Shown here in pieces: positions 1 through 38,950 of a DNA stretch of 38,950 nucleotides; positions within the stretch are counted from its first letter, which is position 1; each line of letters opens with the position of its first letter. Where the stretch lies: positions 1 through 38,950 of the IMG/VR virus record IMGVR_UViG_3300016484_000093; one strand, written 5' to 3'. A program made the position numbers and the translations under genes. The notes under the pieces are model-generated. The model made no database searches, had not been told where the DNA came from, and saw nothing but the letters and a program-made list of their open reading frames with translations. The stretch is from a virus. Its lineage: Duplodnaviria > Caudoviricetes.

Positions 1-374
1 TCATCTGTTTCGCAGTAGTAATCAAAGGCTTTATTGAGTTCCTCATCACTTAACTCTTTTGGTGCAGTGTAGAGTGGAATAAATCCATTTAAACAATAAG
101 TTCTAGCATCAATGACACCATGTAAAACTTGACTAGGATTCATCCATGCAACAGGTTCACCTTGCTTATCCAACTCTTGTTGCCATTTGACAAGCTCGTC
201 CATCGCTCTGTCTTTATCAGCATCAAGAGCTTGTTGTAGTTTTCCTGCATCAAAACCATACTTCCACCCCATTTCAACAAGCAGTAGTTCATCTTCTGTG
301 TAGGCTTCTGTTCTTGGCTCACCGTCTTCCAACCAGTGACCTGCTTTCCACTCTTCAAAAGTTTTATATATCAT
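1..374 (-). CDS. Hypothetical early protein, C-terminus truncated by the window edge (EPVAWM...IPLYTAP...LSDEE module family)
   Basis: Not in the ORF track. Hand translation from ATG at 374 gives MIYKTFEEWKAGHWLEDGEPR...KLQQALDADKDRAMDELVKWQQELDKQGEPVAWM...IPLYTAPKELSDEELNKAFDYYCETD, open to position 1. ATGA overlap with the upstream gene. Confidence 0.85.
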   Translation of the reverse strand, partial: MIYKTFEEWKAGHWLEDGEPRTEAYTEDELLLVEMGWKYGFDAGKLQQALDADKDRAMDELVKWQQELDKQGEPVAWMNPSQVLHGVIDARTYCLNGFIPLYTAPKELSDEELNKAFDYYCETD

Positions 375-493
375 TTTTGTTTCTCCACTTCTTCTACAAG
401 TCTGCGAATCATGGCAATAGATAAATTTAAACTTTTTTGTGAAAAAGCCCCTGTTTCTAATAACTTTGCCAATCTCAATGCTTCTTCTTTCAT
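371..493 (-). CDS. Small hypothetical protein (40 aa)
   Basis: MKEEALRLAKLLETG...RRLVEEVEKQK*; ATGA overlaps at both ends; AAGGAG upstream. Confidence 0.7.
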   Translation of the reverse strand: MKEEALRLAKLLETGAFSQKSLNLSIAMIRRLVEEVEKQK

Positions 494-999
494 TCAAAAT
501 TCTCCTTAAGTTTTGCATAGCTAGTCGGTTTATTTCCGATTAACTGTGCAGAATTCTCAAATTCTTGTTGCCATTTGACTAACTCGTCCATCGCTCTGTC
601 TTTGTCAGCATCAAGAGCTTGTTGTAGCTTTTCCTTGTCAATCCATGACTTGTCGCCATACTCATTAGCAATCCTTTCTAGCGATTCTGTGCTAAAGGTT
701 TCTGTCAAGTAGTATTTCAATGCTTCACGAATCAGGTCGTCATAGGCATCATAATCAGCTTCAATTCGGTCTGTAATACGCTTGACTAACTTGTCGTGAT
801 ATTTAACTTCTTTGATTAATTGTTGCCATTTGTCGTCTTTATTTAAATATTCAGTCCATTTTGTCGCAATTTCTTGACTATTGACGCAATTTCTACCTAA
901 CCAATCAATGTAATCTAATTGCTTCTGTAATCTGTCGTTATCATCGACATGATTCGATAACGTGTCGTTATCTGTGCGTTTTTGCGACATGTCTTTCAT
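490..999 (-). CDS. Hypothetical protein
   Basis: 169-aa ORF coupled by ATGA overlaps; shares a 23-aa block with the 1..374 protein. Confidence 0.75.
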   Translation of the reverse strand: MKDMSQKRTDNDTLSNHVDDNDRLQKQLDYIDWLGRNCVNSQEIATKWTEYLNKDDKWQQLIKEVKYHDKLVKRITDRIEADYDAYDDLIREALKYYLTETFSTESLERIANEYGDKSWIDKEKLQQALDADKDRAMDELVKWQQEFENSAQLIGNKPTSYAKLKENFE

Positions 1000-1223
1000 T
1001 TTACGTTCACTCCTTGCATAACCCGATAAGGGTATCTGTTTTCAAGCCAAAAGCATCTACGCTCATTGTCAGCGCTGATAGCCCAATAGCCTTCCCATAC
1101 TACATTAGACTTCTTAAAAGACCCGCAATCTACTGCTTTGTCTATTTCTGTATGGACACTAGCATAAGCATAGCCACATAGAAAGACAAACACAGAGTAT
1201 AAGACCATGATAAACAAGTTCAT
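996..1223 (-). CDS. Hypothetical protein with N-terminal transmembrane/signal segment
   Basis: Hydrophobic N-terminus MNLFIMVLYSVFVFLCGYAYA; overlapping start/stop codons. Confidence 0.7.
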   Translation of the reverse strand: MNLFIMVLYSVFVFLCGYAYASVHTEIDKAVDCGSFKKSNVVWEGYWAISADNERRCFWLENRYPYRVMQGVNVK

Positions 1224-1402
1224 TGCTTAAATTCCTCAACAACAGGCTCTAATCTATCTACTTTAGAGTTTAAGACTTCAGCAAGTCTATCCAACATAAA
1301 GTCATACCCATAGGTAAGACACAGGTCTGCAAAGTCATGAACGACAAAGTGTTGATAGGCTTCGTAGGCTTCTTTTGGTGTCATATCGTTAAAGTTTAAC
1401 AT
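1220..1402 (-). CDS. Hypothetical protein
   Basis: ORF track 1220..1426; the ATG at 1402 is preferred because AAGGAAAGGAA lies just upstream. Confidence 0.65.
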   Translation of the reverse strand: MLNFNDMTPKEAYEAYQHFVVHDFADLCLTYGYDFMLDRLAEVLNSKVDRLEPVVEEFKQ

Positions 1403-1458
1403 CTTATTCCTTTCCTTGTTTGACATAAATTGTGTAACATACTACACAAAAATAAACA

Positions 1459-1488
1459 TTGACTAATTACATAACTATATGCTATCAT
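1459..1488 (+). promoter_or_regulatory. Putative sigma70-type promoter, antisense to the early genes
   Basis: TTGACT(1459-1464)-N18-TATCAT(1483-1488) with TG one base upstream of the -10; lies in an intergenic gap. Confidence 0.5.
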
Positions 1489-1494
1489 AGTCTA

Positions 1495-1564
1495 TATTGT
1501 TTAACAACATAGACACTGTCGTAAGACATCTTTTCTATGTTATGTATTAAATTATTAAACAATA
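1495..1564 (+). ncRNA. Candidate structured small RNA hairpin
   Basis: Nested stems TATTGTTTAA/TTAAACAATA and AACATAGA/TCTATGTT, with apical TGTC-GTAA-GACA (a GNRA loop on the + strand). Starts where the 1459 promoter would initiate. Confidence 0.4.
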
Positions 1565-1606
1565 CAGTAAACATCATAGCTATATAGGTCTGTATAGACA
1601 TCTGTA

Positions 1607-1861
1607 TTACCTCTCGTCCCATAAGTCTTTGTAATAGTCATCTTCAAAGCCTGAATCATCAATGTAACCTGAATCGTCATCAAGTAAAGTATCTGTTACA
1701 TCGGTGTCAGCTTCACATAAAAGCTCATTATTGCCCTGAACAGGGATATTGCCAATAGCCTTGATACAGTCCATACAAGTATCTAAGAATTGCTTTGTCA
1801 AGCCATGTCTAAGACTACATTCATAGTCTGTCAATGTTGCATTGCACACTACACACTTCAT
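1607..1861 (-). CDS. Putative zinc-finger protein with acidic tail
   Basis: CVVC...CMDC pairs; D-rich C-terminus; AAGGAGG ribosome-binding site. Confidence 0.75.
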   Translation of the reverse strand: MKCVVCNATLTDYECSLRHGLTKQFLDTCMDCIKAIGNIPVQGNNELLCEADTDVTDTLLDDDSGYIDDSGFEDDYYKDLWDER

Positions 1862-1963
1862 AAAACCTCCTTAAATCAATAAAAACACACTAATACATAC
1901 CTACCTATTAACCTATCGCTAAAAACTCAATACAGAGCGTTTTAAAGCGTTTTAGAGCTATTT

Positions 1964-2146
1964 TCATATGTCTGAGTAGCCTACTTTCTTAACTGCATAG
2001 GCATAACCTGACATTTTAGGCATATCGATAGTCTTTTGAACTATAACGTCGCCTACTGTGAGCATCTTTACTGCTTGTTCATGGCTATCAAAGACCCTAA
2101 TCAGGTCGCCTAGTTCATCTCTTAATTCATACTTGATAATTTTCAT
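1964..2146 (-). CDS. Hypothetical protein
   Basis: 60-aa ORF with ATGA overlap. Confidence 0.65.
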   Translation of the reverse strand: MKIIKYELRDELGDLIRVFDSHEQAVKMLTVGDVIVQKTIDMPKMSGYAYAVKKVGYSDI

Positions 2147-2343
2147 AGTTCGTTCTTAGTTCTTATAAGTTCCTCAACTGCTCTGGCAAATTTGACAATT
2201 CCGTTAGCTTCAATATACGGCAACATACTTTCATATAGGCTTACAAGCTCGTCATCTGTTGGCGACTTATACCAATCCTCTATGATTTGGTGTTGCGTGC
2301 AGTATTCCTCATGCATAGACTTAAAAAACTGTTTATCAATCAT
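2143..2343 (-). CDS. Hypothetical protein (TDDEL...FARAVEE module)
   Basis: 66-aa ORF; C-terminal half resembles LSDEEI...YARAIEE of 38695..38925. Confidence 0.7.
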   Translation of the reverse strand: MIDKQFFKSMHEEYCTQHQIIEDWYKSPTDDELVSLYESMLPYIEANGIVKFARAVEELIRTKNEL

Positions 2344-2344
2344 A

Positions 2345-2776
2345 TTAGCTCCCTTGGTTAAATAGGTTGAACAATGGCATTTTCTTTAATAGTAGTGCCT
2401 TACGCTTACTAATGTCAAGATTAGGGTTTTGTAGGTTGTCATCACCATAATGTGCGTTCTCGATACCTTTACAGTCAGTCCACACCTGTATAGCCTTAAA
2501 ACCTAGGTGTATTTGCTTTTTACCCCTACGCTTATACTCTTTGACTGTAAAGCTATCATTCAAGGCATAGATATTAATAAGCCTATAGCCACCCTTAGAA
2601 TTGTATTGCTTTTCTTTAGCGACAATACGCACGATACCAGCTCTGACAAGACTAAATACTAATTGACTAGCATAGTTTTTAGGTAAATCAGGCACTATCT
2701 TGCTTAATTGGTCTATAGTGCTAGGGTTATTCCTAAGTACTTCGATAACCTGTTCTTTTTTGTTTAGTTTTGGCAT
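2345..2776 (-). CDS. Putative winged-helix DNA-binding protein
   Basis: N-terminal pattern VIEVLRNNPSTIDQLSKIV...YASQLVFSLVRAGIV is typical of winged HTH domains; basic composition. Confidence 0.55.
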   Translation of the reverse strand: MPKLNKKEQVIEVLRNNPSTIDQLSKIVPDLPKNYASQLVFSLVRAGIVRIVAKEKQYNSKGGYRLINIYALNDSFTVKEYKRRGKKQIHLGFKAIQVWTDCKGIENAHYGDDNLQNPNLDISKRKALLLKKMPLFNLFNQGS

Positions 2777-2785
2777 AGCATATCC

Positions 2786-3049
2786 TTAGCTTGTTGAGTA
2801 GTCAAATCTTTGGAAAGTTTCCATGTCGGTATAGCCTTTCTCATTAATGCGATAGAGAGTAGCTATGTACTTTTTAGGGTCTGAGTCATCAATCCATATA
2901 TTAATGTCAATAGTGTTATCCCACCCGTACCAGTAGTCTTCAAGCAACGCATCAGGATTTTTATGGGTATCTTTGATACCTGCTATCAATCCTCGAACAA
3001 AAGCCTTAATTTGATTAAGCTCTATATCGTCAATATTTTCAATATTCAT
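2786..3049 (-). CDS. Hypothetical acidic protein
   Basis: 87-aa ORF with a GGTAAAACAAAATG leader. Confidence 0.7.
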   Translation of the reverse strand: MNIENIDDIELNQIKAFVRGLIAGIKDTHKNPDALLEDYWYGWDNTIDINIWIDDSDPKKYIATLYRINEKGYTDMETFQRFDYSTS

Positions 3050-3192
3050 TTTGTTTTACCTTGTCTGTGTTGTTTCTGTGATGGTGGTACATAGCCATAT
3101 TTTGCAAAGGTCTTATTAATATCCGTCTTAGCTGATGGCACATAGCTCAAACGATTGTCTAAGATGTTTGGTGTAATCTGTTTAGATTTCAT
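3046..3192 (-). CDS. Small basic hypothetical protein (48 aa)
   Basis: MKSKQITPNILDNRLSYVPSAKTDINKTFAKYGYVPPSQKQHRQGKTK*; fills the gap exactly, with ATGA overlaps at both ends. Confidence 0.7.
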   Translation of the reverse strand: MKSKQITPNILDNRLSYVPSAKTDINKTFAKYGYVPPSQKQHRQGKTK

Positions 3193-3479
3193 TCTGTATA
3201 CTCCATATAGTCAACTTCATACGCAATATTTTCGTCATAAGGTCTGACAGTTACATAATAACCTAGTCGGTTTACATAGTGAAGACCTTCAATAATACAA
3301 TGCCCGTTATCACATTCAACATAAGTCCATACACGATTTTCTTTAGACCTAGCTACTAAGTCATCCCAATGCTCGTGAGTGTCCCACATATCCTCTCCGT
3401 CAGGATTAGGGACTAAATAAAATTTTTCTACAAACTCATCCCACGTCATCTCTTTAATTGGTAAAAATCCTTTACTCAT
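3189..3479 (-). CDS. Hypothetical acidic phage protein
   Basis: 96-aa ORF with VWT...GLHYVNRLGYYVT motif; AAGGGG leader. Confidence 0.75.
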   Translation of the reverse strand: MSKGFLPIKEMTWDEFVEKFYLVPNPDGEDMWDTHEHWDDLVARSKENRVWTYVECDNGHCIIEGLHYVNRLGYYVTVRPYDENIAYEVDYMEYTE

Positions 3480-3492
3480 AGTAAACCCCTTA

Positions 3493-3573
3493 TTATATAA
3501 TCTGAAAAGCCCATAACATCACAGGCACTACAAAGCATAAGCCAAGGAAAATACCTTTTAATATGTCTAGCAT
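3493..3573 (-). CDS. 26-aa hydrophobic membrane peptide
   Basis: MLDILKGIFLGLCFVVPVMLWAFQII*, preceded by GAGGAG. Confidence 0.6.
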   Translation of the reverse strand: MLDILKGIFLGLCFVVPVMLWAFQII

Positions 3574-3577
3574 TGTT

Positions 3578-3886
3578 TTACTCCTCTACTGTAGCGTTGA
3601 CTAATTCATAAGCAATATATTCTGTGGCGAACCATACGATAGCGTTTCTAAACTGCACTGCATCGTCTAATTGCTCGACAATAGACTCAGGCATCTCGCC
3701 AACATTTGCTCTGTATTCTGCAATGATTTCGTGCATATCATCGCCATATTGAAAATATAAATCTGTGGTTTCTGAGTAGTAAATCATTCCACTAACTCCA
3801 CCATTGCACCCATGCTCTGCAATGTCTTGCAATTCCTCGATTGAGTAGTTAGCTTTGATGTAATCTTTAAATGTAGCGTATTGCAT
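3578..3886 (-). CDS. Highly acidic early protein (candidate anti-restriction/DNA mimic)
   Basis: 102 aa, 20 D/E versus 4 K/R; DIAEHGC-GG-SGMIYYSET motif. The function is an inference. Confidence 0.75.
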   Translation of the reverse strand: MQYATFKDYIKANYSIEELQDIAEHGCNGGVSGMIYYSETTDLYFQYGDDMHEIIAEYRANVGEMPESIVEQLDDAVQFRNAIVWFATEYIAYELVNATVEE

Positions 3887-3889
3887 AGT

Positions 3890-4051
3890 TTAACCCTTTC
3901 TAGCCTTTAAAACTTGTTGAGCATACTGAATAGCCTCTTTGGTAGCTAAAGCACCTTTGCCACCATTTATAGAGATTTTACCTAGTCTAGGATAAGGATA
4001 AGCTAAACCACCACTTGAAAATACTTGTTTTACATCATCTAAAGTTATCAT
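3890..4051 (-). CDS. Small hypothetical protein (53 aa)
   Basis: MITLDDVKQVFSSGGLAYPYPRLGKISINGG...ARKG*; GAAAGGGTAATACAAATG leader. Confidence 0.7.
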   Translation of the reverse strand: MITLDDVKQVFSSGGLAYPYPRLGKISINGGKGALATKEAIQYAQQVLKARKG

Positions 4052-4087
4052 TTGTATTACCCTTTCATTGTCTTAAATTAAGATACT

Positions 4088-4139
4088 GCCTAAGACTGTC
4101 TTGCGACAGTTTCGACCATTTAGGTCTCATCAGTTAGGC
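4088..4139 (-). ncRNA. Type I hammerhead ribozyme
   Basis: The minus strand reads GCCUAA-CUGAUGA-GACC(UAAAU)GGUC-GAAA-CUGUC(GCAA)GACAG-UC/UUAGGC. Full catalytic core, three perfect stems and a GUC cleavage triplet. Confidence 0.93.
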
Positions 4140-4325
4140 TTGAACAATGTTATTGTCTAGTCTATATTTGCATTGTGCTTTGATACGCTTGATTATGGTA
4201 GTCATAGGATAGTCAATATAGTGAATCTTAAAGTAATCATTATTATCATGCAAGGCAGTAGCTAAGACACCTTGAGATGTTTGCGTAAATGTGATTAAGT
4301 AATCTCTGTATGTAATCGTTTTCAT
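4134..4325 (-). CDS. First early gene, hypothetical protein
   Basis: 63-aa ORF after the early promoter; AAAGGGTAAAACAACATG leader; its stop codon lies in hammerhead stem I. Confidence 0.75.
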   Translation of the reverse strand: MKTITYRDYLITFTQTSQGVLATALHDNNDYFKIHYIDYPMTTIIKRIKAQCKYRLDNNIVQA

Positions 4326-4376
4326 GTTGTTTTACCCTTTTCGTTATTGACTAGCGTTATTGCTTGTCATGTGTTC

Positions 4377-4404
4377 ATTATAGGTCTGTTATGTCATTAG
4401 TCAA
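4377..4404 (-). promoter_or_regulatory. Early sigma70-type promoter
   Basis: TTGACT-N16-TATAAT on the minus strand, about 50 nt upstream of the first early gene. Confidence 0.7.
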
Positions 4405-4600
4405 GTCTTTTCTTTATAAAACTTTTCTATCGCTTTTCAGTTCTTTATTACTTTTTTCGATAATGCCTGACTGTGTTGGTCTGTGTTGATAGTTAGTCTT
4501 TAGCTTAACTGTGTAGGTCTGTGGTGTGTCTGTGGTGTGGCTATATAGGTGCAACACTGCCCCATACGCACGACTGCACAGACCAATATAGTGCTATGTC

Positions 4601-4671
4601 GTGTCTGTGTTGTGTCTGTGTTGTGTCTGTGTTGTGTCTGTGTTGTGTCTGTGTTGTGTCTGTGTCGTGTC
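4601..4671. repeat. Tandem repeat (GTGTCTGTGTT) x ~6.5
   Basis: Five perfect 11-bp units, one variant and a partial unit; degenerate copies at 4469-4540. Confidence 0.95.
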
Positions 4672-4771
4672 AACATAGGGGGTGGGGTAGGCTGTGTTGT
4701 TGTAATGTTGCGGGATGCTACATCGTACACAAAAAAGAGTAATTAAGACACTATATAAACATTGTAATTGA

Positions 4772-4853
4772 TTAAAAAATAGGCAATATAGACTATGTTG
4801 TATGTCATTGATTTGTAAGGAAGTAATCTATGTTGCTTAAAAAATAGGCAATA
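4772..4853. repeat. 17-bp direct repeat TTAAAAAATAGGCAATA (4772-4788, 4837-4853)
   Basis: Two identical copies 65 bp apart in the non-coding region. Confidence 0.85.
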
Positions 4854-5021
4854 ATGGATAAAGACAAGCGAATCTGCTCACTCCGAAGGAGGTCTGCAGA
4901 GGTCAATATCGACTATGTAGCCCTGCTAATCTGCTCAGACGTAGTCGCTGTTATAAGACAAAAGTGATAGTTGTCTAGTAACAGAATTGTTGACTATGTT
5001 GTATGGTTAATAAAATATTTC

Positions 5022-5050
5022 TTGACAAAATCGTAAAAGTATGCTAAAAT
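5022..5050 (+). promoter_or_regulatory. Sigma70-type promoter of the packaging operon
   Basis: TTGACA-N17-TAAAAT with extended -10 TG. Confidence 0.85.
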
Positions 5051-5079
5051 CGCTTTCATAGTACAAACAATACAGAATT

Positions 5080-5251
5080 GATAGAGTCCTGCTCACGCAG
5101 AGCGCTGTATAGCGGTGCAATAGAACCAACGACCGCTAGGTTAGAGAAGAATGATAAATAAAAAAATTCTTCTCTCTACAGTAGCGCAAACGTTAGCGAT
5201 ATAGAACAGATGTCTAACGACAGCGTCTATATAGATAAGTAGGACTTAATC
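5080..5251 (+). ncRNA. Candidate multi-stem structured RNA / leader upstream of the small terminase
   Basis: Closing stem 5085-5093/5238-5246 enclosing stems 5102-5106/5183-5187, 5110-5116/5132-5138, 5143-5152/5166-5175, 5191-5196/5214-5219 and a palindrome at 5226-5235. Confidence 0.5.
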
Positions 5252-5280
5252 TTTTTGTCTCCTTAATAAAGGGTAAAGAC

Positions 5281-5682
5281 GTGGCTGAAGAAGTTAAAGT
5301 AAAACCTAGACGTGGTCGTCCGCCGAAGGCGTTGATAGCGGAAAAGAAAAAACCAGGTAAAGTTGGTAGACCTGTCGGTGAAACAGGACGTATCCAAGAA
5401 TTAAAGGCTAGGTTGTTGTCTACGACTGGTGACAGGGTCATCAACAAAATCGTAGAGATTGCTATGACTGATGGACATCCAGTTCAGGGTGCTGCGTTGA
5501 AGATGTGTATTGACAGAGTATTACCTTTGTCTTATTTTGAGAAAGACAAGACTGGTGGTTCAACACCGCAGATTAGTATCAACATCACAGGCATTAACAG
5601 CCCTACGGTGTCTGCAGAAGAAACAGTGATTGAAACTGGCATCACTGACGTAAATTACAGGGAAGACGATGACACAGCTTAA
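5281..5682 (+). CDS. terS: Probable terminase small subunit
   Basis: Directly upstream of and overlapping TerL; basic RGRP/VGRP N-terminus; helical core; C-terminal ISINITG beta strand. Confidence 0.75.
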   Translation: MAEEVKVKPRRGRPPKALIAEKKKPGKVGRPVGETGRIQELKARLLSTTGDRVINKIVEIAMTDGHPVQGAALKMCIDRVLPLSYFEKDKTGGSTPQISINITGINSPTVSAEETVIETGITDVNYREDDDTA

Positions 5683-6931
5683 CTTCAGTCTTCTAAAGTG
5701 GCAACAAGATGTATTTAAAGACCCTACACGCTTTAAGGTTATTGCTGCAGGTCGTCGATGTGGTAAGTCAAGATTATCTGCTGTAACGCTGTTAATTGAA
5801 GGTATTAACTGTCCTGAAGGTTCTAGCGTGATGTATGTAGCTCCGACGTTAGGACAAGCGAGAACGATTATTTGGGACTTGTTGATGGACTTAGGTAGAC
5901 CAATTATCAAATCTGCTCACGTCAACAACTTAGAGATTACTTTAGTTAATAATAGAAAAATTCTAGTACGTGGTGCTGATAATCCAGACAGTCTTCGTGG
6001 CGTGAGCTTAACTTATCTTGTAATGGACGAATGTGCGTTTATCAAAAGCGAGATTTGGGAGAAAGTACTTCGTGCTGCTTTGTCGGATAAGAAGGGTAGA
6101 GCAATGTTTATCTCTACACCATCAGGACGTAACCACTTCTATGACTGGTATCAGTTAGGTCAAAGTGGTAACGATGAAGAATGGAAATCTTGGCACTTTA
6201 CGACTGCAGACAATGAGACGATTGACCCTAAAGAAATCGAAGCTGCAAAACGAACACTCAGTTCATTTGCGTTCAAACAAGAGTACTTGTCTTCTTTCGA
6301 TAACGCTGGTGCGGGATTGTTCAAAGAAGAATGGATTAAGTTCGGTGAAGAACCGACGCATGGTTCGTGGTATATCGCAGTAGACTTAGCTGGCTTTGAA
6401 GACGTAGCGAAGAACGCTAACGCTTCTAAGAAGAGACTTGACCAATCAGCCATTGCTGTTGTAAAGGTAACTGAAGATGGTAAATGGTATGTGGAAAAGA
6501 TTGAAGCAGGTCGTTGGGACATCCAGACTACTGCTGTCAACATTCTTAAGAACATTCGTGAATATGAGCCTTTAGCGGTTGGTATTGAACGAGGTGCGCT
6601 TAAGAATGCTGTATTGCCGTATCTCAGTGATTTAATGCGTAAGAACAACTGTTACGCTCATATCGCTGATTTGACGCACGGTAACAAGAAGAAAGTAGAT
6701 AGGGTTGTCTGGGCGCTACAGGGACGCTTTGAACACGGTAGAATAATCCTCAACGCTGAGGAAGACTTTGACGAGTTCGTAGACCAACTGTTGATGTTCC
6801 CTACACCGAATGTACACGATGACTTACCAGACGCATTGTCGTACATAGACCAACTAGCCGTTACAAGCTACTTTGACGGTGAAGATGACCAAGACGACTG
6901 GGAAGCATTAGACGTAGTTTCAGGATACTAA
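5669..6931 (+). CDS. terL: Terminase large subunit
   Basis: Walker A AGRRCGKS, Walker B LVMDE, ISTP coupling motif, and nuclease motifs IAVDLA and HDDLPDA. Confidence 0.97.
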   Translation: MTQLNFSLLKWQQDVFKDPTRFKVIAAGRRCGKSRLSAVTLLIEGINCPEGSSVMYVAPTLGQARTIIWDLLMDLGRPIIKSAHVNNLEITLVNNRKILVRGADNPDSLRGVSLTYLVMDECAFIKSEIWEKVLRAALSDKKGRAMFISTPSGRNHFYDWYQLGQSGNDEEWKSWHFTTADNETIDPKEIEAAKRTLSSFAFKQEYLSSFDNAGAGLFKEEWIKFGEEPTHGSWYIAVDLAGFEDVAKNANASKKRLDQSAIAVVKVTEDGKWYVEKIEAGRWDIQTTAVNILKNIREYEPLAVGIERGALKNAVLPYLSDLMRKNNCYAHIADLTHGNKKKVDRVVWALQGRFEHGRIILNAEEDFDEFVDQLLMFPTPNVHDDLPDALSYIDQLAVTSYFDGEDDQDDWEALDVVSGY

Positions 6932-6932
6932 C

Positions 6933-7412
6933 ATGGATAAAAGATTATTAGATGGCTGTCCTTTACCACTTCAGAATAATAAACTGAATGTAAAGAATCA
7001 TTTGTATACGATTGAGAATCATGGCTTAGGTCCAGCAGACCCACGACAGCCTAATACAGAATTCTGGAGACAAAAAGCATTACGCTGGAACTGTACAGAA
7101 GGAGACGCTCGTGGTCGTCTATGTGCCAACTGTGAGCATTATGTTAATACAAAACAGATTCAAGACTGTATTGCAAATGGTCCTGCATACGATTTAAAAG
7201 CGTCACAACTTCCTCTAACACCTAAATGGGCTGATATTGAGTCACATCCTGTAGCCTATTGCACCAAATTTGATATTACTTGTTCTCCAGTGCGTACCTG
7301 TGATGAACAAGAAATGGGTGGTCCTATTGATGATGAGCGTATGAAATGTCAGTCAATGGAAGAAGACGACTCAGAATATGAAGATGTATTTAAAGATTCA
7401 ACCGAAGACTAA
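6933..7412 (+). CDS. Cys-rich hypothetical protein
   Basis: CANC...YC...ITC...TC pattern; acidic tail; located between terL and portal. Confidence 0.8.
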   Translation: MDKRLLDGCPLPLQNNKLNVKNHLYTIENHGLGPADPRQPNTEFWRQKALRWNCTEGDARGRLCANCEHYVNTKQIQDCIANGPAYDLKASQLPLTPKWADIESHPVAYCTKFDITCSPVRTCDEQEMGGPIDDERMKCQSMEEDDSEYEDVFKDSTED

Positions 7413-7420
7413 GGAAAATC

Positions 7421-9415
7421 ATGGCTGAAAAACAAACTAGCGTTCAGTGGGACTTACCAACTGAGTCTGACAATGAATTAGTGTCTTTTGTGGTTGACCA
7501 CTGCAATCGCTGGAGAGACCACAGAGACGAGAACTTTTTAGAAGATTGGCAAGAGTACGAACGTATCTTCCGTGGTATCTGGGATTCTTCTGACGTTACT
7601 CGTGCTTCTGAGCGTAGTCGTCTAATCAGCCCTGCTACACAGCAAGCGGTAGAGACACGCCATGCTGAGATTATGGAAGCAATCTTTGGCTCTGGCGAAT
7701 ACTTTGACATTTCTGATGACATCTCTGACTACAATCAGAATCCATTTGATGTTGAAGCTATGAAGCTCAAGCTCAAAGAAGACATGGACAACAAGGGTAA
7801 GATTCGTAAAGCAATCGACCAAGTTGAACTGATGGCTGAGATTTACGGTACAGGTATCTGTGAATTAGTTGTTAAGCAAGAGAAAGAACTGATTCCTACA
7901 ACAATGCCTATTCCTGGCTCTAACCAAGCAGCCTACGGTGTACAAGAAAAAGACTATTTCTGTGTTAAGTACGTCCCTGTAAACCCTAAGAACTTCTTGA
8001 TTGACCCTAACGCTACTTCTGTCGAAGATGCTATGGGTGTTGCTATTGAGAAGTTTGTGTCTATTCACAAGGTTGTGGAAGGCATGGAAAAGGGTATTTA
8101 CAAGAAAGCTGATGTTGGTCCTTACGGCGTTGATGACGACCTAGAGCCAACACAGATGGATGTACAGTACCAAGATGAGAAAGTTAAGCTATTGACATAC
8201 TATGGCTTAGTTCCTCGTGAATACTTAGAACAGTTAGAGAACGATGGTGAAGAAGTTGTTGACTTGTTCCCTGAATCATCTACAGCAGACAAGTACAGCG
8301 GTTTAGTTGAAGCTATCATCGTTATCGCTAACGACGGTATCTTGTTAAAGGCTGAAAAGAACCCTTACATGATGATGGACCGTCCTGTCGTAGCTTATCA
8401 GGATGACACAGTTCCTAATCGTTTTTGGGGTCGTGGTACAGTAGAAAAAGCATACAATATGCAAAAAGCTATTGATGCACAGCTTCGTAGCCATTTAGAC
8501 AGCTTAGCCTTGACTACAGCTCCGATGATTGCGATGGATGCTACACGTCTACCACGTGGTGCTAGATTTGAAGTTAAACCTGGTAAAGCAATCCTCACTA
8601 ACGGCTCTCCTTCAGAGATTCTGTATCCGTTTAAGTTCGGTCAGACTAGCCCTGAGAACGCTGCTACAGCTCAGAACTTCGAGCGTATGCTTCTACAGGC
8701 TACAGGTACGCTAGATAGCCAAGGCGTTGTTACAGCCGCTACTCGTGACGCTTCAGGTGCTACGATGTCTATGGCTATGGCAGGCATCATTAAGAAGTAC
8801 AAGCGTACTCTAACGAACTTCCAAGAAGACTTTATGATTCCTTTGGTGAAGAAGACTGCTTATCGTTATATGCAGTTTGACCCAGAGAACTATCCTTCTG
8901 TTGACTTTAAGTTCCTACCAACAGCAACATTGGGCTTGATGGCTCGTGAATACGAACAAGCACAGATGATTGGATTGTTACAGACACTCGGTCCTGATAC
9001 TCCTGTATTGCCAGTGCTTCTGAAGGGTATTATTGGCAATTCTAGCCTGTCTAACCGTGCTGAATTGATTCAAACATTAGACCAGATGATGCAGCCTAAC
9101 CCAGAACAGCAGCAAATGGCTCAGATGGCTCAGCAAATGCAGATGGAACAGGCTCAAGCACAGACCCAATCACTACAAGCTAAGGCTCAAAAAGACATGG
9201 CTGACGCTCAAAAGACTATGGTTGAAGCTCAATTAGCCCCTGAAGAGGTGCGTGCTAAGGTCATTAGCTCTTTGTCTACCAATTTACGTGGTCAAGAGAC
9301 CGAATCTGACTTCGCTAAGCGTGCCAAGATTGCTGAATTGCTCTTAAAAGAAGAAGATATTAAGAACAAAGGCAAGATTGTAGAGATGCAGATGCGTAAG
9401 AACGGTCAAATGTAA
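7421..9415 (+). CDS. Portal (head-tail connector) protein
   Basis: 664 aa after terminase; FWGRG motif; Q/M-rich C-terminal helical extension as in P22-type portals. Confidence 0.92.
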   Translation: MAEKQTSVQWDLPTESDNELVSFVVDHCNRWRDHRDENFLEDWQEYERIFRGIWDSSDVTRASERSRLISPATQQAVETRHAEIMEAIFGSGEYFDISDDISDYNQNPFDVEAMKLKLKEDMDNKGKIRKAIDQVELMAEIYGTGICELVVKQEKELIPTTMPIPGSNQAAYGVQEKDYFCVKYVPVNPKNFLIDPNATSVEDAMGVAIEKFVSIHKVVEGMEKGIYKKADVGPYGVDDDLEPTQMDVQYQDEKVKLLTYYGLVPREYLEQLENDGEEVVDLFPESSTADKYSGLVEAIIVIANDGILLKAEKNPYMMMDRPVVAYQDDTVPNRFWGRGTVEKAYNMQKAIDAQLRSHLDSLALTTAPMIAMDATRLPRGARFEVKPGKAILTNGSPSEILYPFKFGQTSPENAATAQNFERMLLQATGTLDSQGVVTAATRDASGATMSMAMAGIIKKYKRTLTNFQEDFMIPLVKKTAYRYMQFDPENYPSVDFKFLPTATLGLMAREYEQAQMIGLLQTLGPDTPVLPVLLKGIIGNSSLSNRAELIQTLDQMMQPNPEQQQMAQMAQQMQMEQAQAQTQSLQAKAQKDMADAQKTMVEAQLAPEEVRAKVISSLSTNLRGQETESDFAKRAKIAELLLKEEDIKNKGKIVEMQMRKNGQM

Positions 9416-9423
9416 GAAATTGC

Positions 9424-9452
9424 TTGACAAAACCACAAAAGTGTGGTAGAAT
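9424..9452 (+). promoter_or_regulatory. Sigma70-type promoter of the head operon
   Basis: TTGACA-N17-TAGAAT with extended -10 TG. Confidence 0.85.
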
Positions 9453-9491
9453 TACAACACAATTAACAACATTCTCCGAAAAGGACAAAGA

Positions 9492-9743
9492 ATGATAGAA
9501 CAAAAGTTACAAACTTATTATGAAGACCGATTTTCTATGATGTCTTCACAGGGTTGGCAGGATTTGATGGACGATGTACAGAAAATGTACGATTCTTTGA
9601 ATCAAGTAATGCCAATCACTACAGAACAAGACTTGCACCTACGTCGAGGACAGTTAGATTTGCTAAATTGGCTTCTAAACCTCAAGAGTGCTAGTGAAAC
9701 AGCCTACGAACAGCTCATGTCGGGAGACAGCAGTGAGTCGTAG
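9492..9743 (+). CDS. Conserved head-region hypothetical protein
   Basis: 83-aa helical ORF (GW...RRGQL) following the portal; AAGGA ribosome-binding site. Confidence 0.8.
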   Translation: MIEQKLQTYYEDRFSMMSSQGWQDLMDDVQKMYDSLNQVMPITTEQDLHLRRGQLDLLNWLLNLKSASETAYEQLMSGDSSES

Positions 9744-9969
9744 AATATATGAATTCCGTTGTAATGACGGACATATCACAGAAAAATACATCGGTTATGA
9801 GACGACTGTAATTGACTGTGATGTTTGCGGACAAGCTGCTAATCGGATTGTATCAGCCCCTAGAGTTGAGTTAGACGGCACAGACCCAGTCTATGTCTCT
9901 GCTTACGATAAGTGGGCTAAAGTACGTGAAGAGAAAGCCAGACTAGAACGCAAACAAAATCAAGCCTGA
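9733..9969 (+). CDS. FmdB-like zinc-ribbon protein
   Basis: YEFRC..GH...CDVCG...RIVSAP; GTG start at 9733 after GGAGA. Confidence 0.8.
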   Translation: MSRRIYEFRCNDGHITEKYIGYETTVIDCDVCGQAANRIVSAPRVELDGTDPVYVSAYDKWAKVREEKARLERKQNQA

Positions 9970-10043
9970 GATACTCCATTCGGACCTCAGAATATTAATC
10001 CTAAAATCACTTGATGTACTCAAGTTTGACAGGAGAACTTTAA

Positions 10044-10877
10044 ATGGCAGCAAACTTTATTGAACAGGAAGAACTGTTTCAAAGCAATGAGCAAGAAGTA
10101 GTACAAGATATTACAACACCTGAAACTGACACAACAGCGTCAGATAACTCAGTAGAAACAGTATCAAAACAAGAACCAGTAGATGAGTTACCTGAGAAGT
10201 ATAAAGGTAAAACAGCTGCAGAGATTGCTAAGATGCACATGGAAGCTGAAAAGCTCATCGGCAGACAAGCAAACGAGGTTCACGAAGTACGAAGTCTTGC
10301 AGACCAGCTTTTAAAACAGCAACTCGAAGCCAGTCAAAAGGTAGCTAAACAGCCTATTGAAGAATCGCAGGACGAAGATTTCTTCGCAGACCCTGAAAAA
10401 GCTGTATTGAAAACTGTAGAGAAGCATCCTGCAGTTCAAGAAGCAAAAGCAGCTGCGCTAGAACTGAAGAAGATGAAAACAGCCCAACAACTGGCTGCTA
10501 AACATCCCGACTTTGTAAGTATTGCACAAGATGCAGGTTTCCAAGAGTGGGTCAAATCTTCAGCGATTAGATTGCAGTTGTTTGCTAAAGCTGATGCGGA
10601 ATATGACTTTGACTCTGCTGATGAATTGCTCAGTACCTATAAGGAATTGAAGTCAATCAAAGCAAGTCAACAAGTACAGAAGACGCAAGAAGTTGAAGCT
10701 AAGGCTCAAGAACAAGCAATGAAAGCTGCAACAGTTGATGTCGGTGGAACAGGCGAAGCTAGTCGTAAGATTTATCGTCGTGCTGACCTTATTAAATTGA
10801 GAATGACCGACCCTGAGCGCTATATGCAAATGTCTGATGAGATTATGCAAGCATATCAGGAAGGGAGAGTGAAATAA
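10044..10877 (+). CDS. Capsid scaffolding protein
   Basis: Acidic, coiled-coil, LPEKYKGK motif, upstream of the major capsid gene. Confidence 0.85.
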   Translation: MAANFIEQEELFQSNEQEVVQDITTPETDTTASDNSVETVSKQEPVDELPEKYKGKTAAEIAKMHMEAEKLIGRQANEVHEVRSLADQLLKQQLEASQKVAKQPIEESQDEDFFADPEKAVLKTVEKHPAVQEAKAAALELKKMKTAQQLAAKHPDFVSIAQDAGFQEWVKSSAIRLQLFAKADAEYDFDSADELLSTYKELKSIKASQQVQKTQEVEAKAQEQAMKAATVDVGGTGEASRKIYRRADLIKLRMTDPERYMQMSDEIMQAYQEGRVK

Positions 10878-11287
10878 TGTTGGAGACAGACAAGGCATGG
10901 TTTGCTGGAATTATTGATGGTGAAGGTTGTATTTCGCTTGTTAAAAGAGGAAAGCATTTTGTTCCTTCTGTTAAAGTAGCAAATACAAATGAAACATTAA
11001 TAAATAGATGTAAACAACTGTTGTCTGAAGCTGGTATAGAATATTATGTTCGGTATTCTGATAGAACTGAACGTAAGAACGCAAAACCAGCGTGGGAAAT
11101 AGTGATGGAATCACGACCTAGAGTTATTTCTTTTCTTACACTAATTTATCCATATTTGGTTGCAAAACAAACGCAAGCAGATTTAGTTTTAGATTGGTGT
11201 AGTAAAGGAAAACGAAAGAAAGAAGATACCGAAGTAAATTATATCCCTAACATTAGAAAACTTAATCTTCGTGGTCGAGTCAATTAA
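10877..11287 (+). mobile_element. Freestanding single-motif LAGLIDADG homing endonuclease
   Basis: WFAGIIDGEGCI motif and IYPYLVAKQTQA C-terminal signature; A/T-richer than its neighbours. Confidence 0.9.
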
Positions 11288-11321
11288 GTAATTTTAGAAT
11301 TAATCATTTAGGAGTTTTAAC

Positions 11322-12293
11322 ATGGCAAAAGTAGCATATCCAGGCGGTAGTTCATCTATCGTTAACAACACAAACGCAGCAACATTTATTCCAGAGATTT
11401 GGAGTGATGAGGTTGTTGCCGCTTATAAAAAGAACTTAGTTTTGGCTAATTTGGTTCGCAAGATGTCTTTCCGTGGTAAGAAGGGTGACACATTGCATAT
11501 GCCTAAGCCAACTCGTGGCACAGCAACAGCTAAGGCAGCTAACACACAAGTTACTATCCAAGCTGATACTGAGTCTGAAGTTCAGATTTTGATTAACAAA
11601 CATTTCGAGTACTCACGTTTCATCGAAGACATCACTGAAGTTCAAGCATTGGCTTCTATGCGTTCTTTCTATACAGAAGACGCTGGTTATGCATTGGCTA
11701 AGCAAGTTGACGACGAGTTGTTACAGTTGGGTAAGACTTTTGGCGACGACAACGGTTCTGGTTCTGACTGGGTTCACTCAAACAGCTTCTACATCGACGC
11801 TTCTACTGGTTTGACAGCTTATGCTGCTGATACAGTTATCGATGCTGACGTGTTCACTGACGCTGGTTTCCGTGCTTTGATTAAGCGCATGGACGATGCT
11901 GACGTTCCAATGGATGGTCGTTTCTTCGTTGTTCCTCCATCAGTTCGTCAAGCTATCATGGGTATCGACCGTTACAACAGCTCTGACTTCGTTGATGGTC
12001 GTGGTGTTCAGAATGGTCAAATCGGTTCATTGTACGGTATTGATATTTATGTATCAAGCAACTGTCCAGTAATCGAAACTAACGCTGACAACACTGCTGT
12101 TGGTAACTCTGTTGACATCAAGGCTGCTATCTTGGCACACCGTGACACAATGGTGTTGGCTGAGCAGTTAGGTGTTCGTTCACAAACTCAGTACAAACAA
12201 GAATACTTGTCTACACTCTACACTGCTGACACATTGTTCGGCGTGAAGACTGTACGTCCAGAAGCTGGTTTCGTACTCGCAGTAAACGGCTAA
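11322..12293 (+). CDS. Major capsid protein
   Basis: 323 aa; FIPEIWS, GDTLHMP, GYALAKQVD and DTLFG motifs; strong codon bias; followed by a terminator. Confidence 0.95.
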   Translation: MAKVAYPGGSSSIVNNTNAATFIPEIWSDEVVAAYKKNLVLANLVRKMSFRGKKGDTLHMPKPTRGTATAKAANTQVTIQADTESEVQILINKHFEYSRFIEDITEVQALASMRSFYTEDAGYALAKQVDDELLQLGKTFGDDNGSGSDWVHSNSFYIDASTGLTAYAADTVIDADVFTDAGFRALIKRMDDADVPMDGRFFVVPPSVRQAIMGIDRYNSSDFVDGRGVQNGQIGSLYGIDIYVSSNCPVIETNADNTAVGNSVDIKAAILAHRDTMVLAEQLGVRSQTQYKQEYLSTLYTADTLFGVKTVRPEAGFVLAVNG

Positions 12294-12300
12294 TAGCCTT

Positions 12301-12326
12301 GGCAGCCCTTCGGGGCTGTCTTTCTT
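12301..12326 (+). terminator. Intrinsic terminator after the capsid gene
   Basis: GGCAGCCC-TTCG-GGGCTGTC followed by TTTCTT. Confidence 0.85.
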
Positions 12327-12374
12327 AAGAGTTCTTCTCAGAGCTTTTAAGTAAGACACAGGGAGCTAATAAGT

Positions 12375-13451
12375 ATGGCGATATATCGTGGTCCTGGTGG
12401 TGCAGGAGACGCTACAGCGGATGCAGTTAGTGAAGCATCGCTGATTAAAAATTTAGCAGTAGAAGTTCAAGCCGATGCCGATGCTGCAGCTGCTTCAGCG
12501 ACTGCTGCCGCAGGCTCTGCTACGTCTGCAGCTACATCTGCGTCTTCAGCGTCTTCTTCAGCAAGCTCTGCAGCTACTTCAGCAACCAATGCTGCTAACT
12601 CAGCTTCTGCTTCGTCTACATCAGCATCTAATGCAGCCACATCAGCGACTAACGCTGCTAACTCTGCTACTGCTGCACAGACTGCAGAGACTAACGCAGA
12701 GACGGCAGAGACTAACGCTGCAGCTAGTGCAAGTGCTGCTGCTACGTCAGCTTCTCAAGCAAGTACATCAGCATCTAATGCTGCTACTTCAGCGACTAAC
12801 GCAAGTAACTCAGCCAGTGCTGCAGCGACTTCAGCAACAAATGCAAGTAACTCTGCGAGTGATGCTGCAACCAGTGCTACTAATGCAGCTAACTCAGCTA
12901 CATCAGCAAGTAACAGTGCAAGTACAGCTACTACTCAAGCTACGAATGCAGCCAATAGCGCAACTGCTGCTGCTACATCGGCAACTAACTCAGCTAACAG
13001 TGCTACTGCTTCGGCATCTAGTGCAACAGACTCAGCAGCTAGTGCTACGTTAGCTAATGATTGGGCTACGAAGACTTCAGGACCTGTAGCAGGTGGAGAA
13101 TACAGTGCTAAATATCATGCTCAACAAGCAGCAACTTCAGCATCTAACGCATCTAGCTCAGCATCAAGTGCTTCTACATCAGCAAGCAATGCAGCGTCTA
13201 GTGCATCAGCAGCAAGTACTTCAGCGTCTAACGCAGCAACTTCTGCTACTAATGCTGCCAATTCTGCCACTGCAGCAGCAAACTCTGCAACAGCAGCAGC
13301 GCAATCAGCAGCGGATGCAGCAGCAACATTAAGTTCTTCATTATTAAAAGCTAACAACTTATCTGATTTAACAAACGTAGCAACTGCTAGAACCAACTTA
13401 GGTGTAGACCCTGCTGGTACTGCTGTCGCTCTAGCCATCGCATTGGGATAA
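12375..13451 (+). CDS. Ala/Ser/Thr/Asn-rich fibre-like virion protein
   Basis: About 7-residue repeats (AATSATN/ASNSAS); C-terminal NNLSDL...ARTNLG and AVALAIALG motifs typical of phage fibres. Confidence 0.8.
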   Translation: MAIYRGPGGAGDATADAVSEASLIKNLAVEVQADADAAAASATAAAGSATSAATSASSASSSASSAATSATNAANSASASSTSASNAATSATNAANSATAAQTAETNAETAETNAAASASAAATSASQASTSASNAATSATNASNSASAAATSATNASNSASDAATSATNAANSATSASNSASTATTQATNAANSATAAATSATNSANSATASASSATDSAASATLANDWATKTSGPVAGGEYSAKYHAQQAATSASNASSSASSASTSASNAASSASAASTSASNAATSATNAANSATAAANSATAAAQSAADAAATLSSSLLKANNLSDLTNVATARTNLGVDPAGTAVALAIALG

Positions 13452-13454
13452 TAT

Positions 13455-13781
13455 ATGCCAAATACATTTAAGAATTTTCACTCTAAGAACGTAGGCACAA
13501 GTCCTGCTACAACTTATACTTGTCCTTCTGCAACACAGACTACTGCTATTGGCATGACTGTTGCTAACGTAAGTTCTAGTAACATTACTGTTGATGTTTA
13601 CATCACTGCAGGTGGTACTGATTATTACTTGGTTAAAGGTGCTACAGTTCCTGTCGGAGGTGCATTAGTACCTATCGGTGGAGACCAGAAAGTAGTATTA
13701 GAAGCTACTGATGCGATTAAAGTTCAATCTAGTGCAGCAACAAGTGCTGACGTTAATTTAAGTGTACTAGAAATATCATGA
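13455..13781 (+). CDS. Small beta-rich virion structural protein
   Basis: 108 aa; YTCPS...KVVLE...SVLEI pattern; resembles 18807..19151. Confidence 0.75.
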   Translation: MPNTFKNFHSKNVGTSPATTYTCPSATQTTAIGMTVANVSSSNITVDVYITAGGTDYYLVKGATVPVGGALVPIGGDQKVVLEATDAIKVQSSAATSADVNLSVLEIS

Positions 13782-14320
13782 TGAACTCTGGTATCTACAG
13801 AATAACACATATAGATACGGGTAAAATCTATATTGGTCAGTCTTGTAATTTAAAAGCTCGAGAACGTAGTCATAAAAATATTAAAAAGAATCATAATAAC
13901 TATTTGTCAAACGCAATACACAAACATGGTTGGGATTCTTTTAAGTTTGAAGTATTAGTATATGCTGAAGGAGTGGAGTACTTAAATCTTTTAGAAGAAG
14001 CAGCAATAAAAGCATTTGATTGTCTTTCTCCTAATGGATTTAATATACGAGCTGGCGGTAATAACTCACCAATGAGTGAGGAATCTAAAGCAAAAATGTC
14101 AGTACGAAAGAAACAAGACATTGCTACTGGAAAATGCCCAAGACCTATGAATATGACTGGCTTTAGACATTCGCCTGAAACTATTGAACACCTTAAACAA
14201 GTACATAAAGGTAGACAGTTTTCTGAGGCTACTAAAGAAAAACTTAGAGAAGCTGCTAAACTTAAATGGCAGAATCCTGAGTATCGTGAAAAAGTATTAA
14301 AAGCGAAAGGGATTAGCTAA
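13778..14320 (+). mobile_element. Freestanding GIY-YIG homing endonuclease (NUMOD3-like repeats)
   Basis: GIYRI...IYIGQS, conserved R, E and GFN residues; SEESKAKMS / HSPET / SEATKEKL repeats. Confidence 0.92.
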
Positions 14321-14934
14321 TGAGCTATATCGGAACTAAACCACAGATAGCTACTACATTAGCTGATAACATTGTTACGGCTGATAAGATTGCTTCAGGT
14401 GCAGTAACTGACCCAAAGATTGCTGCTATGGCAGCGTCTAAGCTATCAGGTGTAATCCCTGATGCTAATGCTCCAATCGGTAGTGTGATACAGGTTGTTA
14501 ATTCAACACTATCATCTAGCACAACGACTTCATCAAGCTCCTATCAATCCACAGGCTTGTCTGCATCAATTATTCCAAGAGCAACAACAAGCCAGATTAT
14601 GGTTGTTGCATACGCTTCTGTTTTGGCAAACAACTCTAATAATACAGGCTTTCATGAGGCTCTTGGTTTAGTAGGCTTATTTAGAAATGGAAGTCTAATT
14701 GAAGAATTGCAAGTGGGCTGGACTTTATCTGGAGTAAGTGGGTTTAAAGATTGGCAAGGAGCTGTTACATTTTCTTTAGTGGATTCTCCAAGCACAACGT
14801 CTTCATGCACATATGATTTGAGAATAAGGTCTGGCAGCTCTAGCTTTGCAATGACATTTAGAAATACAGCACAATATCCTAGTGGTGGAACTAATTCAAA
14901 CCCTAGATTGACACTTATGGAGATTGCAGCGTGA
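14320..14934 (+). CDS. Tail fibre/spike-associated structural protein
   Basis: MSYIG N-terminus; GSVIQVV...DSPSTTS...LTLMEIAA domain. Confidence 0.75.
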   Translation: MSYIGTKPQIATTLADNIVTADKIASGAVTDPKIAAMAASKLSGVIPDANAPIGSVIQVVNSTLSSSTTTSSSSYQSTGLSASIIPRATTSQIMVVAYASVLANNSNNTGFHEALGLVGLFRNGSLIEELQVGWTLSGVSGFKDWQGAVTFSLVDSPSTTSSCTYDLRIRSGSSSFAMTFRNTAQYPSGGTNSNPRLTLMEIAA

Positions 14935-15224
14935 TTACCAAACTACAAGCTATTATCTCTCTTGTACCTAATGCTGAAGTCACTATTCGTGGTGATGAGA
15001 TTGAATGGCATATTCCATCAATATCGCCAGTAACCGATGCTCAGATTGATGCGGAAATCGCTCGCCTCCAAGCTGAGTACGATGCCAACGAATACCAACG
15101 CAAAAGAGCCGCTGAATACCCATCATTCGCTGACCAGTTCGATTTACTTTATCACGGTGGTTATGATGCTTGGAAAGCCTCAATTGATGCTGTTAAAGCT
15201 AAATATCCTAAAGGAACAGTATGA
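14931..15224 (+). CDS. Probable tail fibre assembly chaperone
   Basis: YQRKRAAEYPS..DQFDLLYH...VKAKYPK motif following a fibre gene. Confidence 0.7.
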   Translation: MITKLQAIISLVPNAEVTIRGDEIEWHIPSISPVTDAQIDAEIARLQAEYDANEYQRKRAAEYPSFADQFDLLYHGGYDAWKASIDAVKAKYPKGTV

Positions 15225-16141
15225 GCTACATAGGTAACGAGCCGATAGTATCAGCAACTAGAACAGTTACAGAAATATCTGCAACAGCAGGTCAGACTGT
15301 ATTTACTGCTAACGGTGGCTATACAGTAGGGTTTATTGATGTCTTTGTTAACGGTTCTAAGTTAACTAACTCAGACTTCACAGCTACTAACGGTACTACT
15401 ATTACACTTAACGAAGCTGCTCAAGCTAGTGATATTGTTCGCTTAGAAGCGTTAGGTACTTTCTTAACTTCATCAGCTTTAACAGCTAACAACCCTAACT
15501 ATACAGGTACACTTACAGGTGGAACTGGTGTTGTTAACATTGGTTCAGGGCAGTTGTATAAAGATGGTAACGGTAATGTTGGTGTTGGTACAAGTAGTCC
15601 TTCTTTTGGAATAGACATTGCAAAAGATAACGGAAATGGTTATTGTGCTTCATTTAGAAATAATACATCTAGCGCAAGAATGACTGTTGTTACTAGCGGT
15701 GGAGTTACGGGACTTCAAGGGGTTAATGCTGCTGGTAGTGCTTATTCTGATATTTTATTGCAGCCGTTGGGAAGCAATGTTCAAATAAATGGCAACCTAC
15801 AATTCAACTCAGGTTATGGTTCAGTAGCTACTGCATACGGCTGTCGTGCTTGGGTAAACTTCAACGGTACTGGTACAGTCGCTATTCGTGCAAGTGGTAA
15901 TGTGAGTTCTATTACTGATAATGGTACTGGCGACTATACGGTGAACTTTAGTACGGCTATGCCTGATACAAATTATGGATTCAATCTTTGTGCTGGTGAT
16001 AGCGGCAATACAGGTAATCCAAATTATATTTATGGAGTGAAATCACCAGGATTAAGTACCTCGTCATTTAGATTTATGACTTTATTCAGTGGTAATTCAC
16101 CAGGTGATTTTAATTTGGTTTCAGCAACGGTATTCCGCTAA
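15221..16141 (+). CDS. Tail fibre protein
   Basis: MSYIG N-terminus, GNVGVGTSSP repeat, and CRAWVNFNG...NVSSITDNGTGDYTVNF C-terminal domain. Confidence 0.8.
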   Translation: MSYIGNEPIVSATRTVTEISATAGQTVFTANGGYTVGFIDVFVNGSKLTNSDFTATNGTTITLNEAAQASDIVRLEALGTFLTSSALTANNPNYTGTLTGGTGVVNIGSGQLYKDGNGNVGVGTSSPSFGIDIAKDNGNGYCASFRNNTSSARMTVVTSGGVTGLQGVNAAGSAYSDILLQPLGSNVQINGNLQFNSGYGSVATAYGCRAWVNFNGTGTVAIRASGNVSSITDNGTGDYTVNFSTAMPDTNYGFNLCAGDSGNTGNPNYIYGVKSPGLSTSSFRFMTLFSGNSPGDFNLVSATVFR

Positions 16142-16153
16142 TAAGGACTAATC

Positions 16154-16345
16154 ATGGATAAAAGAATTATTTACCCAACAGACGAAGGCGGAGTAGCCAT
16201 CATCATCCCAGCTCCTGACTGCGGACTAACTATTGAAGAGATTGCAGCCAAGGATGTACCTGAGGGAAAACCTTATAAAATTGTAGATGTCTCAGATATT
16301 CCTGAAGATAGAACTTTCAGAGACGCATGGGAGTACCAAGAATGA
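16154..16345 (+). CDS. Small fibre-associated protein
   Basis: IAAKDVPEG.PYKIV...RTFRDAW motif; AAGGA ribosome-binding site. Confidence 0.8.
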   Translation: MDKRIIYPTDEGGVAIIIPAPDCGLTIEEIAAKDVPEGKPYKIVDVSDIPEDRTFRDAWEYQE

Positions 16346-16581
16346 TTGTTATCAACATCGATAAAGCTAAAGAGATTAAGAAAGACCAACTTCGTGCAGA
16401 GCGTAAACCTTTACTAGAATCTCTTGATGTAGAGTTTGTAAAGGCATTAGAGACTGGTGCAGATACTACACCGATTGTTGCTGAGAAACAAAGATTAAGA
16501 GACATTACTAAGCTGTGTGATACTGCACAGACTATTGAAGAATTAAAGGCTATAGAGGTTAATAATGCCAACAATAGCTGA
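16342..16581 (+). CDS. Probable tail fibre assembly chaperone
   Basis: ATG at 16342 overlaps the previous stop; LRAERKPLL..LD...KQRLRDIT motif. Confidence 0.7.
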   Translation: MIVINIDKAKEIKKDQLRAERKPLLESLDVEFVKALETGADTTPIVAEKQRLRDITKLCDTAQTIEELKAIEVNNANNS

Positions 16582-17053
16582 ACGCTTTAATGAAGCCTTT
16601 GAGTACAGAGACGGTAAGTTGTTTTGGAAAATCAATACTAACAAGTCTAAGAAGTTAATAGGTAAAGAAGCTGGCTGTAAGTCATCAGGTGCTTACGGTG
16701 TTGTTAATTTAGATGGTAACGCTTACAGTGTTCATAAAGTTATATTTACAATGCACCATGGGTATATGCCTGTAGTTGTAGACCATATTAACTTGGATAA
16801 GACCGATAACAGTATTGAGAATTTAAGAGCTGCTGACCATCATACTAACAACTATAACAAGAGTGTTCAAAAGAATAACAAGTTAGGTATGAAGAATATC
16901 TGCTGGCACTCACAGAATCAAAAGTGGTTGGTGCAACTAACTCAAAAAGGTAAGAAGATTGTTTCGTTTATGACGGATGATTTAGAGTTAGCTCAGTTAG
17001 TAGCTCATGAAGCTAGAGATAAATATCATGGTGAATTTGCTAGACATAAATAA
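16565..17053 (+). mobile_element. Freestanding HNH homing endonuclease with AP2-like C-terminal domain
   Basis: VHKVIF...VDHINLDKTDNSIENLR...NN motif; EARDKYHGEFA tail. Confidence 0.9.
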
Positions 17054-17061
17054 GGTAGAAG

Positions 17062-17883
17062 ATGACTAAAGCTAGAGACTTGTCGGTTGTACCAAATCAA
17101 ACATTAGGGATGAAGAATCGCCTAATTGATGCTGGTTTTATTATTAATCAAAGAGGCTATGCTTCTGGTACTCCTCTGTCTGCTGGTGTTTATGCACACG
17201 ACAGATGGAAAGCTGGAGCAAGTGGATGTACTTATACTTTCACTCAAGGCTCTTTAGGAGTACCTATTACAATCACAATTACTGCTGGTTCTTTACAGCA
17301 AATTATTGAAGGTTGTAACATGGGTGAAGGCGGTACTTATATTTTATCTTGGACAGGTACTGCACAGGCTAGAATCAATGGCGGTTCATACAGTGCAAGT
17401 CCTTTAATTGTCTCAGGTATTACAGCAGGTGCTAACACAACTATAGAGTTCGGTACTGGAACTGTACTACAACCTCAACTAGAAAAAGGCTCTACTGCTA
17501 CTAGCTTTGATTACAGACCTTATGGAACTGAGTTGGCTTTGTGTCAGAGGTATTATCAGTTTGTAGATAGTGTTAGTACAGGTGGTAGTGGAAGCGGTTT
17601 TGCTATGCAGCGTTATGCTGATAATACTAATACTTATGCAAATGTTCTTAGTTTTATCCAAACAATGAGGGCATCTCCAACAATCACTTTTGAAAATGGC
17701 ATGAGGTGTCATTTGCCTACTTTAACTGTTGAAGCTGGCACTTTTTCTGCAATGCAAATATCCAATCAAACAGCATGGATTATGGTTGTTCCTTCATCTA
17801 CAAACAATAGTGGTATTAAATCAGCTCTAATAGATGGAGATGGTTCTTCCTCTAAGAAAATACTTATAAATGCGGAGCTATAA
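17062..17883 (+). CDS. Tail fibre/carbohydrate-binding-like structural protein
   Basis: MTKARDLS start; KNRLI..F.INQRG, DRW and QLEKGSTATSFDYRPYGTELALCQRYY motifs. Confidence 0.8.
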   Translation: MTKARDLSVVPNQTLGMKNRLIDAGFIINQRGYASGTPLSAGVYAHDRWKAGASGCTYTFTQGSLGVPITITITAGSLQQIIEGCNMGEGGTYILSWTGTAQARINGGSYSASPLIVSGITAGANTTIEFGTGTVLQPQLEKGSTATSFDYRPYGTELALCQRYYQFVDSVSTGGSGSGFAMQRYADNTNTYANVLSFIQTMRASPTITFENGMRCHLPTLTVEAGTFSAMQISNQTAWIMVVPSSTNNSGIKSALIDGDGSSSKKILINAEL

Positions 17884-18045
17884 ATGTACAAATTAGCAAA
17901 TAACATTTTTAGTGGTGAAGTTGACAGTTTGCAACGCTTATCAGACAACGCTTTCATCCCCTTTGACCCAGCCAACACAGACTATCAAGCCTACCTCAAG
18001 TGGCTTGCTGAAGGTAACGAGCCACTACCAGCGGAGACTGAGTAA
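17884..18045 (+). CDS. Small fibre-associated protein (53 aa)
   Basis: Missing from the ORF track; MYKL...FIPFDPANTDYQAYLKWLAEGNEPLPAETE*. Confidence 0.85.
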   Translation: MYKLANNIFSGEVDSLQRLSDNAFIPFDPANTDYQAYLKWLAEGNEPLPAETE

Positions 18046-18046
18046 G

Positions 18047-18262
18047 ATGAACGAGCAAGGCGGAGTAGACCTCTACAAGTACGGTAAGTTAGTAGCTCAA
18101 GTAGAAGCTATGGAGAAGAAGATTGACAAGCTAGAATCAGGTATGGAAGAGTTACTTGAACTAGCTAACCGTAGCCGTGGCGGATTGTGGGCGGGCATGA
18201 TGATTGCCTCGTCTATCAGTGCGGTAGTTGGTTTTATAACATCACACTGGATAAATAGATGA
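18047..18262 (+). CDS. Coiled-coil protein with C-terminal transmembrane helix (XhlA/holin-like)
   Basis: ATG at 18047 preferred over the track start at 17912; hydrophobic GLWAGMMIASSISAVVGFI segment. Confidence 0.7.
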   Translation: MNEQGGVDLYKYGKLVAQVEAMEKKIDKLESGMEELLELANRSRGGLWAGMMIASSISAVVGFITSHWINR

Positions 18263-18810
18263 CAGTAGGCATTTACAGTATCATTCATGTGCCTACAAAT
18301 AGAGCGTATGTAGGACAATCTTCTGATATTGAAAAAAGATGGAAAAGACATCTTAAACTTGCAGAGATTGGGGATAAACGACATTTATATTGTGCATTGC
18401 GTAAATATGATATTACAGAGTTTAGATTTGATATATTAGAGGAATGCACGACTGAAGAACTAAATGAAAAAGAAATATACTGGATTAAAGAATTAAACTC
18501 TTATGAGTCTGGCTTTAATTTAACTTTAGGTGGTGATGGTATTCGTGGTCATAAATTTACGGAAGAAGCTAAACAAAGAATAAGTAAAGCAGTTTCAGCA
18601 TTGATGACACCTGAGTATAGAAAGATACTAAGCGATAAGAACAAAGGTACTAAACTATCACAAGAAACAAAAGATAAAATGAGTGCTGCTAGAAAAGGAA
18701 AGAAACTTTCTCCTGAGTGGATTGAGAACATCCGTAAAGCACGGCTCGGTAAACCTCTATCAGAAGCACATAAAGCAGCTCTAAGACAACCAAGAAAGAA
18801 GAACAGATGA
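18259..18810 (+). mobile_element. Freestanding GIY-YIG homing endonuclease (NUMOD3-like repeats)
   Basis: GIYSI...YVGQS..IEKRW...E.YWI...GFNLTLGG; SQETKDKMS repeats. Confidence 0.92.
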
Positions 18811-19151
18811 GAGAACTTACAGTAGGTAAGAACCTTACAGCAGGTGTTAGCAACACTGTCTATACAGTCCCTAAAGGCTGTAAAGCTATTGCTACATTGT
18901 TGATGATTTCTAACTATGGCGGTAACTCTAAGTCAGTCACTGCTACTTGGTACGATAAAACAGACAATGAATCTGTTACTATTGTGGGTGGACATTCTAT
19001 TAGTGCAGGTAGTTATTTAATGTTTAACCAAGGTCGTATGGTCATGGACGAGTATGACGAACTACGTTGTACTCCAGAAGCAGGTTCAACTTTCTCAGTA
19101 ATCTTTACTGTGGAAATTCATCAAAACACATCTTATCAGAATGGGAGTTAA
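18807..19151 (+). CDS. Small beta-rich virion structural protein
   Basis: VYTVP motif; same apparent fold family as 13455..13781. Confidence 0.75.
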   Translation: MRELTVGKNLTAGVSNTVYTVPKGCKAIATLLMISNYGGNSKSVTATWYDKTDNESVTIVGGHSISAGSYLMFNQGRMVMDEYDELRCTPEAGSTFSVIFTVEIHQNTSYQNGS

Positions 19152-19153
19152 TA

Positions 19154-19339
19154 ATGGCAACTAAGAAACAACAAGCTAAGATTAGCAAAGTAATGCGTGA
19201 GTACAAAGCTGGCACTCTTAATACAGGCTCTAAGAAAGGTCCTATTGTTAAGAATCGTAAACAGGCTGTAGCGATTGCTTTGTCACAAGCAGGTATGTCT
19301 AAACCTAAGATGATGAAGAAGTCTGGCAGAGGTCGTTAA
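19154..19339 (+). CDS. Small basic protein (DUF6496-like)
   Basis: KVMREYKAGTL...KNRKQAVAIALS; ATG at 19154 after GGAG. Confidence 0.75.
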   Translation: MATKKQQAKISKVMREYKAGTLNTGSKKGPIVKNRKQAVAIALSQAGMSKPKMMKKSGRGR

Positions 19340-19485
19340 TGAAAGGTTTATACGCAAATATTCACGCTAAACGCAAGCGTATTGCGGCAGGCTCAGGCGA
19401 GAAGATGCGTAAGCCAGGCTCTAAAGGCGCTCCTACCGCTAAAGACTTCAAAGATGCTGCTAAGACAGCTAAAAAGAGAAAATAA
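19339..19485 (+). CDS. Small basic protein (48 aa)
   Basis: Missing from the ORF track; MKGLYANIHAKRKRIAAGSGEKMRKPGSKGAPTAKDFKDAAKTAKKRK*; TAATG overlaps at both ends. Confidence 0.85.
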   Translation: MKGLYANIHAKRKRIAAGSGEKMRKPGSKGAPTAKDFKDAAKTAKKRK

Positions 19486-19730
19486 TGCCTAAAAAAGAAT
19501 ATCAAAACCCTAAAGGTGGTCTTAACCAAAAAGGTAGAGATTATTACAACCGTACTACTGGTTCTAATCTAAAACCGCCAGTATCTGCTGAACAGGCTAA
19601 AAAGTCACCTAAAGCAGCTAAAAGACGTAAAAGTTTCTGCGCTCGGATGGGCGGTGTTCCTGGTCCAATGAAGGACTCCAAAGGAAGACCTACTAGAAAA
19701 GCTCTAGCATTAAAGAAGTGGGATTGTTAA
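19485..19730 (+). CDS. Small basic protein (DUF6321-like)
   Basis: GGLN.KGR...NLKPP...RRKSFCARM...ALKKWDC. Confidence 0.8.
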   Translation: MPKKEYQNPKGGLNQKGRDYYNRTTGSNLKPPVSAEQAKKSPKAAKRRKSFCARMGGVPGPMKDSKGRPTRKALALKKWDC

Positions 19731-19737
19731 AAACTGC

Positions 19738-19766
19738 TTGACAAGAAACTAAAAGTGTGATACACT
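19738..19766 (+). promoter_or_regulatory. Sigma70-type promoter of the tail operon
   Basis: TTGACA-N17-TACACT with extended -10 TG. It lies very close to the downstream start codon, which lowers confidence. Confidence 0.6.
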
Positions 19767-19777
19767 AAGGAATATAA

Positions 19778-20425
19778 ATGAACTACTTACAATTAGTCAA
19801 CTCCGTGCTAAGACGACTCCGTGAGACTGAGGTTTCAGCGGTGTCTGATAACGCCTATTCTAAGCTCATCGGTGATTATGTCAACGATGCTAAGCGTGTT
19901 GTAGAAGATTCTTACAACTGGAATGCGTTATATGATACATTGTCTGCCACGACAAGTGCGGACGTATTTAACTATGTCTTGGTTGGCTCAGGTCAGCGTT
20001 TCCGTGTTATTGACATCCTTAACGATACGTCTAACTGGTTCTTACAAGAGCGTTCAACAACATGGTTTGACCAACAGTTCTTGTTGACAAACGTACAAAA
20101 AGGTTCTCCACAGTTCTACAACTTTAACGGTGTAGACAACAACGGAGACACACAGGTAGACTTATTCCCTATTCCTAACGGTGTCTATGACATTCGTTTT
20201 AACATTGTAAGACCACAAACAGAGCTAGTCAACAGTACTGATATTCTCAAAGTACCTCACGAGCCTGTAGTCTTCTTAGCATACGCTAAAGCCCTTGCAG
20301 AGCGTGGTGAAGACGGTGGTTTAGCTTCTAACGAAGCAGCACAGCTCTACAGACAATCCTTAGCCGATGCAATCGCTCTTGAGAGTGGTCGTTACGGTGA
20401 AGAATCACAATTCTACTGGGTATAA
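19778..20425 (+). CDS. Head-tail adaptor (tail tubular protein A-like)
   Basis: MNYLQLVNSVLRRLRE N-terminus; LFPIP motif; size and position fit. Confidence 0.75.
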   Translation: MNYLQLVNSVLRRLRETEVSAVSDNAYSKLIGDYVNDAKRVVEDSYNWNALYDTLSATTSADVFNYVLVGSGQRFRVIDILNDTSNWFLQERSTTWFDQQFLLTNVQKGSPQFYNFNGVDNNGDTQVDLFPIPNGVYDIRFNIVRPQTELVNSTDILKVPHEPVVFLAYAKALAERGEDGGLASNEAAQLYRQSLADAIALESGRYGEESQFYWV

Positions 20426-20427
20426 TA

Positions 20428-22023
20428 ATGGCTGAACAACAGCTTACAGGTTCGATTGCTGCGCCAGGTTTCTTTGGCTTAAACACGCAAGACAGCTCTA
20501 TTCAGTTGTCTAGCGGTTTTGCTTTAGAAGCCTTTAACTGCGTGATTGACAAGTTTGGTCGTATTGGCGCTCGTAAAGGTTGGACTAAAGTTAACAGTTC
20601 TGCAGCTTCTACAGGTAACTTCAGAGCAATCTTTGAATTAGTTAAGGATGACGGTAACGTAGTTCTTAGTGCTGCTAATAACAAACTATACTCAGGTCGT
20701 AGCACATTAACTGAGTTAGTTGTCCGTAATAGCGACGACACAGCTAATCTAAGCTATACTATCAATGACGATAATTGGCAGATTAGCGGTATGCCTTACG
20801 ATACAGGCGCTACACCGTCTGGACACGCTATATTGGTACAAGAAGGTCAAGCACCTTTAGTGTATCACAAACTAGGTGCTACTCCACACGCACATACAGG
20901 TTCTTATGGTCTACAACGCTTAGGCGATATTGCTAACTTACCTGTCGGATACACTACAGCAGACTTTACACCTAACTGTATTTTAACTGCTTATGGTCGT
21001 ACATGGGTTGCAGACATTGCAGGAGATAAACAAACTGTTTACTTCTCTGACTTGTTAGACCCTACTGAGTGGAGAACAGGAACATCAGGATACTTAAACA
21101 TTAGTGAAGTTGTTCCTAACAATGACCCTATCGTTGCTTTAGCATCTCATAACGGTTTCTTGATTATCTTCTGTCAAAGACATATCGTTATATACGCTAA
21201 TCCTGTAGACCCTTCAGCATTGACTTTAAGCGACGTTGTTAGCGGTATTGGCTGTATTGCTCGTGATTCAGTAGCCACTACAGGTACAGATATTATCTTC
21301 TTGTCTGATACAGGTGTACAGTCTTTACAGCGTGTAATTACTGAGAAGTCTTTACCATTTAGAGATGTGTCTAAGAACGTACGTGATGATTTATTAGCTA
21401 ACGTCAATTCTGAAACATTGAAGTATATTAAAGGGGTGTATTTTGCTACTGATGCATTCTATTTATTGTCTTTACCATCAACAGGCTTCACTTATTGCTT
21501 CGATACTCGTGGTGTGTTAGAGAACGGTGCTGCAAGAACTACAATCTGGAAGAGTATCAATCCTACAGCCTTCTGTGTTACACAGGCTAGAGAGTTGTTA
21601 ATTGGTAAGCCAGGCTATATTGGTAAGTATGATAGCTATGAAGACAACGGAGCTACTTACCGTATGTCTTATTTTACTAACTACTTTGACTTCGGTAATC
21701 CAGTACAGTTAAAGATTCTAAAGCGTATTAACGTCACGGCTATTGGTGGTTCTAATCAGCCTATCGCTGTTAAATGGGGTTATGACTATACTCGTAACTA
21801 CTTCTCTCGTGGTATTACACTACAGCGTGTAGAGGTATTTGAATATGGCACAGCTGAGTATAACATTGCTACATACACTAATGGTATTGCTTTGGACATT
21901 GCTAACATTCCTGCTAGTGGTTCAGGCACTGTAGTTCAATTGGGCTTTGAGTCTGACATTGATGGAACACCTTTGTCGATTCAGAAAATTGATTTCTTCC
22001 TTAAACAAGGTAAAACATTATGA
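20428..22023 (+). CDS. Tail nozzle/hub (tail tubular protein B / P22 gp10-like)
   Basis: 531-aa beta-propeller-like protein (FFGLN, YFSD, GCIARDS, FLSDTGV) following the adaptor. Confidence 0.8.
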   Translation: MAEQQLTGSIAAPGFFGLNTQDSSIQLSSGFALEAFNCVIDKFGRIGARKGWTKVNSSAASTGNFRAIFELVKDDGNVVLSAANNKLYSGRSTLTELVVRNSDDTANLSYTINDDNWQISGMPYDTGATPSGHAILVQEGQAPLVYHKLGATPHAHTGSYGLQRLGDIANLPVGYTTADFTPNCILTAYGRTWVADIAGDKQTVYFSDLLDPTEWRTGTSGYLNISEVVPNNDPIVALASHNGFLIIFCQRHIVIYANPVDPSALTLSDVVSGIGCIARDSVATTGTDIIFLSDTGVQSLQRVITEKSLPFRDVSKNVRDDLLANVNSETLKYIKGVYFATDAFYLLSLPSTGFTYCFDTRGVLENGAARTTIWKSINPTAFCVTQARELLIGKPGYIGKYDSYEDNGATYRMSYFTNYFDFGNPVQLKILKRINVTAIGGSNQPIAVKWGYDYTRNYFSRGITLQRVEVFEYGTAEYNIATYTNGIALDIANIPASGSGTVVQLGFESDIDGTPLSIQKIDFFLKQGKTL

Positions 22024-22730
22024 GTAATTACGTTAAAGCGACTAACTTCGCTACCAAAGACACACTACCTACAGGAGACTCTAACAAGATTGTTAAGGGT
22101 ACTGAGATAGACAACGAATTCAATGCTATTGCAGGCGCTATTAGCTCTAAAGCTGACTTAGCTTCTCCTGCCTTTACAGGAACTCCTACAGCTCCTACAG
22201 CAACTTCTGGTTCTAATACAACACAAATTGCTACAACTGCGTTTGTTACAGGAGCTTTACAGGCTGCCTATCCTGTCGGTTCTATTTACATGAACGCTAC
22301 AAACTCACAGAACCCAGCTACATTGCTTGGTTTTGGTACATGGACAGCATTCGGTGCAGGTCGTATGCCTGTTGGTTTTAACAGTTCAGACCCTTTGTTT
22401 GATACTGCTGAAGAGACTGGTGGTTCTAAAGATGCTATTGTAGTATCTCATACGCATGGATTCTCTGGTTCAGGTACTGCAGCCAGTGCAGGAAGCCATC
22501 AGCATACTTATCAAACAGGATACAATACTAACGTAACTATTGAAGGCTCTAATGGTAACTTTGGTGGTGGTACTCCTGACGATACATCCTTTATTTACAA
22601 TACAAACTCCGCAGGAGCGCATACCCACAGTGTGTCTGTAAGCGGTACAACAGATAGTACAGGTTCTAGCGGCACTAACGCTAACTTGCCTCCATACATC
22701 GTTGTTTATATGTGGAAGCGTACAGCTTAA
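22020..22730 (+). CDS. Tail tip/short fibre protein
   Basis: SPAFTGTPTAPT, YPVGSIY...FGTW, HxH repeats and NLPPYIVVYMWKRTA. Confidence 0.8.
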   Translation: MSNYVKATNFATKDTLPTGDSNKIVKGTEIDNEFNAIAGAISSKADLASPAFTGTPTAPTATSGSNTTQIATTAFVTGALQAAYPVGSIYMNATNSQNPATLLGFGTWTAFGAGRMPVGFNSSDPLFDTAEETGGSKDAIVVSHTHGFSGSGTAASAGSHQHTYQTGYNTNVTIEGSNGNFGGGTPDDTSFIYNTNSAGAHTHSVSVSGTTDSTGSSGTNANLPPYIVVYMWKRTA

Positions 22731-23020
22731 TGATTAAAGTCCCAGTAGTTCAACGACAAGACTATGTCATGTATCTTGAGTACTGGGAAAATATGCACTG
22801 GTTTCATACTGATGTGCGTAAGTGGAACAAAGTAGTAAAAACAAAGTTTTTAGAAGATTTAAATTTATTGCAGTATCTTGTCGGAACTCCGTTAGTTGCC
22901 CTTGTTGAAGAGGATAACAAAAAACTAGCTAAGTTTGGAGAAGTAACTGGTTGGAAAGTTGAAGGTTCAATGCCTTTAAACAATGGTAAACTTGGAATAA
23001 TTTATAGTTGGAGTAAATAA
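22730..23020 (+). CDS. Putative GNAT-like virion assembly protein
   Basis: TAATG-coupled; NKKLAKF...GW pattern; position just before the ejection proteins. Confidence 0.55.
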   Translation: MIKVPVVQRQDYVMYLEYWENMHWFHTDVRKWNKVVKTKFLEDLNLLQYLVGTPLVALVEEDNKKLAKFGEVTGWKVEGSMPLNNGKLGIIYSWSK

Positions 23021-24099
23021 TGGGTAAGATGGCAAGTGCAATCGGTACTATAGGCGGAGGTCTGATTGGTGCGTCTATGGGTAATCCTATGCTTGGAGCG
23101 CAGATTGGCGGCGCTGCAGGTTCATTATTAGGAGGAAGCCCTAACGTATCTGGTGCTTATAGTGGTGCTTCTGGACAGCAATTAGCTGCTGCACAGCAAG
23201 CCGCAAATATGGCTCAGTTTCGTCCTGTCGGTGTTACTACACGCTTTGGTGCTTCTAATTTCCAAATAGACCCTAACACAGGACAACTTGTTTCTGCAGG
23301 ATACACTGTAGCTCCTGAGTTGCGTACTATTCAAGATAGACTCTTATCACAAGCAGGTGCTTATCGTCCTGAAGACATTGCTGCACAGACTGCAATGTTA
23401 ACTCCTGCAGCCCAGTCTTTGTTTACAATGGGTCAAGGTTATCTATCACAGTCGCCTGAAGCAGCTCGTCAGCGCTATATCAGTCAACAACAGGCTTTAT
23501 TAGCGCCACAACAAGAACAGGCTTTAGCAGGTATTCGTAATCGTTTATTCCAAACAGGTAGAAGCGGTCTAGCTACTGGCGGTGTTACAGGTCGTGGTCA
23601 GACTAATCCTGAATTACAGGCTTACTACAACGCATTAGCACAGCAACAAGCACAGCTCGCTGCAAACGCAGAACAAGCTGCACAGCAACAGACACAATTC
23701 GGTGCTGGTTTATTTGGCACAGGCGCTCAGTTGCTTGGACAAGTTCCTTCTCTAACTTCAGCTGCTTACGGTCCATTAGGAACACAGTTAGGATTAGCAG
23801 GTACTATCGAAGGATTAGGACAACAAGGTTTTGAACTAGGCTCTGCTTTAGGAGGACGTGCTGCTACAACAGGTGCTACAGCAGGTCGTTTATTACAGCT
23901 TGGTACTGAATCTAGTGCTTTAACAGGTTTGTCTGGTCAAAAAGCACAAATGGATATTGACGCAGCTCGTCAACTAGGGCTACAAACACAATTAAATCAA
24001 ATTGCTCAAAATCCAGCAGTTCAAAACTGGTTTAGCAACATATTAAAACCAACACCTTCTTGGCAAGAGTCAAGCACAGGCTTATTTAGAATTGACTAA
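23020..24099 (+). CDS. Internal virion / DNA ejection protein
   Basis: Gly/Ala/Gln-rich with a hydrophobic Gly-rich N-terminus; podovirus gene order. Confidence 0.7.
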   Translation: MGKMASAIGTIGGGLIGASMGNPMLGAQIGGAAGSLLGGSPNVSGAYSGASGQQLAAAQQAANMAQFRPVGVTTRFGASNFQIDPNTGQLVSAGYTVAPELRTIQDRLLSQAGAYRPEDIAAQTAMLTPAAQSLFTMGQGYLSQSPEAARQRYISQQQALLAPQQEQALAGIRNRLFQTGRSGLATGGVTGRGQTNPELQAYYNALAQQQAQLAANAEQAAQQQTQFGAGLFGTGAQLLGQVPSLTSAAYGPLGTQLGLAGTIEGLGQQGFELGSALGGRAATTGATAGRLLQLGTESSALTGLSGQKAQMDIDAARQLGLQTQLNQIAQNPAVQNWFSNILKPTPSWQESSTGLFRID

Positions 24100-24108
24100 G
24101 GAATAAAC

Positions 24109-25188
24109 ATGGCACAGCAATCAATCGTAGGTGGACTATTTGGTTTAACACCAGAAATGTACGTTCAAAACCGTAGTCAACAAGAACTAACACAAGCACG
24201 TCAGTTAGGTCAAGGAATTGGTACATTATCAAATGTCGGTGCATTAGCTGCACAACAAGGACAAATGATTGGACGTGGTGTAGGAGCTTTGTTAGGTGTT
24301 GAAGACCCACAACTACAAATGGTTAGAGATGTCCAAGAAATGCGTAATCAGTTCGATGTCTCAACACCGACTGGGTTACGTGATTTTGCGTCTGCTTTAG
24401 CAGGTAAAGGATATACAGACTTAGCTATTCAAGCATCCGCCAGAGCTGCAGATATTGATAAAGATATTGCTGCTGCTCAAAAAGCCCGTATGGAGCGTAT
24501 TCCTGCAGCACAAGAACAAGCAGATAGAATTAGACTTGCTGAATTAACCGACCAATATGGTCCTGTGGAAGGCGCTCGTAGATTTAGAGAAGAACAATTA
24601 GAAGGTAAGCGTTCTGTCGCTAAAGCAGGTGCGCCTGGAGAACAGCAAGACAAAGAACTGCGAACAGCTCGTGTTAAGAAGTTTACAGAATTGGAAGACA
24701 GAGCAGCCAATGCACAGTCAACTCTACAAACTGTTCAAGACTTTAACAATGTTATTGAAAAGTCATTTACAGGTGTTGGTTCAGGTGCTAAATTAACTGC
24801 TGCTCAAGTTGCAAATGCTTTAGGCGTAACTGTTACAGGAACTAAAGAATCAGAACAGTTAGACCAGTTATTTGCTGCGCTGACAATCGGACAAGCTAAA
24901 AACCTAAAAGGTGCTTTGTCTGATAAAGACGTAAAATTCTTAAAAGAAGCTGTTGGTAATCGTGGTCTAACAAAAGAAACAATTCAAGCTGTTGTTGATA
25001 GAATTGCTAGAGATGCACAGATTGCTGAAAGAACTTATGGTAAAGTTAATCAGTATTATGGCAAAGGTGGCGATATTGCTAAATTTGACTTTGCTGCTGC
25101 TGAAAAAGAAGCAGGTGCAGAAGTAAATGATTTAATTGCAAAACAACGTAGATTGAACGAATTACGTCGTAAACAACAGGGGCAATAA
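24109..25188 (+). CDS. Internal virion / DNA ejection protein
   Basis: Helical A/Q-rich 359-aa protein; gene order. Confidence 0.65.
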   Translation: MAQQSIVGGLFGLTPEMYVQNRSQQELTQARQLGQGIGTLSNVGALAAQQGQMIGRGVGALLGVEDPQLQMVRDVQEMRNQFDVSTPTGLRDFASALAGKGYTDLAIQASARAADIDKDIAAAQKARMERIPAAQEQADRIRLAELTDQYGPVEGARRFREEQLEGKRSVAKAGAPGEQQDKELRTARVKKFTELEDRAANAQSTLQTVQDFNNVIEKSFTGVGSGAKLTAAQVANALGVTVTGTKESEQLDQLFAALTIGQAKNLKGALSDKDVKFLKEAVGNRGLTKETIQAVVDRIARDAQIAERTYGKVNQYYGKGGDIAKFDFAAAEKEAGAEVNDLIAKQRRLNELRRKQQGQ

Positions 25189-25192
25189 CAAC

Positions 25193-27136
25193 ATGGCATT
25201 AACTCCTCAAGAGCAAGAAGAACTTAGTCGTCTTGAAAAAGAACTAGGCGGTAATCCTAACTATGTGTCTGTTTTAGACCCTAATTTCCGTGAACCGACC
25301 TTAGGACAGCAGTTTGGTAAAGCAGTTGTCGAAACTCTTCCTGAATTAGGAGGAATGGTCGGAGGCGCTGTAGGTCTATTAACAGGGCGTAGTCCTCTGG
25401 CAGCTCGTTCAGGCGTATTAGCAGGTCAAGCAGCTATTCGTGGAACTATTGGTGCTGGTTTAGGCGGAGCTACTGGAGAAGCAGCTCAGCAAGCTATTTT
25501 AAATGAACCTAGTTTTATGAATGTAGCTAAAGCTGGTGTTGAGCAAGCTACTTACGATGCTCTTGGTAATTTAGTATTCAATGTTGGCGGTCGTCTTGTA
25601 AACGTAGCACGTAATCAACTACAAGGCTTATTTGGAAATGCTGTTCCTGCAGACCCTAATGTAGCTGCTACACTTGCTGCAGACCGTTTATTAAAAGAGT
25701 CTGGTGGTTTTGGTTTAACACCGTTCCAGTCAACTGGTGGAACTATGTCAGGTATTTCTGAGTCTATTGCTCGTGGCTCGTTTACAGGAAAACCTGTCAT
25801 GATGGCTGCTGAAAAACAAACAGACAAGGCGCTTCAAACAGCAAAAACACGTATTCTTGACGACATTACAACACAAGTATACGACAGTGTTGCTACTGGT
25901 CAGTCTTTTGCTGATAGTATTAAAGCAGGCGATGCTGCTCTTAAAGAAACAGTTCGTCCTTATTATAGAACACTTACACAAATAAGCACAGTTCCTGTTG
26001 ATTTAGTTCCTTTACAGAATCAAGCAAATCAAATCCTAAACAGAGCTGAAAAAGCAGGGGGTTTAACTATTTCTGCTGGAGAGAGAAATCTACTTGCTCA
26101 AATATCAGAAGCTCCTGAAAAGGTTGACTTTGGTGTTGCTCATGAGATTCTATCATCATTTAAGACAAAGCTAAGAGATTTACAAAAAGCATCAGAACCT
26201 GATACTGCATTGGTTGCTCAAACAAAATCTTTTGTTAGTAACTTAGAAAAGCAAATGGATGCTGCAGGAAGTAAATTAAAAGGAAGTGCTATTGATTTTG
26301 AAGGTCGTTTAGCAGAAGACACTAGCAAAACACTGTCTGAGCAATATAAGTTTTATTCTAGTTTATACAGAAATAGTATTCAAGACTTATACACAGACAC
26401 AACTGCGAAACTACTTACAAAAGACCCTGAGTTTGTTGGTAAAAACATTTTTGCTTCTGGCAATGTTACTGCGTTCAAAGAAATGCAACAATCTTTGTCA
26501 AGAGCAAAACAGTTAAACAAAGAATTAGATGTAGATAGCACTATTAATAGTGTCCGTCGTGGCTATGTTGAAAATCTATTAAAGTCTGAAAATTCTTTAT
26601 CAACATTGGGTCAAAAAATCGATAGTGATGAAACTGTTCGTAGAACTTTTGAATCTGTATTGACTAAAGAACAGCAAGGCAACGTAAAACGATTATTAAA
26701 AGCAGCTGAGTTATCCGCTGTTAAGCCAACAGCGGACGCTCCGTTGTTTTTTGCTGCACAACAAGCACAAGCAGTAGGGACGCTAGGCGGAGGTCTTTTA
26801 GTTGTTTTAAATCCAGACGCACAAAAAGTAGCTGCAGATAATCCAGGATGGGCATCCCTTGCCGCAGGAACTATGTTATTTGGACCTAGATTTATTGCTA
26901 AATCAATAACTAATCCAAAAGCAACTAACGCTGCTATATCGTTAGTAAAAGCACAAGAACAAGGCGCTGTTACAGGTCCTTTATTCTTAAAAGCAATTAA
27001 AGCGTTTGAGCAAGCAGGTATTACAGCTGAAGATTTATTACAGTCGACCTCAGAGCAAAAAACAAACGCTCCTGTAGGACTAACGCCTGCAGAACAAGAA
27101 GAACTTAAGAAATTAGAGCAGGAACTTGGACGATGA
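25193..27136 (+). CDS. Large internal virion / DNA ejection protein
   Basis: 647 aa with Gly-rich hydrophobic segments; last gene before the lysis module. Confidence 0.65.
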   Translation: MALTPQEQEELSRLEKELGGNPNYVSVLDPNFREPTLGQQFGKAVVETLPELGGMVGGAVGLLTGRSPLAARSGVLAGQAAIRGTIGAGLGGATGEAAQQAILNEPSFMNVAKAGVEQATYDALGNLVFNVGGRLVNVARNQLQGLFGNAVPADPNVAATLAADRLLKESGGFGLTPFQSTGGTMSGISESIARGSFTGKPVMMAAEKQTDKALQTAKTRILDDITTQVYDSVATGQSFADSIKAGDAALKETVRPYYRTLTQISTVPVDLVPLQNQANQILNRAEKAGGLTISAGERNLLAQISEAPEKVDFGVAHEILSSFKTKLRDLQKASEPDTALVAQTKSFVSNLEKQMDAAGSKLKGSAIDFEGRLAEDTSKTLSEQYKFYSSLYRNSIQDLYTDTTAKLLTKDPEFVGKNIFASGNVTAFKEMQQSLSRAKQLNKELDVDSTINSVRRGYVENLLKSENSLSTLGQKIDSDETVRRTFESVLTKEQQGNVKRLLKAAELSAVKPTADAPLFFAAQQAQAVGTLGGGLLVVLNPDAQKVAADNPGWASLAAGTMLFGPRFIAKSITNPKATNAAISLVKAQEQGAVTGPLFLKAIKAFEQAGITAEDLLQSTSEQKTNAPVGLTPAEQEELKKLEQELGR

Positions 27137-27600
27137 TTGAAGCAGTCTTATCCTTCCTAGGCGGTTCAGCCTTCCGTATGATTTGGGGTGAAGTTTCATC
27201 CTTCTTTGTACGGAAGCAAGAACACGCTCAAGAAATAGAACGTATGTCGCTACAGGCTGAGTTGGATGACAAAGCCCATGCACGTAATCTTGAATCTTTA
27301 CGCTTACAAGCTGAGCTAGGCATCAAAGAAGTTCAAGTCAAAGCAGACGCTGAAGTTGCTGTCGAAGAAGCTGTAGCGTTCACAGAAGCTATTAAACAGT
27401 CTTATAAGCCTAGTGGCGTTGCTTGGATTGATGCTTGGAATGCTTCTATACGTCCTCAATACGCTGAAGTAGCGCTGATTCTGTGGGTGTTTAAGCTCTG
27501 GCAACAGTCTTTCGTTATGGACAGCTTTGACATCGGTTTAATGGCTGTTATAGCAGGTTATTTCTTCGCTGATAGAACTCTACGCAGACTTCAAAAGTGA
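27133..27600 (+). CDS. Putative holin (3TM/GTA-holin-like)
   Basis: Hydrophobic segments, SIRP and YFFADRT motifs; adjacent to the lysozyme gene. Confidence 0.65.
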   Translation: MIEAVLSFLGGSAFRMIWGEVSSFFVRKQEHAQEIERMSLQAELDDKAHARNLESLRLQAELGIKEVQVKADAEVAVEEAVAFTEAIKQSYKPSGVAWIDAWNASIRPQYAEVALILWVFKLWQQSFVMDSFDIGLMAVIAGYFFADRTLRRLQK

Positions 27601-28043
27601 TAACTCAAGAAGCCTTGTCTCTCATAAAGTATTTTGAGGGCTTTAGGTCTAAGCCATATCTCTGTAGTGCAGGTGTTCCGACTATAGGGTACGGCTCTAC
27701 TTTTTACAAAGATGGTACGAAAGTTACTCTAAATGACAGAGAAATTGATATTCGCATGGCAACTGAGTTGCTGGATTATACGCTTAGTACTGTCTTTATC
27801 CCTGCTGTGCTGCGCTTATGTCCTGTTTTGGCTACTCAGCCGAATAAACTGGGTGCTATTGTATCTTTTACTTATAACCTTGGTGCTGGTAATCTAAGAA
27901 ACAGTACACTTCGTAGACGCATTAACGAAGAAAAGTGGGAAGAAGCTGCTAATGAATTGCTAAAATGGAACTTAGCAAGCGGTAAAGTCAATCGAGGACT
28001 GCAAAGACGCAGAGAAGCCGAAAGAGCTTTGTTCCTGTCATAA
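27597..28043 (+). CDS. Endolysin, GH24 phage lysozyme
   Basis: LIKYFEG...PYLCSAGVPTIGYG, SFTYNLG and GLQRRREAE motifs. Confidence 0.95.
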   Translation: MITQEALSLIKYFEGFRSKPYLCSAGVPTIGYGSTFYKDGTKVTLNDREIDIRMATELLDYTLSTVFIPAVLRLCPVLATQPNKLGAIVSFTYNLGAGNLRNSTLRRRINEEKWEEAANELLKWNLASGKVNRGLQRRREAERALFLS

Positions 28044-28064
28044 AAAAACCCCTCCGAAGAGGGG
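28042..28064 (-). terminator. Intrinsic terminator where the two arms converge
   Basis: Minus strand CCCCTC-TTCG-GAGGGG-TTTTTTT. Confidence 0.9.
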
Positions 28065-28091
28065 CTATAAAGTACAACACACAAGGAAGGA

Positions 28092-29996
28092 TTATATTGA
28101 GCAACCGCCTGCGGTACAGCTTAACATCTGCGCACCTTCGACGTTGTCATCGAATTCCGTAAATGAATCCCAATTAACGCCTTCTGGCTGTTTAGCTTTT
28201 AGTTCTTCGTACTGTCGCTCATCTATTTCTTCGTAAGGAGCTTGTTGATATGTATGCTCTGAATAAGGAAGGAAAGATACTCCAGTTACCTCATCAAAAT
28301 GCTCATATACCCATGCGCCTACTTTCATCCACTCATCTTCACGAACACTGATAGTTACAGAAGGTTTATGTTCTGTGTAGTGTCTTTGATAAGTCAACCA
28401 AAGTTTAAGATGTTTTACAGCATCAAAATGCTCTCGAAGAACAGCGCCGTCAGCTACCTTGACAGGGAAGCTAAATACAGTCGTTGAATCAGGCTTCATT
28501 ACACATGGTTCTGCAACGAAACCAGACTGAATCATAAACTGTGTTAAAGGGTCTTTGTTATCAGCCCGTACCCGACGAATATAATATTTGCTGTGCTGAG
28601 GATGAATACCACTAGCAGTACTGCAAAGTTGCGATACTGTTCCTTCAGGTTTAATAGCTGTGACAGCAACAGATTGATTAATGCCAATAGCAGCAGCAAA
28701 CTCGATATTTGTAGTAACAGCAACATCTCTCAATCTCTCCAATCTAGCAGGTAAATCAGGGTCATCAGGATTGTTTAGAAGATGATTGTCTAGGATACCT
28801 GTCATTGATACGCCCAATAACGCTTCTTCTTCAGTGTTCTTTTGCCATACTTTACGAAGATATGGGAAGTTCGTTAACGACGCTTGGAAAGTACCAAGAA
28901 TAGTCGCAATACGGATTTTACGCTCCAATGTAGCCATATCATCATCGCTACGAACAATACAGCTAGATAGATTACAGAACTGATAAGGACGGAGAATAAT
29001 TTCGCTGCAGGGATTCGTGCCATACGCATAAGTAGCGTCCCTGCGACCGTTCTTCGCTGCTTGTTTCTGTGACGCATCACGATTGAAAATACCTCGCTCA
29101 CCAGAGTGTGATTCATAAATAGAAGACCATTCACGCATGAATTGACCGATGCTTGGACGCTCTTCATAGACTGCAGAGTTGTTTGCCAATGCACGTTGAC
29201 CTTGACCTTCCCACCATGAACCTGCTTTAGCGTGTGCCATAGCATCGTCACCGAGGTCAGACAAAGAAATCATTGCGCTTCGTCGTACTCCACCCACAAC
29301 AACAACTTCCCCGATTTTGCACAGAATATCATGGCATTCGAGGGAACTGAGACGGCGACCTGTTGCTCCTTTAAATTTGGCGATACAGAACTTAAAAAGG
29401 TCTTCCAAAGGTTTAGGTCCAGAAGCTCGTCCTCCAAAGGTTTTAAGTCTTGCTCCAGCTGGTCTAACCTTGGATACGTCAATCCTTGGAATCTCGCCAG
29501 AGTACAAAAGAGCGATGAGCTGTCGAAGTGATTTAGCCCATCCTTCTTTAGAATCCGACACAACAATAGTAGTTTCACTATTAAACAACTGCTCTGGCAC
29601 TTCAGGTAACTTATTAACATACTGTTTCTCCACTGAGAAGCCAACACCTGTACCACACAACAAGATGTACATTGCTTCATCGAATGCTTTAGGGTCATCA
29701 ATAGGTAAGTATGAGCAGTTAAATGCAGCGACATTCTGACGCTCTAGCGCAGGTCCTGCAGTCATAATTGCTCGCATTGATGGCATTACTTCTAAATTGT
29801 TTACTGCTGATTCTAGCTCTTCTCTAAGAGCGTTAGTTAAGTGATAACCTTGTTTGTCGGCTAAGTGTTTAGCCATGAAGTCAAAGTAGCGCTTCACTGT
29901 TTCGTTCCAGTGTTCACGACGACCTTGGTCATCTAGGTAGCGTGAATATCTACTTTTAGCAATGAACGTATTGTACGGTGTCATTTTATATGACAT
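28092..29996 (-). CDS. nrdJ: Class II (adenosylcobalamin-dependent) ribonucleotide reductase
   Basis: MPSMR, FNCS, GGVRRSA, TNPCSEI, FCNL and KPEGT motifs; C-terminal CTAGGC; no small-subunit gene nearby. Confidence 0.93.
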   Translation of the reverse strand: MSYKMTPYNTFIAKSRYSRYLDDQGRREHWNETVKRYFDFMAKHLADKQGYHLTNALREELESAVNNLEVMPSMRAIMTAGPALERQNVAAFNCSYLPIDDPKAFDEAMYILLCGTGVGFSVEKQYVNKLPEVPEQLFNSETTIVVSDSKEGWAKSLRQLIALLYSGEIPRIDVSKVRPAGARLKTFGGRASGPKPLEDLFKFCIAKFKGATGRRLSSLECHDILCKIGEVVVVGGVRRSAMISLSDLGDDAMAHAKAGSWWEGQGQRALANNSAVYEERPSIGQFMREWSSIYESHSGERGIFNRDASQKQAAKNGRRDATYAYGTNPCSEIILRPYQFCNLSSCIVRSDDDMATLERKIRIATILGTFQASLTNFPYLRKVWQKNTEEEALLGVSMTGILDNHLLNNPDDPDLPARLERLRDVAVTTNIEFAAAIGINQSVAVTAIKPEGTVSQLCSTASGIHPQHSKYYIRRVRADNKDPLTQFMIQSGFVAEPCVMKPDSTTVFSFPVKVADGAVLREHFDAVKHLKLWLTYQRHYTEHKPSVTISVREDEWMKVGAWVYEHFDEVTGVSFLPYSEHTYQQAPYEEIDERQYEELKAKQPEGVNWDSFTEFDDNVEGAQMLSCTAGGCSI

Positions 29997-30151
29997 TATC
30001 TAACCTCTTTTTCTAATTTGTCTGCGTTATCCTCAATCTTGTCGCTAAACATCTCGACAAGGTCCTCAGAAGTAATGTCCAACAACTCTAGCAGAGTAAT
30101 CTCGTCTAATTCCTTAAGTCGTTCTTTAATCTCGTGCAACAGAAGTGGCAT
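29996..30151 (-). CDS. Small acidic hypothetical protein (51 aa)
   Basis: MPLLLHEIKERLKELDEITLLELLDITSEDLVEMFSDKIEDNADKLEKEVR*; TAATG-coupled to nrdJ. Confidence 0.8.
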   Translation of the reverse strand: MPLLLHEIKERLKELDEITLLELLDITSEDLVEMFSDKIEDNADKLEKEVR

Positions 30152-30491
30152 TCTTCTCTTCCTTTTCAATCAAATATGATAAGTAATGTTGTGCCTTTTT
30201 CAAATCCTCCAATCCGTTTTTGTATCTCCATCGAAGTAAATATTTTAACACATTTCCTTCATAGTAGTTTAGTTCCCAAGTGTCGATAATATCCCAAGGC
30301 TGGTAAGGTTTTCCTTTGTAATGATTTCCGCCAACTTGTTGATTTTTAACGGAAAAAGTATCACCAGGGTCTTCACAGCCTAAGTTTGGCATCACAATTG
30401 GACCGCTAGTGTAGCACATATTTCGTTCTTTGTCAACTCGCTGTTGATATTCTCTGTAAGCGTCTTGTAAGGTCTTGAATTCATTACTCAT
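30126..30491 (-). CDS. DUF3310 (T7 gp1.7-like putative nucleotide kinase)
   Basis: QVGGNHY...GNVLKYL.R...KNGLEDLKKA.HYL. Confidence 0.85.
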   Translation of the reverse strand: MSNEFKTLQDAYREYQQRVDKERNMCYTSGPIVMPNLGCEDPGDTFSVKNQQVGGNHYKGKPYQPWDIIDTWELNYYEGNVLKYLLRWRYKNGLEDLKKAQHYLSYLIEKEEKNATSVARD

Positions 30492-31228
30492 TATGCTGCC
30501 CTCTTAATCTCCGTTGTCTTGCTAAGTGCTTTCGTAGATTGCGACCACGTCCCGCAGGCTCTGCACTGGTATCGCTGATACACGCCTGATGCGCTAATAG
30601 CAGTTCCACGCTTCTGTATCTTCGGCGAAGCACACGTTGGACATACGTGTTCGTCACTAAACACATTCTGATTAGGATGCGATTGAATCCAAGGCAGAAG
30701 TTTATGATAAAGTTTTTCCAGTAATACGACATCTTGGACATTGTATTTCTCCATTGTTTGCCATGCTTCAGCGTCTTTGTTCATACACTTAAGCCATAGT
30801 TCAAAGCCTTCATGCGATTCTTTCTTACCTAAACCAAGCTGTTGTGAGACATGGTCTAGTTTATTAGAAGCAAAGCGAAAGTTGCGCCTAACAGTACGGA
30901 GTAAGTCAATACTCTTATAAGGTGATGGTGGAGTAAGACCACATAAGAGGAATTCCTTGTTAAGTACAGGAAGGTCGAACTTATTGCCATTATAAGTAAT
31001 AACAGCGTCTGCCATGTTGAGAAGTGCATGAATGCCTTTCAGCATAGATTTATGCTTACTGTTGTAGATTGAGTCGAAGAAGATTTCGTCATCGTCAGTC
31101 CACTTAGCTGTGTAGCACAGAACCTTTGATGTGTCAATCATCTGATTTAGACCGATGTTCTGGTCGTATAAGCCCCAGACATACGCTGACATAGGGCTTG
31201 TTTCGATGTCCAAAAGAAGTATCTTCAT
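30491..31228 (-). CDS. DnaQ/RNase H-like 3'-5' exonuclease with C-terminal zinc ribbon
   Basis: LDIET, YNGNKFD and YNVQDV motifs; CPTC...CRAC. Confidence 0.88.
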   Translation of the reverse strand: MKILLLDIETSPMSAYVWGLYDQNIGLNQMIDTSKVLCYTAKWTDDDEIFFDSIYNSKHKSMLKGIHALLNMADAVITYNGNKFDLPVLNKEFLLCGLTPPSPYKSIDLLRTVRRNFRFASNKLDHVSQQLGLGKKESHEGFELWLKCMNKDAEAWQTMEKYNVQDVVLLEKLYHKLLPWIQSHPNQNVFSDEHVCPTCASPKIQKRGTAISASGVYQRYQCRACGTWSQSTKALSKTTEIKRAA

Positions 31229-31230
31229 GA

Positions 31231-31485
31231 TTACTCCAAGTCAGTTAGCGTATATTGCTCTGAACGGAAATCACTGACACCATACTTATCTAAGAAACGA
31301 ATCTTCTCACGAACATCGTAACCGTAGATAGTGCTTAAGAACTCTGCAAAGTCTAATAAAGGGCTTGTCCACGATGTATCGTCATCATAACAAACACGCA
31401 TACTTACGTCTTTGCTTGCAGGATACGGACCATTATCGTCACGTTCTTGTGCTTCAAAAGTAAATGTAAAGTATTGCTTACTCAT
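31231..31485 (-). CDS. Hypothetical protein
   Basis: 84-aa ORF with GGAGG ribosome-binding site. Confidence 0.75.
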   Translation of the reverse strand: MSKQYFTFTFEAQERDDNGPYPASKDVSMRVCYDDDTSWTSPLLDFAEFLSTIYGYDVREKIRFLDKYGVSDFRSEQYTLTDLE

Positions 31486-31661
31486 TAGTGATTACCTCCT
31501 TCAGGTTTATTGTTTGCTACAATTTGCAATAACGTATCTACTTGATTGCGTAGATATTGATTCTCAGCTTCTAAACGACTTGTCCTATCTTGACAGATAC
31601 GAAGAGATTCTCTGAGATACTGAGTGTCTAATCTAATCTTATCTAAGTGGTCTTCAATCAT
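31485..31661 (-). CDS. Small coiled-coil protein (58 aa)
   Basis: MIEDHLDKIRLD...LEAENQYLRNQV...GGNH*; overlapping start/stop codons at both ends. Confidence 0.75.
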   Translation of the reverse strand: MIEDHLDKIRLDTQYLRESLRICQDRTSRLEAENQYLRNQVDTLLQIVANNKPEGGNH

Positions 31662-31990
31662 TTCGTCACCAAATCTAAGAAGTGTTCTGCATCGACAATA
31701 ACTAGCGGTTTACTATGATTCTGTTTAATAAAGACAACAGGTTGGTGTTTACCGTGCTGTTGTGCTTGACTATAATAGTTGTAAACTGCAATCTTTGCCA
31801 TGTTTTTACATTCTATTTGATACGGGAATAACTTTCTAGCAGCAGGACTAAGTTGAACGTCTTCACCACCAGCGCCCATCGAAGTTGACTTAATGTCGTC
31901 TTGTTCGAGTTGCTGAAGTCTTGCGAGTAGTGCGTCTCTGACCCACTTTTGCAGGTTTCTTCCCTTTGCTTTTGCTGACTGTGGTTTCAT
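31658..31990 (-). CDS. PD-(D/E)XK nuclease, probable Holliday junction resolvase
   Basis: SAKAKGR...GEDV...IECKN...PVVFIKQN. Confidence 0.8.
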   Translation of the reverse strand: MKPQSAKAKGRNLQKWVRDALLARLQQLEQDDIKSTSMGAGGEDVQLSPAARKLFPYQIECKNMAKIAVYNYYSQAQQHGKHQPVVFIKQNHSKPLVIVDAEHFLDLVTK

Positions 31991-32252
31991 TCTTTTCCTC
32001 TAACTCTTCCTGAATAATCCAACGCTTCGGAATACTGATAACATTGTTGCACATATTGTCGCTGACTGTTCCTGCGACACAGATACCTTCTTCGTCTTCT
32101 GCGACTAGAAAGCCTACTGTGACACACTTTGCCAAGTCTACTTTAGGCTTTTCCCATCCTGCATCAGCCTGTGCATCAATCCAGGTAATCTTCACAATCG
32201 GTGCAGACTCCTGTAACTTCTCTAAGTTTAATGTTATTTCGGTGGTTGCCAC
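31890..32252 (-). CDS. Hypothetical phage protein
   Basis: V.ITWIDA...W...TVGFLV...IP motif; GTG at 32252 after AAGGA preferred as the start. Confidence 0.7.
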   Translation of the reverse strand: MATTEITLNLEKLQESAPIVKITWIDAQADAGWEKPKVDLAKCVTVGFLVAEDEEGICVAGTVSDNMCNNVISIPKRWIIQEELEEKNETTVSKSKGKKPAKVGQRRTTRKTSATRTRRH

Positions 32253-32911
32253 AACTGTCCTTTCTCTCTTTGAAGCCACAAGAGTTGTCCATTTTCAAGC
32301 ACTCTAGCGGTATCGTTATCATACGCTTTCAGAACTGCTTCGTACAGTTCCTGCTCAGTTTTACAATCTTTGAGTAACTTAGCAGCTTTCACAGGACCAA
32401 TACCTTTGATACCTTTTACGTTGTCGATTCTATCGCCAGTGAGAATCTGTGTGTAAAAGCTCACAAGACCTGCAAACTCTGGCACATAGTATTTTTCTTT
32501 CTTGCGATAGTTGTAGTGATGACCACGAAGCTGATTCAAATCCTTATCTATATGAACCATTACTGATTCATCTTCGGGGACTGCATAGGCTTCGATTGCT
32601 ACTGCATCATCGGCTTCAATATCTTCAACAACGACAAAGCCCCAAGAGTTTACTAAATGGTCTCTCAGGGCTTGGTAGTGTATTGGCTTGTCTGCTACTC
32701 GCTGACCTTTGTATGGTGCTGTGACTGCGATGTCATAACGAAAGTTGCCTTTACCCGTTAGGAAGCCTTTGTAATCGTCGCAGTCTAAGTCCATACACAA
32801 CTCAATCATTGTTGCTTCAAGACGTGATATAGCGTAAGGTTCTTCTGTATCGTTAGAAGAAAACCCTACAGCGTATATCAAGCTATCAGCGTCAATGAGA
32901 GCAGTTATCAC
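32234..32911 (-). CDS. 5'-3' exonuclease (T7 gp6-like)
   Basis: IDADS, YKGQR, EADD, DKDL and GDRIDNVKGIKGIG motifs. Confidence 0.93.
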   Translation of the reverse strand: MITALIDADSLIYAVGFSSNDTEEPYAISRLEATMIELCMDLDCDDYKGFLTGKGNFRYDIAVTAPYKGQRVADKPIHYQALRDHLVNSWGFVVVEDIEADDAVAIEAYAVPEDESVMVHIDKDLNQLRGHHYNYRKKEKYYVPEFAGLVSFYTQILTGDRIDNVKGIKGIGPVKAAKLLKDCKTEQELYEAVLKAYDNDTARVLENGQLLWLQREKGQLWQPPK

Positions 32912-33324
32912 AGGATGTCGTCGTCAGAGTCGTCAGAAGCTGAAGCACCATCTTCATTGTATTTGACTAAGTCTGTAATAACAATCTTAGCCAACGAAGC
33001 TGATACGCCTTCCTTGTTTTTCCACTTCCAAGAATAAGGCTTAATCAATGCTACAGCCTTAGAGCCGTTGCCAACAATCTCTTTGATTTCCTTACCATCG
33101 TTATCGTAAGGTTGGATAGCGTAGTTTGACTTAACTGTCAAGAACCACCCCTTCTCAGGCTTGTCTTCACGCTTACGTGGTGCAAGACCCATCTCTTCGA
33201 GAGCCTTCACAGCGCCATCCGATAGATTGCACAAGTCAGCTTGGAACTTACCTGACATTTCGTTAGGCTTGTCAAAGAAAGCCCACATAACTTCTGCTTG
33301 AATCTTCACTGGTTTCATTTCCAT
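32908..33324 (-). CDS. Single-stranded DNA-binding protein (T7 gp2.5-like)
   Basis: VGNGS motif; acidic C-terminal tail DDSDDDIL; position within the replisome. Confidence 0.75.
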   Translation of the reverse strand: MEMKPVKIQAEVMWAFFDKPNEMSGKFQADLCNLSDGAVKALEEMGLAPRKREDKPEKGWFLTVKSNYAIQPYDNDGKEIKEIVGNGSKAVALIKPYSWKWKNKEGVSASLAKIVITDLVKYNEDGASASDDSDDDIL

Positions 33325-33409
33325 TACTTCTCCTTATCTACTGCGTTAATAAAAGTACTACTTCTTAAATATATCACAAAACACCGTCCGCACATTCCAC
33401 ATTATGAAA

Positions 33410-33613
33410 TTAATGCAGGTGTCCAGATTCAAAGTCATCAATTCCTTCTAAGTCTCCGTCTTCAAGGTCTTGCAAAGCAGTCTGAATTAACTCATGTGTT
33501 TCTGCCATGTCCATTGACGTTCTAATGACGTAAGTACCATCATTATAAGCGTGAATAGCTACTAAACCGTATAGGTTCTCCATTGTCTTTTCGTCATCTA
33601 AATCGTCAAACAT
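33410..33613 (-). CDS. Small acidic hypothetical protein
   Basis: 67 aa; TAATG-coupled to the polymerase. Confidence 0.7.
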   Translation of the reverse strand: MFDDLDDEKTMENLYGLVAIHAYNDGTYVIRTSMDMAETHELIQTALQDLEDGDLEGIDDFESGHLH

Positions 33614-35301
33614 TAGTGTGTTTCCTTCCAGTTGTTACCGATTTTAAATTCACCTGTCAAAGGACAGCGCATCCCAACAGTATCTATTAATTTACCATTC
33701 TTTGTAGTTTGGTATTTCATTGTCGAGCCTGCAAGTTCAATCGCTTTGACTCCTGTTTTTCCGACTACTTCTGCAAATGCTTCAGGTGTTTCTACCTGCC
33801 ACTCATCGTGAACATTAGCTACAAACTTATGCGGAATCTTACTTTTACGAAGTTGTTCTTTAAATATAACAAGAGCCTGTTTCATTACTATCGCACCTGC
33901 GCCTTGTAGTAACGTGTTGAGCGCCGAATGCTCCGAACGAACGAGTAGCTTGCGTCCGTCAAGACCTCGTAACCAGCCTTTTTCATTGTACGCAGTAGCA
34001 ACAGTCTTGCGAAGTTGAGCGAGTTTGGGTGTGTTTTGTAGAAAATTATCAATGAGTTTCTGTCCTTCTTTCGCAGAACCTCCAACAATCGACCCGATTT
34101 TGGCACTTCCCGCACCATAGAGAAATGCATAGATAAACGTCTTAGCTTGATTCCTCGTTTGCAACCCAGCAGCGGTTTGGTTCGCTGTGTGTATATCGCC
34201 TTCAGTAACTTCATGTGTATAAGCATTGTCATTCATGTAGTGAGCCAACATACGCAATTCTAAGCCGCTTGCGTCAATGCCAACTAACTTCATACCTTTC
34301 TCAACAGTCCATAACGCACGACATTCAGGTCCATACACAGCACCGCTGTTAGGTACTTGTGCCATGTTAGGGCTGTGATGAGTCATGCGTCCTGTCACAG
34401 CACCACAGGTAATTACTTTACCGTGTACACGTCCGTCAGACTCAACTGCATCAATCCATGATTCAATCTGAGCGATACGCTTTTGTAGCATTAGATACTC
34501 TGCTATTTTTTTCGCTTCGGGGATGTCGACACCTTCGAGCGTGGTTTCGTCAACGATGATGCTACCTTTTTCCGTGGTTTTCGTTGGCTTCCAACCTTTT
34601 TCGATGAGTCGCTCTGCGATTTGCTTACGGCTTCCTGGGTTGAAGACGATGACTTCGTCTTTGAGCCTTTTTCCAGTTTTTTCTGAATATCGTTCAACTG
34701 TTTTCGTTGGGAATACACTCTGTAATTCATTTTCAATATCAGATAACTTACCTTTAAGTTCTGTAAGAAGTCCGATAGCTTGTCTTTCATCCAATTTGAA
34801 ACCGTTGCGTTCTTGTTCTGCAACGATGATTGCGACTTCGTGTTCGAGGTCGATGCTCTGCTGCGAGTAGTCATTTTTCATTTCCCTTTCTAAGAAAAGA
34901 TATAACTGCTTTGTTACTAACGTATCTTGCTCACAATACTGAATCATCTCAGGTGTTAAACCACCATCGAAGTCTGTGAAGTCACCTTTAGGAAAACCTA
35001 ATCGTTGACCCCATGATGCAAGACTATGTCCGCCTTCTAACTGTGGGTTATAAAGACGGGACAATACCAATGTGTCAACGACTTGTTTCTTTTTCATCGT
35101 GACACCCCATAACTTCTTAAGCACAGGACCATCAAAGCCAATACCGTTGTGCATAATCACTTTCTCTGCACGATTGATAAGGTCTTGTAGTGCGTCCTTG
35201 CCTGTGAAACGAACAACTTTATCGTTGTCAATGTCACGAGCAACTGCTAACCAAATATGACTAGCTGTGCTGTTTGTTTCTATGTCAAGAACTATACGCA
35301 T
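33613..35301 (-). CDS. polA: Family A DNA polymerase (T7 gp5-like)
   Basis: Exonuclease motifs DIET, HNGIGFD and YCEQD; motif A DASGLELR, motif B RNQAKTFIYAFLYG, motif C VHDE. Confidence 0.97.
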   Translation of the reverse strand: MRIVLDIETNSTASHIWLAVARDIDNDKVVRFTGKDALQDLINRAEKVIMHNGIGFDGPVLKKLWGVTMKKKQVVDTLVLSRLYNPQLEGGHSLASWGQRLGFPKGDFTDFDGGLTPEMIQYCEQDTLVTKQLYLFLEREMKNDYSQQSIDLEHEVAIIVAEQERNGFKLDERQAIGLLTELKGKLSDIENELQSVFPTKTVERYSEKTGKRLKDEVIVFNPGSRKQIAERLIEKGWKPTKTTEKGSIIVDETTLEGVDIPEAKKIAEYLMLQKRIAQIESWIDAVESDGRVHGKVITCGAVTGRMTHHSPNMAQVPNSGAVYGPECRALWTVEKGMKLVGIDASGLELRMLAHYMNDNAYTHEVTEGDIHTANQTAAGLQTRNQAKTFIYAFLYGAGSAKIGSIVGGSAKEGQKLIDNFLQNTPKLAQLRKTVATAYNEKGWLRGLDGRKLLVRSEHSALNTLLQGAGAIVMKQALVIFKEQLRKSKIPHKFVANVHDEWQVETPEAFAEVVGKTGVKAIELAGSTMKYQTTKNGKLIDTVGMRCPLTGEFKIGNNWKETH

Positions 35302-35497
35302 AGTTTATTATACCGCCTAAATACATCATCACAGCTACAAATTCAACAACAAATAAAGCATAGTCTTTATCTTTTATACCTGACCATGCCCATAGTGCTG
35401 ACCCAATAAACCCAAACCAAATGTTACTTGGATATACGTTTAGGCTTGTTAGTCCGATTCCGACTAGGCAAAGTATCGTTCCCGTCCACTTTAGCAT
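35285..35497 (-). CDS. Small multi-pass membrane protein
   Basis: 70 aa with three hydrophobic segments. Confidence 0.7.
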   Translation of the reverse strand: MLKWTGTILCLVGIGLTSLNVYPSNIWFGFIGSALWAWSGIKDKDYALFVVEFVAVMMYLGGIINYAYSS

Positions 35498-35651
35498 CTT
35501 CTGTCCTTGGTTCGTTAAACAACGCAGCTAGAATGTCTTGCAACTCTGGCTCTGTGTAAACTTCTGTCTTACCATCGCTAAAGTAAACTGTTCTGTCTAC
35601 AATGCGTGTAATACTTGATATATTGATGTAACTGTTTCCAATCTTAATCAT
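35424..35651 (-). CDS. Hypothetical protein
   Basis: ATGA-coupled ORF. Confidence 0.65.
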   Translation of the reverse strand: MIKIGNSYINISSITRIVDRTVYFSDGKTEVYTEPELQDILAALFNEPRTEDAKVDGNDTLPSRNRTNKPKRISK

Positions 35652-35830
35652 TTGCGTTTCACCTTTATAAAAGCAGACATACGATGGATAAAACCTTGTT
35701 CGTCATACACAAAAGCAAACTCGTTGAAGATGTTACGCATTTGGTATTCTTTGCCTTCTAGCTCGAACTTCTCAGCCACTTTCAATTCTTTCAAGTCGCA
35801 CATATCGGCAATATCGTGTTCGTTTAGCAT
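35648..35830 (-). CDS. Hypothetical protein
   Basis: 60-aa ORF with AAGGA ribosome-binding site. Confidence 0.7.
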   Translation of the reverse strand: MLNEHDIADMCDLKELKVAEKFELEGKEYQMRNIFNEFAFVYDEQGFIHRMSAFIKVKRK

Positions 35831-36177
35831 AGTTTTTCCTTAATTAGTTTCTTAAAATCGTGATGGTCTTCACGGCGATATTCCCAAAAATTTAATTTGT
35901 CAGGATGAATCACTACAAAGACACGTGCTAAATCAGGGGCATTGTCGTTTCCGATTTTAAATTTACCTTCTTTCTCACTAACGATAGATTCATGCACTAA
36001 TACTTCTACAATCGTTCTTGCAGAATAATGAGTTCTTCCTCTGGCAATTATTTTAAGAGCGGTATTTTCAAATGCTTCAACTATGTGCCAATTTTTATCA
36101 AACCATTCACTTGGTTTCTTAAAGAAAGACGAATTATCATCAATGAACTTTAAAACTTCCAATTTAGTAAGTCTCAT
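35824..36177 (-). CDS. Hypothetical phage protein
   Basis: 117-aa ORF with HYSARTI...FKIGN motif. Confidence 0.75.
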   Translation of the reverse strand: MRLTKLEVLKFIDDNSSFFKKPSEWFDKNWHIVEAFENTALKIIARGRTHYSARTIVEVLVHESIVSEKEGKFKIGNDNAPDLARVFVVIHPDKLNFWEYRREDHHDFKKLIKEKLC

Positions 36178-36515
36178 TTGCTATCCTTTCGGTATTTGTC
36201 AATTTCTTCATCAAGCTGAATTCCTGTAATCCATGTCCAACGATGCCCTCGACCGTCGCACATCAACACAGTAGGGGCTACGACATCTTCGGGAATATCC
36301 CATGACGAAGACTTCAGCCACAAATATCGTTCTGAGTTTTCCCATGTTTCAACATCGTCAACAATCTGAGACAAGACATTGCGATTCAAGTCTCTAAGAC
36401 GTTCAACTTCATCACAGAGAGCATTGATGTAATTCCTAGTAACGGAATATTCGTCATGCTTAGCATACTTTCTTGCCTGTTCAACTAGGTCTGTTTTCTT
36501 GTCTTTATAGCTCAT
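36174..36515 (-). CDS. Hypothetical protein
   Basis: Start MSYKD at 36515 after GAGG; ERYLWL...LDEEID motif. Confidence 0.7.
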   Translation of the reverse strand: MSYKDKKTDLVEQARKYAKHDEYSVTRNYINALCDEVERLRDLNRNVLSQIVDDVETWENSERYLWLKSSSWDIPEDVVAPTVLMCDGRGHRWTWITGIQLDEEIDKYRKDSK

Positions 36516-37044
36516 TTTTTTCCTCAAGTTTTACAACCATTGCTTTTAGAATGGGAAGTATATCATATTCGCCATACTCACCTAAAGTGCTATTAACTGC
36601 TGCTAGGACTATCCTTGTATTTTCTGGAGAATAGTTTTTATTACTAGCGTCAATTCGGTCTAAAGACGGAGCGTACGGGTTAAGTCTTGTTTTTTGAGAG
36701 GGTAATAAATCAAAAGGAAGACCTGTTAATTCGCAACATCCTTTGACTATTTTTTCTTCAATCCATTCCTGTGTTATTGTGACTTTGAATCCTTTTTTAT
36801 GAGAGCGGTTTCTTGCAGAATTAAGCAACATAAAAGAACGACCACGAGGTGTTTCTCGTCTATCTGCCTGTCGTTTTAAACCTCGTTTATTTATTTTAGC
36901 AAAGGATGCTGGAGATAGCCACTGTTCCTTAAAAAATCCATCTTTCTTAACTTTTTTCGTCATGTATTTAACAAAACGATATCCGTCCTTTCTAGTGTCT
37001 CCGTATTTAAAAGGTTGGTTAGTATCTGTGTTGTTTCTTTTCAT
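36505..37044 (-). mobile_element. Putative freestanding HNH-like (His-Me finger) endonuclease
   Basis: CELTGLPF...PSLDRID...Y...N...N motif; ATG at 37044 after GAGGA; has its own promoter. Confidence 0.7.
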
Positions 37045-37072
37045 GGTTTCCTCATTAATATTATGTATCAGT

Positions 37073-37101
37073 AGTTTACCACAACTTCGGCTACTTGTCA
37101 A
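37073..37101 (-). promoter_or_regulatory. Sigma70-type promoter upstream of the endonuclease gene
   Basis: TTGACA-N17-TAAACT with extended -10 TG. Confidence 0.75.
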
Positions 37102-37108
37102 TGAGTTT

Positions 37109-38698
37109 TTATAGTTCATGTTCAACAATCTCTTTTAAACGACCTGTAAAGTCATCATAATATAAACTACAAGCATACCCTGTGTATCCTGTGTATCTTG
37201 ATTTAAGAACTCTAACACGGGTTGTATTCCGTTCCATAATATCATCTGCTTGGCTATTCCTTTCAGCTCCAATAACTGCGTCAGATAACTGAGCAATCGC
37301 TCCTGAGCCACGTAACATACCTAGACTTGTAACAGCGCCATCCTCTAAAGATTTTCCTTCGGGTCGTTTCAAATGAGAAACTAGGAGCAGACTGCAATTC
37401 ATTTCTTGCACGAAAGTTCGCAACTTTGTCATAACCATGTCAATATTCTTTCGTTCATCACCACCTGCTTGGTCAGAGACTAAAATAGATAAATGGTCTA
37501 GTACTAAATATTTACAATTTAATGCTTTTACAAAATATTTTAGCCTTGCTAACACATTCTCAATAGCATTAGACCCAAAGTGATTCCATAAAAACACACG
37601 ATTGTCTAAATCTAATCTCTGATAAACAGAATCAATTTCTTGTGGAGAGTATACTGCATCTGGCAAATGAATTTTTTTATTGATTTCTAAACCAATCAGC
37701 CCACGCATTGTCCGCTCTGGAGTTTCTTCTAAAAAAGCTAAACCTACTTTCTCATTAGTATTATTTAAAATATGAGACACAAGCTCTCGTAAGATAGTTG
37801 ATTTACCTAGTCCAGAACCAGCAGCTAGGGTAACAAGCTCAGCATGGCGAATACCATATAGCAGTTTATTAAGACCATTCCAAGGATATAACACAGGAGC
37901 AATGCCTAAAGGTTTTTTAAGGTCTTCAATAAGAATACCTGCACTAATAATACCATCAGGTACAAACTGCTCAGCTTTCCAGAAACAATCTAAAAGCTCC
38001 GTACTTGCTTTATTCTGTAAATATTCAACAGGGTCTTTGTATTTCTTTAGTTTCATAATTCTAGCTTTGTTGCCAAATAATTCAGCAACTTCACTAGCAG
38101 CTTTTACACCTGGCTCATCGTTATCGAAGCAAATAACAATGTTTTCAAAAGAATCCAGCCATTCATATTGCGCCTTACAATCTTTTAACGCAGCCTGAGC
38201 GCCATTACGAATCGACACAACGGGATACTTAGAACCCATCGCTTGATACATGGCTACGCAGTCCGTTTCTCCTTCTGTAATCGTTACATATCTACCGCCT
38301 TTATTAAAATTACATTGTCCAAACAACAAAGCATTTTTAAAGTCTCCCGCAATAGAAAATTCTTTACTAGATACTTTTCGAACTTTAATAGCTGTTAACA
38401 CACCATCCGCATCGAAATAAGGATAGTAATGTTTGTCGTTATCCTGCCGAATTCCATATGCTAAGCAAGAAGACGCAGTAATACCACGGTCAATGATACT
38501 AAGAGTAGAAGCATTGTCATAAAAAGATAAGTCCTTGTTCATAGGTTTAATTGGTTCTTTCTTGGTTGTTGTTCCATCGCCTTTAATGAAAGTGTGACAT
38601 ACATGACAATATTGGTGGTTATCGTCGTAGAGACTGTTCCCATCGCTAGAGCCACACGCATCACAGGCAATGTGTTTTAAAAACTTACTATCGTTCAT
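37109..38698 (-). CDS. DNA primase-helicase (T7 gp4-like)
   Basis: Zn finger CDAC...CHVC, TOPRIM ITEGETD and FDND, Walker A AGSGLGKS, LDHL, LRGSGAIAQLSD and KSRYTG. Confidence 0.96.
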   Translation of the reverse strand: MNDSKFLKHIACDACGSSDGNSLYDDNHQYCHVCHTFIKGDGTTTKKEPIKPMNKDLSFYDNASTLSIIDRGITASSCLAYGIRQDNDKHYYPYFDADGVLTAIKVRKVSSKEFSIAGDFKNALLFGQCNFNKGGRYVTITEGETDCVAMYQAMGSKYPVVSIRNGAQAALKDCKAQYEWLDSFENIVICFDNDEPGVKAASEVAELFGNKARIMKLKKYKDPVEYLQNKASTELLDCFWKAEQFVPDGIISAGILIEDLKKPLGIAPVLYPWNGLNKLLYGIRHAELVTLAAGSGLGKSTILRELVSHILNNTNEKVGLAFLEETPERTMRGLIGLEINKKIHLPDAVYSPQEIDSVYQRLDLDNRVFLWNHFGSNAIENVLARLKYFVKALNCKYLVLDHLSILVSDQAGGDERKNIDMVMTKLRTFVQEMNCSLLLVSHLKRPEGKSLEDGAVTSLGMLRGSGAIAQLSDAVIGAERNSQADDIMERNTTRVRVLKSRYTGYTGYACSLYYDDFTGRLKEIVEHEL

Positions 38699-38925
38699 TT
38701 AATCCCATGCCTTTCTTCTATTGCTCTTGCATAGTTATATGCAATATGACCAATGTTTCCGCCTTCCCACAAACTTTTCCAAATGTCATGTATTTCCTCA
38801 TCACTTAACTCTCTTGGTGCTGTGTAGAGTGGGATATTTATTTCTGAAAATTTGTTTTCTTCAAACTGAAGTGATTTTCCGTTATCCACATCTATAATCA
38901 TCCACGCTACTGGTTCATTATTCAT
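38695..38925 (-). CDS. Hypothetical protein (EPVAWM...IPLYTAP...LSDEEI module family)
   Basis: 76-aa ORF with ATGA overlaps; shares modules with the 1..374 protein. Confidence 0.8.
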   Translation of the reverse strand: MNNEPVAWMIIDVDNGKSLQFEENKFSEINIPLYTAPRELSDEEIHDIWKSLWEGGNIGHIAYNYARAIEERHGIK

Positions 38926-38950
38926 TTTTCACTCGCTTTCTTAAATGCTT

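What the first reader, a model, noticed from the sequence alone, without database searches (positions are those of the whole stretch)
4066..4149. Self-cleaving hammerhead ribozyme in the early mRNA, overlapping the first gene's stop codon
All hammerhead core nucleotides are present on the coding strand (CUGAUGA, GAAA, GUC), with stems I (6 bp), II (4 bp) and III (5 bp, GCAA loop). Predicted cleavage is between 4094 and 4093. Stem I uses the last codons of gene 4134..4325 (GCC UAA). It can extend through CAUUGUU/GACAAUG (4149-4143/4072-4066) right up to the next gene's RBS, with an internal UCUUA/UAAGA hairpin. A terminating ribosome would disrupt stem I, so cleavage may be coupled to translation. 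The ribozyme could process the early polycistron as RNase III sites do in T7, leaving a 5'-OH downstream mRNA. Hammerheads are known near phage genes, but their role there is largely unresolved.
Basis: partly seen in the sequence, partly recalled or inferred. Interest (0 to 1): 0.88.

Follow-up and report, generated by a model that had tools for sequence, protein, structure and literature searches.

The report
Hammerhead ribozyme between phage early genes
A textbook hammerhead RNA motif, predicted to cut itself, sits between the first two early genes of a freshwater phage and likely trims one long message so that the next gene gets a short standard leader; such phage hammerheads have been known since 2011, and the overlap with the stop codon is common to the class and likely reflects tight gene packing.

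Summary
The ribozyme motif is real: type I hammerhead at 4139-4088 (minus strand), complete core, Rfam RF00163 33.5 bits (cut-off 34; E 9.5e-5), predicted cut 4094/4093, stem I built from GCC UAA of gene 4134-4325. Thirteen distinct copies in this phage group keep the fold by compensatory changes. Loop II instead covaries with the bases flanking stem I, a likely tertiary contact. Stop-codon overlap or abutment is class-wide (13 of 13 in relatives; 54 of 71 in unrelated phages, 6 expected), but the register wanders from -10 to +15 and is not significantly tighter than ordinary gene packing (p 0.11), so translational gating is unproven. The element is patchy (13 of 50 relatives) and sits between unrelated genes. 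Most likely it constitutively cuts the early polycistron, giving the downstream message a fixed 5'-OH leader. This kind was described in 2011, and this scan has reported it in at least 130 other genomes. No RNA data were available; cleavage is untested.

The parts
4377..4404 (-). sigma-70-like early promoter (TTGACT, 16 nt, TATAAT); start of transcription expected near 4370
   Evidence: 11 of 12 consensus match, joint best of 26 promoter-like sites in 1-5700, where shuffles give 20.5; function inferred
4134..4325 (-). first early ORF, 63 aa, unknown function; its last codon and stop form the 5' strand of stem I
   Evidence: no PHROG hit; 81% identical relative L001 ends differently and has no ribozyme
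4088..4139 (-). type I hammerhead ribozyme motif, 52 nt (stem I 4139-4134/4093-4088; core 4133-4127; stem II 4126-4114; GAAA 4113-4110; stem III 4109-4096; U16 4095, C17 4094)
   Evidence: covariation in 13 family members, 98.2% of cells paired, 9 pairs changed on both sides
4093..4094 (-). predicted cleavage site (3' of C17): 2',3'-cyclic phosphate on 4094, 5'-OH on 4093
   Evidence: position from the hammerhead consensus; chemistry from established knowledge (PMC6765202, passage); not measured
4140..4140 (-). A just 5' of stem I; likely tertiary partner of the first U of loop II (4122)
   Evidence: A in 100 of 101 class members whose loop II begins with U; invariant in 13 of 13
4087..4087 (-). 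A at position 1.7; likely tertiary partner of the last U of loop II (4118)
   Evidence: last loop base U goes with A1.7 in 81 of 81, last base A with U1.7 in 20 of 21
4078..4089 (-). leader motif GCAGUAUCYUAA type, also found before early genes without a ribozyme in relatives
   Evidence: single exact copy in the window; role unknown
4052..4093 (-). 42-nt leader of the predicted 3' cleavage product, with Shine-Dalgarno-like AAGGG at 4064-4060
   Evidence: sequence; cut-to-AUG 27-43 nt in 12 of 13 copies
3890..4051 (-). second early ORF, 53 aa, unknown function; optional in the population
   Evidence: a contig in run X6 joins 4054 to 3887 and skips it
3578..3886 (-). third early ORF, 102 aa, PHROG families of unknown function; follows the ribozyme leader directly in some strains

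Best explanation
The element is a compact type I hammerhead motif lying between the stop codon of the first early gene and the ribosome binding site of the second, and it likely cuts the early polycistronic mRNA constitutively after 4094, which would give the downstream message a fixed 42-nt leader with a 5'-hydroxyl end. Steps: (1) host sigma-70 polymerase transcribes the minus strand from about 4370 (inferred from the promoter match and gene orientation); (2) the three stems fold around the intact core (sequence and covariation shown) and loop II docks on the two unpaired A's beside stem I (inferred from covariation); (3) it self-cleaves (predicted, untested), 40 nt downstream of the stop so that no non-stop message is made (geometry shown); (4) the ~280-nt first cistron ends in the stem III hairpin and a cyclic phosphate, and the rest starts with 5'-OH, a poor substrate for 5'-end-dependent RNase E decay (inferred from known enzymology), so the two parts would decay separately and the downstream gene would be insulated from whichever gene lies upstream, as the engineered RiboJ insulator does; (5) ribozyme plus leader behaves as an optional junction module that is gained and lost as early genes are shuffled (patchy distribution shown; route inferred to be recombination).
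For: Complete core and fold; compensatory changes in stems I-III across 13 copies and further stem II and III variants in population contigs. Always sense to the early genes, 1.1-2.0 kb from the small terminase gene. Upstream and downstream genes are unrelated from copy to copy, yet the cut-to-AUG distance stays 27-43 nt in 12 of 13 and has median 25 nt in 64 of 71 unrelated phage copies. Upstream ORFs of 60 aa or more run past the cut in 0 of 71 and 0 of 13 (2 of 71 at 40 aa). The leader motif after the cut is the same motif that precedes early genes without a ribozyme. Precedent: tandem prophage hammerheads cut 2-kb native transcripts in vitro, one set in E. coli, and a halovirus early transcript has its mapped 5' end within 3 nt of a hammerhead cut (PMC3088659, sections 6 and 11). 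RiboJ raised mRNA about twofold and protein 2-10-fold (PMC6206723, passages).
Against: No cleavage, 5' end or expression was measured here. 37 of 50 relatives with at least 2.5 kb of early-side DNA lack it, and an 81% identical homolog of the first gene has no ribozyme after it, so it is dispensable. RNase E can cut 5'-OH RNA quickly by direct entry (PMC2948425, passages), and in hosts with RNase J cleavage can destabilise the product, as for glmS (PMC6765202, passage); the host is unknown. The 3' product has no strong 5' hairpin (-1.8 kcal/mol for 4093-4040), unlike RiboJ. In an unconstrained 496-nt fold stem I has probability only 0.39 (0.98 with a 120-nt span limit).
Confidence: 0.6

Rival explanations
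1. Translation-gated cleavage: ribosomes terminating on the first gene unwind stem I, so cleavage happens mainly when that gene is poorly translated (or, conversely, translation clears competing pairings and promotes folding), linking processing to translation state.
For: Stop lies within -6..+14 of the core in 13 of 13 copies in this group and -10..+15 in 54 of 71 others (shuffles 0.7 and 6.0), so a terminating ribosome would cover stem I; blocking 4150-4125 abolishes stem I in the model; few stops lie 19-56 nt away (0 of 68); in a global fold, sequence inside the first gene (4253-4256) competes for the 3' strand of stem I.
Against: Register is not conserved; every frame meets a stop in the ribozyme's 5' half; the 5' spacing is not significantly tighter than at plain junctions of the same loci (54 of 68 vs 26 of 45 within 3 nt; p 0.11); 9 of 68 lie over 50 nt from a stop; the extension is not conserved; predicted RBS accessibility is unchanged by cleavage or by the blocked stretch.
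Confidence: 0.15
2. Nearly neutral or selfish junction element: the ribozyme rides on a repeated leader sequence that serves as a recombination point for shuffling early genes; cleavage is tolerated because it falls between genes, but is not selected for regulation.
For: At least 8 gains or losses on the terminase tree, with near-identical phages differing; ribozyme bins are several times deeper than either flanking gene in three runs, and contigs join it to other genes or skip it; hammerheads are common in selfish elements (PMC3088659, section 11).
Against: Core and tertiary-contact bases are kept with compensatory stem changes across very different phages; a relaxed search of the 80 relatives' loci (up to two core changes, then any core) found no decayed copy, only three loci with one extra core U; no transposase or reverse transcriptase among the 60 proteins scanned.
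Confidence: 0.15
3. Cleavage lowers expression: the cut destabilises one or both products and so limits or times toxic host-takeover proteins.
For: glmS cleavage leads to decay of the downstream mRNA (PMC6765202, passage); the 3' product starts largely unstructured, which RNase E direct entry could use (PMC2948425, passages).
Against: A fixed leader with an intact RBS is left on the 3' product in nearly all copies, and hammerhead insulators raise expression in E. coli (PMC6206723, passages).
Confidence: 0.1

Closest known systems
Phage and prophage hammerhead ribozymes flanking single genes or gene blocks (Perreault et al. 2011, PMC3088659; sections 6 and 11 and passages read)
   Same: Phage DNA, sense strand, between small variable genes; processing of long transcripts into gene-sized mRNAs proposed there; HHphage of haloviruses HF1/HF2 lies in the early region just upstream of a start codon.
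   Different: One copy here, not a cluster (two in four relatives' loci); that paper stresses type II and pseudoknot contacts and its main text has no occurrence of 'stop codon'; its supplementary alignments were not opened.
Type I hammerhead, Rfam RF00163 (clan CL00010), Schistosoma Sm-alpha type
   Same: Topology, core, 4-bp stem II, cut after GUC.
   Different: 33.5 bits, 0.5 below the gathering score; stem I stops at 6 bp with no conserved internal loop and distal helix; the loop II / 1.7 contact is U-with-A, the reverse of the A-with-U1.7 Hoogsteen pair reported for the schistosome and sTRSV ribozymes (as described in PMC11875169, passages).
RiboJ insulator (sTRSV-derived ribozyme plus 23-nt hairpin before the RBS; PMC6206723, passages)
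   Same: Self-cleavage just upstream of an RBS would give a fixed 5' leader whatever lies upstream.
   Different: Engineered; placed after a promoter; carries a stable hairpin, which is weak or absent here.
RNase III sites of the T7 early mRNA (recalled, no call)
   Same: Cuts between early genes of one long transcript.
   Different: Needs a host protein and a long double-stranded stem and leaves 5'-phosphate ends; none of that applies here.
Theta (HDV-like) ribozymes of gut phages (PMC10879173, search listing only)
   Same: Self-cleaving RNA used for processing in DNA phages.
   Different: Other fold; tied to tRNAs, and this window has none.

Membership tests
Hammerhead ribozyme class, type I | Core C3 U4 G5 A6 N7 G8 A9, G12 A13 A14, A15 U16 H17 without change | tested here: met
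   consensus as given in PMC3088659 methods passage
Hammerhead ribozyme class, type I | Three stems paired next to the core; stems II and III closed by loops, stem I open | tested here: met
   (98.2% paired; slid controls 28-43%)
Hammerhead ribozyme class, type I | Tertiary contact between loop II and the stem I region | tested here: met
   by covariation only: 81 of 81 and 20 of 21 for last loop base vs 1.7; 100 of 101 for first loop U vs the 5' A; relatedness of sequences not corrected
Hammerhead ribozyme class, type I | Self-cleavage after H17 giving 2',3'-cyclic phosphate and 5'-OH | not testable with these tools
   no bench assay; no RNA holder listed
Rfam family RF00163 in the strict sense | Score at or above the gathering threshold of 34 bits | tested here: not met
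   33.5 bits, E 9.5e-5; filed under the class, not the curated family
Phage intergenic hammerheads (Perreault 2011) | In a phage genome, on the coding strand, between small non-conserved ORFs | tested here: met
Clustered phage hammerheads (Perreault 2011, Fig. 3) | Two or more copies flanking a gene or block | tested here: not met
   one copy in the window; two copies in L041, L044, L069, L070
Phage intergenic hammerheads (Perreault 2011) | Processing of the native polycistronic transcript | not testable with these tools
   shown for other elements in that paper, not for this one
Translation-coupled RNA switch (attenuator-like) | Ribosome footprint overlaps the structure | tested here: met
   stop within stem I here; -6..+14 in 13 of 13
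Translation-coupled RNA switch (attenuator-like) | Conserved register and conserved alternative structure that changes RBS access | tested here: not met
RiboJ-like insulator (works-like only) | Stable hairpin left at the new 5' end | tested here: inconclusive
   5-bp A/U-rich hairpin, whole leader -1.8 kcal/mol
RNase III processing site (works-like only) | Long double-stranded stem around the cut | tested here: not met
   longest helix 6 bp; extension unsupported; feature recalled

The most novel reading that the evidence does not exclude
A very common compact phage hammerhead (about 1700 stored IMG/VR stretches match the search pattern; 104 of 125 sampled loci held a valid type I fold) is a mobile natural insulator welded to stop codons: the stop or last codons supply stem I, the core UGA or the A needed for the loop II contact, and terminating ribosomes gate the cut, so that phages split early operons into separately stabilised messages according to how actively each gene is translated.
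Probability: 0.15. Interest if true: 0.7.

Novelty: new member of a known kind. Interest (0 to 1): 0.33.

Why it matters
The role of self-cleaving ribozymes in DNA phages is still open (PMC6765202, passage: 'largely elusive'). This locus does not answer it, but the phage group offers natural controls: close relatives with and without the ribozyme, the same ribozyme between different genes, and a 52-nt design with a covariation-predicted two-point contact that can be tested by double mutants. If cleavage stabilises and insulates downstream genes, phages evolved the RiboJ principle on their own; if termination gates it, that would be a new kind of control. The host is uncultured, so tests would start in a surrogate host.

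Tried and rejected
RNA evidence: no RNA holder listed among 22 runs; the four runs laid were DNA contigs, which cannot show ends or expression. Protein search with the 102-aa gene found no relative in viral contigs; the 63-aa gene found one. No close cultured phage: terminase matches all under 60% identity and the 25 listed were 24-29%; best DNA polymerase match 49% to Pelagibacter phages, too distant to name a host or family. Replacement by another ribozyme class: 26 relatives' loci without a descriptor match gave 0 Rfam matches at gathering score; this test is weak, since the window's own ribozyme is below that score and two of the 26 (L052, L061) later proved to hold a variant hammerhead. 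Stem I extension to the RBS: rejected. My check of the UCUUA/UAAGA hairpin used wrong coordinates and is void; searches show it as a weak 4-5-bp hairpin. RBS unmasking by cleavage: not seen in the model. Loop II pseudoknot with downstream bases: mutual information beyond position 1.7 was weak (z at most 3.4). A loose core pattern without pairing rules is not above chance in the window (15 matches, 17 of 100 shuffles as many), so only the paired motif counts. Five of nine loci from the first exact pattern (L002, L004-L006, L009) lack the type I stem III and read by eye as type III; they did not enter the type I counts. The careful tree did not finish; the quick tree was used. No look-alike of this stretch and no note on this genome in earlier scan findings.

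Full report
Setting. The window is a 39-kb podovirus-like phage genome: terminase, portal, capsid, tail and endolysin genes on the plus strand, and a primase-helicase, DNA polymerase, Gp2.5-like protein, exonuclease, RusA-like resolvase and ribonucleotide reductase on the minus strand, with no RNA polymerase among the 60 proteins scanned. The best DNA holder is a freshwater metagenome that may be its source. An array of small unknown ORFs runs leftwards from 4325 on the minus strand, behind an 11/12 sigma-70-like site at 4404-4377. No close cultured relative was found; the host is unknown.

The motif. Rfam finds a full-length type I hammerhead at 4139-4088, 33.5 bits against a gathering score of 34, E 9.5e-5. 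The 52-nt fold is the hammerhead three-way junction, -18.2 kcal/mol, z -4.38, 0 of 200 shuffles as stable. All core bases fit the consensus, the cut falls between 4094 and 4093, and stem I's 5' strand is the last codon and stop of the 63-aa first gene. The cut lies 40 nt after the stop and 42 nt before the next AUG. These parts of the observation are right.

Relatives. The small terminase found 297 relatives in viral contigs, of which 80 were kept. A structure-aware descriptor found hammerheads in 13 of the 80 loci (17 copies, 12 distinct), all type I, all on the early strand 1.1-2.0 kb from the terminase gene; three more loci carry a variant with one extra U before stem II. Among the 50 relatives with at least 2.5 kb of early-side DNA, 13 carry one. 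An alignment of the 13 distinct strict copies (window included) has 98.2% of cells paired, 9 pairs changed on both sides, against 28-43% paired for slid controls (one search was a first run with one pair misplaced). On a quick terminase tree of 54 rows the label needs 9 changes, at least 8 forced by well-supported branches (shuffles 12.7; the three variant loci were labelled absent), and near-identical phages differ. The flanking genes are unrelated from copy to copy. L001 has an 81% identical first gene that ends differently and is followed directly by a homolog of the third gene, with no ribozyme. DNA contigs of three other runs show the same modularity: the ribozyme bin is several times deeper than either flanking gene, one contig joins the leader to the third gene (joint 3887-4054), another skips the first gene and ribozyme (4061-4369), and loose ends show changed but still paired stems II and III and another gene end in front of the ribozyme (loose ends read by eye).

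The class. A core-only pattern gave 125 loci from 5 of 64 parts of IMG/VR, about 1700 stretches by the tool's estimate; 104 of the 125 hold a valid type I fold, 116 distinct. Of 71 with at least 400 nt upstream, 60 have a 6-bp stem I, 54 have an ORF of 40 aa or more ending within -10..+17 nt of the core (shuffled upstream: 6.0 +/- 2.1, maximum 12), and 64 have a downstream ORF with median cut-to-AUG distance 25 nt. In this phage group the figure is 13 of 13 (0.7 expected). The stop falls at -10 to +15; the commonest place is the core's own UGA (17 of 54), and in 14 of 54 the stop supplies the conserved A just 5' of stem I. So stop-codon overlap is a property of the class, not a peculiarity of this locus.

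Does overlap mean coupling? Three controls say it need not. All three frames meet a stop inside the ribozyme's 5' half (0, +4, +14). Plain early-gene junctions in the relatives have a median stop-to-start gap of 2 nt (n 424, crude gene calls). In the unrelated loci the spare sequence 5' of the ribozyme is within 3 nt in 54 of 68, against 26 of 45 at plain junctions (Fisher on near versus intermediate, p 0.11), and 9 of 68 lie over 50 nt from a stop. In favour of some coupling: the trend is in that direction, no stop lies 19-56 nt away, and a ribosome at the stop must open stem I. One firm constraint is that long ORFs end before the cut (0 of 71 of 60 aa or more pass it), which avoids non-stop messages.

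The extension and the tertiary contact. The proposed helix to the RBS has probability 0.96 in a 96-nt fold but 0.24, 0.04 and 0.00 in longer ones; it is not stronger than shuffles (p 0.13) and only 1 of 13 copies reaches p 0.05. It overlaps the proposed hairpin by two bases. What is conserved instead is a pair of correlations in 120 copies with stem I of at least 6 bp and stem II of at least 4 bp (of 134 distinct): last loop II base U with A at 1.7 (81 of 81) or A with U (20 of 21; also 8 of 9 within five-base loops), and first loop base U with A 5' of stem I (100 of 101) (not corrected for relatedness). The A-with-U1.7 form is the Hoogsteen contact reported to make minimal hammerheads fast (O'Rourke et al., as described in PMC11875169, passages); the window has the reversed form (U4118 with A4087, U4122 with A4140). 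Whether the reversed form is in print I cannot say: Perreault's Fig. S5 and Dataset S1 were not opened. Modelled RBS accessibility is the same before and after cleavage.

Mechanism. Most likely (0.6) the ribozyme cuts constitutively, releasing a ~280-nt first cistron capped by the stem III hairpin and a cyclic phosphate, and a downstream message with a fixed 42-nt 5'-OH leader. That would uncouple decay of the two parts and insulate the downstream gene from whichever gene is shuffled in front, much as RiboJ does (PMC6206723, passages). Preference of RNase E, J and Y for 5'-monophosphate ends is stated in the abstract of PMC10939160 (listing), but RNase E can bypass it (PMC2948425, passages). 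Rivals are translation gating (0.15), a nearly neutral mobile junction (0.15) and destabilisation (0.10). Folding, covariation, geometry and patchiness are shown; transcription, cleavage and any effect on expression are inferred.

What is known. Perreault et al. 2011 (PMC3088659; sections 6 and 11 in full, other passages) described hammerheads flanking variable genes in prophages, proposed processing into gene-sized mRNAs, showed cleavage of 2-kb native transcripts, and noted a halovirus early transcript starting at a hammerhead cut. Reviews repeat the link to small non-conserved ORFs and phages and call the role open (PMC6155905, section 8 and passages; PMC6765202, passages). Six searches listed no paper on stop-codon overlap or translational gating of phage hammerheads, but the library lacks most subscription papers, and supplements were not read. 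The scan itself has 136 notes with these words in at least 130 genomes; the eight shown give nearly the same reading. I reached my reading before opening them and do not count them as support.

Verdict. A genuine new member of a known kind; interest 0.33. The useful additions are the class-wide counts with controls, the rejection of the extension, the covariation-predicted contact and the natural with-and-without pairs. The boldest reading not excluded, a termination-gated mobile insulator, has probability about 0.15.

Noticed in passing
window 4078-4089 (-); many of L029-L084: A leader motif of the form GCA-G/U/A-UAUC-Y-UAA precedes the Shine-Dalgarno of early genes in many relatives, after a ribozyme, after a plain stop, or just after the apparent early promoter. 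A second repeated leader (CAGUAGAUAAG type) does the same in L041, L043, L069. Could be a protein-binding site, translation enhancer or recombination point.
   Followed up: partly
L052 ~4887, L061 ~5380, L079 ~4928 (-): Hammerhead variant with one extra U between A9 and stem II, otherwise intact, stops at -8 and -5.
   Followed up: partly
L002, L004, L005, L006, L009 around 1501: Same stem II sequence used in what reads by eye as a type III hammerhead, about 120 nt after a 450-aa gene and about 60 nt before the next start.
   Followed up: no
window 4583-4681: Tandem 11-nt repeat (about seven copies) in the non-coding gap between the early promoter and the terminase genes, next to a G-rich run; possible origin or genome-end signal.
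   Followed up: no
window 166-243 and 554-631: 78-nt direct repeat, 91% identical, inside two neighbouring ~170-aa minus-strand ORFs (3-518 and 490-999), suggesting a tandem duplication.
   Followed up: no
window 10877-11287, 13778-14320, 16565-17053, 18259-18810, 36505-37128: Five free-standing endonuclease genes (HNH, homing/GIY-YIG-like, endonuclease VII-like) in a 39-kb genome, four among the structural genes.
   Followed up: no
window 30491-31228 (-): Separate 245-aa DNA polymerase exonuclease-subunit-like gene in addition to the family A polymerase at 33613-35301.
   Followed up: no
window 1448-1488 (+) and 4388-4415: 28-nt inverted repeat, 79% complementary, that includes the early promoter's -35 region and a plus-strand promoter-like site at 1459-1488 facing the early array; possible antisense promoter.
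   Followed up: no
L110, L121, L143, L152 and others among L091-L215: Up to three type I hammerheads within about 1 kb; several loci have A/U-rich leaders without a Shine-Dalgarno, so the class spans hosts with different initiation signals.
   Followed up: no
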